A stretch of 64,000 nucleotides of DNA from Deltaproteobacteria bacterium (GCA_040218735.1 JAVJQW010000063.1:33345-97344); one strand, 5' to 3'. Shown: positions 1-64,000, counted from the stretch's first letter. Program-made: numbers and translations. The notes: a model not told the origin generated them from the letters alone.

Positions 1-1
1 C

Positions 2-466
2 GAATCGATCCCGCTCCCGGACGCTTCGATCGACTGCGTGTGGTCGCAGGACGCGTTCCTGCACAGCGGCGACAAACCGAAGGTCCTCGCCGAGATCAAC
101 CGTGTCCTGAAGCCGGGCGGCGAGCTCGTCTTCACGGATCCGATGCAGGCGGACGACTGCCCGGACGGCGTCCTCGCTCCGGTGCTCGAGCGCATCCACT
201 TGGAGTCGATGGGCTCCATCGCGTTCTACCGCGAGCACCTCACGAAGCTCGGCTTCGTCGAGAAGAGCGTCGACGACCTCACCGCCCACCTCGTCACGCA
301 CTACGCGTCGGTCTCGAAGGAGATCGATCGCCGCGGTGACGAGCTGAAGAAGGTATGTGGCGCGCCGTACCTGGAGCGCATGCAGAAGGGCCTCGGCCAC
401 TGGGTCGAGGCCGGCAAACGCGGGTACCTCGCCTGGGGAATCCTGCGCTTCGACAAACCCAGATGA
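2..466 (+). CDS. sdmt: Sarcosine/dimethylglycine N-methyltransferase (glycine betaine synthesis), 5'-truncated by the window edge
   Basis: The frame is open from base 2 (ESIPLPDASIDCVWSQDAFLHSGDK...LKPGGELVFTDPMQADDCP...W). WSQD-x-LH and FTDPM are typical of SDMT. The stop overlaps the BCCT start (ATGA). Confidence 0.8.
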   Translation, partial: ESIPLPDASIDCVWSQDAFLHSGDKPKVLAEINRVLKPGGELVFTDPMQADDCPDGVLAPVLERIHLESMGSIAFYREHLTKLGFVEKSVDDLTAHLVTHYASVSKEIDRRGDELKKVCGAPYLERMQKGLGHWVEAGKRGYLAWGILRFDKPR

Positions 467-1971
467 ACCAAGCGAAAAAGTCGTCCCTCGCGGTCAATCC
501 TCCGGTCTTCTTCACCTCCGCTGCCGCGTTGGTCGGCTTCGTCATCTTCGGCGCGTTCTACTCGGACGTCGCGGCGGAGGTGTTCCCGAAGCTGCTGGAC
601 GCCGTCGCGACGCACTTCGGCTGGTTCTACATCCTGGCCGTCGCGTTCTTCCTCGGCTTCTGCATCTGGCTCGCGTTCTCGCGCTTTCGCCACGTGAAGC
701 TCGGCGACGACGACGACGTGCCGGACTACTCCACGCCGACGTGGTTCGCGATGTTGTTCTCCGCCGGCATGGGGATCGGGCTGGTGTTCTACGGCGTCGC
801 GCAGCCGATGATGATGTACGCGGGGCCGCCGACCGGCGCGGGCGGCACCGCAGCCGCGGCGCGCGAGGCGCTCCCGCTGACCTACTTCCACTGGGGCCTC
901 CACGCGTGGGCGATCTACGTCGCGATGGGATTGGCGATCGCGTACTTCGCGTATCGTCGCGGGCTGCCGCTCACGTTGCGCAGCGCCTTCTATCCGATCC
1001 TCGGCGATCGCATCCACGGCTGGCCGGGTCACGTCGTCGACATCATCGCGGTGTTCGGGACGCTGTTCGGCCTCGCGACCTCGCTCGGTCTCGGCGCCAA
1101 GCAGATCGACGCCGGGCTGCACCACCTCTTCGACACGCCGACCGGCCCGACGTTTCAGATCGTCCTCATCGCGATCATCACCGGGTGCGCGACGATCTCG
1201 TTGGTGACCGGCGTCGACAAGGGCATCCGTCGCCTCTCCGAGCTCAACATGACGCTCGCCGCCTTGTTGATGGTGTTCGTCTTCTTCACCGGGCCGACGC
1301 TCTACATCCTCGACGCGTTCCCCGATCACATCGGTCGCTACCTCGCCGCGCTGCCGGAGCGCACGTTCTGGACCGGTCACGCCGACGGCGGCACCGAGTG
1401 GAACAAATCGTGGACCTACTTCTACTGGGCGTGGTGGATCGCGTGGGCGCCGTTCGTCGGCATGTTCGTCGCGCGCATCTCTCGCGGCCGCACGATTCGC
1501 GAGTTCGTGCTCGGCGTCCTCTTCGTACCGACCATCGTCACGTTCATCTGGTTCGCGGTCTTCGGCGACACGGCGATCTGGATGGAGACCGAGGGCGGCG
1601 GCGGTGTGTCGACGGCCGTCAACGAGAGCGTCGCCACCGCGATCTACGTGATGCTCGAACGCCTCCCGCTCGGGAGCATCACCTGCCTGCTCGCCGCGGC
1701 GGTCGTGTCGGTGTTCTTCGTGACGTCGTCCGACTCCGCCTCGTTCGTGGTCGACATGTTGACCTCCGGCGGGCACCCGAACCCGCCGATCTGGCAGCGG
1801 GTGTTCTGGGCGGTCTCGGAGGGCGCAGTCGCCGCCGTGCTGCTGGGCGCCGCGGGCAAGGCGGGGCTGAAGGCACTTCAATCCGCGGTCATCTGCATCG
1901 GCGCGCCGTTCTCGATTATCCTCGTGCTGATGTGCTTCAGCCTGATGAAGAGTCTGTTCGAGAACGAATAG
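463..1971 (+). CDS. BCCT family betaine/choline/carnitine transporter
   Basis: Motifs WFAMLFSAGMGIGL, FHWGLHAW, WTYFYWAWWIAWAPFVGMFVARISRGRTIREF and TSSDSAS, with many TM segments. The ATG at 463 overlaps the upstream TGA. Confidence 0.95.
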   Translation: MNQAKKSSLAVNPPVFFTSAAALVGFVIFGAFYSDVAAEVFPKLLDAVATHFGWFYILAVAFFLGFCIWLAFSRFRHVKLGDDDDVPDYSTPTWFAMLFSAGMGIGLVFYGVAQPMMMYAGPPTGAGGTAAAAREALPLTYFHWGLHAWAIYVAMGLAIAYFAYRRGLPLTLRSAFYPILGDRIHGWPGHVVDIIAVFGTLFGLATSLGLGAKQIDAGLHHLFDTPTGPTFQIVLIAIITGCATISLVTGVDKGIRRLSELNMTLAALLMVFVFFTGPTLYILDAFPDHIGRYLAALPERTFWTGHADGGTEWNKSWTYFYWAWWIAWAPFVGMFVARISRGRTIREFVLGVLFVPTIVTFIWFAVFGDTAIWMETEGGGGVSTAVNESVATAIYVMLERLPLGSITCLLAAAVVSVFFVTSSDSASFVVDMLTSGGHPNPPIWQRVFWAVSEGAVAAVLLGAAGKAGLKALQSAVICIGAPFSIILVLMCFSLMKSLFENE

Positions 1972-1978
1972 GCGCGCC

Positions 1979-3934
1979 GTGCGCCGCCTGATCGACCGCG
2001 GCCTCGCCGCCGCCGTCTCCGCCGCCGGTCGCCGCGAGCGCTACGGTCGGGGCCGGACTCCGCACACGGCGTTGACCTGGTGGGCGAGACGCCCGCACGC
2101 CGCGATGCGCGCCGCCGTGTTCGCCGCGCTCGTCGACGACTCGCCGGAGCACCGCGCGCTCGCCGATGCGCTCGCCGTCGACGAGGCGCCGGAGGCGGAG
2201 CTTCGCCGCGCCGTCGGCGCGGGAAAGCGGCTCCTCGATCCCTTCGCGGGCGGCGGGACGATCCCCCTCGAAGCCAAGCGCCTCGGCGTCGATGCGGTGG
2301 CCGTCGACAACAACGAGCTCGCGGTGATGATCAACCGGTGCTGGCTCGAGTGGGTGCCGGCGACGTCCGACGAGGAGCGCGTCGCGACGACGACGGCATT
2401 GGGCGAGCGCGCGATCGCGATCGTCGAGCGCCTCACCGCGGACCTCTTCCCCCTGCGCGGTCGCGCCGTCGACGAACGGGTGCCGACGCACTACGTGTTC
2501 ACGTACCGATCGCACTGCGCGTGCGGATATCGGTTCCACTTGTCGCGTCGTCGGTGGCTCTCCACCCGCGATCGCGTCGCGCTCACGCCCTCGATGCACG
2601 GTGACGAAGAGCGCCTGTCGTTGGGGGACGTCGCGGTCCCGCCGCACGCCGCCTGCCCGCGCTGCGGCGACGCCGTGAACGCAAAGGTGAACGAAGCGGA
2701 GGACGCGCTCGTCGCCGTCGTGTACGGAGCGCGCGGGCGCGGGAAGCGCTACGACAGCAAGACGCACGGCGCGTGTCCCCCCGACCACGTGTTGGCGACG
2801 CGTTCGTTTGCGCTGCGCGCGGCGCTCGGCGTCGACGCGCCGACCGCCGAGCTCTACGCTTGGTCGGGGATCGTGAACCCTCCGCTCCACGGCCTCCACA
2901 CACACGACGCCGTGTTCACGCCCCGACAGCGCGCGGTGCTCTACGCGACGATCGGCGCGATTCGCGAAGTCACAGCGGAGCTCGACGCGGACGAACGTCG
3001 CTTCTATCGCGCGGTGCTCTCCGGCCTCGTCGACCAGTGCGTGGATTGGAACTCGCGTCTGTCGATGTGGATCCCTCAGAACGAACAGGTGGGTCGAGCG
3101 TTGAGCGGCCCGGGCGTCCCGATGTTGTGGGACTTCGTCGAGACCGATCCGGTGAGTCGTGGCCCGGCGAACCTGCACGACAAACTCACGCGCATCGCCA
3201 ACGGCGTGGCGGCGCTCCCGGTGGAGCCTCGCGGTCGCGCCGTGCACGCGAGCGCGCAGCGGCTCCCGTTCGAGGATGCGTCGTTCGACGCCGTCGTCAC
3301 GGACCCGCCGTACTACGACAACATCTACTACGCGGCGCTCGCCGACTTCGTCTACGTGTGGAAGCGGCTGCTACTCGACGAGGATGCGCCCGATTTGTTC
3401 GCGGCGGAGCGCACACGGACCGCGGGGGAGCTCGTCGCATCGCGGCAGCGCTTCGGCGCCGACGCCCACGCGGTCTACGTCCGAGAGCTCACGCGGGCGA
3501 TCGAAGAGATGATGCGGGTGTTGAAGGAGGACGGCGCGGTCGCGTTGGTGTTCGGGCACGCGTCGTTCGCCGGGTGGTGCGCGTGGGCGGAGGCGCTGCG
3601 CGCCGCGCCGGTGGAGATCACGCAGGTCACGCCGCTCGCGATCGAACGTGAAGCGCGTCCACGGGCGATGCGGTCGCGCTCGGTCGACACGTGTTTCCTC
3701 TTCGTCGGCCGGCACTGCACCTCCAAGCCCGCGGTCTCGGAGCGCACCTGGCGTGCGCAGATTCGTCGCGTCGACGCCGACGACGCACCGACGGCGTTTG
3801 CCCGTGGACTGGCGAGCGTCGCCAACGTGTCCTCGATCGGGGCAAAAGCGCTGAGCGAGAGTATCGCCGCGCTCGAAACGCGGGTCGCGGAACGCTTCGA
3901 CGGCTTCGCGCTTCGCCGCCGCCGATCGCTCTGA
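1979..3934 (+). CDS. DUF1156-domain DNA amino-methyltransferase (N6-adenine/N4-cytosine type) with Zn ribbon
   Basis: N-terminal TWWARRP (DUF1156 signature), SAM-binding DPFAGGGTIPLEAKRLG, CACG...CPRCG Zn ribbon, MLWDFVE, and catalytic DPPYYDN. Confidence 0.85.
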   Translation: MRRLIDRGLAAAVSAAGRRERYGRGRTPHTALTWWARRPHAAMRAAVFAALVDDSPEHRALADALAVDEAPEAELRRAVGAGKRLLDPFAGGGTIPLEAKRLGVDAVAVDNNELAVMINRCWLEWVPATSDEERVATTTALGERAIAIVERLTADLFPLRGRAVDERVPTHYVFTYRSHCACGYRFHLSRRRWLSTRDRVALTPSMHGDEERLSLGDVAVPPHAACPRCGDAVNAKVNEAEDALVAVVYGARGRGKRYDSKTHGACPPDHVLATRSFALRAALGVDAPTAELYAWSGIVNPPLHGLHTHDAVFTPRQRAVLYATIGAIREVTAELDADERRFYRAVLSGLVDQCVDWNSRLSMWIPQNEQVGRALSGPGVPMLWDFVETDPVSRGPANLHDKLTRIANGVAALPVEPRGRAVHASAQRLPFEDASFDAVVTDPPYYDNIYYAALADFVYVWKRLLLDEDAPDLFAAERTRTAGELVASRQRFGADAHAVYVRELTRAIEEMMRVLKEDGAVALVFGHASFAGWCAWAEALRAAPVEITQVTPLAIEREARPRAMRSRSVDTCFLFVGRHCTSKPAVSERTWRAQIRRVDADDAPTAFARGLASVANVSSIGAKALSESIAALETRVAERFDGFALRRRRSL

Positions 3935-3977
3935 ATAGAGAGCTTCCCCGACGTCGGGGTGCCGCGGCGCCGCCGAC

Positions 3978-4005
3978 GCAACGCGAAGGCGCGTGCGCCC
4001 GATAA
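3978..4005 (+). promoter_or_regulatory. Putative sigma28/FliA-like promoter (GCAAC-N15-CCCGATAA)
   Basis: The -10 box resembles GCCGATAA and lies 11 nt before ATG 4017. The same architecture occurs at 24343-24369. Confidence 0.4.
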
Positions 4006-4016
4006 CTCCGTCCGCG

Positions 4017-5210
4017 ATGCCGGTCGGTCGGGCAGGAAACGACGCGCTGCGCGGGGTCTCCCTCGCGGCGCTCGCGCCGGCTTCCTCGCGTCCGCGTTCG
4101 TCCGGCCGCGTCGGGCTGGGGCCGGTCGGCGACTTTCCGGATCCGCGCGCCGCCGGACGCGAGGATCTTCGAACGCTGCAGGCGATCGTCGACGGACACG
4201 TCTCGGCGCACGACGGGCTCGTCCGCATCAGTCAGTCCGGCGGTCTCCCGATCGTCGTCGATGGCAAGACGGTCTTCGTCTCCGACGCGAGCGAGACGCA
4301 GCACGTGGCCGGCGACTTCAACGGATGGTCACCCACCGCGATGGAGCGGCGCGGCGAGGTGCAGGTGCTCGAGGTCAAGGGTGAGCAGACCGGGCGCTAC
4401 AAGCTCGTGGCGGGATCGGATTGGCGCGCCGACCCGTGGTCGCGCCGCTACGCGTTCGACGACCACGGCGAGATCTCCATCGCGCAGCGACAGGGTGGGC
4501 GCGAGCTGTTGCGCATCCACGGTGTTTCCGGGTTCGGGCTCGCGCCGCGGACGGTGCGTTTGTTGGTGCCCGCCGGTGAGGCGACGCACCACCTCTACAT
4601 GCACGACGGGCAGAACCTCTTTCACCCGAACGCGATGTTCGGTGGGTGGCGCGTCGACGAGGCGGTCGGTGACAAGACGTTGGTCGTCGCGCTCGACAAC
4701 ACGAGTGATCGCATGGACGAGTACACCCACGTCCGCGACAAGATCGACGACCGGGAGATGGGCGGTCGCGGTGACGACTACGCGCGCCTCGTCGTCGATC
4801 TCGTGAAGCCGATGATCGAAAGCAACTTCGGTGCGCCGCGGAAGGTCGGCGTGATGGGTTCGTCGTTGGGCGGGTTGGTCTCGTTCCACATCGCGTCGAA
4901 GTACCCCAACACGTTCGACTTCGTCGGCGCGATGTCGCCGACGTTCTGGTGGGGCGGGAGCGACAGCATGCTCGAGCGTTACCGCGCGCAGCCGTTCATG
5001 CGGCGACCGAAGTTCTACGTCGACTCGGGCGGCTCGCCGGGCGGACGCGACAACCACGACGCCGCGAAGGAGATGGCCGGCATCCTCGACCAGGCCGGGT
5101 ACCGCTGGGAGCGCGACCTGTGGCACTGGCACGAGCCCGACGCGGCCCACAACGAGATGGCGTGGGCGCGCCGGGTGTGGCGTCCGTTGAAGTTGTTCGA
5201 AGGGCTGTGA
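4017..5210 (+). CDS. Alpha/beta-hydrolase (esterase, IroE/Fes-like) with an N-terminal CBM48/E-set-like domain
   Basis: VAGDFNGW and YKLV...WRADP (CBM48-like); LYMHDGQNLF; nucleophile GSSLGG; AAHNEMAW. The start could also be GTG 3993. Confidence 0.85.
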   Translation: MPVGRAGNDALRGVSLAALAPASSRPRSSGRVGLGPVGDFPDPRAAGREDLRTLQAIVDGHVSAHDGLVRISQSGGLPIVVDGKTVFVSDASETQHVAGDFNGWSPTAMERRGEVQVLEVKGEQTGRYKLVAGSDWRADPWSRRYAFDDHGEISIAQRQGGRELLRIHGVSGFGLAPRTVRLLVPAGEATHHLYMHDGQNLFHPNAMFGGWRVDEAVGDKTLVVALDNTSDRMDEYTHVRDKIDDREMGGRGDDYARLVVDLVKPMIESNFGAPRKVGVMGSSLGGLVSFHIASKYPNTFDFVGAMSPTFWWGGSDSMLERYRAQPFMRRPKFYVDSGGSPGGRDNHDAAKEMAGILDQAGYRWERDLWHWHEPDAAHNEMAWARRVWRPLKLFEGL

Positions 5211-5241
5211 CCGCGGCGCCGTGCGCGCGCGTGCGGGGGAT

Positions 5242-5913
5242 CTAGCGCTTCTTCGAGCCGCGCTTCTTGGCGGCCTTCTTCGCGGGGCGCTTCTTCGCTG
5301 CGGCCTTCTTCTTTGCGGCCTTCTTCGCGGGGCGCTTCTTGGCGGCCTTCTTCTTGGCGGCCTTCTTCGCGGGGCGCTTCTTGGCCGCGGCCTTCTTCTT
5401 GGTGGCCTTCTTCGCAGGGCGCTTCTTGGCCGCGGCCTTCTTCGCCGTCTTCTTCTTGGTGGCCTTCTTCTTCGCCGCCTTCTTCTTGGTGGCCTTCTTC
5501 TTCGGCGCGGCCTCGGGTGCCGCGGCCTGCGCCTCGGGCGCCGGCGCGCGATTCATCCAGATGCCGAACAGCGCGCCCGACGGATCGCTGAGGATCGCGA
5601 TCTCACCCATGACGGAGCCGTCCGGTCCCTTCACTTCCATGTGCGGCAGCAGCGCTTGGCCTCCGGCGCTCGTCGCGGCGGCGACCGTCTTGTGAACGTC
5701 GTCGACCTCGACGTACGGGAGCCAGTGGCTCGGCGCGTTCGGATCTTGAACGCCCTGCATACCGATGCCGGGATTCATCATCTCCTCGACCATCGTGTAC
5801 GCCATGCCTTCCATCGGCATGTCGATCGTCTTCCAGCCGAAGACCTTCGTGTAGAACGCCTTGGCGCCCGCGGCGTCCTTGGAGTTGAGCTCGATGTGAA
5901 CGAAGTTACCCAT
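5242..5913 (-). CDS. VOC/glyoxalase family protein with a histone H1-like Lys/Ala-rich C-terminal tail
   Basis: FVHIEL...AKAFYTKVFGW...WLPYVEVDDV...DPSGALFGIW, then about 85 aa of KKAAKK/KKRPAKK repeats. AAAGGA RBS upstream of ATG 5913. Confidence 0.9.
   Translation of the reverse strand: MGNFVHIELNSKDAAGAKAFYTKVFGWKTIDMPMEGMAYTMVEEMMNPGIGMQGVQDPNAPSHWLPYVEVDDVHKTVAAATSAGGQALLPHMEVKGPDGSVMGEIAILSDPSGALFGIWMNRAPAPEAQAAAPEAAPKKKATKKKAAKKKATKKKTAKKAAAKKRPAKKATKKKAAAKKRPAKKAAKKKAAKKRPAKKAAKKKAAAKKRPAKKAAKKRGSKKR
5262..5503 (-). repeat. Coding tandem repeat (KKRPAKKAA/KKAT units)
   Basis: Repeated gcggccttcttc and gcggggcgcttctt units on the + strand. Confidence 0.9.
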
Positions 5914-5977
5914 CACGAACCATCCTTTCGGACGCGCTCCATAGCACGACGTTGCGCGCGCCACATCTACCCCGATC

Positions 5978-6403
5978 TCAGTTCCCGATGACGACCTTCC
6001 GTCCCAGCTCGCCGCGGAGCCAGTCGGCCGCGCGCTCCGTTTGGTCGCCGGCCAGGATCACGTCCTCCCCCTCCACGGATCCGCCGCAGCCGAGGGTTCG
6101 TTTGAGTGTATGCGCGAGGGACTCGGTCGCCGCCGCGTCGAGGTCGAGCTGCGAGACGCGCGTGACCGTCTTGCCGCCGCGGCCCTTCCGCTCGCGCGCG
6201 ACCACGACCTTGCGACCCGAGCCACGGGGCTCCTCGGCCGCGTCCGGCGCGTCCGCCACGACCGGCGCGGGCGCTTCGGGCGTATCCGGGGCGTCGCCCA
6301 TCTGGGCGCGGAGCGCCGCCAGGCCGCCGAAGGCGTTGTTGAAAGGGCCCTTTTCGGGCGCTGTAGTGGAGGCGTCGACGCGCTCGCGCTTCTTCTTGGC
6401 CAC
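5978..6403 (-). CDS. yciH: Translation initiation factor SUI1/YciH
   Basis: ERKGRGGKTVTRV...LKRTLGCGGSVEG...LAGDQ is the SUI1 signature. Confidence 0.9.
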   Translation of the reverse strand: MAKKKRERVDASTTAPEKGPFNNAFGGLAALRAQMGDAPDTPEAPAPVVADAPDAAEEPRGSGRKVVVARERKGRGGKTVTRVSQLDLDAAATESLAHTLKRTLGCGGSVEGEDVILAGDQTERAADWLRGELGRKVVIGN

Positions 6404-6499
6404 GGACCGCGTTCGACCCCGAGGGGGATGGGTCGGTCAACCGTCGGACGAATTGACGGCACCCTCCGCAGCGGTCAGACTCCGCATCCTACCGCAATC

Positions 6500-9400
6500 A
6501 TGAGCGGATCCGTTCTCATCATCGACGGAGATCAGGCCTTCGCCGAAAGCGCGCAGAACGCGCTGGAAGCCGCCGGACTCACCGTCTGGGTTCGCCAGGA
6601 CGGCACCTTCGATACCGTCCGCGAGCTGCGTCCCCACGTGCTGCTGCTCAACGTCGAGCTGCCGCGGGGGTCGGGCTTCGCCATCTGTTCGCGGATCCGC
6701 CGCGACAAAGCGCTCCAGAAGATGCCGATCTTCCTCACGAGCGCGGAGGCGACGGCGGAGGCTCTGACGCGCCACGCCGCCACGGCGGACTCGGCGAACG
6801 AGTACGCGAAGAAGCCGATCCCGATCGACGACGTCGTGGACCGGGTCGGTCGCCTCATCGCGACGCGCCCCGCCGAAGAGGCGCCGACGAACGGCGCGGT
6901 GCCGCCGCCCATACCTCCTCCGCTCAAGAAGACGCGCGACGTCGAGGAGACGCCGCCGCCGCTGATGACGTCGCCGGAGCTGACGCCGATACCCACGAAG
7001 GGGCTCGGCTCGGACGAGCTGTGGCCGTCCGCGACCTACGACGAGCAGATGCGGAGCGCGCTCGCGCAGGGGGAGGAGTCGCTCCCGAAGGGGCGGGTGT
7101 CGCCCGAGGAGCGGTTGCAGGCGCTGCGCGCGCTGGTGAAGCAGCACGAGACGCAGCGGCGCGGCTTCGTCGAGACGTGGCAGCAGGCGAACGAGCGCGG
7201 GCAGGAGCTCGCGCGTCGGATCGTCGGGCTGACGAGTGAGCTCGAGAACCGCACCGCGCGCATCGAGGAGCTCGACGCGCAGCTCGCCGAGACGCAGGAG
7301 CGCCTCGACACGGTCGGCTCGGAGTTTCAGACCTTCCAGGACGAGATCACACGCATCTTCCGGGAGAAGGACGCCGAGGAGTCCAACCGGGCGTCCTATC
7401 TCAAGGAGCTCGAAGAGACGAAGGCCGCGCAGGAGGCTCAGCTTCAGCAGGCGTTCGAGCGGCAGACGGACGACGAGCGTCGGCTGGAGATCATCCAGGA
7501 GGACCTCGACCTCCTGCAGAACGAGAAGGACAGCGCCGTCGCGACGCTCGCGGAGGTCGAGGAGGCGCTGGCGATCGCGCGGGCGGACATCGAGGAGCGC
7601 GACAAGCGCCTGGAGATGACGAACGCGATCGCGACGGAGCGCGCGGAGGAGGTCTCCGAGCTCCGCGATCGGATCGACGAGCTGGCGTTCGAGCACACAC
7701 GCGAGCGCTCGAAGCTCGAGGACGCGCACGAAGAGAAGATCGAGGCGCTGCTCTCGGAGCACGTCTCGACGATGGAGCGCGGTCGCGCCGAGCAGGAGGC
7801 GTCGCTCGCCGACGCCGAGTCGCGCTACGAGCAGATGCAGGCGCAGCTCGAAGCGGCGAAGGAGGACGCGGTCGCGCAGCTCGAAGCCGACCACGCCGCC
7901 GCGACGCACGCCGCGGCCGAGCGGCACGCCGCCGAGATCGAAGCGCTCGAGGCGTCGCACGAGGATGCGTTGGGGGTCGCGGCGAACGCGCGGCTGGAGC
8001 TGGAGGGTGAGAACGCCGAGCTCCGAACCCGGACCGAGGAGCTCGAGACGGCGTACGCGCGCGAAGCCGAGGAGCACCGCCAGACCAAGGCGCAGCTCGA
8101 AGCCGAGCTGGAGGCCGAGCGCGAAGAGGTCGAGCAGCTCCAGGCGAGCCTCGACCGGGCGACGAAGAACGAGATGGAGCTCGAGCACCGCCGGGCGACG
8201 CTCGAAACGAAGCTCGCCGAGGTCTCTCGTGCGCGCGACGAGGCGGAGGTTTCCCTCGCGGCGACGCAGGCAGAGCTGGAGCAATCCACGGAGGAGGGGG
8301 CGGCGACGTCCGAGCGCCTCCATTTGGTGGAGGCCGAGCTCGACACCGCGCAGGCGGATCTCTTCGAGCGGAGCTCTCGTGTCTCGCACCTCGAAAAGCA
8401 GCTCTCGGCTCTGCAGGCGCGCGCGACCGAGCTCGATACGGCGCTGCGGGTCAGCGAGAAGGCGCTGAAGACGGCCGAGAACCAGGGGCGCGCCGCGGCG
8501 ACGAAGGCGGCGGAAGCCGAGGCCGAGCGCGATGCGCTCGAGCAACAGGTCGAGCTGCTCGAGGAGCAGCACACCCGCCTCGAGGACAAGGTTCGTGACA
8601 CGGAGACGATGCTCGAGCACGAGCGCGCTCGGCTCACGAAGGCCGAGGATGGGCTGCGGAAGGCGCGCGATCACGTCGCCGCGCACGAGGAGATGGCGGA
8701 CCGCCTGAAGGCGGAGCTGCACGAGGAGCGCGAGGCGCAGAGTGAGCTGGAGGCGTCGGTCGCGGCGCTGCAGGGCGACCGGTCCTCGCTGTCGGCGGAG
8801 GTCGAGGAGCTCGCGAGCAAGAGCACGGACCTCGCGCAGATCGTCGAGCGCATCGACCGGGAGAAGGCCGACCTGGAGGCGCAGCTCGACGCCGAACGGT
8901 CCGCGTCCGACGCGCAGGTCGCGCAGCTCCAGCAGCAGGTCGAGGCGGCCACGGCGCGGTTCGAGCAGACCGAGATGGCGCGGCGCGAAGTCGCGCGGGC
9001 GGCGGACGAGGCCGAGAAGCAGCTCGCGAAGGAGCGTGCGGCGCGCGAGAAGTTGCAGCGCGCGCTCGAAGAGGAGCGCGGGGCGCGACACGATCTCGTG
9101 GAGACGTTGGACTCTTCGCGGTCCACGCAGTCGGAGCTGGAGATCATCGTCGAGACCGAGACGAAGTCGCGCGAGGAAGCCGAGCAGGCGCTCGCGGCGA
9201 TGTCGCAGCAGCGCGAGGCGCTGGAGGAGGCGCTGTCGCGCAAGGAGGCGGAGCTGTCCGAGGCGTACGCGGGGCAGACGGATGCGCAGCGTCGGTTCGA
9301 GTCTTCGGTGCAGGATCGTCAGGACATGCTCTCGGAGCTCACGTCGAACCTCGAGCGCGAGCGCAAGCGTGCGGAGACGCTCGACCTGACGGTCACGAGT

Positions 9401-10261
9401 CTGAACGAGGAGCTGGAGATCCACCGCGCGCAGGCGCAGGGGCTCAGCCAGAGCGCGGATCGCGCGGAGCAGGCCAGCTCGGATCTGTCGGCGCAGCTCG
9501 AAGCTTCGCGGCGGACGCTCAAGACGCTCGAGAAGAGCGAGCAGTCGTTGATGAAGCGGGTGTCGGATCAGGAGGACGCCCTCAACGAGTGGCGCTTCGC
9601 GACGGAGAGCATGAAGGGGACGCTGTCGGCGCTGCAGCGCGATCTCGAGACGGCGGAGGCGATGGCCGACGACACCGCCGTCGGCAAGAACTACGGGCAG
9701 CTGCTCGAGCGCATCGCGCGCGCGGTATCGATGTGTATGGAGACGCTCGAGGAGAGCGACGAGTCGATGGAGCCGCCGGTCCTGGACGCGGCGATCCTGC
9801 CCCCGTCGAAGCCCGCCGCCGCGATGCCCGAGCTCGATCTCACGGACGACGACGTCGACATCCCGATCTACACCGGGGAGGTGGAGCCGCTGGATCCGCT
9901 CGCGGATCTCGAGGCGGACGGCCTCCACATCGTGCAGCGCACGCCGGTCACGCCGCTGCCCACGCCGGCTCCGGCGCCCGCGCCGCGCAAACACACGACG
10001 CGTCGCCCGGCGCCGGCCACGAAGCAGGGCGGCAGCGCCGCGGAGCCGTTCGCGCAGTTGATGGCGGAGATCGCGGAGGTCGACGACAGCACGGCGCCGC
10101 TGCCGGACAACCCGGGCTTCGGGGTGTCGTTCGACGGCGAGCAGACGTCGACGGACACGCGAGCGGTGACGTCGAAGTCGGCTCAGATTCCGATCGTCGA
10201 AGAAGAAGACGAAGACGAGCGGAACGTCACCGAGATCATCAACATCAACGAGCTGGAGTAG
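6500..10261 (+). CDS. Pseudo-receiver domain plus very long coiled coil (FrzS/AglZ-like myxobacterial polarity/motility scaffold)
   Basis: REC fold (VLIIDGD...LLLNVELP..SGFAICSRI...EYAKKP) with Asn at the phospho-Asp position, about 900 aa of E/A/L/R-rich heptads, and an acidic tail. Confidence 0.8.
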   Translation: MSGSVLIIDGDQAFAESAQNALEAAGLTVWVRQDGTFDTVRELRPHVLLLNVELPRGSGFAICSRIRRDKALQKMPIFLTSAEATAEALTRHAATADSANEYAKKPIPIDDVVDRVGRLIATRPAEEAPTNGAVPPPIPPPLKKTRDVEETPPPLMTSPELTPIPTKGLGSDELWPSATYDEQMRSALAQGEESLPKGRVSPEERLQALRALVKQHETQRRGFVETWQQANERGQELARRIVGLTSELENRTARIEELDAQLAETQERLDTVGSEFQTFQDEITRIFREKDAEESNRASYLKELEETKAAQEAQLQQAFERQTDDERRLEIIQEDLDLLQNEKDSAVATLAEVEEALAIARADIEERDKRLEMTNAIATERAEEVSELRDRIDELAFEHTRERSKLEDAHEEKIEALLSEHVSTMERGRAEQEASLADAESRYEQMQAQLEAAKEDAVAQLEADHAAATHAAAERHAAEIEALEASHEDALGVAANARLELEGENAELRTRTEELETAYAREAEEHRQTKAQLEAELEAEREEVEQLQASLDRATKNEMELEHRRATLETKLAEVSRARDEAEVSLAATQAELEQSTEEGAATSERLHLVEAELDTAQADLFERSSRVSHLEKQLSALQARATELDTALRVSEKALKTAENQGRAAATKAAEAEAERDALEQQVELLEEQHTRLEDKVRDTETMLEHERARLTKAEDGLRKARDHVAAHEEMADRLKAELHEEREAQSELEASVAALQGDRSSLSAEVEELASKSTDLAQIVERIDREKADLEAQLDAERSASDAQVAQLQQQVEAATARFEQTEMARREVARAADEAEKQLAKERAAREKLQRALEEERGARHDLVETLDSSRSTQSELEIIVETETKSREEAEQALAAMSQQREALEEALSRKEAELSEAYAGQTDAQRRFESSVQDRQDMLSELTSNLERERKRAETLDLTVTSLNEELEIHRAQAQGLSQSADRAEQASSDLSAQLEASRRTLKTLEKSEQSLMKRVSDQEDALNEWRFATESMKGTLSALQRDLETAEAMADDTAVGKNYGQLLERIARAVSMCMETLEESDESMEPPVLDAAILPPSKPAAAMPELDLTDDDVDIPIYTGEVEPLDPLADLEADGLHIVQRTPVTPLPTPAPAPAPRKHTTRRPAPATKQGGSAAEPFAQLMAEIAEVDDSTAPLPDNPGFGVSFDGEQTSTDTRAVTSKSAQIPIVEEEDEDERNVTEIININELE

Positions 10262-11741
10262 CGCGGGGCCACTCGTCGACGGTGTCGACGGAGGCGCGCC
10301 TCGGCCACGCTTCGCGTAGCGACGACAGGCTCACCGACGAGAACCCGACCGCGTAGAGCGCGAGGAACGGGAGCGCGCCCCACAGCGACCAGTACAGCGC
10401 GTAGACGATCGTCGCGCCGAAGTAGAGCGCGAACACCAGCTCGAGGAGCGCGGTCTTGTGTGCCGTGACGGGTCGGTACCGGACGAGCGCGCGCGTGAGT
10501 TGCTCGCGGCCGCGCTTCGGCGTGCGCACGAACTCGCTCTGTTCGGAGGCGAGGCCGCGGAGCACTTCGCGGGCGTTGGACAGGCTCATCCCGGCGCCGA
10601 GGCAGAGCGCGAAGACGACGTCGACGATCCGTCGCAGCGAGAGTCGCCCTTCACACGCGCGCGCGGCGGCGAAGTAGAACACCACCATCGCGAACGTCCC
10701 GGCGGTGAGCATCGTGAGGTCGAGGATCGACAGGAGCGCTTGGCCGCCGGGCACGCGCCAGCCGAGGTCGTCGCGGAGCCACACACACGCGGGGAGGAGC
10801 GCGGCGAGCACGGCCATGAACAGGTAGGCGAAGTTGTTCGTGAGGTGGATGGCGGCGTCGAGTCGTACGCCGAGGGGGAGGCGGCTCCTCCACACTTCGC
10901 CGAAGAGCAGGCGCGTGGTCTCGATGCTACCGCGAACCCAGCGCGCTTGTTGTGCGCGGAACGCCGCCCAGCTCTCGGGGAGCTCGGCGGGGGCGGTGAC
11001 GTCGTGCGCGTAGACGAAGCGCCACCCCTTCAGCTGGGCGCGGTAGGAGAGGTCGAGGTCTTCGGTGATCGTCGCGGAGCGCCAGCCGCCAGCGTCCTCG
11101 ATCGCCTGTCGACGCCACACGCCGGCGGTGCCGTTGAAGTTGAAGAAGTGTTTCGTCTGCGCGCGGGCGCGGTGCTCGACGCCGAAGTGGCCGTCGAGGA
11201 AGACGGCCTGGGCGCGGGTGAGGAGCGAGGTGTCGCGGTTGAGGTGGGTCCATCGCGCCTGCACGAGACCGACGCCGTCGTCGAAGAGCGGGACGGTCTT
11301 CTTCAGGAAGTCGGACGCGGGGACGAAGTCGGCGTCGAAGATGGCGACGAGCTCGGCGTCGGTCTGCGTGAGGCCGTGCGCGAGGGCGCCGGCCTTGTAA
11401 CCTTCGCGGTCGTCGCGCCGCACGAGCTTGATGTCGACGCCGGTGGCGGCGAGCTCCGACACCACGCGTTGGAGGGTGGCGGTGGTCTCGTCGGTCGAGT
11501 CGTCGAGGACCTGGATCTCGAGCGCGTCGTAGTCGAGCGCAGCGGCGGCGCGCACGGCGCGTTCGGCGACGAAGGCCTCGTTGTAGATCGGGAGCTGCAC
11601 GACGACGCGCGGTGAAGCGTGGTCGGCGGGCTTCGGTTCGCTCGCGCGCGAGGCCCAGAAGGTGAGCAGGAGGCGGTACACGCCGAGCCCCGCCAGAACG
11701 GCCAGAGTGGCGAAGTAGCTGGCGAGGAGGACGTGGGTCAT
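10245..11741 (-). CDS. Processive GT2 glycosyltransferase (cellulose synthase-like/CslA type)
   Basis: QLPIYNE, QVLDDSTD, GYKAGAL, IFDADF, TEDLDLS and QQARW (QxxRW), with TM helices. Confidence 0.92.
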   Translation of the reverse strand: MTHVLLASYFATLAVLAGLGVYRLLLTFWASRASEPKPADHASPRVVVQLPIYNEAFVAERAVRAAAALDYDALEIQVLDDSTDETTATLQRVVSELAATGVDIKLVRRDDREGYKAGALAHGLTQTDAELVAIFDADFVPASDFLKKTVPLFDDGVGLVQARWTHLNRDTSLLTRAQAVFLDGHFGVEHRARAQTKHFFNFNGTAGVWRRQAIEDAGGWRSATITEDLDLSYRAQLKGWRFVYAHDVTAPAELPESWAAFRAQQARWVRGSIETTRLLFGEVWRSRLPLGVRLDAAIHLTNNFAYLFMAVLAALLPACVWLRDDLGWRVPGGQALLSILDLTMLTAGTFAMVVFYFAAARACEGRLSLRRIVDVVFALCLGAGMSLSNAREVLRGLASEQSEFVRTPKRGREQLTRALVRYRPVTAHKTALLELVFALYFGATIVYALYWSLWGALPFLALYAVGFSSVSLSSLREAWPRRASVDTVDEWPRATPAR

Positions 11742-11866
11742 GGGCGGCGCGGTACGGGTACGGCGTCGGCTCGGCCGTGGTTACTCGGACCGTTGTCGGG
11801 TAACACGGGCCGCTCGGCGGCGTCACGCTTGCGAAAACCGTCCCGCGCGCGTTTGATTGCCGGCCG

Positions 11867-12325
11867 ATGGCTGAGCTGCGCTGGGCGACCCCCGAGGACA
11901 TCGAAGCGGTCTCGACGCTTCTGGAGGAGTACCACCGCCAGGAGGGGTTGCGCGGCCACGCGCGCAACCGGATCCGCGCGGTCCTGGAGGACCTGTTCGA
12001 GGTGAAGAACCGCGGTCGTATCGTGATCGCCCAGTCCGGCAAGGACGTGGTGGGGTACGCGTTGGTCGTGCGTCGTCCGAGCTTCGAGTACGCCTCCGAC
12101 ATCGCGGTCATCGACGAGATCTTCGTGCGCGGGAAGGCGCGCGAGCGGGGAATCGGCCGGCGCATGATCGCGTTCGTCGAAGACTACGCGGCCTCGGAGG
12201 GCCTCCCGGCGATCACCTTGGAGGTCAACGCGCGCAACGTCGCGGCCCGGGAGTTCTACCGGGCTGTCGGGTTTACCTTGATCGATCGGGAGATCTACGC
12301 TCGCAAGGTCAGCGGCCCTCGGTGA
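11867..12325 (+). CDS. GNAT family N-acetyltransferase
   Basis: IDEIFV...ARERGIGRRM...LEVNARNVAAREFYRAVGF. Confidence 0.9.
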   Translation: MAELRWATPEDIEAVSTLLEEYHRQEGLRGHARNRIRAVLEDLFEVKNRGRIVIAQSGKDVVGYALVVRRPSFEYASDIAVIDEIFVRGKARERGIGRRMIAFVEDYAASEGLPAITLEVNARNVAAREFYRAVGFTLIDREIYARKVSGPR

Positions 12326-12402
12326 CCCCCCGCTGGGTGAATCCTGTGCGACCACGGTCCTTTGATTGACGCCGTTTCCAGGAGCGTGTTGCATCTAGGA
12401 CC

Positions 12403-14802
12403 GTGACCGGTTCCCCACCTCACGGTTCGGGCCCAGGGGGCCCGCGTGGACCTGGTCCATCCCAACTGGATGCGGAGCGCGCACTCTTCGCGGAGCCCGA
12501 CAGCGTCCCCGAGTACGAGAGCGTGAGTCAGGGCGTGATGCCCTCGCGCGTCGGAGACTACGACATCGTCGGACGTTTGGGGGGCGGCAGCATGGCCGAC
12601 CTCTACATCGCCCACAAGGTGTCGCAGTTCGGCTTCGTGCGTCGCGCGGTCATCAAGACCGTGAAGCGATCACGCTCGGACTACAAGGAGCTGCAAGCGC
12701 TCTTGCTCGACGAGGCGCGCGCAACGGCGTGCTTCGACCACCCGAACCTGATCGCGCTCTACGACGTGGGGGAGTCGGACTACGGACTGTACCTCGCGTT
12801 GGAGTTCGTCGAAGGGTCCGACCTCCGCCGGGTGAACAGCAAGCTCCGCCAGCGCAAGGAGGCGTTGCCGTTCGAGCTGGCGTGTTACGTGGTGTCCGAA
12901 GTCCTGCGCGGCGTGCACCACGCGCACACGGCGACCGGACCGGACGGTCAACCGCTCGAGATCATCCACCGCGATGTGAACCCGTCGAACGTGCTCGTGG
13001 CGTCGAGTGGGCACGTGAAGCTCGCGGACTTCGGCGTGGTGCGAATGCGGGAGCGTATTCAGCCCAAGACGGAGCCGGGGTTGGTGAAGGGCAAGTATGC
13101 GTACCTCGCGCCGGAGTACATCGCGGGCGAGCCGTGCAGCGTGCAGACCGACATCTACGCCGCGGGGATCATGTTGTTCGAGCTGCTCTCGGGGCGTGAG
13201 TGTTTCAGTGGGAACACCGCCTACGAGGTGATGTGGAAGATCGTGAACAAGGGCGTTCCGATGTACCGCCTCATCCGCGAGGGCGTGCCGGAAGACCTTC
13301 AGCGCATCGTGCAGCGCGCGACGAGCATGGTCCCGGAGCGTCGGTACAACACGGCGCAGGACATGGCGAACGCGCTCGAGGCGTGGCTGATGCGGAGCGG
13401 TCGTCACGCGACGCCGTGGGTGCTGTCGGTGTTCTTCAACCGTCACGCGTTGTTCCCGGACCGCACCACCGAGCCGCCGCCTCCGCCGCTGCAACGCAGC
13501 TTGCCATCGAAGGTGCCGAAGCCGGTGATGCGCCCCGAGGCTGCGTCCGAGCAGCGGCAGATTCACGAGCAGATGCAGACGTCGAGCGCGGCGCGGTCGG
13601 TGGACGGGTCGCTCACGCCCGCGCCGGATGTCGCGTTTTCGTTCCCCGGCGACTTCGACGTGCCGATCCTCGCGCCCGATCTCGCCGAAGCGCCGACGGA
13701 CTCGTCGATCGCACGCCCCGCGGAGCTCGACGAAGTGGCGCGTCCGTCGGTGCAGGACCACCGCTCCGGTCCGATGCGGGACGCGGATCGTCACTTCGCG
13801 CCGACGCCGCGCCCGCAGGTGTCGACGTCGTCCCCGGGTGAGGAAATCGACGTTCGCGCGAACGGGATGAACATCCCGGTGGGGCCGACGGTGCCGAACT
13901 CGCCGCCGCCCCACATGGGTTCGCACGACGCGCCGCCGCCACGCCTCCCGCCGCGTTCGGCGTCGACGCCCGGTCAGATCGCCGCGTCCGAGCTCAAGAC
14001 ACCCGCCGCGATTCGCACCGGTCCGGACGTCAGCGATCTCGCGGTGCGGCCGCCGCCTGGCTCGGGCTCGGCGGGTCGCGAAGACTCACCGCGCAAGCTC
14101 GTGTCGCGCATCGACGAGAGCGGGCCTCAGGAGCCGGTGCTCGGGCGGCCCAAGAAGAAGAAGAAGCCGAAGGCCGAGGTCCCCGAGGGGGTCCTCAAGT
14201 CCGGCAAGCTCGAGGACGCACCCGCGGCGATCGTGCTCCGTCGTCTGGTCGACGCGCGCGCCGAGGGGGTCGTCGAGTTCAGGTGTGGACTGATCTGGAA
14301 GCGCGTCTTCATCGCGAACGGCGCGCCGACGGGCATCACTTCGAACATGGGGATGGAGCTGATCGGCGAGCACCTCGTGAAGGCGCGGCAGATCTCACGC
14401 AGCGCGCTCGACCGTGCGCTCGCGGCGTCGGAGCGCTCCGGTCAGCCGCTCACCGTCACGTTGATCGAGCAGGGCGCGATGGATCGCGGCACGCTCGAGG
14501 ACGAGCTCGGCAAGAACCTCGCGGCGCGGCTGCAGGAGGTCCTCGAGTGGCGCTGGGGCACCTTCGAGTACAAGGCGGAGTCGGTCGCGAACACGGACAT
14601 CCTCCCGCGCCTCGATCTCGACGCGCTGCTGCGAGAGGCGACCGAGAACCGCGTCAACGAGAGCGGCGACTTCGACCCGGCGGAGTCCGGCGACGACAAC
14701 CCCCAGAAGAAGCTCAAAGAAGCGCTTCGGGTCGCGCGGTCCATCTCCAAGAGCGGCGGCAAGGGCCGGGTCGAGCGGCCCTGGCGCAACAGCAAGCCCT
14801 GA
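12403..14802 (+). CDS. Hanks-type Ser/Thr protein kinase with Pro-rich linker and C-terminal DUF4388-like domain
   Basis: LGGGSMA, VIK, HRDVNPSN, DFG, YLAPE and DIYAAG motifs; C-terminal ...IGEHLV...LQEVLEWRWGTFEY. No TM segment seen. Confidence 0.92.
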   Translation: MTGSPPHGSGPGGPRGPGPSQLDAERALFAEPDSVPEYESVSQGVMPSRVGDYDIVGRLGGGSMADLYIAHKVSQFGFVRRAVIKTVKRSRSDYKELQALLLDEARATACFDHPNLIALYDVGESDYGLYLALEFVEGSDLRRVNSKLRQRKEALPFELACYVVSEVLRGVHHAHTATGPDGQPLEIIHRDVNPSNVLVASSGHVKLADFGVVRMRERIQPKTEPGLVKGKYAYLAPEYIAGEPCSVQTDIYAAGIMLFELLSGRECFSGNTAYEVMWKIVNKGVPMYRLIREGVPEDLQRIVQRATSMVPERRYNTAQDMANALEAWLMRSGRHATPWVLSVFFNRHALFPDRTTEPPPPPLQRSLPSKVPKPVMRPEAASEQRQIHEQMQTSSAARSVDGSLTPAPDVAFSFPGDFDVPILAPDLAEAPTDSSIARPAELDEVARPSVQDHRSGPMRDADRHFAPTPRPQVSTSSPGEEIDVRANGMNIPVGPTVPNSPPPHMGSHDAPPPRLPPRSASTPGQIAASELKTPAAIRTGPDVSDLAVRPPPGSGSAGREDSPRKLVSRIDESGPQEPVLGRPKKKKKPKAEVPEGVLKSGKLEDAPAAIVLRRLVDARAEGVVEFRCGLIWKRVFIANGAPTGITSNMGMELIGEHLVKARQISRSALDRALAASERSGQPLTVTLIEQGAMDRGTLEDELGKNLAARLQEVLEWRWGTFEYKAESVANTDILPRLDLDALLREATENRVNESGDFDPAESGDDNPQKKLKEALRVARSISKSGGKGRVERPWRNSKP

Positions 14803-14848
14803 CCGTAGAGGCCCCTTTTCGCGTCCAACCTGCTAGGTTCACGGGCCC

Positions 14849-15397
14849 ATGGCCGACGACCGCGCATATCGAATCCTCGTTACGTTCGACGCCGAAGCCG
14901 AGCGCTTCACCGCACGGGTCCCCGAGCTCGGCGTGTCCGCGAAAGGTGAGACGCGGAGCGACGCCATCGCGAGCTGCGAGACGGAGATCGAGGCGCGCGT
15001 CGCCGAGGCCGCGAGCGCCTCCGAGTCGCTCCCCGCGCCGGCCGACGCGACCGAACCGGAGCCGGGCGAGATCACGATGAAGCTCGCCGGCCCGCTGATG
15101 AAGGACCTCGCCTATCACGCGGCCCGCAACGAGATGGAGGTCGACGAGTTCGCGCGGCAGCTTCTGTTCCGAGCGATCGGCGCGCTCCACGGCGAGGCCC
15201 CGCCCCGTCGCTCGCGCCCGAAGCGCGAAGCCGACGAAGAGCAGCAGCCCGACAACAACGAGCGCGGCCGCGGCCGCGGTCGCGGGCGAGGGCGAGGGCG
15301 TGGTCGCAACGAGGGTTACCGGGGCGACATGGACGACCAGGCGAACTTCCTCGCGTACGTGCGGGATCAGGAGAAGGGCGGCCGCGGTCGTCGTTAG
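14849..15397 (+). CDS. HicB-like antitoxin-fold protein (HicB domain plus RHH) with an RG-repeat tail
   Basis: YRILVTFD...FTARVPEL-GVSAKGETRSDAI (HicB N-domain), ITMKL...LAYHAA...(RHH), and an RGRGRGRGRGRGRGR tail. Confidence 0.75.
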   Translation: MADDRAYRILVTFDAEAERFTARVPELGVSAKGETRSDAIASCETEIEARVAEAASASESLPAPADATEPEPGEITMKLAGPLMKDLAYHAARNEMEVDEFARQLLFRAIGALHGEAPPRRSRPKREADEEQQPDNNERGRGRGRGRGRGRGRNEGYRGDMDDQANFLAYVRDQEKGGRGRR

Positions 15398-15402
15398 GGT
15401 CG

Positions 15403-18042
15403 TCAGGCACGCACGCGGAGCGAGCGCAGGAGTCGTCGCTTCGCGACGTCGATCGAGATCAGCCGGCCGCGATCGTCTCCGACGAGCAGCAAGTTGCCTT
15501 GCACGCGGACGCACGCGTTCGTGGACTCCTGGAGGGAGATGCTCGCCACGCGTTCCTCCTGGGTGTCGGCGTAGACGAGGACCTGGCAGCCGAGCGGGGT
15601 GCGCGCGACGACGGCGCACCAGCCCGGGGCCACCGCGACACGTGCCCCGATCGTCGACGGTGCCAGGTCGATGTAGCGCGACGACGTGTTCGTCCCGTGT
15701 GAGGTGTCGAGGCGGAACTCGCGGGTGAGGGTGACCTCACCGTCGCCGCCGGCCTCCTCCCGGGCGAGGGTGACGACTTCGCCGGTCGGGAGGAACGCGT
15801 CGCGTCCGACCACGCCGAACGGCACGCCTGGGTACTCGATGCGGCTCCGCAAGGTGAGTTGCGGGAGCTGGTAGCGCCACACCTCCGCGGTGCCGGACGC
15901 GAGCGGCGCGACCGCGGCGAGGACCTTGTCGGAGCGCACGATCGCGCGAGCAGCGCAGTCCGGGCTGCGCCACGTCGACGTGAAGCGGCGGGCCGTCGCG
16001 TCGATCGCGTCGAGCCCCTGGCCGCTGTTCACGTACCAGGTCCACCCGTCGAACGAGCTCGCTGCCGTGGACAGCTCGGCCTCGCACCAGTGTTTCGACT
16101 TCTGACGAACCACGTCGAAGCGCGCGAGGCGCCACACGTCGCCGCGCCGCGCCGCGACGATGGCGCGGTGACCGCCGTCGGACGGGACGATGTGGTGCGT
16201 GGGCTCGTCGAAATGCTTGGCGACGCGACCGTCGCGCGTGAGGAGTAGCGCGCCGTTCTCGCCGAGGCCGACGAGGAAGCGCCCGTCGGGGAGGAGCACG
16301 ACGTCCTCGATCCCCCAGGTCGTCGCGTCGGAGGCGTCGACGTACAGGTCCACGGGACCCGACGCCACCGCACGTTTTTCGCGGCGGGGTCGATCCGCTT
16401 CGAGGACGCTGTCCCCTGAGAGGCGGCCCAGCGCGCGGTAGGTCGTCGCGTCGGCGTGCGCGCCGAGGGCTTCGTCGCGGTAGAGCGATCGGAGGGCCGG
16501 CCTCGCAAGCACGCGGAGCGGTGGGGTGGCCTTGGCGCGGGAGAGCGTCGCGCGGAACGTGTCGCGCGCGGGTGCGGTGTCGGGGCCGTCGTCGTCGAGC
16601 AAGGCGAGCGCGCGGGCACGCAGTCGTTCGTAGTCTTCGGGGATCAGCTCCAGCGCACGAACGATCATGCGGGCGCCGGGCGGTCCCCCCACCGCGACCG
16701 CGGCGGCGATCCATCGGTGCGCGATGTGGCGTCCCTCCTCGACGGGCCACGCCGTGTCGACGGCCCCGACGAAGTCGCCAGCGTCGGCGAGCGCGTCGGC
16801 CCACAGGAGTCGCAGCGCGTCGGCGGCGGAGCGATCCGAGCGTTGGAGGCGGAGTACGGCGCCCTCGAAGGCGTCGTAGCGTTTGGCGATCCGAACTGCG
16901 CGGTCGTAGCGCTTCGCGAGGAACCACTGGCGAACGATCAAGTCCGGCGCGAGCGACCGCGCCTCGGCGAGCTCCGCGGCTTTGACGAAGCGATCGTGGT
17001 TCTCGAGGAGCTGCACCGCCTCCTCGTCCTCCTGCAGGAGCTCCGCGAGCACGAACGCGGCCTCGTCGATGCGGTCCTGGCGGACGAGCCGTTCGACGAG
17101 CCGCCGGTAGCGCTCGCGGAGCAGCTCGAACACGTCGAAGCCGACCACCATCGAACGCCCGCCTCCGCCGAGCCCGCCGCTGCTGATGCGGAGGTCGTTG
17201 CGTGGTTTAGGGAGACCGAAGCTCGGGCGCGACAGCGCGTCGCCCAGGCTCTTGCTCAAGGGGATTGCGTGGCGCAGCGCCTCGTCGTCCTGGTCGTCGA
17301 GCATTCGCAGGAGGCGACGCAAGTAGTCCGCCTGACGCCGACCGAAGAGGCGATGCAGGCCCGACGCAAACGTGAGCGCGGCGAGGGCGTTCTCGATCCG
17401 TGCGACGAACCGGCGCCACGCGCTCGGAGGCTCGGCCGTGGATGCACGCGGTTCTTCGCGGAACGCCTTCTCCGCGCTGCGCAGCGCGCGCCACCAGCGC
17501 GCCCACCACGGGAGCCGCTTCGAGGCGCCGGCCTCGGAGGTCAGCGCCGCGAGGACGGCGTCGCGCTCCTCGGTCGCGTCCGGCACGTCGAGGACCTCGC
17601 GTGTTTCGGCCTGCCTCGGCGCGACGTAGCCGGGCGGAGCGGGGGCCTTGCCGAGGGACTCGGGTTCGATCGTCTCGAAGTCGGTCAGGTCGAACCAGTC
17701 GTCGATCGCGATCGAGGTCGCGACGTCGAGGTCCGTCTCTGCGACGCGTCCGCCCGCGAAACACGCCGCGACGTCGGGGGGCGGTGGGTCGAGATCGGGC
17801 GAGGCGACGAGGCCCTGCTCCGTGCGCACGAAGGGGAGTCCGGGCACGTTCTGCGTTCGCATCGAGCGCGGCGGAATCAACGTGACGAAGTACGTGCCGC
17901 GAACCTCGAGGAGTCGGGAGTGCAGCGTCCACACCGCGAGCACCCGCTCGCGCGCGGCGCGTTCGCCGACGAGGCGCGGATCGACGGCGAGCGCGGCGAC
18001 GTCGATGCGGCCGCGGTGCACCAGGCGCTCGACACGTTTCAT
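15403..18042 (-). CDS. bpX6-domain protein of the MoxR-vWA-beta-propeller ternary system (N-domain, alpha-solenoid, C-terminal propeller)
   Basis: HRGRIDVAALAVDPRLVGERAARERVLAVW, LRHAIPL and AAFVLAELL...AAELAE, with a beta-rich C-terminus. ATG 18042 overlaps the upstream stop. Confidence 0.75.
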   Translation of the reverse strand: MKRVERLVHRGRIDVAALAVDPRLVGERAARERVLAVWTLHSRLLEVRGTYFVTLIPPRSMRTQNVPGLPFVRTEQGLVASPDLDPPPPDVAACFAGGRVAETDLDVATSIAIDDWFDLTDFETIEPESLGKAPAPPGYVAPRQAETREVLDVPDATEERDAVLAALTSEAGASKRLPWWARWWRALRSAEKAFREEPRASTAEPPSAWRRFVARIENALAALTFASGLHRLFGRRQADYLRRLLRMLDDQDDEALRHAIPLSKSLGDALSRPSFGLPKPRNDLRISSGGLGGGGRSMVVGFDVFELLRERYRRLVERLVRQDRIDEAAFVLAELLQEDEEAVQLLENHDRFVKAAELAEARSLAPDLIVRQWFLAKRYDRAVRIAKRYDAFEGAVLRLQRSDRSAADALRLLWADALADAGDFVGAVDTAWPVEEGRHIAHRWIAAAVAVGGPPGARMIVRALELIPEDYERLRARALALLDDDGPDTAPARDTFRATLSRAKATPPLRVLARPALRSLYRDEALGAHADATTYRALGRLSGDSVLEADRPRREKRAVASGPVDLYVDASDATTWGIEDVVLLPDGRFLVGLGENGALLLTRDGRVAKHFDEPTHHIVPSDGGHRAIVAARRGDVWRLARFDVVRQKSKHWCEAELSTAASSFDGWTWYVNSGQGLDAIDATARRFTSTWRSPDCAARAIVRSDKVLAAVAPLASGTAEVWRYQLPQLTLRSRIEYPGVPFGVVGRDAFLPTGEVVTLAREEAGGDGEVTLTREFRLDTSHGTNTSSRYIDLAPSTIGARVAVAPGWCAVVARTPLGCQVLVYADTQEERVASISLQESTNACVRVQGNLLLVGDDRGRLISIDVAKRRLLRSLRVRA

Positions 18043-19826
18043 GCGCCGACCCTCGCGGCGGAGTAGGACCGAATGATGCGCGCGCGCTGCGCGTCGATCA
18101 CGACGATCTGATCGTTGGCCAGGTGAAGGACGACGAGGTTCCTGAAGTACGCGGCGCCGACGAACGGGACCTCCTCCGTCCACAGCTCGTAGGGCGGCAT
18201 GTGTGCGCCGTACACCAGCACGCGCGTTCGTTCGGCGTTCGCCGCGATGACGCGCGCCTCGATCTGCCGGCCGCCCACCGCGAAGGCGCCGATGGCCTCT
18301 TCCGCGCTGGGCACCGTGATCGGCCCCCAGTCCGAGGTCGTCCGTCGGTGGAACCAGTTGGCCTCCCAGCGGTTCGCGGATCCGATGGGGTGGAACGCGT
18401 CGCCCTGGCGCATCACGACGATCGCGTGGTTGCGGCAGAAGAAGACCTCGCCGGTCGGGAACGGGAGGTACCAGTCGGGTTGGCGTGTCCGGCTCCAAGG
18501 TTGGAGGCGCGACTTCGTCGCGTCGCGCCCGCGGAGCGTCCACAGACGACCGGCGCGCCGCGCGGCGCCCAGGACGTCCGTGGCGATCCTTTCGATCGAT
18601 CGCAGCTGCAGGTCGATCGCGAAGACGTCGCTCTCCAACTGTACGAAGCAGTAACCGTGCACGTGGAACATGCCGGCGATCGGCGCGTCGGCGCCGGGAG
18701 GCATGAGGGTGGTCTCACCGCGTTCGAGCTCCAGCTGATCGATGAGCTGCCCACGTTTGTTGCGCACGCTGAGGACGGGTTGCAGGCCGTCGACGCTCAG
18801 CACCCAGTAGCGTTTGTGCCACCAACCCACCGCGACGATCGGCCCGCGCTGCGCACCGAGGTGCCGAGGCTCGGCGTGGTGCTCGAGCGGTTTGTGGGGG
18901 AGCCCGAGCGCGAGCACGCCGGCCTGCGTGCGGAGGAACAGGCGCCGCCCGCCGTCGGCGATCGCGACGCCGCCGCCGGTCGTCGCCATCGCCACGCGGA
19001 CCGGCGCAGGCTTTCGAACCTCGAAGGGATCGCGGAGCAGTCGCACACAAACGTTTGGGTGCGGGAGCTCGAATCGCACCGGGTCCTTCGGGGCGAGGCG
19101 AACGTCGAGCGCGCGGTCGCCGATCTCCATCGACTCCACGACTTCGACGGTTTGACCGAGCCGCGCGAGCTTCGCCGTTCGGTTCCCGCCGACGAACCAC
19201 AGGTCGTCGAGTCCGTCGTCCCCGGGGTCGAGTCGTTCGAGGAACGCATCGACGTCCTCCGGCTTCCCCTCGTGCGTCGACCGCCCCTGTAGCAGGTTGA
19301 GCACCGACTGGGCGTCGAGGTGTTCGAACGTTCGCCGCTCCGGGTCCTGCAACACGCCCCACCTGAACGCGACGCCGGCGAGCCGCGCGCGGCGCGCCAA
19401 CACGACCAGCGTCGCGAGGTGGACGAGGCGCGGTGCGCCGATCTGATGAGGCCCCGCGTCGAACAGCGCGATCGAGTGCAGCGACGCCGAGGGCGCGCGA
19501 CGTTGAAGCTCGAGGAACGTGTGCTCGGTCATCGCAGCGCGACGCAGGAACTCGAGCGGCGCCTCCTCCGCGATGGCCCACTCGGAGAGCAGCAGACGCT
19601 CATACGAACCGCGGCGCGTGAGCCCGCCGAAGCCGTCGGGGGTGCCGTCGCCTTCGCGCGTGCTTCGTTTCAATGGACCGAACGTCGCGGCGAGGCGTGG
19701 GAGCCAAGGGAGCAGCGTGTGTACGACGTCCGGCGGGAACATCGACAGCTCGTCCTCCCACCCCCGCAACGCGGGCGGGAGCCTCGTACTCGGCGTGGCC
19801 GGACGCCGAGCGGATTCGCGATTCAC
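18039..19826 (-). CDS. vWA-like plus beta-propeller component of the MoxR ternary system
   Basis: PDGFGGLTRRGSYERLLLSEW...EFLRRAA..EH.F, then ALFDAGPHQIGAPRLVHLA (degenerate vWA/MIDAS region), with a beta-rich C-half. GTG 19826 overlaps the upstream TGA. Confidence 0.7.
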   Translation of the reverse strand: MNRESARRPATPSTRLPPALRGWEDELSMFPPDVVHTLLPWLPRLAATFGPLKRSTREGDGTPDGFGGLTRRGSYERLLLSEWAIAEEAPLEFLRRAAMTEHTFLELQRRAPSASLHSIALFDAGPHQIGAPRLVHLATLVVLARRARLAGVAFRWGVLQDPERRTFEHLDAQSVLNLLQGRSTHEGKPEDVDAFLERLDPGDDGLDDLWFVGGNRTAKLARLGQTVEVVESMEIGDRALDVRLAPKDPVRFELPHPNVCVRLLRDPFEVRKPAPVRVAMATTGGGVAIADGGRRLFLRTQAGVLALGLPHKPLEHHAEPRHLGAQRGPIVAVGWWHKRYWVLSVDGLQPVLSVRNKRGQLIDQLELERGETTLMPPGADAPIAGMFHVHGYCFVQLESDVFAIDLQLRSIERIATDVLGAARRAGRLWTLRGRDATKSRLQPWSRTRQPDWYLPFPTGEVFFCRNHAIVVMRQGDAFHPIGSANRWEANWFHRRTTSDWGPITVPSAEEAIGAFAVGGRQIEARVIAANAERTRVLVYGAHMPPYELWTEEVPFVGAAYFRNLVVLHLANDQIVVIDAQRARIIRSYSAARVGA

Positions 19827-20215
19827 GTCAGCGCCTCCAGACGGGTGCGCGCGATCGGGCGAAGTTTGTCGAGGCGAACGATGCGCCCCGGGAGCACGGC
19901 GGCGTGTCGCGCTTCGATCAGCGCGTCGAGCACGGCCGGAGAGACGCTGGGCGCCTCCCGCGTGGGCACCAGGAGGCGCGGTGCGTCCGGGTGGCGTCCG
20001 AGGTACTGAACGCCGTCGACCCAGGGGAGGTCTTCGCCGGCGCCGCACACGATGATGAGCCCCGGCGCGACGACGCCTTCGAGCCGCTCGAGGTCGACGT
20101 CGCGGACCCCGAGCAGGCGCGACAGCAGGCGGGCGACGACCTCGCCCTCCGCCCACGCGCCGCACGGCACCAGCGGCTCCGGGCGCGGCGCCCACGTGAT
20201 TCGCATCGGCTTCAC
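19823..20215 (-). CDS. bpX5-domain protein of the MoxR ternary system
   Basis: ITWAPRPEPL...LPWVDGVQYLG...APRLLVPT...P. GTG 20215 overlaps the ATPase TGA; alternative start ATG 20206. Confidence 0.75.
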   Translation of the reverse strand: MKPMRITWAPRPEPLVPCGAWAEGEVVARLLSRLLGVRDVDLERLEGVVAPGLIIVCGAGEDLPWVDGVQYLGRHPDAPRLLVPTREAPSVSPAVLDALIEARHAAVLPGRIVRLDKLRPIARTRLEALT

Positions 20216-21342
20216 GGCAGCTCGATCGCCGGCGCGACCTCCTCCACGATCGCGGTGCGCACCTTGGCGACCGCGTCGGGCATCGCGTCCGGCGCGAACG
20301 CCGCGTCGATCTCCCGCGCGACGCCTTCGAGCTTCAGCAGCCAGCCCTCGCGTTCCTTCGGATCCTCCGGCGGCGCGTCGAGGAGCTGCTGTCCGTCGCG
20401 GGCGATGCGCTCCGCGCGAGCGAGCGGCCCGAGGGAAGCGTGCTCCGCCGCGGCGGCGAGCGCGGAGCTCTTGGACGCTTCGAGCAGCTCCGCAATCGCG
20501 TCCCGCGCGATCTGCTGTCCGGCGAGCGAGGGCACCGCGTAGACGATCGGCCACAGGTCCGCGGTGGTCGGTGTGGTGCGACCGTCGAGCGCGGCGGCGG
20601 CGGCGACGAGGCGCTGGAGCTTCACGGCGCGTCGGTCGGAGAGCAAGATGCCGTTCTTCCGGAGCGCGCGGATCGCGTGAGCGATCTCGCTCCGCACGCC
20701 GGACAGATCCGCGGCGCGCGCGGTCTCGGCGAGTGCGTCGACGTGCGCTATCTCGATCCCTTCGATCGACTGCGACTCGAGCGCCCACCCACTCTCGAGC
20801 AGATCCTCGATCGAGGGATCCGGGATCCCGTCCACGAAGAACCGCACGAGGAAGCGGTCGGCGAAGGCGTCGAGGGACTCGTCGTCGGGGAGCGCGTTCG
20901 TCGCGCCGACGCAAACGCGGAGCGGCACGTCGATCGCGGTGTGCCCACGCACGAAGCGCCGCTCGTTGAGGAGCCCGAGCAACGTGTTGAGGATCGCCGT
21001 CGAGCCCAGGAACACCTCGTCGAGGAACGCGATCTCGGCCTCGGGGAGCATCCCCGTCGTCTCCGTCTCGACGACCCCCTCGCGGAGCTTCCGCAGATCG
21101 ACCGGGCCGAAGATCTCGTTCGGCTCGGTGAACCGCCCGAGGAGGTATTCGAAGTACCGCCCGCCCAGCGCCTTCGCGACGCGACGCACCGCCTCGCTCT
21201 TCGCCGTCCCGGGGGGCCCGACGACGAGCACGTGCTCGCGCGCGATCGCCGCGAGCGCGACGAGCTCGACGAGCGCCTCGCGGTCGATGAGGTTACGACT
21301 GGCGCGGCCGAGGGCACCGGCGACGAGATCCGCTGAGTTCAG
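20212..21342 (-). CDS. MoxR/RavA-type AAA+ ATPase
   Basis: Walker A GPPGTAKS, FEYLLGRFTEPNEIFGP, Walker B FLDEVF, LNERRF and DRF. The start is uncertain; the ORF stays open to 21435 but would overlap the divergent gene. Confidence 0.9.
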   Translation of the reverse strand: MNSADLVAGALGRASRNLIDREALVELVALAAIAREHVLVVGPPGTAKSEAVRRVAKALGGRYFEYLLGRFTEPNEIFGPVDLRKLREGVVETETTGMLPEAEIAFLDEVFLGSTAILNTLLGLLNERRFVRGHTAIDVPLRVCVGATNALPDDESLDAFADRFLVRFFVDGIPDPSIEDLLESGWALESQSIEGIEIAHVDALAETARAADLSGVRSEIAHAIRALRKNGILLSDRRAVKLQRLVAAAAALDGRTTPTTADLWPIVYAVPSLAGQQIARDAIAELLEASKSSALAAAAEHASLGPLARAERIARDGQQLLDAPPEDPKEREGWLLKLEGVAREIDAAFAPDAMPDAVAKVRTAIVEEVAPAIELP

Positions 21343-21375
21343 AATGTCCCGAGGGTAGCAGTCGAGCCGACGACC

Positions 21376-22182
21376 GTGGACCTCCCGCGGTTGACCCGCG
21401 ACGCCGCCCCACGAACGCTCTTGGGCGACGTGCACCCCTTAGAGGAGGTCTTCGAACGACGTGCGCCTCGGCTCCTTCGTGGCCGTCGAGCGCAGAGCAT
21501 GTTCGGCGTGCCGCAGACCGTGGCGCTGCTCCGGTCACTCCCCGCGGACGTTTGCTTCGCCGACGTCCTTGGACACCACGGCGGCATCACCGTCGAAACG
21601 TCGGGCGAGCTGCCGGCGGAAGGTCCGCTCGTCGTCGCCGCGAATCACCCGTACCCGATCCTCGACTACTACGGCCTGGCCTTCGCGGTAGAGCAGCGCC
21701 GCGGCGGGCGTGTGCGCGTCGTCGTCGATGCGTTGTCGAAGCCGATGCGCGAGCTCCACCCGTTGCTCGCGTTCGTCGGCGACAGCGACGAAGAGCGCGA
21801 TGCGTTCTGGCGAGAACAGTCCGCGTTCCTGCGCGACGGCGGCGCGGTGGTCATCTTCCCCGCGGGACAGACCAACTACCGCGACGGGGAGGGCGTCGCG
21901 GTGGAGACGCCGTGGCGCGGCGGGGCGCTGAAGCTCGCGAGCCTCGCGGACGCGACGCTCGTGCCCGCATTCGTTCGCGCCGAGACCAGCTTCGGCTACA
22001 ACCTGCTGCGTCGCCTGTTGCCGCGCGGGGTCGTGCAGAACCTCAACCTCCGCGAAGCGCACACCCGGAGCGCGACGGTCGACGTCACGTTCGGCGCGCC
22101 GCTCGACGTCGCCGCGCTCAGCACCGACGCGCTCCGCGACGCGGTGTACACCGTGGGTGGCGTCGGCTTTCGACTCGGGTAG
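21376..22182 (+). CDS. Lysophospholipid acyltransferase (PlsC/LPLAT family)
   Basis: GPLVVAANHPYPILD (HxxxxD), IFPAG and W-RGG...LVP. Confidence 0.8.
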   Translation: MDLPRLTRDAAPRTLLGDVHPLEEVFERRAPRLLRGRRAQSMFGVPQTVALLRSLPADVCFADVLGHHGGITVETSGELPAEGPLVVAANHPYPILDYYGLAFAVEQRRGGRVRVVVDALSKPMRELHPLLAFVGDSDEERDAFWREQSAFLRDGGAVVIFPAGQTNYRDGEGVAVETPWRGGALKLASLADATLVPAFVRAETSFGYNLLRRLLPRGVVQNLNLREAHTRSATVDVTFGAPLDVAALSTDALRDAVYTVGGVGFRLG

Positions 22183-22199
22183 GCGGCGCCCGAGTATCT

Positions 22200-23507
22200 T
22201 CAGTAGACGGCTTCGCCGTCGCGAAGGAAGACGCGCCCGCCCTTCATGACGAAGTCCACCTCTTCGAGGCGCTTCGCGTCCGCGGTGGCGTCGCCCTTCA
22301 CGGCGACGAGGTCCGCGAGCTTGCCTTTGGCGATCACGCCGAGGTCGGGTTGGTCGAGCAGCTCCGCGGCCCGGATCGTCGCGGCCTGGATCGCCTCCAT
22401 CGGCGTCATGCCGCCCTCCACCATGTACGCGAACTCCGACGCGTTGGTGCCGTGCGGAGAGACGCCGCAGTCGGTGCCGAACGCGATCTTCACGCCCGCG
22501 CGGTGCGCCTTGGTGAAGGTGCTCTGGATCTGTGCGCCGATCACCGCGGCCTTGGGGCGCACGACCTCGGGGAAGAAGCCGGCCTCCTCCGCCTTCTTCG
22601 CGACCCACTTCCCCGCGCTGATCGTCGGGACGTAGAACGTGCCGCGCTCCTTCATCAGCGCGATGGCTTCGTCGTCGAGGTACGTGCCGTGTTCGACGGA
22701 GTGAACGCCCGCGCGCACCGCTCGCTTGAGCCCCTCCGCACCGTGCGCGTGCACGGCGACGCGGAAGCCGTAGTCCTTCGCCGTCGCGACGACGGCCTCC
22801 AGCTCCTCGTCGGTGAACTGCGGGTTCTGGCCGCTCTTCGCGAGGCTCAACACGCCGCCGGTCGCGGTGAGCTTGATGAGGTCCGCGCCGTCCTTGTAGC
22901 GCTGGCGCACCGCCTTGCGTGCGTCGTCCGCGCCGTTGACCACCCCCTCCTTCGGTCCGGGGTCCTTCTTCAGCTCCGCGTTCAGGCCGTTCGTCGGATC
23001 CGCGTGGCCGCCGGTCGTCGCGAGCGACTTCGCGGCCGTGAAGATTCGCGGCCCGACGATCCACCCCTTCTTGATGCTGTCGCGCATCGACACCGTGATG
23101 TTGTTGCGGTCGCCGAGGTCGCGCACCGTCGTGAACCCCGCGAGCAGCGTCCGCCGCGCGAACTCGGCGCCGCGCAGCGCGACGTCGGCGTCGTTCATGA
23201 AGAACCGCTCCGAGTAACTCTTCGCGCTGAGCTGGAACGTCAGGTGCGTGTGCATGTCCATGAAGCCGGGCATCACGGTGTGCGCGCGCAGGTCGATCGT
23301 CGACACGCCCTTGCCGGCCTTCGCGAACCCCTTCTCGACGCCGACGATGCGGTCGCCTTCGACGCGGATCGTCACGTCCTTCTGCGTGGTGCCCTTCGCC
23401 ACGTCGACGAGCCGCCCCGCGTGGACGACGTACTTCGGCTTCACCTCGGGGGCGGCGGTCGCGGGGGTCGCGCAGGCGAACGTGGTCAGCAGGAGGAGGC
23501 TACGCAC
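22200..23507 (-). CDS. Secreted amidohydrolase (Xaa-Pro dipeptidase/prolidase-like)
   Basis: Signal peptide; [38 protein letters not shown] and GKLADLV. Confidence 0.9.
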
Positions 23508-23546
23508 GCCGGCATCATGGCGAACGGCGTCGAGGGCGTCACGCTT

Positions 23547-24332
23547 TCAACGCCAGTAACACTCGGGCCAAGCGCGGCACGCGCTCTCGGACGTGTGGCG
23601 ACTGCACTGCCACGCGCCGCCCGTGCACTCCGCGTCGCGCCAGTAACAACCGCGCTGCGTGTTGCACGAGCCGCTCGACGTCCGCGAGCCGCAGGACGCG
23701 GAGCCGCCGACGCAGCGGTCGTCGTAGTAGTCCCAGCGGCATCCGAGCTGGTAGCCGCACTGTGACGGCGAGTAGAACGACTGACACGCCCACGCGGAGC
23801 CGAGGCAGATCTCGTAGCTGTAGTAGCAGCCCGGGTTCTCGGTGCAGGACGCGGAGGAGTACCGCGCGTCGCACGCGGTGACCGCGCCGTAACACGCGCC
23901 GCCGGATCCGCCGGAGCCCGTCTGGTTGTTGCTGTTGTTCGAGCCGCCCGAGTTGTTGCCGCCGGTGCTCATGTTGCCGTTGCCGTTCGGCGTGGGCGTC
24001 GGGCCGTCGCGCTCCTCGCGGATCTCCGTACCGTCGCGCGGGTCGTCGTAGGTCGGGACGACACCGGTCGGTACGTCGCCGGAGCGGCAGTACGCGAGCG
24101 CGTGATCGATCGTGATGAACCCCGTGCCGTCGTCGAACCAGAACGCGCAGTCCCCGGCTTGGCAGCACATCTCGTAGGTCTGGCCGTTCGGGCAGTTGTT
24201 CCCGAGGAGCGTGCACTCCACCGGATCTTCGACGGGGGCCTCGGCGGCCGGATCGGTGACCTTGGAGAGCGGATCGGGGCCCCCACAGGCGGCGAGCCCG
24301 AACAGGAGGACAACCGCGGTAAAGCCCCGCAT
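23547..24332 (-). CDS. Cys-rich lipoprotein
   Basis: Lipobox LAAC, G/N/S linker, and C-terminal repeats of C-x-G-x-A-x-x-C...C....GC-x-W. Confidence 0.8.
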   Translation of the reverse strand: MRGFTAVVLLFGLAACGGPDPLSKVTDPAAEAPVEDPVECTLLGNNCPNGQTYEMCCQAGDCAFWFDDGTGFITIDHALAYCRSGDVPTGVVPTYDDPRDGTEIREERDGPTPTPNGNGNMSTGGNNSGGSNNSNNQTGSGGSGGACYGAVTACDARYSSASCTENPGCYYSYEICLGSAWACQSFYSPSQCGYQLGCRWDYYDDRCVGGSASCGSRTSSGSCNTQRGCYWRDAECTGGAWQCSRHTSESACRAWPECYWR

Positions 24333-24342
24333 CGCGCATCGG

Positions 24343-24369
24343 TTATCGGCGAGCGAGGGCGTGTGTTGC
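24343..24369 (-). promoter_or_regulatory. Putative sigma28/FliA-like promoter (GCAAC-N14-GCCGATAA)
   Basis: A perfect GCCGATAA -10 box lies 10 nt upstream of ATG 24332. Confidence 0.5.
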
Positions 24370-24379
24370 CTGAAAAGAC

Positions 24380-25999
24380 CTACAGACCGATCTGGATGAG
24401 CCCGGCGGTGATGTCGCCGAACCCGAAGTCCGTCGACACCCGCAGCGTGCTCCCGCCGCCGAGGTCGAACACGATCGACGGGACGCCCATGTGCTGCAGC
24501 GCCGAGAGGTCACCGAGCGGCCGCTCGCGGATGGACTGCTCGAACGCCGCGAGGTCGCCGCCCGGGACCGTCCGGGCGTCGTAGATGCGGTCGTACCCCT
24601 CCCGGGTCGCCTCGCCGTTGGGCTCTCGGTAGCGCGTGTTGGTGCGCTGGGTCGCGAGCTCCTCCACGCCCAACGTCGCGTCGTCGTTGGCGTAGGCGGC
24701 GACCACCTCGGCGTTCGAGGTGATGTCCATCTTCCCGTCGAACACGAAGTGTGTGGCCTCGTGGAAGATCGCCGAACCGAAGGAGATCGGACCGAACGAT
24801 CCGTCCTCTCGCAACGCGCGGAGGTTCGCGACTTCGTCGGTGTTCACGGACAACACCATCTGCTGGTTTGCGTTCCACGCGGCGCCCGTGACGCCGCCCT
24901 CCGCGGTGACGTCGACGACCGAGATCGGCCCGTACTCCGCGGAGAGGTTCTGCAGGACGTTCCAGCCGTCGGGGTCGAGCCGCGGGAAGTCGTTCATCAC
25001 CTGTCGGATCGCCGCCGCGTTCTCCTCCGAGAAGGCCTGCGGTCCCGCTTCCGGGAGTGCGTAGACCTGACTCGGATCCGCCGCGAGGTTGTCCGGCAGC
25101 GACACGTCGAGCGGCGCACGCACGGCGGGCAGCAGGCTCGGCGCGACTTGGCTGGGATCGAGCGCGTAGTCGACGAGCGCCGCGCGCTGCGTCGGATCGT
25201 CCACGCCGTAGTACGCGCTCAGCGCGCGCAGCGGTTGGTCGCCGAACATCGGGAACTTCTCGGAGAGGTTGCCCGCGCCGTCCCCGGGATCCCACGGGCG
25301 GTTCAGGAACGCGAGGTACCCGGGCAACGATCCGTAGACCGACTCGAGCCCGGCGCCTTCGTAGGTGTCGATCGCCCGGTCGAGCCACGCCTTGTTGCCG
25401 CTCGCTTCGAACGCGTCGACGGCGTCCGACGTGTACGGGGGCGCGGGGGGCCGGTCGCCGAGGCCCTGGAGGACCTCGGTCTCGATCCCGTCGAGCTGCG
25501 ACCTCAACGCGGGGTCGTTCGCCCAGGGACCGCCGGGGCCGGTCGCCGCGTAGCCGGACTCGAGGAGCTGGCCCCAGGCGCGTGCGGCGTCTGGATCCTG
25601 CGCGGGATCGAGGGAACCGTCTTCGCGACGTAGCCCGAGCTGGGCGACGGCGTCCTGTCCGCTCGCGTCGAGCTGCGCGAGGCGGTCCGGGTTCGCGTGA
25701 AGGAAGTCCAACGACGCGCCGAGGCGCGCCGCACGGTCCGGTGGCTCGACCGACGCGAGCTGCGCGTCCAGCCGTTGCCGCATCTGCATCGTCTTCGGAT
25801 CGTTCGCGGTCACCAGACGCGCGTCGTTCGCGGTCTGCAAGGTAGGTTGCGCGACGGGGTCGGGAGCGGCCGGGCCGCCCGTCTGGGTCGTCGGGGAAAG
25901 AGGTGGTTTGGTTTCTTCGGCATCCGAGTCGTAGTCGAACTGCTTGGGGGGCGACTGCAGTCGGATGTTGTTCTCGGCGCCGCTCTTGATGAGCGCCAT
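24380..25999 (-). CDS. Putative effector with a C-terminal HExxH zinc metallopeptidase (M91/NleD-like)
   Basis: AIFHEATH...EELAT...NTRYREPNGEATREGY matches the M91-type HExxH..EE..N..R....RxxY pattern. The N-terminus is P/T/Q-rich with no Sec signal. The true start is probably ATG 25999. Confidence 0.55.
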   Translation of the reverse strand: MALIKSGAENNIRLQSPPKQFDYDSDAEETKPPLSPTTQTGGPAAPDPVAQPTLQTANDARLVTANDPKTMQMRQRLDAQLASVEPPDRAARLGASLDFLHANPDRLAQLDASGQDAVAQLGLRREDGSLDPAQDPDAARAWGQLLESGYAATGPGGPWANDPALRSQLDGIETEVLQGLGDRPPAPPYTSDAVDAFEASGNKAWLDRAIDTYEGAGLESVYGSLPGYLAFLNRPWDPGDGAGNLSEKFPMFGDQPLRALSAYYGVDDPTQRAALVDYALDPSQVAPSLLPAVRAPLDVSLPDNLAADPSQVYALPEAGPQAFSEENAAAIRQVMNDFPRLDPDGWNVLQNLSAEYGPISVVDVTAEGGVTGAAWNANQQMVLSVNTDEVANLRALREDGSFGPISFGSAIFHEATHFVFDGKMDITSNAEVVAAYANDDATLGVEELATQRTNTRYREPNGEATREGYDRIYDARTVPGGDLAAFEQSIRERPLGDLSALQHMGVPSIVFDLGGGSTLRVSTDFGFGDITAGLIQIGL

Positions 26000-26125
26000 G
26001 TGCTGCGCCGGCCACGCAAGGCGCGGACCACCCTCACCGAACGGCGGGAATTCGCCGGCCCTGTCGAGTCCGCTCGACGATGTGTCCTGTCGGGTCGACG
26101 CTCGCACCCGACACGATCCTCGGAT

Positions 26126-26160
26126 CCGCGGATCGGGCAGATCATCCCGCGGATCGGCCA
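26126..26160 (+). promoter_or_regulatory. Direct repeat CCGCGGATCGG with 21-bp period, candidate AraC-family operator
   Basis: Copies at 26126-26136 and 26147-26157, about 40 bp upstream of the oxidoreductase-AraC operon. Confidence 0.55.
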
Positions 26161-26197
26161 TGGTTCGATCCGCGCCCCGCCGACTACCGTAGACCGC

Positions 26198-27079
26198 ATG
26201 AACAAGCACGATGTCGTCATCATCGGAGGCGGCCCCGCCGGCCTGACCGCTGCGCTCTACCTCGGCCGCGCGCGCCGTTCGGTGCTGGTGCTCGATCGCG
26301 GGGAGCCCCGCCACGCGGTCACGGCCGGCGTGCACAACTTCCTCACGCGCGACGGGTTGCCGCCCGCGGAGCTGCGCTCGATCGCGTGGTCGCAGATGGC
26401 CACGTACTCCACCGTGGAGCGCAAGGATGCGACGGTGCGCCGCCTGGTTCGCGAAGGTGAGACGTGGCGCGCCGAGACCGACGCCGGCGACTTCACCGCG
26501 CGTGCGATCCTCCTCGCGACCGGCGTCGTCGACGAACACCCCGACATCCCCGGGTACCGCGAGCGTTGGGGGCACGCGATCCACCACTGCCCGTTCTGTC
26601 ACGGCTGGGAGTCGCGCGACCGACCGCTCGCGGCGCTCGTCGCCGGGGAGTTTGCCGCGCACTACGGGCCGCTGCTGAAGAACTGGTCCGACGACGTCGT
26701 CGTCCTCACGAACGGCGGCGCGCTCCCCGACGAAGCGCGCGGCGCGCTCGATGCGGCGCGTGTGCCGATCTACGAGGCGAAGGTCGAGGCCCTCGAAGGA
26801 CCCGGTCGTGAGCTCGCGCGGATCCGCCTCGCGGACGGGACGGTCCTCGAACGCCAAGGCCTGTTCGTGAAGCCCGACCAGCACCAGACCGCGCTCGTTC
26901 AGTCGCTCGGCGTCGACCTCGACGACGCGGGGTACGTCGCGGTCGACATGTTCGGCGCGACCTCGGTCCCGGGTGTGTGGGCCGCGGGAGATCTCACGAC
27001 CGGAATGCAGCAGGTCGTGGAAGCCGCCGCGCAAGGCGCGCGCGCAGGGGCTATGCTGGTGAAGACCTTGTCCGCGTGA
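26198..27079 (+). CDS. FAD/NAD(P)-dependent thioredoxin-reductase-like dithiol oxidoreductase
   Basis: DVVIIGGGPAGL, LLATG, HCPFCHGWE (CxxC) and TSVPGVWAAGD. Confidence 0.92.
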   Translation: MNKHDVVIIGGGPAGLTAALYLGRARRSVLVLDRGEPRHAVTAGVHNFLTRDGLPPAELRSIAWSQMATYSTVERKDATVRRLVREGETWRAETDAGDFTARAILLATGVVDEHPDIPGYRERWGHAIHHCPFCHGWESRDRPLAALVAGEFAAHYGPLLKNWSDDVVVLTNGGALPDEARGALDAARVPIYEAKVEALEGPGRELARIRLADGTVLERQGLFVKPDQHQTALVQSLGVDLDDAGYVAVDMFGATSVPGVWAAGDLTTGMQQVVEAAAQGARAGAMLVKTLSA

Positions 27080-27903
27080 ACGTCCGCGTCACATCGCACC
27101 TCGCCGAGCCGCACGGCCTTCGCGTCCACCGCATGGAGGACGGTCGCATCGACGCCGCGAGCCCACCGACCGTCCACCCACACGCGAGCCTCGCGTTCTA
27201 CGAGCGCGGCCGCGCCGAGCTGTGGTGCGGGGCGACGTACACCGTCGGCCCCGGCGACATCGTGCTCGTACCGGAGGGGGTCCCGCACTACGCGGTGTCG
27301 GCGGAGGCGGTCTCGGGCGTCGGGCTGTCGGCGTGTACGTCTTGCCTCAACGGCACCCCGGTTCGTCACCTCGCGGACGCCTTTCACGCCGTCGCGCAGG
27401 GTGCCCCCGCGGTGCGCGCCGTTCGAGAATCGGATCGCGAGCGCCTCCGCGACGCGTTCGCGGGCCTCGAGGCCGAGCTCTCCGCGAACGCGCCGTGGCA
27501 GTCGCTGGCGGTCGACGGATACCTCGCCGTGCTCACCGCGATCGTGCTCCGCGCCGACGCGACACTCGACGTCCCCGCCGGCGCCACCGTGAGCGCCCGC
27601 GCGCTCGCGTACATCATGCGGCACGCGACCGACGGCATCTCCCTCGCCGACGTCGCCGAGCACGTGCACCGATCCGCCGCGCACACCGGCGCGGTGGTGA
27701 AGGCCGAGACGGGTCGTACGGTCGTCGAGTGGATCACCCACGCGCGGCTCGCGGCCGGGCGTCAACTTCTCTTGCGGAGCGATGCTTCGGTGGAGGGCGT
27801 CGGTGCGCGTATCGGGTTCGAGAGCGCGTCGCACTTCCACCGGGTCTTCAAGCGGCACCACGGCGTCACCCCCGCCGAGTGGCGCCGCGTGCATCAGCGG
27901 TAG
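27076..27903 (+). CDS. AraC family transcriptional regulator (cupin plus HTH)
   Basis: HPH...PGDIVLVPEGVPH cupin; LADVAEHV...GFESASHFHRVFKR.GVTP. GTGA overlap with the upstream gene. Confidence 0.93.
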   Translation: MNVRVTSHLAEPHGLRVHRMEDGRIDAASPPTVHPHASLAFYERGRAELWCGATYTVGPGDIVLVPEGVPHYAVSAEAVSGVGLSACTSCLNGTPVRHLADAFHAVAQGAPAVRAVRESDRERLRDAFAGLEAELSANAPWQSLAVDGYLAVLTAIVLRADATLDVPAGATVSARALAYIMRHATDGISLADVAEHVHRSAAHTGAVVKAETGRTVVEWITHARLAAGRQLLLRSDASVEGVGARIGFESASHFHRVFKRHHGVTPAEWRRVHQR

Positions 27904-28571
27904 CGGTCGTCGTCCCAGGGCAACGCGGTCATGCTGTAGCCGCGTACCTCCCAGAACCCGGGTTGGTCGCCGACCAGCAGCTCGATGCGGTTCACCCACT
28001 TCGCGCCCTTCCACGCGTAGAGCTTCGGCGTCACCACACGCACCGGGCCGCCGTGCGGTCGCGGCAGAGGTTGGCCGTCGACGGTGTGGGCGAGGAGGAC
28101 GTCGTCGTCGATCAGCGCGTCGAGCGAGACGTTCGTGGTGTAGCCGTCGTACGCGTGGAGCATCACGTGCGAGGCGTCGTCGTGCGGGCGCGCCAGCGCG
28201 AGGGCGTCGCGCACGCGCACGCCGCGGAACGCGAGGTCCATCTTGCTCCACGTGGTGACGCAGTGGAAATCACTCGGCTCGTCGACCTGCGGGAGCGCCA
28301 TGAACGCGGACCAGTCGAGTGTGACCCGCTCCTCGACCGCGCCGTCGATCGTGAGCTGCCAGTCCTTGGGATCCACGATCGGGTGGCGCCCCAGATCCAA
28401 CACCGGCCACTTGTCGACGGCGTGCTGTCCGGTGGGGAGCTTCGGCATCCCGTGGCGGTTCTCGGGCCCCGAGCCCCGCGCCCGATCCGTAGGGGTGGTC
28501 GGTGCGCGTCCCGCCAGATGCCGCTCGCGCAGCTTCATCCGCGCGGCGACGATCCGGTCCTCGTCGCTCAT
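27894..28571 (-). CDS. Molybdopterin-dependent sulfite oxidase-like oxidoreductase (YuiH-like)
   Basis: LPTGQH..KWPVL, DFHCVTTWS, HGGPVRVV.P.LYAWKGAKW and GFWEVRGY. Confidence 0.9.
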   Translation of the reverse strand: MSDEDRIVAARMKLRERHLAGRAPTTPTDRARGSGPENRHGMPKLPTGQHAVDKWPVLDLGRHPIVDPKDWQLTIDGAVEERVTLDWSAFMALPQVDEPSDFHCVTTWSKMDLAFRGVRVRDALALARPHDDASHVMLHAYDGYTTNVSLDALIDDDVLLAHTVDGQPLPRPHGGPVRVVTPKLYAWKGAKWVNRIELLVGDQPGFWEVRGYSMTALPWDDDRYR

Positions 28572-29032
28572 GGTTTGGGGGTGACGGCGAGGAAGACGGC
28601 GTCGGCGTTCTTGCCCTTCACGGCGACGAGGAAGGTGCCGCCTTTTCTGTGCTCGGTCTCGGCGCTGAAGGGGATCGACGGTAACGCGATCTTCAACCGC
28701 GTCACCTCCTTCTTCTTCTCGAGCACCGTGACCTTGAGCATCTGGCGCTTCTTCTTCTCGTTGGGTTTGGAGCGGAACTCCACCGACACCGAGGCTTCGT
28801 TCTCGACGCTCGCGGTGATGCGATCCGACACGCGGATCGCGGTGAAGCCGAAGCTCTCGAGCTCCTTGACGACCTTCGCCGAGACGCCCTTGGGCGCCGG
28901 CGACTTGCCGGTCTTGCTCGCCTCGATGACGACGACCTCGAGCTCGACTTTACCGGCGGCGTGGGCGTTCGATTCCGCGGCCACCGTGGTGAGTGCGACG
29001 AGCGCGACCGGCGCGAGTGTTCCGAGGTGCAT
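28568..29032 (-). CDS. Hypothetical exported protein (third gene of the ECF cluster)
   Basis: Signal-peptide-like N-terminus and a good RBS (AAGGAAAGG). Confidence 0.7.
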   Translation of the reverse strand: MHLGTLAPVALVALTTVAAESNAHAAGKVELEVVVIEASKTGKSPAPKGVSAKVVKELESFGFTAIRVSDRITASVENEASVSVEFRSKPNEKKKRQMLKVTVLEKKKEVTRLKIALPSIPFSAETEHRKGGTFLVAVKGKNADAVFLAVTPKP

Positions 29033-29098
29033 GGCCTTTCCTTACCTCGAAACCACCCGTGCGTCGCGCCGGGTTCCTCCTCAGGGGACCCCGGTGCG

Positions 29099-29653
29099 TC
29101 AGCTACTGGCGTCGTCCGACAGCCAGACCACGGTCACGCCGTCGTTCGGCATCACCGTCACGGTGCCTTCGAAGCTCAGTGATTTGACGCTGACCTCGCC
29201 CGTAATGTTCTCCGCAATCTGCGTCCCGGGCTCGGTCGGCATTCCCGTGATCGTCACGATCGCCAACGCCGCGGCCATCGCCCCGGCCCAGCCGACGCTC
29301 CAGCCCACGCGCTCGCCGAACGCGCGGTCGAAGAAGCCGCGGACGCGGTCCATCACGGTCGGCTCGCGGGCGGCGTTCCAGATGCGCTGCTCGACGCCTT
29401 CCTTGAAGCCCTCCTCGAAGCGCGGCGCGAGGTCCGCCAGCTCGCCGGCGACCTCCTGGCGGAACAGGTCGATCGCCTGGTCCTCCATCGGCATCCGCGC
29501 GACGCCGAGGTCCTCTTCGTCGATCCGCGCGAACACCGCGGATGTGAAGGCGTTCCACTCCCCTTCGCGCTGCGCGATCTCCTGCGCGGCGTCCTCCGTG
29601 AGGAGCTCTTCGACGGAGGCTTCGATGTACTTGTCGTCCTGACGCTTCGTCAC
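29099..29653 (-). CDS. Putative membrane anti-sigma factor
   Basis: Lies directly downstream of the ECF sigma. Acidic N-domain, one TM, and a short C-terminal VKSLSFEG..TVVWLSD domain. Confidence 0.6.
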   Translation of the reverse strand: MTKRQDDKYIEASVEELLTEDAAQEIAQREGEWNAFTSAVFARIDEEDLGVARMPMEDQAIDLFRQEVAGELADLAPRFEEGFKEGVEQRIWNAAREPTVMDRVRGFFDRAFGERVGWSVGWAGAMAAALAIVTITGMPTEPGTQIAENITGEVSVKSLSFEGTVTVMPNDGVTVVWLSDDASS

Positions 29654-29663
29654 TTCGTCCTCC

Positions 29664-30326
29664 TCACGCCGTCCTGAGCGCGAGCTTCAAGCTCTGCGGC
29701 ACGTCTTCGCCCTTCTTCACGTAGGGGGCGAGGAGGGTTTGCAGGTTCTGTCGGGCGTGAAAGAGGCGGCTCATCACCGTCCCCTTCGAGATGCCGAGCA
29801 CCTCCGCCATCTCTTCGTACGACAAGCCCTGGATCTCGCGGAGCACGATGATCGCGCGGTGTTTGTCGGAGAGCTTGCGCATCGCGGTCTGCAGCACCGT
29901 CGACAGCTCGCGCCGCGCCGCCATCTCGTCCGGGTGCTCGAGCGGCCGACGACCGGCCTTCGCGAGCGCCTCCTCGAGCTTGCGGTTCTCGTCGATGTCC
30001 ACCGTCTCGCGGCGGGCCCGATCGCGGAGCGCGTCGATGCTGAGGTTGTAGGCGATGCGGTAGAGCCACGTGTAGAAGGCGGAGTTGCCCTCGAAGCGGC
30101 CCAGGTTGCGGTAGGCCTTCACGAAGGCCTCCTGCGCGACGTCCCACGCGTCTTCGCGCTGACGTACGATGCCGTAGGAGAGGGCGTAGACTCGCTGCTG
30201 ATAGCGCTCGACCAGTCGGCCGAAGGCCTGGCGGTCGCCCTTCTTGGCTTGGGCTACGAGCTCGCGATCGATCGCGTTCTCGCGGGCCCGGGTCTCTTTG
30301 CTCTGTCGTGAATCTCGGTTGCTCAT
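29664..30326 (-). CDS. ECF RNA polymerase sigma-70 factor (RpoE-like)
   Basis: DRELV...GDRQAFGRLVERYQ, DVAQEAFVKAY, FYTWLYRIAYN and GLSYEEMAEVLGISKGTVMSRLFHAR. Confidence 0.95.
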   Translation of the reverse strand: MSNRDSRQSKETRARENAIDRELVAQAKKGDRQAFGRLVERYQQRVYALSYGIVRQREDAWDVAQEAFVKAYRNLGRFEGNSAFYTWLYRIAYNLSIDALRDRARRETVDIDENRKLEEALAKAGRRPLEHPDEMAARRELSTVLQTAMRKLSDKHRAIIVLREIQGLSYEEMAEVLGISKGTVMSRLFHARQNLQTLLAPYVKKGEDVPQSLKLALRTA

Positions 30327-30353
30327 GAAGGTTTCGTCCTGCTCGTTGATAGG

Positions 30354-30378
30354 GACGATCGAATCGGCAAAAAGATTT
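30354..30378 (-). promoter_or_regulatory. Possible ECF-type autoregulatory promoter (AAATC-N16-CGTC)
   Basis: The minus strand reads AAATC tttttgccgattcgat CGTC about 28 nt upstream of the sigma ATG. Confidence 0.3.
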
Positions 30379-30543
30379 GATTCAGCCTTCATTTCGGGGG
30401 GTTGCGTGATCGCGCTCTCACCTACGTTGTACCCCGGGGACCGCGGATGCAAGCCCGCGGTGCCCCCGATCCTCTCGGAAGACCCAAAAGCGCTCATGCG
30501 TTGATGCGATTCAGGCCGAAGGCGGGAACACAGGCGCTCACGA

Positions 30544-33500
30544 ATGGTATCTTTCGACGACGTGCCCCACGACGGGTCCAGCTCGGGCGCTCGCGCCCTG
30601 TTCGACCGGCTCGACCGGGTGCGAGCGGCCCTCCGCCGGGCCGCCCTCGTGGAAGCCGTGGTGGTGCTCGTCACCGGCGCGGTGTTCGCGGTCGGGGTCG
30701 GCGCGGTCCTGTCCGCGCTGTCCGTGTCGCCCACCGGGACCGCGCTCGCCGAGATCTTGGTGCTCCTGGGGACCCTGATCTTCGTCGGCATCAGGTATGG
30801 GCCGCTCGTCTTTGCGTACCTGAACAGCGACGAGGGAGTGGCCGCCTACGTCGACGAGGCCTCGGCGGCCGCCGGCGATCCCCTCCAGCTCCTCTCCGCC
30901 GTGGAGCTCGCCCGCGACCGCGGCAAGTTCGGCCAGAGCGAGCTGCTCGCGGATCTCGCCGTCTCGGACGCGGCCGAGATCGCCGAGGCCGTCGACGTCT
31001 CGGCGCTCATCCGGCGCACCACCCGCCGCTCGCTGAAGCGGACGCTCCTCCCGCTCGTCGCCGCCGCCGGGCTGATCGCCGGGTTCGCGCTCCTCGCGCC
31101 GCGCTTCATCGCGTCGGCGTTCGAGGCCCCCCTCGCGATGGGCACCCTCGACGAAGCCCTCCGGCGCGTCCCCCCCGAGCCGCGCCTCGGCGACATCCGC
31201 CTGTCCTACCGCTTCCCCGCGTACGCCAACCGCGCGCCGCGCACGGTGGAGAGCCCCAGCGGCCGCATCTACGCGCTCGCCGGGACCGAGGTCGTCATCG
31301 AGACCTCCGCGCGCCGCTCCGTGCGGGAAGCCGCGCTGCTGTTGAGCCACGGGGACCAGGTCGACGAGGAGGCGCAACAGATCGCCGTCGAGGTGAGCGG
31401 GCGGCAGCTCCGCGCGACCGTCGTGTTGTCGCGCTCGGGCCGGTACCGCTTCCGCGTCGTCGACGTCGACGGCGAGCTGATGGAGGAGCGCCGCGGTCAC
31501 GAGATCGAGCTGGAGGTCGACGAGGCCCCCGCGGTCACGCTCGACGCGCCGGTGGAGTCGCCGCTGGAGGTCAACGAGCGCGACCGGCTGACGCTCGAGT
31601 TCTCCGCGAAGGACGACTTCCTCCTCGGCGAGACCTTCGTGGTGTGGCGCGTGCTGCAGACCTCGCGCGAGGGGCGCGTGCGGCTCACCTCCGCGACCAA
31701 CGGCGAGCGTCGCTACCGCGGGCAGGCCGAGCTGGACCTCGCCACGTTGCAGCTGCAGCCCGGGGACCGCGTCGCGTACAGCGTCGAGGTCCGCGACAAC
31801 GACACCGTCAACGGACCGAAGGCCGGCGCGAGTGAGACCAAGGAGCTGCGCGTCTACTCGAAGAAGGCGCACCACGCGCAGGTGCTCGCGCTCGAGGAGC
31901 AGTCGCTCGACGAGCTGGTGCACATCCTCGGTGACAACCTGGAGCGTGCGTTCGCGCTCGCCGACGACGCCGCGAAGTACAAGGCGCTGCTGGAGAGCTC
32001 GAACAAGATCGTCGAGCGTGCGATGGCGGCGGACGATCTACTCAAGCGAACGGTCGCCGCGATCCGCAAGGATCCGATGGGGCGGCCGCAGGTCGCGGAC
32101 GCCTTCGAGCAGGCGCGCCGCGAGCTGAACAAGGCGACGTCGCGGAAACGTCGGGCGGTGCGGAACGCAAAGCGCAGCTTCGAGCGGCACGAGCGCCCCG
32201 ACAAACGCACGGGCCGCGCGGTGACGCGGTCGCAGGACAAGATGGTGACGACGCTCGAGAAGAACGTCGTGTACCTCGCGGACCTGCTGAACGATCAGCG
32301 CCTGATCGACGCCGAGGCGCTGGCGAAGGAGCTGCGCGAGCAGCAGCAGGCGCTCCGGCAGGCGTTGGAGGACTTCAAGAACGCGCCGACGGAGGACAAG
32401 CGGGCGCTGATCTCGGAGTCGATCAAGGCGATCCGCTCGCGCATCCAGGAGATCATGAAGGAGCTCGCGAAGCTGAAGAGCTCGATCCCGCAGGACTTCG
32501 TGAACCAGGACGCGCTCGACGCGAACGACAGCCAGGAGAAGCTCGACGAGATGCAGCGGATGCTCGAGCAGGGTGATCTCGACGCCGCGATGCAGGCGCT
32601 CGACCGGATGCTCAACCAGACGGAGAAGATGCTCTCCGAGCTGCAGGGCGGGCGCGAGGAGCTGCAGTCGCGCGAGTACTCCGAGATCACGCAGACCGCG
32701 AACCGGCTCTGGAAGAACCTCGAAGAGGTCGCCGAGGAGGAGCGTGAGCTCGCGAAGAAGACCGAACAGCTGTCGAAGAACGTTCTGGATCGCATGCGGT
32801 CGCGGCTCGGGGATCCGAAGGCGTTCATCGAGAAGCAGAAGAAGCGGCTGCAGATGGCGGCGAAGTCGATGGAGAAGGTGCGGCCCGAAAAACACATGCC
32901 GGACTACGATCTCTTCGAGCTGACCGAGCGTCGCCTGGAGGACGGCCTGCGTGCGTTGGAGGCGCAGGACTTCGGCGCGGGCAAAGAAGTGCTCGACAAG
33001 GCCGCGCAGCAGATGGCGCAGCTCGAACGCGACGCCGCGCGGCGCGTCGACAGCGCGCGGCGCTACGGGGATGTCTTCGGGATGAGCGAGGAGGCCGAGC
33101 GCACGGAGCGTGCGTTGCGGCGCGCGCGTCCGGCGGTGGACGCGGTGCTCGAGGACATCGAGTCGTTGATGCCTTCGCCGGAGTCGCTCCTCTCCGAGGG
33201 TGAGAAGTCGATGCTGTCGAAGCTGCAGAAGAAGCAGAACCAGCTCGAGAAGCGCACGCAGCAGATCGGCCAGGACCTCGACAAACTCGGGCAGCAGCTC
33301 CCGATCGTCGGCCCCGAGGTGCAGCAGATGATCGGCGACGCCGCCCAGTCGATGCAGGAGGCCGGGCAGAGCATGCAGCAAGGCGACGCGCCGTCCGCGC
33401 TGAGCCAGGAGCGCAACGCGCTCGACAAGCTCCAGCAGCTCCGTCAGGAGCTCGAGAAGATGGGCAACCAGGGCGGCGGCGGCGGTGGCGGCGGAGTGCC

Positions 33501-33708
33501 GCTCCCGTTCGGGCAGCAGCCCTCCGGCGGTCCCGAGGGTGACGGTAACGGGCACGACCCGCGCGACAACAAGGTCGAGATTCCGAAGCCGGAGCAGTAC
33601 AAGGCCCCGGCCGAGTTCCGGGAGGACATCCTGGAGGCGGCGAAGCAGGGCACGGTGGAGCAGTACAAGGACGCGGTGCGCCGCTACTACGAGGAGCTGG
33701 TGAAGTGA
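30544..33708 (+). CDS. DUF4175-like membrane protein (TM, Ig-like, long coiled coil)
   Basis: N-terminal TMs, YRFPAY, D-x-AP-V, AKDDF, L-QPGD...DND and a Q-rich coiled coil; ends YKDAVRRYYEEL. Confidence 0.8.
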   Translation: MVSFDDVPHDGSSSGARALFDRLDRVRAALRRAALVEAVVVLVTGAVFAVGVGAVLSALSVSPTGTALAEILVLLGTLIFVGIRYGPLVFAYLNSDEGVAAYVDEASAAAGDPLQLLSAVELARDRGKFGQSELLADLAVSDAAEIAEAVDVSALIRRTTRRSLKRTLLPLVAAAGLIAGFALLAPRFIASAFEAPLAMGTLDEALRRVPPEPRLGDIRLSYRFPAYANRAPRTVESPSGRIYALAGTEVVIETSARRSVREAALLLSHGDQVDEEAQQIAVEVSGRQLRATVVLSRSGRYRFRVVDVDGELMEERRGHEIELEVDEAPAVTLDAPVESPLEVNERDRLTLEFSAKDDFLLGETFVVWRVLQTSREGRVRLTSATNGERRYRGQAELDLATLQLQPGDRVAYSVEVRDNDTVNGPKAGASETKELRVYSKKAHHAQVLALEEQSLDELVHILGDNLERAFALADDAAKYKALLESSNKIVERAMAADDLLKRTVAAIRKDPMGRPQVADAFEQARRELNKATSRKRRAVRNAKRSFERHERPDKRTGRAVTRSQDKMVTTLEKNVVYLADLLNDQRLIDAEALAKELREQQQALRQALEDFKNAPTEDKRALISESIKAIRSRIQEIMKELAKLKSSIPQDFVNQDALDANDSQEKLDEMQRMLEQGDLDAAMQALDRMLNQTEKMLSELQGGREELQSREYSEITQTANRLWKNLEEVAEEERELAKKTEQLSKNVLDRMRSRLGDPKAFIEKQKKRLQMAAKSMEKVRPEKHMPDYDLFELTERRLEDGLRALEAQDFGAGKEVLDKAAQQMAQLERDAARRVDSARRYGDVFGMSEEAERTERALRRARPAVDAVLEDIESLMPSPESLLSEGEKSMLSKLQKKQNQLEKRTQQIGQDLDKLGQQLPIVGPEVQQMIGDAAQSMQEAGQSMQQGDAPSALSQERNALDKLQQLRQELEKMGNQGGGGGGGGVPLPFGQQPSGGPEGDGNGHDPRDNKVEIPKPEQYKAPAEFREDILEAAKQGTVEQYKDAVRRYYEELVK

Positions 33709-35537
33709 GGATCTTCTTCGCGCTCCTCCTCGTCCTGGCGATGCCCAGGGTGGCGTTCGCCGACGACGTGGATCTGAAGTCCGCGAAGGACGTGCTCGAC
33801 GGCTTCCGTCTCGTCGAGGCGTGGCGTATCGACGAGGCACGTGAGATCGCGGAGCGGCTCCTGAAGAAGAAGCCGGACGACGCCATGACGCTCGCGCTCG
33901 TCGGCGAGGTGAAGATGCACCTCGGCGACTACGCGGGTGCGGTGCACGCGTTCCGGGAGGCGCGTCGAAACGGTGCGCCGGAGGCGGCGCTCGGGAGCGA
34001 GGTCGCGGCGGAGGCGGCGCGCGTCGCGACGCAGGGCTACGTCGAACACATCTCGGACAGCTTCATCATTCGGCACCCGCCGGGGAAGGACGCGGTGCTC
34101 GTACCGTTCGCGGTGGAGACGCTCGAGGCCGCGATGGATCGCATCGGCGGGTTGCTCGGGTGGCGGCCGAAGTCGCGGATCATCGTGGATGTCTACCCGA
34201 CCGCGGCGACGCTCGCGGCGGTGTCGTCGTTGACGAAGGAGGACATCGAGAACTCCGGGACGATCGCGCTGTGTCGGTGGAACCGTTTGATGGTCACGAC
34301 GCCGCGCGCGGTGGTGTTCGGTTACTCGTGGCGTGACACGGTGGCGCACGAGCTCGCGCACCTGATCATCGGGGGGGCGTCGAAGAACACCGTGCCGATC
34401 TGGTTGCACGAGGGCATCGCGAAGTTCTCGGAGACCGCGTGGCGCGGGGAGCCGGGGCTGGGCATCACGGTCGATCAGCAAGTTCGCTTGCGCGAGGCCG
34501 CGAAGAAGAAGGAGCTGATCCCCTTCGCGAAGATGCACCCGTCGATGGCGAAGCTCCCCACGCAAGAGGCGACGAGCCTCGCGTTCTCGGAGGTCTTCAC
34601 GTTCATCGAGTTCCTCGTGGAGCAAAAGGGCTGGGCCGGGATGCGTCGCACGCTGACGCTGATGTCCGGCGGCATGACGGACGCCGAGGCGATCGAGGAG
34701 GTGCACGGCAAGTCCCTCGCGAAGATGGAGCGGCTCTGGAAGAAGGCCCTCCTGACGCGCTCGATCAAGAACGACAAGACCGGCCGCCCGGTGAAGGGTG
34801 ACAAGAAGATCGTCCTGAAGGATCGCGCCGAGACCCCGGACGACAAACTGCACGGGCTCTCGAAGGAGGGCCGCCGTTTCGCGCGCGCCGCGGATCTGTT
34901 GTTCGCGCGCGGTCGTGTGAAGGCGGCGCAGCGTGAGCTGGAGAAGGCGTTCGACGCCACGCAGTCGCCGCTGATCTCCGCGAAGCTGGCGATGGTCGCG
35001 TTGGCGAACGGCGACCTCGACCGCGCCGAGAAGGCGGCGCGCGCGGCGATGGACGGCACCGCCGATCTCGCGGGCCCGAACGTCACGCTCGCCGAGGTTT
35101 TCGTGCGCGCCGGGAACCCGTCAGAGGCGCGGCTGCCGCTCGCGCGGGCGATCGACATCAACCCGTTCGACCCGCGCATCCACCGGCTGACGCTCGCGAT
35201 CGAAGGCGGCGAGGGCGGTGACCCCGACAAGGTCGCGCACGCGAAGCTCGCGCTCGCGTACTATGAGGGCGGCAAGCCGTCGCTCCCCACGTTGGGGCAG
35301 GGCGGGCTGATCGAGGTCGAGGGCGCGCCGTTCTCGCGGGTGTTCCTGGAGCGCGACGGCAAGCAGATCGCGACGAGCCTCGTCACGCCGACGCCCCCCA
35401 TCGCGCTGTTGCCCGGCGCCTACGAGTTGGTTCTCGTACCGCCCACCGGGCCGGTGCAGCGCCAATCGATCGAAGTCCTGCCGGCGCCGAACGACGGCAC
35501 GCCGCAGGAGATCCTCACGACCGCCACCGGAAGCTGA
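33705..35537 (+). CDS. Exported TPR plus clan MA (gluzincin) metallopeptidase-like protein
   Basis: Signal peptide; TVAHELAH...VPIWLHEGIA, with TPR-like helices on both sides. Confidence 0.85.
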   Translation: MRIFFALLLVLAMPRVAFADDVDLKSAKDVLDGFRLVEAWRIDEAREIAERLLKKKPDDAMTLALVGEVKMHLGDYAGAVHAFREARRNGAPEAALGSEVAAEAARVATQGYVEHISDSFIIRHPPGKDAVLVPFAVETLEAAMDRIGGLLGWRPKSRIIVDVYPTAATLAAVSSLTKEDIENSGTIALCRWNRLMVTTPRAVVFGYSWRDTVAHELAHLIIGGASKNTVPIWLHEGIAKFSETAWRGEPGLGITVDQQVRLREAAKKKELIPFAKMHPSMAKLPTQEATSLAFSEVFTFIEFLVEQKGWAGMRRTLTLMSGGMTDAEAIEEVHGKSLAKMERLWKKALLTRSIKNDKTGRPVKGDKKIVLKDRAETPDDKLHGLSKEGRRFARAADLLFARGRVKAAQRELEKAFDATQSPLISAKLAMVALANGDLDRAEKAARAAMDGTADLAGPNVTLAEVFVRAGNPSEARLPLARAIDINPFDPRIHRLTLAIEGGEGGDPDKVAHAKLALAYYEGGKPSLPTLGQGGLIEVEGAPFSRVFLERDGKQIATSLVTPTPPIALLPGAYELVLVPPTGPVQRQSIEVLPAPNDGTPQEILTTATGS

Positions 35538-36602
35538 ATGAACGACATGAACGAGGACCTGACGCTCGAACACCCCACCGCCCCGGACTCCGCGGGGCCC
35601 ACGGACGAACAACTCGTCGCCGAGCTCGCGGAGGCCGTGAAGGCGGCCAAGGCCGGCATCGGCCAGCGCATCATCGGCCAGCACGACGTGATCGAGCACT
35701 TGCTGATCGCGCTGTTCTCGAACGGCCACGCGCTGTTCGTCGGCGTGCCCGGGCTCGCGAAGACGCTGCTGATCCAGACGCTCGCGCAGGTGCTGGACCT
35801 GTCGTTCAACCGGATCCAGTTCACGCCGGACCTGATGCCTTCGGACGTCACGGGCACCGACGTGTTGGAGCAGGATCAAGGGACCGGGCGGCGCTCGTTC
35901 CGCTTCGTGAAGGGGCCGATCTTCACGAACCTGCTGCTCGCGGACGAGATCAACCGCACACCGCCGAAGACGCAAGCTGCCTTGCTCCAGGCGATGCAGG
36001 AGCACCAGGTCACCGCGTCGGGCGCGACGCACGAGATGCCGGCGCCGTTCCACGTGTTCGCGACGCAGAACCCGATCGAGCAAGAGGGGACGTACCCGCT
36101 CCCTGAGGCGCAGCTCGATCGCTTCATGTTCATGCTCGACGTGCAGTATCCGGAGGAGGCCGAGGAGGTGGAGATCGTTCGCTCCACGACGGGCGAGGCG
36201 CGCCCGCCGCTGCCGAAGGTGCTCTCGCCGGAGCGCATCCTCGCGCTGCAGGCGTTGGTGCGTCGGGTGCCGGCGCCGGAGAACGTCGTTCGCCACGCGG
36301 TCGCGCTGGTGCGTGCGACGCGCCCCGACAACGCTTCCGAGCAGCTCTCGGGGGCGGCGATCCAGCGGATGAAGGAGTTCGTCGCGTTCGGCGCGGGACC
36401 GCGTGCTTCGCAGTACCTCGTGCTCGGCGCGAAGGCGCGCGCCGCAATGCACGGGCGGCCGGCGGCGACCGTCGAGGACGTCCGCGCGATCGCCGTGCCG
36501 GTGCTCGCGCACCGCATCGTGACGAACTTCCACGCGGAGGCGTCGGGCGTGCGTTCGGCGGACCTCGTCCGCACCGTCCTGGAGTCCGTGAAGGGGTCCT
36601 AG
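35538..36602 (+). CDS. moxR: MoxR-proper AAA+ ATPase
   Basis: GVPGLAKT, RIQFTPDLMPSD, LLADEINRTPPKTQAALL and ATQNPIEQEGTYPLPEAQLDRF. Confidence 0.95.
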   Translation: MNDMNEDLTLEHPTAPDSAGPTDEQLVAELAEAVKAAKAGIGQRIIGQHDVIEHLLIALFSNGHALFVGVPGLAKTLLIQTLAQVLDLSFNRIQFTPDLMPSDVTGTDVLEQDQGTGRRSFRFVKGPIFTNLLLADEINRTPPKTQAALLQAMQEHQVTASGATHEMPAPFHVFATQNPIEQEGTYPLPEAQLDRFMFMLDVQYPEEAEEVEIVRSTTGEARPPLPKVLSPERILALQALVRRVPAPENVVRHAVALVRATRPDNASEQLSGAAIQRMKEFVAFGAGPRASQYLVLGAKARAAMHGRPAATVEDVRAIAVPVLAHRIVTNFHAEASGVRSADLVRTVLESVKGS

Positions 36603-36603
36603 T

Positions 36604-37542
36604 TTGGCGACCCGCGGCGCACAGCCGGAGCCCGAGCGGAAGCCGGGTGAGATCGAGCCGTCCGTCCTCGCGGACATCGGCAACCTCACGTTGCGCGCGC
36701 GTGTCGTCGCCGACAGCGCGCTCGCCGGGATGCACCGTTCGCGGCACCACGGCACGAGCGTCGAGTTCGCGGAGCACAAGGAGTACTCGCCGGGCGACAA
36801 CGTTCGGCACCTCGACTGGCGCGCGTTCGCGCGGTTCGACCGCGACTACATCAAACGCTTCGAGGACGAAGCGAACTTGCGCGCGCTGTGCGTCGTCGAT
36901 TCGTCGGGGTCGATGGGTTATCCGCAGGAGGCCGAGCGCCTGAACAAACTCGCGTACGCGACCACTTGCGCCGGCGCGCTCGCGTACGTGCTCGCGCGCC
37001 AGGGCGACGCCGTCGGGCTCGCGACGTTCGCCGACAAACTCGACATCCGCGTCCCGTCGCGGGCGCGGCGCGGGCACCTGCAAGAGATCTTGTCGGTGCT
37101 GGAGGCGCTGAAACCCGACGGGCCGTCGCGGTTGAAGGTCGCGCTCGACGCGTTGTCGGAGGGCCTCACGCGCCGGTCGATCGTGGTGATCTTCTCGGAC
37201 CTCCTCGACGGCGGGCTCGACGCCCTCGAAGCCATCGCGCGGCTGCGCGCGCGCAAACACGACGTCGCGTTGTTCCACACGCTCGACCCCGACGAGCTGG
37301 AGTTCCCGTTCGAGGACAGCACGCTGTTCGTTTCGATGGAGGACGATCGCAACGTGCAGATCGACGCGCGTGCGATCCGTGACGCGTACCTCGAAGAGGT
37401 GAAGAAGTTCATCGAGACCGCGGAGTCGCGCTGCCGCTCGTCGCGGGTGGAGTACCACCTCACCCGAACGGACCGCGCCCCCGGGAAGATGCTCGCGGAG
37501 TTCCTCTCGCGGCGCACGTCGATGCGGAGCCTGGCGCGGTGA
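36604..37542 (+). CDS. DUF58 vWA-domain protein
   Basis: GMHRS...GTSVEFAEHKEYSPGD..RHLDW and DSSGSM. Confidence 0.93.
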   Translation: MATRGAQPEPERKPGEIEPSVLADIGNLTLRARVVADSALAGMHRSRHHGTSVEFAEHKEYSPGDNVRHLDWRAFARFDRDYIKRFEDEANLRALCVVDSSGSMGYPQEAERLNKLAYATTCAGALAYVLARQGDAVGLATFADKLDIRVPSRARRGHLQEILSVLEALKPDGPSRLKVALDALSEGLTRRSIVVIFSDLLDGGLDALEAIARLRARKHDVALFHTLDPDELEFPFEDSTLFVSMEDDRNVQIDARAIRDAYLEEVKKFIETAESRCRSSRVEYHLTRTDRAPGKMLAEFLSRRTSMRSLAR

Positions 37543-39728
37543 GCTTCACCAACCCACTCCTCCTCGCGGGGCTGATCGGCGCGCTGCTGCCGATCATCAT
37601 CCACCTGATCCACAAGCGCCGCCCGCGCGAGCAGAAGTTCGCGGCGATCGAGCTGGTGCTCCAGAGCGTGGAGCGCGTGGAGCGCCGCTGGCGGCTGCGT
37701 CGCATCATCCTCCTCGCGGCGCGGGTGCTCTTGCTCTCGGCGCTCGCGATCGCGGCGGCCGGACCGCTGCTCGGCGGCGCGAACGAGCTGGTGACGACAT
37801 CGTCGGGGCCGACGCGACTCGCGATCGTCGTCGACGGTTCGATGTCGATGCGCGCGCGCTACGACGGCGTCACCTCACTCGCGCGCGCGGTGACGCAAGC
37901 GCGCAACCTCGTGGACGCGATGGGCCCCGAGGACCAGGCGCTGATCGCGGTGGCGGAGCGTCGTCCGCGGCTGATGATGGAGCGGCCGACGCCCGACAAG
38001 GCGACGCTCTACCGCGCGCTCGACGCGATCGACGCCAGCTACGAACACGCCGATCTCGGGGAGGCGGTGTCGCTCGCGACGAAGGCGCTCGGCTCGCTCT
38101 CCGCGGAGGAGGCGCCGCCCGAAGGGGAGCTGCCGAAGCTCGCGGCGCGTGTCGTGGTGCTCTCGGATCTCGCGGAGCCCGCGTTCGGCGCGGCCGCGGA
38201 GCTCGCGGTGCCGGGTACGCAGTCGGCGGCGCAGCTCGAGCTGGTGGACGTGTTGGAGGGCATCGATCGCGAGCAGCGAAAGAACAGCGCCATCACGAAC
38301 GTCGAGACGCTGAACGTCCCCGGGGAGGCCCCGCGCACTGTGGAGGTTCGGGCGCGGATCGTGAGCCACGCGAAGGAGGCGAGCGAGGGCCCGCAGCCGC
38401 GCGACATCACGCTGCGTCGCTGGGACGAGGATCTGGTCGCGGGGAGCGTCGACGTGGTGCCGGGGACGATCGTCGACAAGGTGATGCGCTACGCGTTCCC
38501 GGAGCCGGGGCGGATGCCGGTGCGGGTGGTGCTGGAGGCCGACGCGCTCCTCGAAGACAACGTGCGCTACGCGATCGCAGACGTGCGGCGACAGGTGCGG
38601 ATGTTGATCGTCGACGGCGCCCCGTCGGGGGTTCCGAAGGAGGACGAGATCTTCTATCTGGAGCGCGCGCTCCAGGCGGGGGCGTCGGATCAGCCGCTGC
38701 CGCGCGTCATTACCGCGGACGATCTCTCTCGCGCGGATCTCGCGGCGTACGACGTCGTGATCCTCGCCGGTGTCCCCGCGTTCGCGCGCACCGACGGCGC
38801 GCGGCTCGCCGACTTCGTCGAGAAGGGCGGCGGCCTGATGATCACCGCGAGCGAGGATCTCGACACCGAGCTGTACAACGCCGAGCTCGGGCGGGTGCTG
38901 CCGCGTCCGCTCCGCGGGCTGAAGGTCGTGGACGCGGAGGCGGTCGGTTCGGGCGGTATCGTCGCGCTCGCGAACCCCGCGCTCGAGCACCCCGTCATGG
39001 AGGTCTTCTCGGGCGACGCGCTCGGCGGCCTCCTCTCCACGCGGACGTCGGCGTATCTGCTCCTGCAGCCGGGGGCCTCGCGGCCGATGCAGGTCCTCGT
39101 CGAGTACGACGACGGTCAGCCTGCGGTCGTCGAGGCGGACGCCGGGAAGGGTCGCGTCGTGTTGTGGACGACGTCGATCGACCGCGAGATGTCGGACTTC
39201 GCGATCCGCCCCGCGTTTGTTCCGCTGATGCGTCAACTCGTCTTGCGGCTGGGGCAGGCGCTCGGTCGCCCCGACACGCGCCACACCCTGGTCGGCGAGC
39301 CCCGGACCATCAACGTCCCCCGCGGTGCGATGGCGCTGCGCGTGACGGCGCCCGACGGGGCGGAGACCACGTGGGAGCAGTCGGAGCTGAACCAGGCGAC
39401 GATGCGCTTCGACGATACACACCTCCCCGGGAACTACGCGGCGGAGGTGAGCTTCACGGGGGCGTTCGAGCCGCTGCCGGCGGAGTCCTTCGTGGCGAAC
39501 GCCGACACTCGCGAGTCGGACCTGAGGCCGCTCTCGGTGGAGGAGGCCACGTCGATCCTCACGGGGACCTCCGAGGGGGCCACGGACGAGCAGATCTCGG
39601 CGCTGGCTCGCGCCCGCGCGCTGACCGGGGCGATGAGCCCCGAGACGCTGGTGGGGCTCCTGCTGATGCTGATGGTCCTCGCGTTCTTCGTGGAGAGCAT
39701 GATCACCGCGCAGCGGATCGGACGCTGA
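37539..39728 (+). CDS. BatA N-terminal domain, vWA and GATase1-like membrane protein
   Basis: MSFTNP...PIIIHLI (BatA), VVDGSMSM (MIDAS), YDVVIL...FVEKGGGL, ESDL and a C-terminal TM. Confidence 0.88.
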   Translation: MSFTNPLLLAGLIGALLPIIIHLIHKRRPREQKFAAIELVLQSVERVERRWRLRRIILLAARVLLLSALAIAAAGPLLGGANELVTTSSGPTRLAIVVDGSMSMRARYDGVTSLARAVTQARNLVDAMGPEDQALIAVAERRPRLMMERPTPDKATLYRALDAIDASYEHADLGEAVSLATKALGSLSAEEAPPEGELPKLAARVVVLSDLAEPAFGAAAELAVPGTQSAAQLELVDVLEGIDREQRKNSAITNVETLNVPGEAPRTVEVRARIVSHAKEASEGPQPRDITLRRWDEDLVAGSVDVVPGTIVDKVMRYAFPEPGRMPVRVVLEADALLEDNVRYAIADVRRQVRMLIVDGAPSGVPKEDEIFYLERALQAGASDQPLPRVITADDLSRADLAAYDVVILAGVPAFARTDGARLADFVEKGGGLMITASEDLDTELYNAELGRVLPRPLRGLKVVDAEAVGSGGIVALANPALEHPVMEVFSGDALGGLLSTRTSAYLLLQPGASRPMQVLVEYDDGQPAVVEADAGKGRVVLWTTSIDREMSDFAIRPAFVPLMRQLVLRLGQALGRPDTRHTLVGEPRTINVPRGAMALRVTAPDGAETTWEQSELNQATMRFDDTHLPGNYAAEVSFTGAFEPLPAESFVANADTRESDLRPLSVEEATSILTGTSEGATDEQISALARARALTGAMSPETLVGLLLMLMVLAFFVESMITAQRIGR

Positions 39729-39766
39729 TCCGCGTCACGCCCTGATATTGCGCTGGGTCTCGGCCG

Positions 39767-40336
39767 ATGGGATGGTCGATGAAGTCTACGATGCGTCGCT
39801 GGCGGTCCAGCCTGTTGGTGTTCTTTCTCCCCATCGCCATCACGTGCGGGGGACTGGACAACTTCCTGATCGAGGAGCAATCGCGTGCGGTGATCCAGAG
39901 TGGATCACTGCTCGAGCAGTTCGCGGGTGCGGCGGGCTTCGGTGAGTTCGCCACCGTCGACATCACGCAGAACCAGTCCCTGCAGAACCAGGGCGTCGAG
40001 CGGCATCAGATCGACTCGGTGAAGATCCTGTCCCTCACGATGACGATCGTGGATCCGCAGGGCGAGGACTTCACGTTCCTCGACTCCATCGAGTTCTTCG
40101 TGGAGGCCGACGGCCTCCCCAAGGTTTCGATCGCCACCGGCGGGCCCTTCCCGTCGGGTGCGTCGACCGTCGAGCTCACCATCCCCGACCAGGACCTCGC
40201 GGACTACGCGGCGTCCGAGTCGATGAACATCACGACCGAGGCGCGCGGGCGCCGACCGGACCAGGACACCACGATCGACGCGAACCTCATGCTCGATGTC
40301 GACGTGAACGTGGAAGGCGCAGCCTGCGGAGGCTAA
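39767..40336 (+). CDS. Hypothetical exported/lipoprotein
   Basis: A hydrophobic stretch ending IAITCG, then an acidic beta-rich body. Start uncertain. Confidence 0.7.
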   Translation: MGWSMKSTMRRWRSSLLVFFLPIAITCGGLDNFLIEEQSRAVIQSGSLLEQFAGAAGFGEFATVDITQNQSLQNQGVERHQIDSVKILSLTMTIVDPQGEDFTFLDSIEFFVEADGLPKVSIATGGPFPSGASTVELTIPDQDLADYAASESMNITTEARGRRPDQDTTIDANLMLDVDVNVEGAACGG

Positions 40337-40346
40337 GACCCGTTCG

Positions 40347-41111
40347 ATGGCCGCAGGACACTTCATTTGGCACGAGCTGCTCACGCGCGACGTGCAAGCC
40401 GCGAAGAAGTTCTACGGCCAGCTCCTGGGCTGGAAGGCGTCGTCGTTCGCCATCGGCGACCTGGGTGACTACACGATCTTCATGGACGGCGACCGCCCGG
40501 CCGGGGGGATCGTCGAGCTCCGGAATCGGTGGGCCCCCGCGAACTGGACCCCTTACGTTCGCTGCGACGACATCGCCCGCGCCGCGAAGGACGCGGTGTT
40601 CTGGGGCGGCAACATCACCGGTGGCCCCGTGAAGGTGCCCGGCGCCGGCGAGGTGCTGATGATCGTCGACAACCAGGGCGCGGCGCTCACGTTGATGCGC
40701 CCCGAAGATCCGAAGAAGTACCCGCCGGCCAAGCTGCGCGTGGGCGCGTTCTGCAACCACGTCCTCAACGCACGCGACATCAAACGCGCCGACGACTTCT
40801 ACAACAAACTCTTCGGCTGGAAGCTCAAGATGGTCGACGTCGGGCTGCCGAAGAAGGCGATGGTCTTCGTACACGAGCGGACGCGCGTCGCGACGCTCCA
40901 CCGTCTCGCGGAGGACGCCAACGAGCCGAACAGCTGGCTGTGCGGCGTCGGCGTGAAGGGCCTCCCGGGCGTGCACCAGCGCGCGGTGGGGATGGGCGCG
41001 AAGTCCCTCGTCCCTCCGCGGCGCGGCGGGAAACTCGGGGCGATGGACGTCCTCTTGGACCCGACCGGCGCCGTGTTCAGCCTCTACGAGCCGGCGAGCT
41101 CGCGCCGCTGA
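40347..41111 (+). CDS. Two-domain VOC/glyoxalase family protein
   Basis: FIWHELLTRD...KFYGQLLGW...WTPYV; a second repeat FYNKLFGW...DPTGAVF. Confidence 0.9.
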   Translation: MAAGHFIWHELLTRDVQAAKKFYGQLLGWKASSFAIGDLGDYTIFMDGDRPAGGIVELRNRWAPANWTPYVRCDDIARAAKDAVFWGGNITGGPVKVPGAGEVLMIVDNQGAALTLMRPEDPKKYPPAKLRVGAFCNHVLNARDIKRADDFYNKLFGWKLKMVDVGLPKKAMVFVHERTRVATLHRLAEDANEPNSWLCGVGVKGLPGVHQRAVGMGAKSLVPPRRGGKLGAMDVLLDPTGAVFSLYEPASSRR

Positions 41112-41200
41112 GCGGCAAGGCCTGCCGTCGGCCAGTCCGGGAGCGGCAGGGCTCGCGGATCGGTGCGGGTCGGGTCACGTCGTCTGGCGAGGTTCGGCGT

Positions 41201-41216
41201 TGGCATCGGACGTGCT
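41201..41216 (+). promoter_or_regulatory. Putative sigma54 promoter TGGCATCGGACGTGCT
   Basis: Exact GG-N10-GC spacing, 12 nt before ATG 41229. An inverted repeat CCTGCCG/CGGCAGG at 41121-41150 could be an activator site. Confidence 0.55.
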
Positions 41217-41228
41217 CCTACGTCGGGC

Positions 41229-42050
41229 ATGACTCGCATCGAAGCCCGAGCCCCCGCCCTTCCACCGCCGAGCGCCGCGTCCTCGCCTCGGATCGCGCAG
41301 GCCACCGAGCCCGTCGATTCGGGTGACCGCGCCGAGAAACACCCTGGCGTGAACGGCGTGCGTGAGGCCGTGCACGATCGCCTGCCGCAGCTCGACCTCG
41401 GACCCCTCGATCTGGGGGATCTCGACGGTGCCTTTCAGACGCCGCTCGCGACGCACCTGTCGGGCGCGCGCGACCGGATCGAACGGAGCTTCGGGGAGCG
41501 ACTGTCGCCGCGGCAACACAAACTTCTGAAGACGCTGGAGGAACGCACGTCGCACCTCGAAGGCGCCGAGTTCGCCGAGGCGCGCGCCGCGTACGCGAAG
41601 AAGCTCGACACCCAGGTCGACGACACGGTCGTCGCGTTCGTCGACGAAGATCGGATCGTCACCAGCAAGGACGATGCGCACACGCTCACGCACGAAGCGG
41701 TGCACCTCGTCGGCGACGAGGACTTCTCGAAGTTCTTCGGTGCCGAGATCTCCGAAGGGGTGACGGAGTACCTCGCGCTGCGTGCGCTGCGTGGCGACGC
41801 GGAGGGGCAGTCGAGCATCTCGAAGGCGTTCGAGAAGGCGCAGCTCTACCCGGACGAGGTGCGGACGATCGAAGGCGCCGTGAAGCGGGGCTTCGTGAGC
41901 GACGATCTCCTGGAGCGGGCGTACCTCTCGGACGATCAGGTCGCGCGCGCGAAGCTGTTCGTCGGCCTCGAGCGGGCGGGTGTGAAGATCGACAGCGAGA
42001 TGGCGAAGGAGCCGGGGATGGTCGACTTGGTCCGAACCCTCGGGAAGTAG
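41229..42050 (+). CDS. Hypothetical protein with an HExxH...EG gluzincin-like motif
   Basis: LTHEAVHL...ISEGVTEYLA, with a P/A/S-rich N-terminus lacking a Sec signal. Confidence 0.6.
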   Translation: MTRIEARAPALPPPSAASSPRIAQATEPVDSGDRAEKHPGVNGVREAVHDRLPQLDLGPLDLGDLDGAFQTPLATHLSGARDRIERSFGERLSPRQHKLLKTLEERTSHLEGAEFAEARAAYAKKLDTQVDDTVVAFVDEDRIVTSKDDAHTLTHEAVHLVGDEDFSKFFGAEISEGVTEYLALRALRGDAEGQSSISKAFEKAQLYPDEVRTIEGAVKRGFVSDDLLERAYLSDDQVARAKLFVGLERAGVKIDSEMAKEPGMVDLVRTLGK

Positions 42051-42052
42051 CG

Positions 42053-44989
42053 CTACTGGCAGGCGGCGGCGTAGCGGATCGTCACGTCGGCGCCGGGCGC
42101 GATCAACGCCTCCGAGATCGTCACGCGCCGGTTGAAGGCGTCGTAGTCGTACTCGGTGTTCGGCAGGAGCACGAGCCCGTCGACCTCGACGACCAGCGGC
42201 AACACCGGCGGCGCCGTGAGCGGGAACGATCGTGTGAATCCGAAGGCCCGCGTCCCGAGGTCGGTCATCATCCGCGACAGGTCCGCTCCGCAGAGTGAAT
42301 CCACGATGCCCCCGGTCGCTCGCGCGACTTCGATCTGACGGTTGGTCACCGGGCTCCCCGGTCCGTTGCAGAGCGGCGGCGATAGATCCGCCAACGCGGA
42401 GGCCGAGACCGAGAACGGGCGACCGGGCTTGAGGGCCCGGAGGAAGTCGGCGTACAGGCCGGACGTGTGCGGCGACTGCTCCTCCTCGGAGTCGATCATG
42501 TAGATGACGTTGAGCGAAGCCTCCGGACGGAGGAAGCCGAGGTTGTAGCCGGTGAGTGATGCGCCCGAGAGCCCGAGCACCGAGGTCCACAGACCCATCT
42601 CGACGCTCGATGCGCCCATCGGAGGGTCCAACGCCATGTAGAGGAGGCCGCTCGGGTTCCGCGAGGCGCGCGTGATGATCTTGTTCGCGGCCGCCCCACC
42701 CGAGTTGTTCCCGCCGCTCGGGTGGATGAGTCGACCCAAGTCACCCGCGTCCGCGGTGATGACGCCGACCTGATAGTCGACCGTATTCGACTCGACGTAG
42801 CTCAGGAACTCGTTGACGGCCTTGGCCATCGCGGCGCGCTCCGTGGACATCGAGCCGCTCGTGTCGAGCACGAACAGGACGTCCGCGGGGCCTTTGCCGA
42901 CGTCGGTGAACGCGTCGACCTGCTGCCCGTTCGGAGCGCGTGCGCCACGGAGGCTCACGTAGCGGACGAGCGCGCCGTCGCCGTCGGTGGCGTCGATGCG
43001 GATCGCGCCCGCGTGGTCGCCGCTGGATCGCGGTTGGTACGTCGCGTCGAACACGAGCGACGCGCCCGGCGCGAGCTCGACGGGGAGGGTGGGGAGCGTG
43101 ACCGAGAAGTCGGCGTCGGCCTCGACAGTGATCGCGTCGACGTCGAGCGGAACGGCGCTCGCGTTGTGGAGGCGAATCGATCGCGTGGGCGTCGTGCACG
43201 TCCCTGGCACTCGACCGAACCGCACCTCGGAGGGTTCGACGACGAGCGGGCGCTCTTGCGCCGCCCCCGCCAGACCGATCACGGGGATCGGCGTCTCGGT
43301 GCTCGACACCCACAGCAGGACCTCGCCGGTCGACGACGCGGCGGCGCGCGGGGTGTACGCGACCTCGATGGCGTGTGACTCGCCCGCCGGGACGAGCACG
43401 GAGTCGGGGGGGTCGACCAGCGCGAAGGGGGCGTCCGTGCCCGGCTGGAGCGCGGCCTGATTCACGAGGCAGTCGGACTGCCCCGTGTTGCGGAGCTCGA
43501 CGGCACGCGTGTGCGTTCGTTCGAGTGGCGCGTTCCCGAAGTCGATCGACGAGGGGGAGAGCGCATAGGAGCACGACGGGAGGTCGACGCCCTCGCCGCG
43601 CAGACACACGGTGATCGCCGGCTCGTCGGGATCGTTCACGAGGATCGTCATCGAGGACTCGTAGGGCCCGGCTTGGGGCGGCGCGAACTCGACGTGGAAC
43701 GAGAGCGCATCGCCCGGTTGCAGCACCGCAGCCTGGGCGTTCGGGGAGCTGAAGGCTCCGGTGCCCTCGACGTCCACGTTGACCTGCGTGACCTCCCCCG
43801 GACCGACGCCACCGTTGCGCAGCAGCACGCTCCGCTGGACGGGGACGCGCGTCGACACCCGTCCGAAGTCGATGCACCCGGTGGGCAGGGCCTCGATGTC
43901 CGGGCCTCCGCCGTCTCCTTCGAGGGGGACGTTCAGGTAGCGATGGACCGGGTCGGCGTTCGTCGTCTCGATGGAGAGCTGCGCGGTCTTCTGTCCGAGG
44001 GACGTCGGGCAGAAGGCGACCTCGATCTCGAAGCTCTCACCTTCTTCCAGGACGACGCGTGCGGACGGGGTCTCGGCTTCGAACGTTTCGTCGTTGCTCG
44101 GACCCGACGGGACGACCTGCCACCCCGCGACGGTCACCGTTTCGTTCGCGAGGTTCTCGCAGGTCACGCGCTCGAAGGCGCAGTAGCCGGGGGAGACGCT
44201 CGCGAAGTCGAGGATCTCCGGAGTACATCGGAGCCCGGACTCGACGCCGAGCCCGGACACGATGATCTCGGTCTCACACTCGGGGCGGTCGCAATGAGCG
44301 AGCACGAAGGAGCCACGTTCGCGTGTGCCGGCGATCGTCGGCGAGAACGTGACTTCGAGATCGAGGTGGGCGCCCGGTTCGATGACGATCGATCCGCTTC
44401 CGGCTTCGAGACAGAATGTCGCCGGGTCGTTCGTGAGGATGCAGTCGCGGACGTTTGTCTCCCGGATGATCTCGAGGGTCAGCGGTTCCGAGTCGCAGTT
44501 GTCGATCGGTACGGTCAGGACGTCGCGCGTGCCGACGACGACGTTGCCGAACGACAGCTCGCTCCCGTCGATCATCGGGTCGCAGAAGGACGCTTGTCCC
44601 TCGCCCTGCGCGTCGACCGAGGCCAACGGAGAGCCGTCGGTGGGGACGAAGTCGAAGGTGGCCTCCACGACCCCCTCGGCCTCCGGCTCGAACGCGAGCT
44701 CGAGGCGTTCGGAGGCGCCGGCCGCCAAGGTGAGTTTGGATTCGAGCGCCCAGATGTCCGGGTGGCCGTCCGGGCGTCGGACGATGTCGACGACGAGCTC
44801 GGTGCTGCGTCGGTTCCGAACGGTGACCTCTTGGAGGTCGAACGCACCGACACGTACTCGACCGAAGTCGATCTCGGCTGGTTTGACGGTCACCCAGCCG
44901 CCGAGCGGGAGCTCGTCTTCCGTGCAGCCGGTCGTCGTGGTGATGAGGAGTGCGAAAGTGAAGAGTCGGAGTCGTTTGTTCCTGTGCAA
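42053..44989 (-). CDS. Surface lipoprotein with multiple ASH/choice-of-anchor D Ig domains and a C-terminal vWA domain
   Basis: Lipobox TTGC; repeated P..(I/L)DFG.V...V.(V/L)RN.G motifs; DVLFVLDTSGSM MIDAS. Confidence 0.85.
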   Translation of the reverse strand: MHRNKRLRLFTFALLITTTTGCTEDELPLGGWVTVKPAEIDFGRVRVGAFDLQEVTVRNRRSTELVVDIVRRPDGHPDIWALESKLTLAAGASERLELAFEPEAEGVVEATFDFVPTDGSPLASVDAQGEGQASFCDPMIDGSELSFGNVVVGTRDVLTVPIDNCDSEPLTLEIIRETNVRDCILTNDPATFCLEAGSGSIVIEPGAHLDLEVTFSPTIAGTRERGSFVLAHCDRPECETEIIVSGLGVESGLRCTPEILDFASVSPGYCAFERVTCENLANETVTVAGWQVVPSGPSNDETFEAETPSARVVLEEGESFEIEVAFCPTSLGQKTAQLSIETTNADPVHRYLNVPLEGDGGGPDIEALPTGCIDFGRVSTRVPVQRSVLLRNGGVGPGEVTQVNVDVEGTGAFSSPNAQAAVLQPGDALSFHVEFAPPQAGPYESSMTILVNDPDEPAITVCLRGEGVDLPSCSYALSPSSIDFGNAPLERTHTRAVELRNTGQSDCLVNQAALQPGTDAPFALVDPPDSVLVPAGESHAIEVAYTPRAAASSTGEVLLWVSSTETPIPVIGLAGAAQERPLVVEPSEVRFGRVPGTCTTPTRSIRLHNASAVPLDVDAITVEADADFSVTLPTLPVELAPGASLVFDATYQPRSSGDHAGAIRIDATDGDGALVRYVSLRGARAPNGQQVDAFTDVGKGPADVLFVLDTSGSMSTERAAMAKAVNEFLSYVESNTVDYQVGVITADAGDLGRLIHPSGGNNSGGAAANKIITRASRNPSGLLYMALDPPMGASSVEMGLWTSVLGLSGASLTGYNLGFLRPEASLNVIYMIDSEEEQSPHTSGLYADFLRALKPGRPFSVSASALADLSPPLCNGPGSPVTNRQIEVARATGGIVDSLCGADLSRMMTDLGTRAFGFTRSFPLTAPPVLPLVVEVDGLVLLPNTEYDYDAFNRRVTISEALIAPGADVTIRYAAACQ

Positions 44990-45081
44990 ATCCAGGGACC
45001 TCTTTGCGTGCGAGACAAAAAGGTTGGTTGCGTGCGCGAGGGAAGACTAGACGATTCGGTCCGAGCTGGCCAGCGTTCGCT

Positions 45082-46299
45082 TCAGAAGAACTGGCCGACG
45101 TTGATGTACAGACCGCTCGTCCCTTGCGTGGGTGAGTAGCCGTAGTCGGCGCGGATCACGAACGTCTCGCCCCAGTGGTAGCGCAGCCCGACGCCGGTCC
45201 CCAGCTCGAACGCCGAGAAGGGCGTGTCGAGCGGCGCGCCGTCCACGACGACCTCGGACCAGTCCGACCACACGCGCCCGACGTCCGCGAAGAAGACGGC
45301 GCCGACGCGGTGGCGGACTTCGCCGAGGTGATAGGAGAGGAGCTGACTCCGCAGCTCGAGGTTCAACAGCGCTTTGAGTTTGCCGTGGAAGCGTTGGAGC
45401 AGGATGCCGCGGAGTGAGCGGCCGCCGCCCGGGGCGTCACGTCGCGCGAGCGCGCCGATACCGCTCAGCTCGTAGAACGGTGGGTCGCCGACGATGAGGT
45501 CGACGTCGGCGCGCACGGCTGCGACCAACCGCTCCTTCCACAACGCGGCGAACCAACTGGAGCCGAGGTAGAGCGCCGCGAGTTGGGCGTCATCGCCGGC
45601 GGCTTTCGCGAGGCGCACGGAGAGCTCGGTGAAGGTCCCGCGCGTGGGTGCGAACTCGTCGTCGCGGGTGTCCCAGAGCAGCCCGGTGTGGAGCTGGACG
45701 AGGAGGTGATCGTCGAGGCCGTGCAGGTGCGGCTCGAGCTCGGGGTCGACGATGTCCCGCGAGAGGAGGCTGCCGTCGTAGGGGCGGGTGAGGTTGTACG
45801 TGATGCGTGTGCCGACGAGCAGCTCGAGGCGTCGCTTCCCGACGTCGACCGGCGTGTCGACCAGCGCGTAGCGCCCGTTGACGAGGAGGCTCGGGAAGAT
45901 GCGGTCGTAGCGGTAGAACTTCGGCGGCGCGTCCGCGCGTTCTTCGGCGGCGCTCCCGAGGCCGTACCAGCCGGCGTTCGAGAAGCGCCGGAAGGCAGCT
46001 TCGCCGTTCACGCGCAGCGCGGGAGAGACGAAGCCCGGGAAGTCGAATTGGAGGTAGTGCGCCTGGAACGGGATCTCCAGGTCGCCGGTCTCACTCTCCT
46101 TCGCCGCGGCGTAGAGTTGAAGCTGGAGTCGCCACGCGTAGGGAACGTGGTTCGGCGACAGCTTGGCGACGTTGCCGATCGCACCGAACCCAAACCCGAG
46201 ATCCGAGTCGTAGTTGATGGCGGGGACGCCGCCCCACTCCAGGCGGTTCGGGTTGGGCGCTGCGGCGAGCGCGACCAGGATGAGCAGCCCGCCGTTCAC
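45082..46299 (-). CDS. Omp85/BamA-TamA family outer-membrane beta-barrel lacking POTRA domains
   Basis: P..NYDSDLGFG, WDTRDDEFAPTRG, GG.RSLRG, and a C-terminal GVGLRY...IRADYG...YINVGQFF. The start is probably GTG 46299. Confidence 0.85.
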   Translation of the reverse strand: MNGGLLILVALAAAPNPNRLEWGGVPAINYDSDLGFGFGAIGNVAKLSPNHVPYAWRLQLQLYAAAKESETGDLEIPFQAHYLQFDFPGFVSPALRVNGEAAFRRFSNAGWYGLGSAAEERADAPPKFYRYDRIFPSLLVNGRYALVDTPVDVGKRRLELLVGTRITYNLTRPYDGSLLSRDIVDPELEPHLHGLDDHLLVQLHTGLLWDTRDDEFAPTRGTFTELSVRLAKAAGDDAQLAALYLGSSWFAALWKERLVAAVRADVDLIVGDPPFYELSGIGALARRDAPGGGRSLRGILLQRFHGKLKALLNLELRSQLLSYHLGEVRHRVGAVFFADVGRVWSDWSEVVVDGAPLDTPFSAFELGTGVGLRYHWGETFVIRADYGYSPTQGTSGLYINVGQFF

Positions 46300-46431
46300 G
46301 CAGAGAACCCGGTGGGTGTGATGAAGGACATGGTACTGAAGTCTACGGTGAACAGCGTAAGTGGGGTGGCGAGTCGGCACTCACGCGGTCGCAGTCGTCA
46401 CCCGCGCGCGAAAACGCAGGTACACTTTCGG

Positions 46432-46447
46432 CGGCACATGATCTGCA
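46432..46447 (+). promoter_or_regulatory. Putative sigma54 promoter CGGCACATGATCTGCA
   Basis: GG-N10-GC with a GGCAC/TGCA consensus, 14 nt upstream of ATG 46462. Confidence 0.55.
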
Positions 46448-46461
46448 AAATAGTGTCGCCC

Positions 46462-48423
46462 ATGCGAATGCACCATGCCGTCCTCGGGTCACTCCTCCTA
46501 TCGGGTTGCGTCGGCGAGACGCTGGATCTCACCGGAGAGGGCGGAGAGACCGCGACGGCGTTGGCGTCGCTGACGGTCGAGACCTCGGTGTCTCCGTCGA
46601 GGTGGGGATCGACGCCCTCGATGGCAATCCTGGGCAGCGGGCCCGACGCCCGCGTTCAGATGCTCGACGCCCAGGGACGCACGGTCTTCGACCAACCCGG
46701 CGTGCCGCCGTTCGCGGTGACGATCGCGGTGAGTCCGGGGCGCCACTGGACGAAGCTCGGCGTGCGTTCCGAGCAGGTCGTGTTCGAGGATCGGCGTGCG
46801 CAGTACTCGAATGAACCCATCGACGTCTCGGGTCGATTCATCGACATGCCTGCCGGGGACTCGGTGCAGGTCCTCGTGCTCGACGGAGCGGAGTCACACC
46901 ACGTGACCGACCTTCGTTTGGAGGCGGACGGAAGCTACACGTTCAAGGTCGGGGACGAGCTGTTCGGTCCGGCGGTGATCGTCGCGACGGTGCTGCGCGA
47001 TCGAGACCCGATCGCGCACGGCGTCGGAGCGCTCGACCTCGCGACGAATCGAGCCGACGTGGTGTTCGACCATCTCGTCAGCAAGACGGCGGACATCGTG
47101 GTCGAGGGCGTCGCGGAAGGCCTCACCGGGGCGCTCGTCCGAGCCGGCTTCGGCATCGAAGACCTCGTTCGTTACACGGACTACGTCCCCGAAGGGCACG
47201 ACTACCGGGCCGTCCCTCGGCTCCCCGTCCCCGAGTCCGCTTTTGCGTCGTTCGAGACGTACGTCGCCATCGATGGGCTCCCGTCGCGGCGACGACAGGC
47301 GGGCCAGTGGCCGGTGCGCGCCGACGGGAGCGTCGAGGCGCTCCAGCTTCTGGAGCTGCCGACCCTCGGGTTGGACGTGGGGTCCACGGCGTCGGCCGTC
47401 CGGTACGACGAGGTCCCGACGATTCGATACGAGCTCCCGTCCGGCGCCGAAGGGACCGTGGTGATCGCGGAGGCGCTCATCACGGAGGTGCTGCTTGAGG
47501 AGCAGTGCCGGTCGCTCGAGTGGCGGATCGACGTCGACCCGCTCAAGCGTGAGCTCGACATCCCCGAGCTGCCCTTCGTCCCGGGGTTGCGTGCGCTCCC
47601 GCGTGGCGTCCCGCTGACCGTCGAGCTCGAGGCGCGCAAGGACGACCGTGTGTCCGCCACCTCCGGTACGGTGATCTTCGGAGGCACGCCCGACTGCGCC
47701 AACCACGAACCGCTGCCCGAGTGGGCGGTGGGTTCGTACGTCCACAACCCGGCGGAGGGGTGCTGGCTCCATCGCTTCACTGTTTCGGCGTGTGGTGAGT
47801 ACCGCGCGGAGTACGATGTCATCGGCGTCGTCGTTCACGACTGCGGGTACTTGAACAGCGATCCCAACCGCGACCTGCTCGAGTTCACGACCCTGATCGG
47901 CTCCGGCGGGACCTTCGACTTTCACCCCGCGGACATCGCGTTCGACATGTCCGTTTCCGAGCAGGGCCGTCCGCACGTCAAGGTGGGGGCCCTCGAATCC
48001 GCGTCGGTGCCGAACGCGATCGTCGGGCGGTGGGTGGTCGACCGCATCACGTCCGTGCTCGTCGACGTCCCGGACGACACCCCCCTCGCCGGTGACTTCC
48101 TGCCCGACGAAGCGATCTCGGCCCAGGGGCACTTCGAGATCGACCACCGCGGTCAGCTCTTCGCGAGCCGCAACGACTTCGGGAGCCCGCGCGGTGCGAT
48201 TACGTCCTGGTCGAACGGCACGGGGACGGTTCAGTACATGAACAACGCGGGCATGTGTTCATCGGTGGATCGGAGCGCTCGGCTTTCGATGATCGACGCG
48301 GAGCACCTCGTGCTCGAGCGTATCGAGCGCCTGCCCGACAGCTACGACCGCGATGGCGACGGCGCGACCGATGACATCGTCGCGTACGAGCGCCGGATGT
48401 TCCTGGTCCCGTTCAGCCTTTGA
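46462..48423 (+). CDS. Hypothetical beta-rich lipoprotein
   Basis: MRMHHAVLGSLLLSGC lipobox; C-terminal DRDGDGATDD, a possible Ca-binding loop. Confidence 0.7.
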   Translation: MRMHHAVLGSLLLSGCVGETLDLTGEGGETATALASLTVETSVSPSRWGSTPSMAILGSGPDARVQMLDAQGRTVFDQPGVPPFAVTIAVSPGRHWTKLGVRSEQVVFEDRRAQYSNEPIDVSGRFIDMPAGDSVQVLVLDGAESHHVTDLRLEADGSYTFKVGDELFGPAVIVATVLRDRDPIAHGVGALDLATNRADVVFDHLVSKTADIVVEGVAEGLTGALVRAGFGIEDLVRYTDYVPEGHDYRAVPRLPVPESAFASFETYVAIDGLPSRRRQAGQWPVRADGSVEALQLLELPTLGLDVGSTASAVRYDEVPTIRYELPSGAEGTVVIAEALITEVLLEEQCRSLEWRIDVDPLKRELDIPELPFVPGLRALPRGVPLTVELEARKDDRVSATSGTVIFGGTPDCANHEPLPEWAVGSYVHNPAEGCWLHRFTVSACGEYRAEYDVIGVVVHDCGYLNSDPNRDLLEFTTLIGSGGTFDFHPADIAFDMSVSEQGRPHVKVGALESASVPNAIVGRWVVDRITSVLVDVPDDTPLAGDFLPDEAISAQGHFEIDHRGQLFASRNDFGSPRGAITSWSNGTGTVQYMNNAGMCSSVDRSARLSMIDAEHLVLERIERLPDSYDRDGDGATDDIVAYERRMFLVPFSL

Positions 48424-49252
48424 CGCCGCCGGCGGTGAGCCCGCCGACGAGGTGTTTCTGGAGCGCGAAGAACAGCGCCATCACGGGCACACTCACGAGG
48501 ATCGCGCCGGCCGCAAAATAACCCCAGTCACTCGAGAACTGGCCGACGAGGAGCTTGAGTCCGACGGGGAGGGTGTAGCTGCTCTCGCTGTTCATGAACA
48601 TCGCGGCGAGGATGAACTCGTTCCACGCGGTCATGAACGAAAACAGCGCGGTGACACTCACCGCCGGTAAACTCAGCGGGAGCATGATGCGCCAGAAGAT
48701 CATCGAGGTGGTGGCGCCGTCCATGAGTGCGGCTTCTTCCAGCTCCTTCGGGATCGTGTCGAAGTAACCTTTGAGCATCCACACGCAGAAGGGGATCGCG
48801 GTGGTCGCGTAGACGAGCACGAGGCCGATGAGTTGGTCGAGCAGACCGAGCGCGTCGACGATGTAATAGAGCGGAATCATCATCATCACGCCCGGGAACA
48901 TCTGCGTGACGAGGAACGACAGCATCGCCGTCGCGCGGCCGGGGAAGCGGAACCGCGAGAGCGCGTAGGCGCTGGTGCAGGCGAGGAAGACACCGAGGAT
49001 GGTCGTCGCCAGCGAGACGAGCGCGCTGTTGAAGAGCCAGGTGAGGAACGGCAGCTCGAACACCAGGTGCTCGAAGTTTGCGAGTGATGGGTTCGGCGGA
49101 ATGGGGCTGAGCGAAGTGTCGAACCCTTGTGAGGGCGTGAGCGCCATCTTCACGACCCACAGCACGGGGTACATTACGACGAACGCCGAGAACGCGAGGA
49201 AGGCCATCTTCGCGAGGCGGCCGGGGCTCCAGGGGCTGCCGGTCTCGTTCAT
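48413..49252 (-). CDS. malG: Maltose/maltodextrin ABC permease MalG-like
   Basis: TQMFPG, KGYFDTIPKELEEAALMDGA (EAA loop) and GGLTAGGVKG. Confidence 0.92.
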   Translation of the reverse strand: MNETGSPWSPGRLAKMAFLAFSAFVVMYPVLWVVKMALTPSQGFDTSLSPIPPNPSLANFEHLVFELPFLTWLFNSALVSLATTILGVFLACTSAYALSRFRFPGRATAMLSFLVTQMFPGVMMMIPLYYIVDALGLLDQLIGLVLVYATTAIPFCVWMLKGYFDTIPKELEEAALMDGATTSMIFWRIMLPLSLPAVSVTALFSFMTAWNEFILAAMFMNSESSYTLPVGLKLLVGQFSSDWGYFAAGAILVSVPVMALFFALQKHLVGGLTAGGVKG

Positions 49253-51236
49253 TCGAAGGCCCCCTTCGTCGCGCCGGTGATGCGGTTGGTGGTCATCGAG
49301 AAGAGCAGGAGCACGCCAAAGATGACCGTGGAGTAGGCGGCGGCGTAGCCCCACCGATCACGTTCGAAGGCCCAGCGGAACGCCTCGGTGATCAGGATGT
49401 CGGTGGCGCCGTTCGGCTGCCCCTCGGAGACCAGGTAGATGATGTTGAAGTTGTTGAAGGTCCACACCGTCCCGACGATGACGGCGGGGACGAGGGCCGG
49501 CATGAGCAGAGGGAGAGTGATGTTCTTGAAGCGCTGCCACCGCGAGGCGCCGTCGACGATCGCGGCTTCGTAGAGATCGGAGGGGATGCTCTGCAGCGCG
49601 CCGAGTGAGACGACCATCATGAACGGGAACCCGAGCCAGACGTTGGTCGCAAGGTTCGCGGAGAACGCGGGCCAGAAGGTTTGGAACCACGAGATGGGTT
49701 CGAAACCCATCGTCTCCAGCGCGAAGTTGATGGCGCCGAACTGCCGGTGGAACATGCCTTTCCAGATCAGCGCGGTGATGTAGTTCGGGACTGCCCAGGG
49801 GATGATGAGTAGGACGCGAAAGACGCCACGCGCCTTGAGCATCTTGTCGTTGAGGAGCAGCGCGAAGAACAGGCCGATGACCACGTGGAGCGTGACGTTT
49901 GCGAACGTCCACCAGATCGTGACGATGAGTGTGAAGTAGAAGTTTCGTGGGTCGGAGAGATCGAAGTCCGAGAGGATCGAAGCAAAGTTACCGAGCCCGA
50001 TGAACGTCAGCTCGTTGTACTGACGCTGCATGAACCCCAGCACGATGCCGAACGTGACCGGGACGAAGACGAGCACCAGCATCCCGACGCCCGCGGGGAG
50101 CATGTACGCGTAGGCGGTGCGGTGATCTACGGCGGCGCGCCAGCCGCGGTAGAGGCGGCCCGCGAGGCCGAGGTTGAAGACGAGCAAACCGAAGGCGCCG
50201 AAGATCACTCCCCACCCGGTGAGCGCGCCTCGGTCGTTGTCGGGTGAGCGCCAGCTGCTGGCGAAGGTCACGGTCGCCGGGACACTCGTGACCTCGTTCT
50301 GACCGATGAGGTGCGCGCGGGGATCTCGGATCTCGTTGGTGCCATCCTTGGGGAGGAGGTCCTCGATGGACGGACGCGCGACGGTCGACGAACGCACTTC
50401 GAGGACGTGGTGCTCGACGACGCCGTGGTCGGAGCGGTTCACCGCGGCGAGCGCTGCGCTCTTCTCGTCGCGGGTGGCCTCCGCGAACCATCCGGCCGCC
50501 CAGAGCTTCCCGATGGTCTCGGCTTCGAGCGCGAGGTGCGCGTCTCGTTCGACGGCGCGGTGGTCGATCACCAGCCCGACCTGCGCCGCGACCACCGCGA
50601 GGAGCACGAGGCTCCCCGCCGCGTGCGCCGCGACGCCCTCGACCTTCCACGTGATCCCTGCGAACACGAACACGCCGAGGAGCGCTGCGAGGACGACCGT
50701 CCATGGCAGCCCCGAAGCCGGCGGGTCCGCCTTCATGCGCACCGCGGTCATCGCGCGGAAGCGATCGTCTACGACGACCGGCGCGCGCACCGTGGTCTCG
50801 CTCTCGAGGCGGTCGACCTCGATCTCCGGGTACGGGCTGCGTTCGATCTTCGGGTTCTTGGCGCGCTCCTCTTCGTTTTTGTCGAGCGTCGCCTTCAGGC
50901 GCTTCGCGGTGTCGTAGAGCGCCTTGTCGGCGAGGCTGTCGCGGTCGAGGCGTTTTCCGCTCCGCTCCGGATCGCTGTGCGCGACGAACTTGGTGTTCTT
51001 GAGCACCGCGATCGACTCGACCCTGCCGAACCCCTTCGCGACGTTGTCCACGAAGGTCGCGACGTCGGCGTCGCGCACGACGTTCTCACCCGCCATCCAC
51101 GCGACGGCGCGGGCGATCTGCTTCGCGCGGAGGATGTCGGCTTCTTCGGCGGCGTGGGTTCCGCGTGCGCCTTCCAGCGCGAGGAACGTGACCGACACGA
51201 GCGCTGCGGCGCCGGCGAAGTAGGCGACGCGTGTCT

Positions 51237-51240
<4 letters not shown>
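49249..51240 (-). CDS. malF: Maltose/maltodextrin ABC permease MalF-like with a large N-terminal extension
   Basis: IIPWAVP, WLGFPFMM...LQSIPSDLYEAAIVDGA, FNNFNIIYL and TDILIT. Confidence 0.9.
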
Positions 51241-52301
<1,061 letters not shown>

Positions 52302-52309
52302 TTTCGGCG

Positions 52310-53506
52310 CTACCGTCGTGCTGTCTTCACCAGCTTGGCAACCTCGTCCTGCGTCGCCTTCATCGTCGACGCGGCGTCCGCCTTCTGGTTGATGATCTTG
52401 TTCATCGCCGCCGTGACCGGCGACCACACCATCCGCATCGCGGGGGTGTTCGGCGTGGGCCGCGACACGGCGAGCTGCTTCTTGAACACGGCGAGCACCG
52501 GGTCGTTCTTCACCTTCGCGTTGGCGTAGGCCGCCTTGTTCGCGGTGGGCTGCCGACCGATCGTCGCCATCGTCACCGCTGCGTCCACGCCGGTGAAGTA
52601 GGTCATCACCGCGAACGCCGCCTTCTTGTCCTTCGCCTTTGCGCTCATCATCAGGCCGTCGGCCGTGAGGAACGGGCGCGCGGGTTTACCGCCGGCGTCC
52701 ACGATCTTCGGCAGGGGAGCGACGCCCCACTTCACCTTCTTGTCGATCTCCCCGATGAACCAAGGCCCGTTGACCACGAACGCGGCCTTGCCCTGGTTGA
52801 ACAGCGAGGTGACGAGCGTCGACGTCACCTCCTGTGGCATCACGCCCGAACCGTGCGCGAGCTTCTGCGCGAACTTCATCGAGTCGATGACCTGCGGCGA
52901 AGCGAGGGTGGGTTTGCCGCGTTTGTCGAACACCGCGCCGCCGAAGCCTTGCAGCCACGTGCCCTGGTACCAAAAGCTCGTGTTCTCGTAGACGAGCCCG
53001 AACTTACCGCCCTTGGTGACCTTCTTCGCCTCGGCGATCAGCTCGTCCGTCGTGGTCGGCGCCTTCTTTACGAGGCCCTTGTTGTAGAAGAGCGCGAGTG
53101 TCTTGAACGCCATCGGCAGACCGTAGATCTGATCGTCGTAGGTCAGCGCTTCGAGCGTCGGCTCCAGGAACTGGTCGCGGGTCTCGTCGGTCACCCAGAA
53201 GTCGATCGCCTCGATCGTCTGGCTCGCCGCCCAGTCGCCGAGCCGATCCTGCGCGAAGATGAAGAGGTCCGGCCCCTTCCCTCGCGGGATGGCCGCGGTG
53301 ATCTTGTCGCCGAACGCGTCGTACGGGATCGCGACGAGCTCGACTTCGACGTCGCCCTGCGACTTGTTGAAGTCCGCCGCGACCTTCTCGAGCGCCTTCT
53401 TCTCCGTCGCGCGGTAGGCATGCCACAGCACGACCTTCGTCTTCGCGACGGCGGGGGCCGCGAACATCGTCGCGGCGAGAGCAAATGCGAGGGTTCGAAG
53501 TTTCAT
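52310..53506 (-). CDS. malE: Maltose/maltodextrin-binding protein
   Basis: Signal peptide; GPDLFIFAQD.LG.W, YGLP...LFYNK, NGPW and PNTPAMRMVW. Confidence 0.88.
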   Translation of the reverse strand: MKLRTLAFALAATMFAAPAVAKTKVVLWHAYRATEKKALEKVAADFNKSQGDVEVELVAIPYDAFGDKITAAIPRGKGPDLFIFAQDRLGDWAASQTIEAIDFWVTDETRDQFLEPTLEALTYDDQIYGLPMAFKTLALFYNKGLVKKAPTTTDELIAEAKKVTKGGKFGLVYENTSFWYQGTWLQGFGGAVFDKRGKPTLASPQVIDSMKFAQKLAHGSGVMPQEVTSTLVTSLFNQGKAAFVVNGPWFIGEIDKKVKWGVAPLPKIVDAGGKPARPFLTADGLMMSAKAKDKKAAFAVMTYFTGVDAAVTMATIGRQPTANKAAYANAKVKNDPVLAVFKKQLAVSRPTPNTPAMRMVWSPVTAAMNKIINQKADAASTMKATQDEVAKLVKTARR

Positions 53507-53509
53507 CGT

Positions 53510-54385
53510 TCAGCTCCCCGGGTACACGAGCGGGACGACCGCGAGGTCCTGCGCCTTCGGCTCGGTCGCGTCCTTGTTGTACTTCGCGAGCACCGCGTGC
53601 TGCGCGTCCTTCTCGGCGCTGTCACCCTTCGCGGGCGCCATGAAGATGTCGATCACGTGCGGGTCGTTGTCGTAGTCGGTGCCGCCGCCGAAGCGGTGCT
53701 CGCCCTCGTACTCGTTCACCTTGCGCGTGAGGAGGTCGTTGCCCTCCGGGTAGCCCTCGTTCGCCTGCATGAGGACCTGGTAGCCCCACGTCGCCGAAGG
53801 CGTGCCGCCGAGCTCCTTGGTGTCGACGACCGCGATGATCTTCTTACCCGTCGCGCGCGTCTGCTTCGGGATGACCACGCGCTGCGCGACGTACGCCGCC
53901 TTCGACTGCACCTCGGTGTTGAGACGCGCCGTGCCCTGCGGGCTGAGGATGACGACCTTGTCCCACGCTTCCTTCTCGTCGAAGCGCACGTTCGTCCCGG
54001 GCAGACCGACGACCTCACCGGAGCCGGGCGCGTGATCGGTGTCGATGTGCACGAACGCCATCTGCAGGCTGAACCCATTCCCGTTCCAGGCCTTGCTGTC
54101 CCACGGGTCATCGATTCGACGGTTCACCGTGAGGTGGAATTCGACGACGTCACCCTTCGGGATGATCTCCAGCTTCCGCATGTCGAAGCTGCCCGGCGTG
54201 TAGTCCGTCTTCGTCGGGTAGATGTACGTACCCGGGCCGTTGTCGTCCCCGCTCGGGTCCATTAGCGTGATGCGACCGTCGGCCGCCTCCTCCGCCGCGC
54301 CGCCGCCGCCCGCGCCGCCGGACTTGCACCCCAGCGCCGCGGCGCAGAGGGTCGTCAAAGTGAGCATCCCAACCCGGTTCGTCAT
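53510..54385 (-). CDS. Glucodextranase C-terminal DOMON-like (CBM9-like) lipoprotein
   Basis: Lipobox ALGC; DPSGDDNGPGTYIYPT...FD...PW...GFSLQ...IDTD. Confidence 0.85.
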   Translation of the reverse strand: MTNRVGMLTLTTLCAAALGCKSGGAGGGGAAEEAADGRITLMDPSGDDNGPGTYIYPTKTDYTPGSFDMRKLEIIPKGDVVEFHLTVNRRIDDPWDSKAWNGNGFSLQMAFVHIDTDHAPGSGEVVGLPGTNVRFDEKEAWDKVVILSPQGTARLNTEVQSKAAYVAQRVVIPKQTRATGKKIIAVVDTKELGGTPSATWGYQVLMQANEGYPEGNDLLTRKVNEYEGEHRFGGGTDYDNDPHVIDIFMAPAKGDSAEKDAQHAVLAKYNKDATEPKAQDLAVVPLVYPGS

Positions 54386-54480
54386 GGTGCGCGGCAAGGC
54401 GCCACGGCCCACCAAATTTAGTCAATCAGTTTTGAGACACGTTTTCGGCGACCGCCGGTTCAGGGGGCTCGAGGGCCGTC

Positions 54481-56055
54481 GTGCGTAGGCTCGGATCGCT
54501 TTTGTTCTTCGTGGGTTGCGCGGCGTGTGCCGGCCGCGCCGAGCCCCGCGCACCGGCCTCGGACGTCCGACCGACCCCGTTCACCTCGACTGAACGCACC
54601 GCGTCATCGCAGGCGCGGCGCTGGTGGTACGACGCGACCTTCTACGAGGTCTTCGTTCGCAGCTTCGCGGACGCGGACGGCGACGGCGTGGGCGACTTCG
54701 ACGGCCTCACCGCGCACCTCGACGACCTCACGGCGCTCGGCGTCGACGCGCTGTGGCTCATGCCCATCCACCCCTCGCCGAGTTACCACGGCTACGACGT
54801 CGTCGATTACCGCGCGGTGCATCCGGACTACGGCGGCGACGCAGCGTTCGATCGTTTCATGGTCGCCGCGAAGCAAGCTGGCTTGCGCGTGGTGATCGAC
54901 TTCGTGATGAACCACAGTTCGACGGAGCACCCGTGGTTTCGCGCGGCGCGCGCCGGGCCGACCGCGCCGACGTCCGACTACTACCTGTGGCGCGACACGA
55001 TGCCGACGAAGGGGTTCGTGCGCCCGTGGGACGGCGCGCCCGCGTGGCACGCGTTGGGCGACCGCTACTACTACGCGTTGTTCTGGAGCGGGATGCCGGA
55101 TCTGAACCTCGGCAACCCAAAGGTCGAGGCCGAGCTCGTCGGCGCGATGCAGAGCTGGATCGATCGGGGCGTCGACGGCTTCCGCGTGGACGCCGCGCGG
55201 CACTTCTTCGAAACGGAGGACGGCGTCATCGTCGATGCACCCGAGACGTTCGAGTTTGTGAAGCGCATTCATTCGAAGGTGGACGCGCTCCTGATCGCGG
55301 AGGCGTGGGCTTCGGTGGAGCAGGTCGCGCCCTACGCCGACGGCTTCGATCTCGCGTTTGGTTTCGACACCGCGGGTGCGATCAAGACCGCGCTGCGCGA
55401 TGGCGCACGCGCGGAGATCGTCCAGACGCTCGCCCGCGCGAAGAAGACCTACGCGCCGACCTACGAAGCGCCGTTCCTCTCGAACCACGACATGCCGCGC
55501 GTGATGCGGACGCTCGACGACGAACGCAAGATGCGCGTCGCCGCCGCGCTCCTGTTCGCGATGTCCGGCACGCCGTTCGTCTACTACGGCGAGGAGATCG
55601 GCATGCGCGGCGGCCCGAACCCGGACGACCGCGACAAACGCACGCCGATGCGCTGGACCGGCGAGGCCCCCGGCTTCGGCTTCACGACCGGGACGCCGTG
55701 GCACCAGGCCGAGGAGGTACCGGGCGTCGACGTCGCGACGCAGCGACGCGACCCCGACTCACTCTGGAACCTCTACCGCCGCCTCATCGCGCTGAGGAAG
55801 GAACACCCCGCGATGCGCGGCGCCGTCGAGGTGCACCGCGTCGGCGGGGGCCGCGGCGTCATCGTGCTGGAGAAACGCCTCGGCGAGGAGTCGATCCTCT
55901 TCGTCGCAAACGTCCACGACGGTCCCAGCGAAGCGTTCACGCTCGAACACAAAGGCGAGCCGAAAGCCCTCCTCACCGAAGGCATCGCCGCGCCGAAGTC
56001 CTGGCGCTTCGACGCGCTCCCCCCGCTGTCGTTTGGTTTCTTCCGCGCGGATTAG
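54481..56055 (+). CDS. GH13 alpha-amylase, probably a lipoprotein
   Basis: YEVFVRSFADADGDGVGD, SYHGYDV, DFVMNH, DGFRVDAARH, AEAW, FLSNHD and YYGEEIGM. Confidence 0.95.
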   Translation: MRRLGSLLFFVGCAACAGRAEPRAPASDVRPTPFTSTERTASSQARRWWYDATFYEVFVRSFADADGDGVGDFDGLTAHLDDLTALGVDALWLMPIHPSPSYHGYDVVDYRAVHPDYGGDAAFDRFMVAAKQAGLRVVIDFVMNHSSTEHPWFRAARAGPTAPTSDYYLWRDTMPTKGFVRPWDGAPAWHALGDRYYYALFWSGMPDLNLGNPKVEAELVGAMQSWIDRGVDGFRVDAARHFFETEDGVIVDAPETFEFVKRIHSKVDALLIAEAWASVEQVAPYADGFDLAFGFDTAGAIKTALRDGARAEIVQTLARAKKTYAPTYEAPFLSNHDMPRVMRTLDDERKMRVAAALLFAMSGTPFVYYGEEIGMRGGPNPDDRDKRTPMRWTGEAPGFGFTTGTPWHQAEEVPGVDVATQRRDPDSLWNLYRRLIALRKEHPAMRGAVEVHRVGGGRGVIVLEKRLGEESILFVANVHDGPSEAFTLEHKGEPKALLTEGIAAPKSWRFDALPPLSFGFFRAD

Positions 56056-56546
56056 ATCCCGCGTCCGAACAGTCGCAGCGTCAGTGTCTCGTCCCAACAC
56101 CCCGCGCCGAGCACGTCGATCTGGTGCAGCCCTTCGAGCCCACCCGCCGCGGTCGGCGTCATCGTGAGCGTCACGGCGGCCGTCCCGTCCGGTGGGATCC
56201 TCATCGACGATATCTCGAGGATGTCGAACCCGGCCGTCGTGAACGGATGAGACAGCTCGGCGGTGAGGCCGCCCCGGTTCTCGAGGAAGGCGGTCGCGGT
56301 GCTCGTCGTGCCCATCGGCACGTCGCCGAACTCGAGCTGCGCGCGATCGAACATGACCTCCGTGTAGAGGAGCGTCAGCGCCTGCACACCCGCGTCCGGC
56401 CGCACGGGGCACCGCGCGGGGTCGTCGTCGCCGCACCCCGCGAGCGCGACCACCGTCAAGAGCCACGCGGCTCTCGAGGCTGCGCTCCGCCGTCCGGGGG
56501 GAAGCGCGCGAGGTGCCCAGGGGGCGCGGCGTAGCTGCGTGCTCAA
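56052..56546 (-). CDS. Small lipoprotein with a single ASH/Ig-like domain (paralog 2)
   Basis: LAGC lipobox; C..RPDAG; LEFGDVPMGTTST...LENRG...GCW. TTG start overlaps the upstream TGA. Confidence 0.7.
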   Translation of the reverse strand: MSTQLRRAPWAPRALPPGRRSAASRAAWLLTVVALAGCGDDDPARCPVRPDAGVQALTLLYTEVMFDRAQLEFGDVPMGTTSTATAFLENRGGLTAELSHPFTTAGFDILEISSMRIPPDGTAAVTLTMTPTAAGGLEGLHQIDVLGAGCWDETLTLRLFGRGI

Positions 56547-56977
56547 GATCCCGCCCCCCCGAGCACGAGCGTCGCCGTCGTCGACCAACATCCGGCGCGC
56601 TCCCCGTCGATCTGGTGCCCACCTCGAATCGCCTCGGCGACCGTCGGCGTGATCGTCACCTGCACATCGATCTGGTCGTACGCCGGTAGCTCGAACGGAA
56701 GCGCCCGCGGGTACCTGACGTCGAACGCCGCAGTGGTGAGCGGACGCGTCAGCACGGCATCGACGTTCCCGTTGTGCTCCAGCCGAACGGTGCGTGTGCT
56801 CGTGGTTCCCAGCGGTACCTGTCCGAAGTCGAGCACGTCCGGCACGAACTGGAGGTCCACGACCGGCGGCGCCAGCGCGCCGGGGAAGCCGGCGTCGGGT
56901 CGCGTGTCACACAGGTTCATCGGAGTCTCCTCCCCGCACGCCGCGGCCAGCACGACCAGCGCGAAGAGCCGCTTCAC
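56543..56977 (-). CDS. Small lipoprotein with a single ASH/Ig-like domain (paralog 1)
   Basis: AAAC lipobox; C..RPDAG; LDFGQVPLGTTST...HQID...GCW. Confidence 0.75.
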   Translation of the reverse strand: MKRLFALVVLAAACGEETPMNLCDTRPDAGFPGALAPPVVDLQFVPDVLDFGQVPLGTTSTRTVRLEHNGNVDAVLTRPLTTAAFDVRYPRALPFELPAYDQIDVQVTITPTVAEAIRGGHQIDGERAGCWSTTATLVLGGAGS

Positions 56978-58299
56978 CCTTCGATCCCTGCGCGCTTCAT
57001 CAGCGCGTACAGCGCGTTCCGCGACATCCCGGCTTCTCGTGCCGCCGAGCTCACGTTCCCGTCGTGCCTCGCGAGGAGGCCGCGCACGTAGCGCGCTTCG
57101 AACTCTGCGATCACCTGGTCCTTCCGGCTCTTGAAGGTGAGTGCATCCTCGGCCCCATTCTCATCACCAAAAAGATCCACCGCGCTGATCCGCCCCGACT
57201 GCGACAGCGCCACGGCCCGCTCGATCACGTTCCGCAGCTGCCGCGCGTTCCCCGGCCAGTCGTAGGACATCAACGCGTCGACCGCGTCGCGCGTGAGCGT
57301 GATGCGCCCGCCGCTGATGCGCTCGGCGGCGTCGGCCGCGAGGAGCGGCACGTCGTCCGGACGGTCGCGCAGCGCCGGTATCCGCGCGCGTACCACCGCG
57401 ACCCGGTAGAAGACGTCACCGCGGAACTGCCCCTTCGCGACCATCGACTCCAGGTTTCGGTTCGTCGCCGCGACGAAACGAACGTCCACGCGACGATCCT
57501 CCACCGAGCCCAGCCGACGCACGGTGCGGGCCTCCAGAACGCGGAGCAACTTGGGTTGCAGCTCCAGCGGCAGCTCGCCCAGCTCGTCGAGGAACACCGT
57601 GCCGCCGTTCGCCGCTTCGAACGCACCCGCGCGCGCCTCCGACGCGCCGGTGAACGCCCCCTTCTCGTGCCCGAACAGCTGCGACTCGAGCAGCGAATCC
57701 GTGACCGCGCCGCAGTCCACGACGATGAACGGCCCGTCCGCTCGCGCGGAGTGCGCGTGGATGGCGCGCGCCAGCAGCTCCTTGCCGGTGCCCGTCTCAC
57801 CCTCGATCAGCACCGTCGCTTCGGTCGGCGCGACGAGCTTCATCTGCGCGAGCACTCGGCGGGCGCTGTTCGTCTTCGTCTTGAAGTCACCGAACGCCTC
57901 CGCGCCGCCGACGCGCACGCGTTCGTCCTCCGCGCGCACCGCGAGCTCGGTCTTGCCGACGCGGAACGTCCCGCCCGGTGGCACCAGCGCGCGCTCGACG
58001 CGCACGCCGCCGACCTTCGTCCCGTTGCGTGAGCCGAGGTCGACGACGAACACCCCCTCGGGCAGCAGCCGTAGCTCCGCGTGGTAGCGCGAGACGGCGG
58101 GATCACTCAGCGTCAGATCCGCGTCGCGGTGTGCGCCGAGCACGATCGTCCCGCCGCGTCGCTCCATCGACTTGCCCGCGTCGGGTCCGTCGACCACGAC
58201 GACCTTCCACTGGCGCGCGACCAGGTCACCGCTCGCGGAGTCGGTGAGCACCAGCGTCGATGGACGCTTCGACGAACCACTAGAACTGGCAGCAGCCAT
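56974..58299 (-). CDS. FHA-domain sigma54-dependent enhancer-binding protein (FHA-AAA+-Fis HTH)
   Basis: VSRYHA...DLGSRNGT (FHA); [30 protein letters not shown] and a C-terminal HTH. Confidence 0.95.
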
Positions 58300-59050
58300 C
58301 CACACACTCGATGGGCCCGCACGTCGAGCTGTCGCGACAGGGCAGGCGGCAGAAACAAACCCCGTAGCGGGTCGAGCACTGCAGGTGGAACTCCGGGCAG
58401 TCGCTCTGGTCGACGCACGACCGGAAACACGCGTTGTTCACGCACATCTCGTCGTCGCCGCAGACGTCCGAGCCGCACGGCGTCCCCATCACGCCGCCGT
58501 CCGGACGCGCCGGTCCGGCGTCGCGCGGCGGGCCCGCGTCGCGCCCGACGACGACACCGCCGTCGCGCACGGGGCCGGCGCCGCAGAAGTACTCGTCGGG
58601 CGCGCGTGGATCGTCGTCGTCGCAGTCCGCCTCCGCGCACCCGAAGCCGACGCCGTAGCCGTCGTCGTCCGCGTCCGTGCACGCGCGTGGGATCGCGAGG
58701 GACGCGCGCGCGAGGCCCTCCTGCGGGAAGTCGAGGGAGACCTCGCCGTAGCCGACGACCACCGACGGCTGCCCCGCCGTCGTCACGCGCAGCTCGCCGG
58801 TGAAACGAACGCGTTTGGGGAGCGTCGTCTCCGCGACCACCGGCAACGTCTGCGGCCACTTGTCGCGCGGCGCGGTGCCGAGCGCGTAGGCGTCTTCGGA
58901 GGGGGTGCCGTCGGCCTCGAGGCGGACGACGAGGTTGTTGGTCTCGTCGGGGATCTGCAGCTCGGAGGAGATGTCGATGAGCAGCGTCGGGCTGTCGGTC
59001 TGGCACCCGGCGATACACACCACCGCCACGATCACCCCGGTCCGCCGCAT
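58280..59050 (-). CDS. Cys-rich lipoprotein with a putative metal-binding (MopE-like) motif
   Basis: IAGC lipobox; CTDADDDGYG...DCDDDDP; DAG/DGG linker; Cys-rich C-terminus. Confidence 0.8.
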   Translation of the reverse strand: MRRTGVIVAVVCIAGCQTDSPTLLIDISSELQIPDETNNLVVRLEADGTPSEDAYALGTAPRDKWPQTLPVVAETTLPKRVRFTGELRVTTAGQPSVVVGYGEVSLDFPQEGLARASLAIPRACTDADDDGYGVGFGCAEADCDDDDPRAPDEYFCGAGPVRDGGVVVGRDAGPPRDAGPARPDGGVMGTPCGSDVCGDDEMCVNNACFRSCVDQSDCPEFHLQCSTRYGVCFCRLPCRDSSTCGPIECVDGCCQF

Positions 59051-59092
59051 CTCGGCCCCAAAGTACCGCGCCCGATGACCTCCGCGCGACCG

Positions 59093-60337
59093 TCAGCTGC
59101 GCTCGGCGAGCGCGACGACGTAGTCGTAACCACGTTTTTTCGGCCAGCCGGTCGCCGCCCGGATCGCGGCCGCGATCGCCTTCGTCGGGACCCGCGCGGC
59201 GAGCAGCTCGCGGCACATCGGCTCGAGCCAGTCCGGGGTCTCGTCCGAGGCGGCCTCCTCGGCGGCCCCCGGGAGCACGACGGTGATCTCCCCACGCAGC
59301 CGATCCCCCTCCGTCAGCGCCGCGAGGATCTCGGCCGCGGGCGCCCGGAGGATCTCCTCGTTCGGCTTCGTCAGCTCGCGCGCCACCACCACGGGTTGCT
59401 CGCCGAACACCGCCGCGATCGCGTTCAGCGTAGCCTCCAGCCGGTGCGGCGCCTCGTACAGGATCGACGCACCGGGTCGTGACGCCATCCGCGCGAGCGC
59501 TTCGTCGCGGGCCTGCGCGCCCCGCGGCAAGAAGCCCTCGAACGTGAAGCGGTCCGTGCCCAACCCCGACGCCACCACGGCGAGGAGCGCCGCGCTCGGG
59601 CCGGGGATCGGCGATACGATCGCCCCGACGTCGTGCGCGAGATCCACGAGCCGGTGCCCAGGGTCCGCGACACCCGGGACGCCGGCGTCGCTGATGACCG
59701 CGATCCGCGCCCCCTCGCGCAACGCACGTTCGAGCTCGCGGGCGCGCTCCTTCTCGTTGTGGTCGTGGTAGCTGACGCGTCTGGCCTTCGCGCCGATCCC
59801 GTCGAGCATCGGGCGGCTCGTTCGTGTGTCTTCGCAGGCGATGATGTCGACGCCCGCGAGCACGCGGCGCGCGCGCGGCGACAGGTCTTCGTCGTTCCCG
59901 ATCGGGACCCCGACCACATAGACGACGCCTTGCGTCGCGTCCTGTCGGGACACGGCTTCGATCGTCAGCTCGGCGTCCGGTTCGCGGAGCGCGTCGACGA
60001 TCGCGCGGTCGAAGTCCGACGCGGCGTGCCGGCAACCAATCGCGAAGCTGTTCCCCTTGGGGAGCGGGTCTTTCCGAAAGATGAAGGGGTCACCCGCGAG
60101 ATAGAGTGGGTTGATTGTCCCTGACGTCGTCTGACGTACCGACCCGCAGGACAGCGTGATGTCGACGTGGCCGCGCAGGGCGGCCGGGTCGCCTTCAACG
60201 GTGCGCGCGACCCCGAGAATGCACGTACCGGCTTGGGTGATGGCTTCGTCGGGGGTCACCTCGAACGTCTTGCCGTGGGACGCGCGGACGTTCGGGTGTC
60301 CACGGGCGCGAAGGAGGACGCTCGGTCGGTCGGACAT
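59093..60337 (-). CDS. rsmI: 16S rRNA (cytidine1402-2'-O)-methyltransferase RsmI with a fused N-terminal DUF371 domain
   Basis: RsmI: VYVVGVPIGN.EDLSPRA, ACEDTR, SDAGVPGVADPG, FEGFLP, YEAPHR and ARELTK. N-terminal ARGHPNVRASHGKTFEVT...GTCILGV matches the DUF371 pattern. Confidence 0.9.
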   Translation of the reverse strand: MSDRPSVLLRARGHPNVRASHGKTFEVTPDEAITQAGTCILGVARTVEGDPAALRGHVDITLSCGSVRQTTSGTINPLYLAGDPFIFRKDPLPKGNSFAIGCRHAASDFDRAIVDALREPDAELTIEAVSRQDATQGVVYVVGVPIGNDEDLSPRARRVLAGVDIIACEDTRTSRPMLDGIGAKARRVSYHDHNEKERARELERALREGARIAVISDAGVPGVADPGHRLVDLAHDVGAIVSPIPGPSAALLAVVASGLGTDRFTFEGFLPRGAQARDEALARMASRPGASILYEAPHRLEATLNAIAAVFGEQPVVVARELTKPNEEILRAPAAEILAALTEGDRLRGEITVVLPGAAEEAASDETPDWLEPMCRELLAARVPTKAIAAAIRAATGWPKKRGYDYVVALAERS

Positions 60338-60402
60338 CGTCAGCGCGCTACGCTACCCGACCTAGGACGCGGCCGTCACCTTCGCCTAGACTCTCCGTCC
60401 AG

Positions 60403-61899
60403 ATGCGTCGCGTCGCGATCATTGCGGTTGCGCTCCTCGGCGCCTGTGTGGGCGAGCCCGACTACGACGGGCGCCCGTGCGGCGCGGGCCGCGCGTGCCC
60501 CGACGGCTTTGCGTGCAACCTCGGCGACATCTGCCGACGTGCGTGCTCCGACCTCGTCCCGTGTCCGCAGTCGAACCAGACGTGTGAAGGTGGCTTGTGT
60601 GTCACGCCCGGCACGCGCGACGCCGGCGAGAACACGATGATGATGGGCGAGTGCGAGGGGCCCAACAGACTCTGCACCATGCCGCCGCCGCCGGTGTGCG
60701 AGGACGACGAGTACAAGACGTACGCGAGCGAGGGCACGTGCGACACCGCGACGAACACGTGTGTGTACCTCGAGTCGAAGCGTCCGTGCCCGGGGTGTGA
60801 AGAGACGTGCCTCGGCCCGTGCGCGAACCTGACCTGCGACGACCTGCAGGGCGGCTGCCGTTCGAACGGGCGGTGTGAGCCGAACGGCGCGGGTGGCGTC
60901 GAGTGTTTCTATACGATCGCGTCGAACGGAACGACGTGCACCAAGTCGGGCGGTGGCAACGGCATCTGCACCGACGGCATCTGCGGCGACTGCGGCAACG
61001 ACACCGACTGCCAGGGCGCGGACCTCTGCGTGACCGGGAGCCAGTGCGTCGGCGGATCGTGCACGATGGGGACGCGGACGATCTGCGAGTCACCGCCGAT
61101 CGCGTGTGTGGAAGAGATCGGCATGTGCAACCCACTCACCGGTTCGTGTGAGTACCCGCCGCTCGTGAACGGCACCGCGTGTGACGACATGAACGTGTGC
61201 ACGACGGGCGAGACGTGCCTGAACGGCGTGTGCAGCGGCGGCACGAGCATGAACTGCGCGGACACGAACCCGTGCACCGACGACCTGTGTGATCCGGCGA
61301 TGGGTTGCCAGAACCCACCGAACACCGCGCCGTGTGACGACGGCGACCTGTGCACGTACGGCGACGTCTGCGCGGGGGGTACGTGCGGCGGCACGACGGT
61401 GACCTGCAACAGCACCGACTGCATCACGCGCTCGTGCAACGGCACGGCGACGTGTGATCAGTCGTTCCGCCCCAGCGGCACCGCGTGCACCGCGGACGGC
61501 AACCCGTGCACCAACGACCGCTGCAACGCGAGCGGCACCTGCACCCACCCGATCCTCGCCAACGGCACCGCCTGCGGCGCGGTACCGGAGGATCGCTGCT
61601 GCTCCGGCACGTGCGTCGACATCTCCTCCGACACCAACAACTGCGGCGGCTGCGGCCTCTCCTGCGCGGCGGGCCGCTCGTGTGAGTCGGTCTTCCTCAC
61701 CACCGAGTGCCCCGACCGCCCCGCGAACACGACCGGCCGCTGCGTCTGCAACAACGCCAACGCGGAGTGCCCCGGCACGCAGATCTGCCGCACGTTCACT
61801 CCGCACAACAACCGGTGCGCACCGGTCGACGCGGGGAGCTGCGCCCCGGGGGGCGTGTTCGTGGACGTCGCCGCCTGCCCGAACTACTGCTCGTATTGA
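60403..61899 (+). CDS. Cys-rich surface lipoprotein with Dictyostelium-type CTDC repeats and a STIG1-like module
   Basis: LGAC lipobox; CDD.N.CT..D.C repeats; CSGTCVDISSDTNNCGGCGLSC. Confidence 0.85.
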   Translation: MRRVAIIAVALLGACVGEPDYDGRPCGAGRACPDGFACNLGDICRRACSDLVPCPQSNQTCEGGLCVTPGTRDAGENTMMMGECEGPNRLCTMPPPPVCEDDEYKTYASEGTCDTATNTCVYLESKRPCPGCEETCLGPCANLTCDDLQGGCRSNGRCEPNGAGGVECFYTIASNGTTCTKSGGGNGICTDGICGDCGNDTDCQGADLCVTGSQCVGGSCTMGTRTICESPPIACVEEIGMCNPLTGSCEYPPLVNGTACDDMNVCTTGETCLNGVCSGGTSMNCADTNPCTDDLCDPAMGCQNPPNTAPCDDGDLCTYGDVCAGGTCGGTTVTCNSTDCITRSCNGTATCDQSFRPSGTACTADGNPCTNDRCNASGTCTHPILANGTACGAVPEDRCCSGTCVDISSDTNNCGGCGLSCAAGRSCESVFLTTECPDRPANTTGRCVCNNANAECPGTQICRTFTPHNNRCAPVDAGSCAPGGVFVDVAACPNYCSY

Positions 61900-62805
61900 G
61901 TGGGCCCGTGGGTCGCGATTTTCGCTCCTCGATCGTCGGGTGTTTGCTTGGTGGTGCGCTCGGCGACGCCTGGGGTGGCCGCTACGAGGGCGTCGACTCC
62001 CCGGTGGTGGTCGACGCGGACCACCCGCTCGTCGTCTCCGACGACACGCAGCTCACTGCGGCTACCTGCGAGGCGGTCGTCCGCGCGGGCGGGCTCGAAC
62101 CGGAGCGCATCGCCGAAGCGTTCGTGCGGTGGTTATCGCGCGGGGCGGCTCACAGGGTTGGGATCGAGCACGCTGTCTGCGCTCCGCAGCCTCGCCGCGG
62201 GGAGTCACTGGGCGCTCGCTGGCGCGTCGGGAGAGCGCGCGGCCGGGAACGGCGCGGCGATGCGGATCGCTCCGGTCGCGTTCCTCGTCGATCCAAGGTC
62301 GTCGTCCGGACGGCGGATGATTCGTGACGTGGCCTCGGTGACCCACCGTAACGACGCGGCCTACGCGGGTGCGCTCGCCATCGCTCTGGCGATCCGCCTC
62401 GCTTCGGAGGGCGTCGATCTCAAAGGCCTCCCCGAGGAGGTGGCGGCATATCTTCCCGACACGGCGGTGCGCGATGCGGTGGTCGCGTTGATGAAGCTCC
62501 ACGTCGGCCTATCGCCGGCCGACGCCGGGCACATCGTCGGGAACAGCGGTTACGTGGCGGAGTCGGTGCCACTGGCCATTCACTTCGCGCGACGGGGCGA
62601 CGATGGCCTGGAGGCGTCGGTGCGTCGTGCGATCGAGGCGGGCGGCGACTGCGACACGATCGCTTCGATGTGCGGACAGATCGTGGGCGCGGCGGTGGGG
62701 GAGTCCGGGCTTCCTGACCATGTGAGTTGCGTCGAAGGCGTCGATGACCTGCGTGAGGCGTTCGAGACGTTTGCGGCTCTCGTCGCGGGCGAGGGTGGGG
62801 GGTAG
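61896..62805 (+). pseudogene. ADP-ribosylglycohydrolase (DraG/ARH family) split by a +1 frameshift at about 62133
   Basis: First frame: GCLLGGALGDAWG...SDDTQLT...FVRW. Second frame: YRAGRLTGLG...GNGAAMRIAP...TH...GGDCDT. The sequence TGG T TAT carries one extra T. Start TTG 61896 or GTG 61908. Confidence 0.8.
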
Positions 62806-63019
62806 GGGACGGCTAGACCCAATGCCGTTCAACTGGCGGACGGGCCTGCCTCGAGTCCCCACCAGGCGGCGAGGGGCGCCTCGACGTAGGGCAGCGCGCC
62901 GGCGCCGCGGAGCGACTCGGCCCTCCGCCTCTGTTTCGCCGGGCTGGTGAAGGAGGGGGTCCGCGGACGGCAGTACTCCCAAGGACGGCCGCGCTCTCGA
63001 ACACCGGCTGGTATCGCTC

Positions 63020-63874
63020 TCACGGGCTGCCCTCCGCGCGTGCCGGCGTCGTCGGATGCGCCTCACGTCGCCGAGGACGCTCAGGACACGCGTCTGGCCT
63101 GGGCTGGGTACAGCGGCGCTCGTGAATCCTCCGATCGATGAAGGCGCGACCCAACACCTCCCGCGCCGCGTGAAGATTGTGCGCGCGACATAGCAAGCGG
63201 AGCTCCCCGACCACGCTCTTGGCCCCCAACGCGCGGCCGCCCACGTGATCGAATTCGAGGTTCGACCGTTCGCTGCATCGCCGACCGTCCGGGCTCACGT
63301 AGGTGCACTGCGCGCCGTCGCGCTCGACCACCGCGCGGCGCGTTGCGGCCGGGACGTACGCTGCACCCGCGGGTGCATCTTCGGCGGGTCTCGATCGCGG
63401 ACGGCTCGCCTTCCCGTTCTTCCTCCTCTCCAGCTTCTCCACGTAGAGCGCGAGCGCCGCTTCGAAGATCTCCCCGATGTCGGTCCCGGGCGGGGTGAGC
63501 TCCTTGGCTCGAGCCAAGAGCGCCTTCGCTTCGGCGCTCCCGTCGAAGTGAAAAGCGAACGTGTCGGGCGTCGCCGCCTCGACGCGATCGTCACTGCTCT
63601 TCGCTCCGGGGAACTCGGTAGCGATCAGCATCTCGACCTCGGTCTTCGACTTGTTCCGCGCCTGCTCGACGAGGCTGTGGGCGTTGTCGTCGTTCATGAA
63701 CTTCGAGAGCTTCGCGATGCCCGTCATGTGCAGCTCACCGGTCGCGAGCATCCCGAAGACATCGGGCACCCGCCGTGCCGCGCGCACCACTGCGACGCGC
63801 CGGCACGCCTGGTCCTCGGTCAGCCCGAGCCCCTCGACGCAGAACCGAAACAGCGAGCTGAAGCCGCGCTCGCG
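63020..63874 (-). pseudogene. Multicopy-type HNH endonuclease (DUF222-like N-terminus), 5'-truncated
   Basis: RERGFSSLFRFC...L..SE/TE.A.RR; RRAVVERDGAQCTYVSPDGRRC....LEFDH...LRLLCRAHN. An in-frame TAG lies at 63877-63875 and there is no intact start upstream. Confidence 0.8.
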
Positions 63875-64000
63875 CTATACGTCGAGAGGCTGGAGAAGCG
63901 GAAGAATGGAAAGACGAGTCGTCCGCGATCGAAACCCGCCGAGGATGCGCCGGCGGGCGCAGCGTACGTCCCGACTGCAACGCGGCGTGCAGTGGTCGAG
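63860..64000 (+). repeat. Inverted, diverged second copy of the HNH gene interior (matches the minus strand of 63323-63463)
   Basis: The + strand reads EAALALYVERLEKRKNGKTSRPRSKPAEDAPAGAAYVPTATRRAVVE, against EAALALYVEKLERRKNGKASRPRSRPAEDAPAGAAYVPAATRRAVVE in the first copy. My manual count is 20 mismatches in 141 nt and 5 of 47 aa changed. Confidence 0.9.

Follow-up and report, generated by a model that had tools for sequence, protein, structure and literature searches.

The closest described relatives of the locus studied here are the MoxR-vWA-beta-propeller ternary systems, subsystem 4 of Kaur, Burroughs, Iyer and Aravind (2020, eLife 9:e52696). That paper describes a P-loop GxxxTAKS as often present in this MoxR clade, a vWA component that strictly bears a C-terminal beta-propeller of 'about four blades', and a third component with a membrane-spanning segment; the equivalent of the N-terminal region of gene 4 (see below) is suggested there as a possible output module. 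Every characterised MoxR-vWA pair in its list is a chaperone for assembly or insertion. Among the MoxR-vWA conflict systems, the beta-propeller ternary ones are understood least, having no recognisable effector. The class is known from computation alone, and literature searches returned no experiment on this subsystem, whether on binding, ATPase activity or phenotype, as had been stated in an earlier note made from the sequence of the window, the whole 64,000-nucleotide stretch of DNA that was analysed.

Comparable gene sets have been reported elsewhere. According to PMC9677677, Pseudomonas syringae clade 2b-a carries a ravA / bpX5 / '6ND4' / bpX6 cluster within a region of genomic plasticity that is found in one clade only. 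Esr, described in bioRxiv 10.64898/2026.09.08.750141, is a threat-sensing pathway of oral Actinobacteria that includes MoxR and vWA proteins.

Assignment of the locus and comparison with described systems

Judging by its sequence, the locus belongs to the bpX5/bpX6 subtype of the MoxR-vWA-beta-propeller ternary systems, and it adds no new kind to the class. The earlier note had named it a MoxR-bpX5-vWA-bpX6 ternary system, and this family assignment was right on every testable point. As in the systems outlined by Kaur et al., the bpMoxR, bpX5 and bpX6 components are recognised by HMMs, the P-loop is of the GxxxTAKS type, a candidate divergent vWA domain is fused to a propeller, and in the third component a distinctive domain at the N-terminus is followed by helical (TPR-like) repeats and then by a propeller. 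The components keep a conserved gene neighbourhood, a conventional effector is absent, and the host is a bacterium of multicellular habit. Unlike that description, both propellers model as complete and seven-bladed, there is no membrane-spanning segment, the system is single-copy in Myxococcota with a neighbourhood conserved within families, and the canonical vWA signature is undetectable with the tools used.

The FtsH ternary systems (subsystem 3 of Kaur et al.) share the MoxR clade with GxxxTAKS, and their ivWA domain aligns with the N-terminal domain of gene 3, including the motif before the first strand; however, the locus encodes no FtsH-type double AAA+ component. RavA-ViaA and CoxD-CoxE likewise pair a MoxR-family AAA+ ATPase with a vWA-type partner, but the present system also requires two more proteins and has no linked client genes for respiration or cofactors. 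Unlike in those pairs, the partner here has a propeller and no MIDAS serines, and the ATPase does not reach the RavA cut-off. The P. syringae cluster has the same four genes in the same order and a third gene recognisable only via structural similarity of its propeller, whereas the chromosomal context of the present locus is stable. Esr also combines MoxR and vWA proteins with a divergent propeller-bearing sensor, but there the sensor is secreted and forms a filament located at the surface, and kinase, phosphatase and FHA proteins belong to the pathway, whereas all four proteins here are predicted to be cytoplasmic and contain no such domains. A paralogous locus on contig C39, with a bpMoxR-type ATPase, a canonical vWA protein and a secreted Ig-repeat/propeller lipoprotein, looks nearer to Esr.

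Organisation of the operon

The locus (15403-21345, minus strand) comprises four co-oriented, tightly coupled genes with open frames, encoding the MoxR ATPase, bpX5, a vWA-like/propeller protein (gene 3) and the bpX6 protein (gene 4). Their parts are as follows.

20212..21345, minus strand: MoxR-type AAA+ ATPase of the bpMoxR clade, about 377 aa (Pfam, motifs); start uncertain
19823..20215, minus strand: small bpX5 protein, 127 aa from ATG 20206 or 130 aa from the overlapping GTG
19497..19826, minus strand: gene 3, residues 1-110, helical N-terminal region (72-sequence alignment, AF2)
19011..19496, minus strand: gene 3, residues 111-272, predicted vWA-like alpha/beta domain without MIDAS serines (AF2, hhalign)
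18039..19010, minus strand: gene 3, residues 273-595 and stop, predicted 7-bladed beta-propeller (model, 28 strands)
17668..18042, minus strand: gene 4, residues 1-125, bpX6 alpha+beta N-terminal domain (Pfam; AF2 pLDDT about 90)
16378..17667, minus strand: gene 4, residues 126-555, predicted helical linker, then alpha-solenoid (AF2)
15403..16377, minus strand: gene 4, residues 556-879 and stop, predicted WD40-like 7-bladed beta-propeller

The three stop-start overlaps described in the earlier note are all present in the sequence: GTGA at 20215-20212 between MoxR and bpX5, GTGA at 19826-19823 between bpX5 and gene 3, and ATGA at 18042-18039 between genes 3 and 4. The note had also held that longer shadow ORFs conceal the true starts. 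The long ORFs covering the locus (407, 363, 718 and 1046 aa) indeed enclose shorter genes: GC3 is 0.87-0.92 in the proposed gene cores (0.89 in bpX5) and 0.49-0.51 in the upstream extensions of genes 2-4, which are 26-36% arginine, while overall GC content is even along the locus; the lengths of database gene calls point the same way. The system was taken to be complete, and the four-gene operon proved real, with the same gene order in relatives. Scans of the locus returned no sigma-70-like promoter, and a single terminator-like site, no more than expected by chance. A long template/variable repeat pair, the mark of a diversity-generating retroelement, was absent.

The MoxR ATPase and bpX5

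The product of the first gene matches Pfam bpMoxR (PF20030) at 9.5e-85, with 283 bits against a 27-bit cut-off, and AAA_5 at 3.4e-25. The P-loop GPPGTAKS occupies residues 42-49 and the Walker B motif is LDE. In an alignment of 37 sequences K48, D108, E109 and R163 are invariant and S235, D236, R237 and R238 nearly so, and the catalytic motifs are intact. The match to the NCBIfam RavA model NF010054 is partial (5.3e-44) and its 151 bits fall far under the 681-bit cut-off, so the ATPase is RavA-like, as first proposed, and not RavA itself.

The start of this gene is less certain. No ATG, GTG or TTG lies near the position predicted from homologs, and the sole canonical start is GTG 21435, which would give 407 aa. 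ATT at 21345 aligns with ATC in a same-genus genome (ATY in both), where an in-frame TGA is found five codons upstream of the aligned ATC; the codon at 21342-21340 is CTG. Residues 2-374 of the query align to residues 7-379 of the top MoxR representative. By homology, the start may be ATT 21345 or CTG 21342.

The small protein of the second gene, identified in the earlier note as bpX5, matches Pfam PF19921 at 3.6e-23 (the bpX5 and bpX6 definitions used throughout are those of Pfam). Across 16 aligned sequences the motif LPWxDGxxY is invariant, as are W5, R8, P11, L60, P61, W62, G65, Y68 and P81. A database gene call (P0245) gives a protein of 127 aa from ATG 20206, five bases past the MoxR stop, and the N-termini of homologs agree with it. 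Because of this call and these N-termini, the GTGA at the MoxR/bpX5 junction may not be a used start, and ATG 20206 seems more likely than the overlapping GTG.

The vWA-like/propeller adaptor

Gene 3, for which an exact 595-aa database record exists (P0005), has no match in Pfam. Its AF2 model (mean pLDDT 82) comprises an alpha/beta N-terminal domain and a seven-bladed propeller. The N-terminal region carries the most conserved motif of the protein, with the consensus GEPDGFxGLxRRGSYERLLLSEW...PDEFxRRAAMGEH; in 72 sequences G50, G65, R72, G73, R77, L78, L79 and W83 are invariant, as are A86, E92, F93, R95, R96, A97 and E101. Part of this motif is modelled at low confidence (pLDDT below 50 at residues 60-62 and 67-77). 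The order of elements in the alpha/beta domain, beta-alpha-beta-alpha-alpha-beta-alpha-beta, is compatible with vWA. At the end of the first strand stands D123-A-G125-P126 in place of the DxSxS of a canonical vWA; D123, G125 and P126 are invariant in the 72 sequences. Thus only the first Asp of the MIDAS is kept, and the metal-binding serines are absent.

The earlier note had spoken of a degenerate vWA domain with a propeller. The propeller is supported by the model and by fold searches, whereas the vWA domain is supported only indirectly, by an hhalign alignment of the N-terminal domain with ivWA (PF19997; probability 77%, E 1.9e-5, 102 columns; reversed control 0.3%). This match centres on the conserved N-terminal motif stretch ahead of the first strand. 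The PF19997 and PF19915 HMMs did not match gene 3 at E up to 1. In searches for a canonical vWA, Pfam at E up to 1 returned only weak propeller families for all 72 family members, the PDB profile search returned WD40 chains only (best E 0.0012), and hhalign against 33 vWA domains from the genome that holds the window reached 0.4-0.5% probability, the same as the reversed control, in a test that gave no signal for ivWA itself either. Fold searches with the whole model reported only the propeller; 6nd4 appears in the Foldseek list. The Protein Atlas clusters nearest to the N-terminal domain are bpX0 (0.89) and ivWA (0.87), which serve as leads only because all are below 0.9. Both the sequence and the model favour an adaptor in which a MIDAS-less, ivWA-like domain is fused to a seven-bladed propeller.

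The bpX6 protein

Gene 4, described in the earlier note as a bpX6 solenoid plus propeller protein, matches Pfam bpX6 (PF19922) at 1.4e-18 over residues 5-165, and both solenoid and propeller are modelled (mean pLDDT 85). The linker at residues 126-300 is helical and modelled at low confidence; the solenoid at 301-555 has about 16 helices (H302 to H549), mostly with pLDDT above 90, and is the most conserved part of the protein. Relatives at 90-94% identity are also 879 aa long. The maximum 19-residue Kyte-Doolittle mean of 1.15 indicates no membrane segment in gene 4, and no membrane segment or signal-like hydrophobic stretch was seen in the proteins of the system. Protein Atlas gave no usable match for the bpX6 N-terminal domain once PF19922 was excluded, and fold searches with the whole model reported the propeller only. 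A recent duplication of the two propellers is unsupported, since hhalign compares them at 2.8% probability. No enzymatic effector was found in the four proteins with Pfam, PADLOC and NCBIfam, in line with the absence of a visible nuclease or other enzyme noted before.

Distribution, neighbourhood and divergence

The family was found in 44 of the 201 genomes of the phylum, in only three sampled families, and each of the 44 carries a single copy; it was not found in the other 157. Matches of the bpX6 search include ones named Myxococcus xanthus and Corallococcus. The order MoxR-bpX5-vWA/propeller-bpX6 is kept in 18 of 18 relatives' loci (16 complete, 2 cut by contig ends), four of which (L030, L064, L066, L067) have other genes inserted. 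The neighbourhood is conserved within families, and across at least five genera of one family, with family-level synteny involving esterase, MatE and two-component genes. Of 7 loci, 6 have the esterase on the MoxR side and 5 have MatE; Sua5 adjoins the bpX6 gene in three loci of the window's own family. Among 90 flanking ORFs scanned there was no integrase, transposase or defence gene, and no conserved candidate client gene linked across families was found. One match occurred in 72,556 plasmid records and none in 50,697 phage records. The four proteins matched no known or candidate defence protein in PADLOC-DB 2.0: the best ATPase match had E 0.0026 (mad8, ATPase P-loop region), the sole match of the bpX6 protein E 0.012 (REase_II), and bpX5 and gene 3 had none. 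The system is an ordinary member of its class, inherited in the chromosome of large-genome myxobacteria, and in this lineage it seems to behave as a fixed set of chromosomal genes, unlike a mobile defence island.

Identity with a same-genus relative is 84% for MoxR, 66% for bpX5, 61% for the bpX6 protein and 51% for gene 3; syntenic flank genes are 59-83% identical. Within gene 3 the propeller is 46% and the vWA-like domain 62% identical, and within gene 4 the propeller 52-55% and the solenoid 74-79%. With respect to the closest relative, the gene 3 values are 86% and 90% for propeller and vWA-like domain. In these alignments, the non-ATPase parts diverge faster than MoxR. The suggestion that the propellers are variable sensors is favoured to the extent that they, too, outpace MoxR, but the gradient appears moderate and not hypervariable.

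Proposed function and alternatives

Our favoured reading, which we regard as probable, is a cytoplasmic four-protein machine of the ternary class acting as an ATP-driven latent switch. MoxR would form a hexamer that, with ATP, remodels the gene 3 adaptor, probably gripping its invariant and flexibly modelled N-terminal motif; this motif is also found in the FtsH-type ternary systems, whose MoxR belongs to the same clade. Gene 4 encodes a large scaffold of bpX6 domain, alpha-solenoid and WD40 propeller, and the two propellers together with the solenoid may provide ligand- or partner-binding surfaces. An ATP-dependent rearrangement of the latent complex could then expose or release the bpX6 N-terminal domain or a bound client, with a non-enzymatic output (sequestration, assembly or signalling). 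Complex predictions of MoxR, residues 1-275 of gene 3 and residues 1-130 of bpX6, with bpX5 as the scored partner, gave 0.62, 0.66 and 0.63; partner swaps gave 0.00 and 0.00, and a MoxR swap 0.57; these scores are not counted as evidence for or against binding. The most likely role, following the proposal of Kaur et al., would be to sense an invader or non-self in social myxobacteria. The anti-phage or non-self machine of the earlier note is backed by the faster propellers and the patchy distribution among families, but the system is single-copy and syntenic and lacks a mobile or defence context. With its near absence from plasmids, its absence from phages and no flanking defence or mobile genes, this role can only be inferred, by analogy.

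It is unlikely that the locus encodes a lineage-specific housekeeping chaperone, whose MoxR/vWA-like pair would help a cellular complex to mature or assemble outside any conflict, on the model of RavA-ViaA, CoxD-CoxE and Mg-chelatase, with propellers and solenoid as client-recruiting scaffolds. The chaperone nature of the characterised pairs listed by Kaur et al., the single copy per genome, the neighbourhood shared across genera, the lack of effector, mobile-element or defence genes nearby and the scarcity in plasmids and phages all suit it. Nevertheless, the searches detected no such system in 157 of 201 genomes or in most families, and whatever it serves is dispensable; the non-ATPase components outpace the flanking genes (gene 3 at 51%, against 59-83%), no linked client gene is conserved across families, and the P. 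syringae cluster occupies a plastic, clade-specific region. That the locus is a decaying or non-functional remnant is highly improbable: the missing canonical MoxR start would fit, but the four frames are open with coding-type GC3, the catalytic motifs are intact, an ATY codon also occupies this place in the same-genus ortholog, and the AF2 models are confident.

By analogy with Esr, the propellers might instead sense a cytoplasmic ligand and feed Ser/Thr phospho-signalling or transcription, which we hold to be rather improbable. Esr offers a precedent, from experiment, for threat signalling through MoxR/vWA proteins. Two bpX6 relatives (P0202 and P0210, among 120 listed) have a PP2C phosphatase domain between solenoid and propeller, and one PP2C-bearing relative lies in the same four-gene operon (L069), but the P0210 match is weak (2e-5), no kinase or FHA gene adjoins the PP2C variant, and the window's proteins contain no phosphatase, kinase or FHA domain by Pfam. 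A Ser/Thr kinase gene does stand between genes 3 and 4 on the same strand in L030, a locus of the window's family; however, this adjacency was set aside as a clue and is likely due to chance, because that genome of 11.6 Mb has at least 151 Pkinase matches (150 of 290 candidates scored).

Significance

The locus is a clean, complete and soluble four-gene example from a lineage with cultivable relatives that have orthologs, and the comparative picture supplies concrete hypotheses for a first experimental study. Single copy, synteny, non-mobility, the moderate divergence of the propellers and the rare PP2C domains all bear on the label 'conflict system'. There is a small chance that the system is a vertically inherited cytoplasmic ATP-gated sensor of social myxobacteria with a signalling output, not an abortive-infection device. 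If so, Ser/Thr dephosphorylation would be an ancestral or alternative read-out preserved in the rare PP2C-bearing variants, and the recognition of foreign or damaged-self protein would feed a regulatory programme, for instance in development, kin behaviour or stress, and not killing.

Operon Layout and Gene Starts

Four co-oriented genes on the minus strand, extending from position 15403 to about 21345, form the operon in the window, which has a GC content of 70% and comes from a host genome of 11.6 Mb in 70 contigs. The coupling of the four genes through GTGA, GTGA and ATGA junctions, as reported in the earlier note, was found in the sequence.

The operon and the genes convergent on its end
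12403-14802, plus strand: Ser/Thr kinase with a C-terminal DUF4388
14849-15397, plus strand: small Arg/Gly-rich ORF
15403-18042, minus strand: gene 4, bpX6 protein
18042-18039, minus strand: ATGA, junction of genes 3 and 4
18039-19826, minus strand: gene 3, vWA-like and propeller protein
19826-19823, minus strand: GTGA, junction of genes 2 and 3
19823-20215, minus strand: gene 2, bpX5
20215-20212, minus strand: GTGA, junction of genes 1 and 2
20212-21345, minus strand: gene 1, MoxR AAA+ ATPase

The mechanical ORF list contains longer frames of 407, 363, 718 and 1046 aa. The upstream parts of the frames of genes 2-4 are Arg-rich (26-36%) and have a GC3 of 0.49-0.51, against 0.87-0.92 in the proposed gene cores, so the long frames are shadow ORFs hiding the real starts, as the earlier note stated. 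The database lengths agree: gene 3 has an exact record of 595 aa, and the relatives of gene 4 with 90-94% identity are 879 aa long. The named homologs found with genes 3 and 4 are mostly myxobacterial.

The GTGA at 20215-20212 is present in the sequence, but ATG 20206, from which the database calls a 127-aa bpX5, fits the Pfam model and a 16-sequence alignment better than the GTG of the overlap; with either start codon, bpX5 begins no more than 5 nt from the MoxR stop. Judging by the alignments, a rare ATY codon is the probable start of MoxR. No ATG, GTG or TTG occurs in the window at the start predicted from homologs, the codon at 21342 is CTG, and residue 7 of the best MoxR representative aligns to query residue 2. 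An ATY Ile codon is kept at the aligned start position, as ATT in the window (21340-21345 region) and as ATC in the same-genus genome (G001, locus L021), where the ATC aligns exactly with ATT 21345 and an in-frame TGA lies five codons upstream. The only canonical alternative is GTG 21435, and in G001 the extra sequence that this start would include shows no coding conservation.

Assignment of the Operon Proteins

The earlier assignment to the MoxR-vWA-beta-propeller ternary systems proved correct, as seen from the Pfam matches of gene 1 to bpMoxR (9.5e-85) and of genes 2 and 4 to bpX5 (3.6e-23) and bpX6 (1.4e-18), and from the gene order in relatives. The description of gene 1 as a RavA-like AAA+ protein also holds, with a score of 151 bits against NCBIfam RavA, under the cut-off of 681 bits. 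MoxR is expected to be an active ATPase: it has the P-loop (GPPGTAKS), and in 37 sequences Lys48, Asp108-Glu109 and Arg163 never vary and Ser235-Asp236-Arg237-Arg238 hardly do. None of the four proteins contains a membrane-like hydrophobic segment, and PADLOC matched no known defence family among them.

Eighteen loci from other genomes were compared, 16 of them complete and two truncated at the end of a contig, and every one has the order MoxR, bpX5, gene 3, bpX6. Extra genes are inserted in four loci, three of which (L064, L066 and L067) thereby lack the tight MoxR-bpX5 coupling of the window.

Insertions in the operons of relatives
L064, between MoxR and bpX5: three small genes, one for a lipoprotein, one for another secreted or membrane protein and, on the opposite strand, one for an AHSA1/SRPBCC protein
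L066, same genus as L064, between MoxR and bpX5: three small genes, the lipoprotein and AHSA1/SRPBCC protein being clear
L067, between MoxR and bpX5: one gene for a lipoprotein-like (secreted) protein
L030, window's family, 4822-6651, minus strand, the operon strand, between gene 3 and bpX6: 609-aa Ser/Thr kinase gene

Homologs of gene 3 were found in 12 of 41 related genomes, the window's own counted, and in 8 of 19 other genomes of the same family. With the bpX6 HMM, 44 of 201 genomes from the phylum gave a single match each, a figure that likewise includes the window's own genome; the matches in other genomes fall in only three families (8/19, 33/54 and 2/2).

N-Terminal Domain of Gene 3

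Direct tests of the degenerate vWA domain proposed for gene 3 found no counterpart among canonical vWA domains: no vWA was matched in Pfam or by PDB profile, and hhalign against 33 vWA domains of the same genome gave a probability of 0.4-0.5%, the same as the reversed control. The Pfam HMMs of bpX0 (PF19915) and of ivWA (PF19997), the ‘vWA’ of FtsH ternary systems, did not reach gene 3 at E values up to 1. A profile-profile comparison in which residues 1-272 were set against 27 aligned ivWA domains from the phylum, however, yielded a probability of 77% and an E value of 1.9e-5 over 102 columns, against 0.3% for the reversed control. Within the match lie an invariant motif (consensus GEPDGFxGLxRRGSYERLLLSEW...PDEFxRRAAMGEH) and, after it, the first strand, which ends in D123-A-G125-P126, where canonical vWA domains have DxSxS; D123, G125 and P126 are invariant in 72 sequences. 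By its Protein-Atlas features, gene 3 is nearest to the bpX0 and ivWA clusters, both under the 0.9 mark, and the predicted model has a strand/helix order compatible with a vWA core.

Because of the ivWA profile signal, gene 3 is assigned by sequence as a homolog of the divergent ‘vWA’ of FtsH ternary systems, a relationship proposed in section 22 of Kaur et al. 2020 (eLife 9:e52696), and its vWA fold is putative. The ivWA domain itself gave no signal against canonical vWA in the same hhalign test.

Divergence of the Propellers

The identity to the same-genus genome is 84% for MoxR, 66% for bpX5, 61% for the bpX6 protein and 51% for gene 3, while the syntenic flank genes show 59-83%. The propellers are the fastest-evolving parts within their proteins (46% versus 62% in the vWA-like domain of gene 3; 52-55% versus 74-79% in the solenoid of gene 4); against the relatives nearest to the window, which share about 90% identity overall, the difference is slight, at 86% versus 90%. 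No relatedness of the two propellers to each other was detectable, and no repeat pair of the diversity-generating-retroelement type is present. The propellers, read in the earlier note as variable sensors, thus diverge faster but are not hypervariable: the identity values point to lower constraint on presumed binding surfaces.

Variants and a Second bpMoxR Locus

In two of the 120 bpX6 relatives listed, P0202 and P0210, a PP2C phosphatase domain is inserted between solenoid and propeller. P0210 (locus L069, 9001-12639) belongs to a standard four-gene operon in a publicly available Archangiaceae metagenome-assembled genome. Kaur et al. 2020 state in section 22 that these systems have no conventional effector, with no mention of the PP2C insertion. 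Kinase neighbours were considered as a clue to the output and found uninformative, because the genome contains at least 151 Pkinase matches.

The window's own genome encodes a second bpMoxR-clade ATPase (contig C39, 400890-406938, locus L068; PF20030, 5e-65), also with GPPGTAKS. Next come genes for a canonical vWA protein (VWA_2, CoxE-like) and for a lipoprotein of 1077 aa that combines five He_PIG Ig repeats with a propeller-like C-terminus. By its genes, this layout resembles the surface sensor arrangement of Esr, a threat-sensing pathway of oral Actinobacteria.

Genomic Context

The stop codons of the operon and the Arg/Gly-rich ORF are 5 nt apart, and this ORF and the DUF4388 kinase are syntenic in the same-genus genome (75% and 83% identity). 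The other flanks are a divergent acyltransferase and an amidohydrolase; synteny of the window's flanks is limited to that genome. Within the window's family, Sua5 adjoins bpX6 in three loci. In the family with 33/54 positives, seven loci from six genera have neighbours in common: on the MoxR side an esterase (6/7) and MatE (5/7), and on the other side response-regulator and PAS histidine-kinase genes in several loci. Among the 90 flank ORFs scanned there was neither an integrase nor a transposase, nor any recognised defence gene. Searches with bpX6 by tblastn gave no match in 50,697 phage records and one in 72,556 plasmid records, in a 5.7-Mb replicon. The picture is that of an operon inherited vertically in a fixed chromosomal place, different from the Pseudomonas syringae copy, which PMC9677677 describes as clade-specific and places in a region of genomic plasticity.

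Elsewhere in the window, the region 35538-39728 (plus strand) holds another MoxR gene, of the classical type, ahead of genes whose VWA_2 matches fall at 36889-37200 and 37821-38168. It is apparently a BatA-type MoxR/DUF58/vWA cluster with no relation to the operon; there is a third VWA_2 match on the minus strand, at 42674-42880. A 1438-aa protein (5945-10261, plus strand) contains a response-regulator receiver domain and long coiled-coil-like regions with tropomyosin-type matches.

Functional Interpretation

Kaur et al. 2020 defined the system computationally and termed it enigmatic, and the 2021 follow-up describes further ternary systems but brings nothing new to the beta-propeller one. No experimental study of the beta-propeller subsystem was found in the literature searched, which covered few subscription-journal papers. 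According to the Esr preprint (bioRxiv 10.64898/2026.09.08.750141), a related MoxR/vWA/propeller module was found experimentally to signal threat in Actinobacteria.

The earlier reading of the operon as an anti-phage or non-self recognition system is retained in part: a conflict role is plausible, but the genomic context in this lineage gives no support to it. The operon is a complete and unremarkable representative of a kind known computationally and experimentally untouched, in which MoxR would drive the remodelling of a propeller/solenoid sensor complex whose output may be non-enzymatic or signalling.
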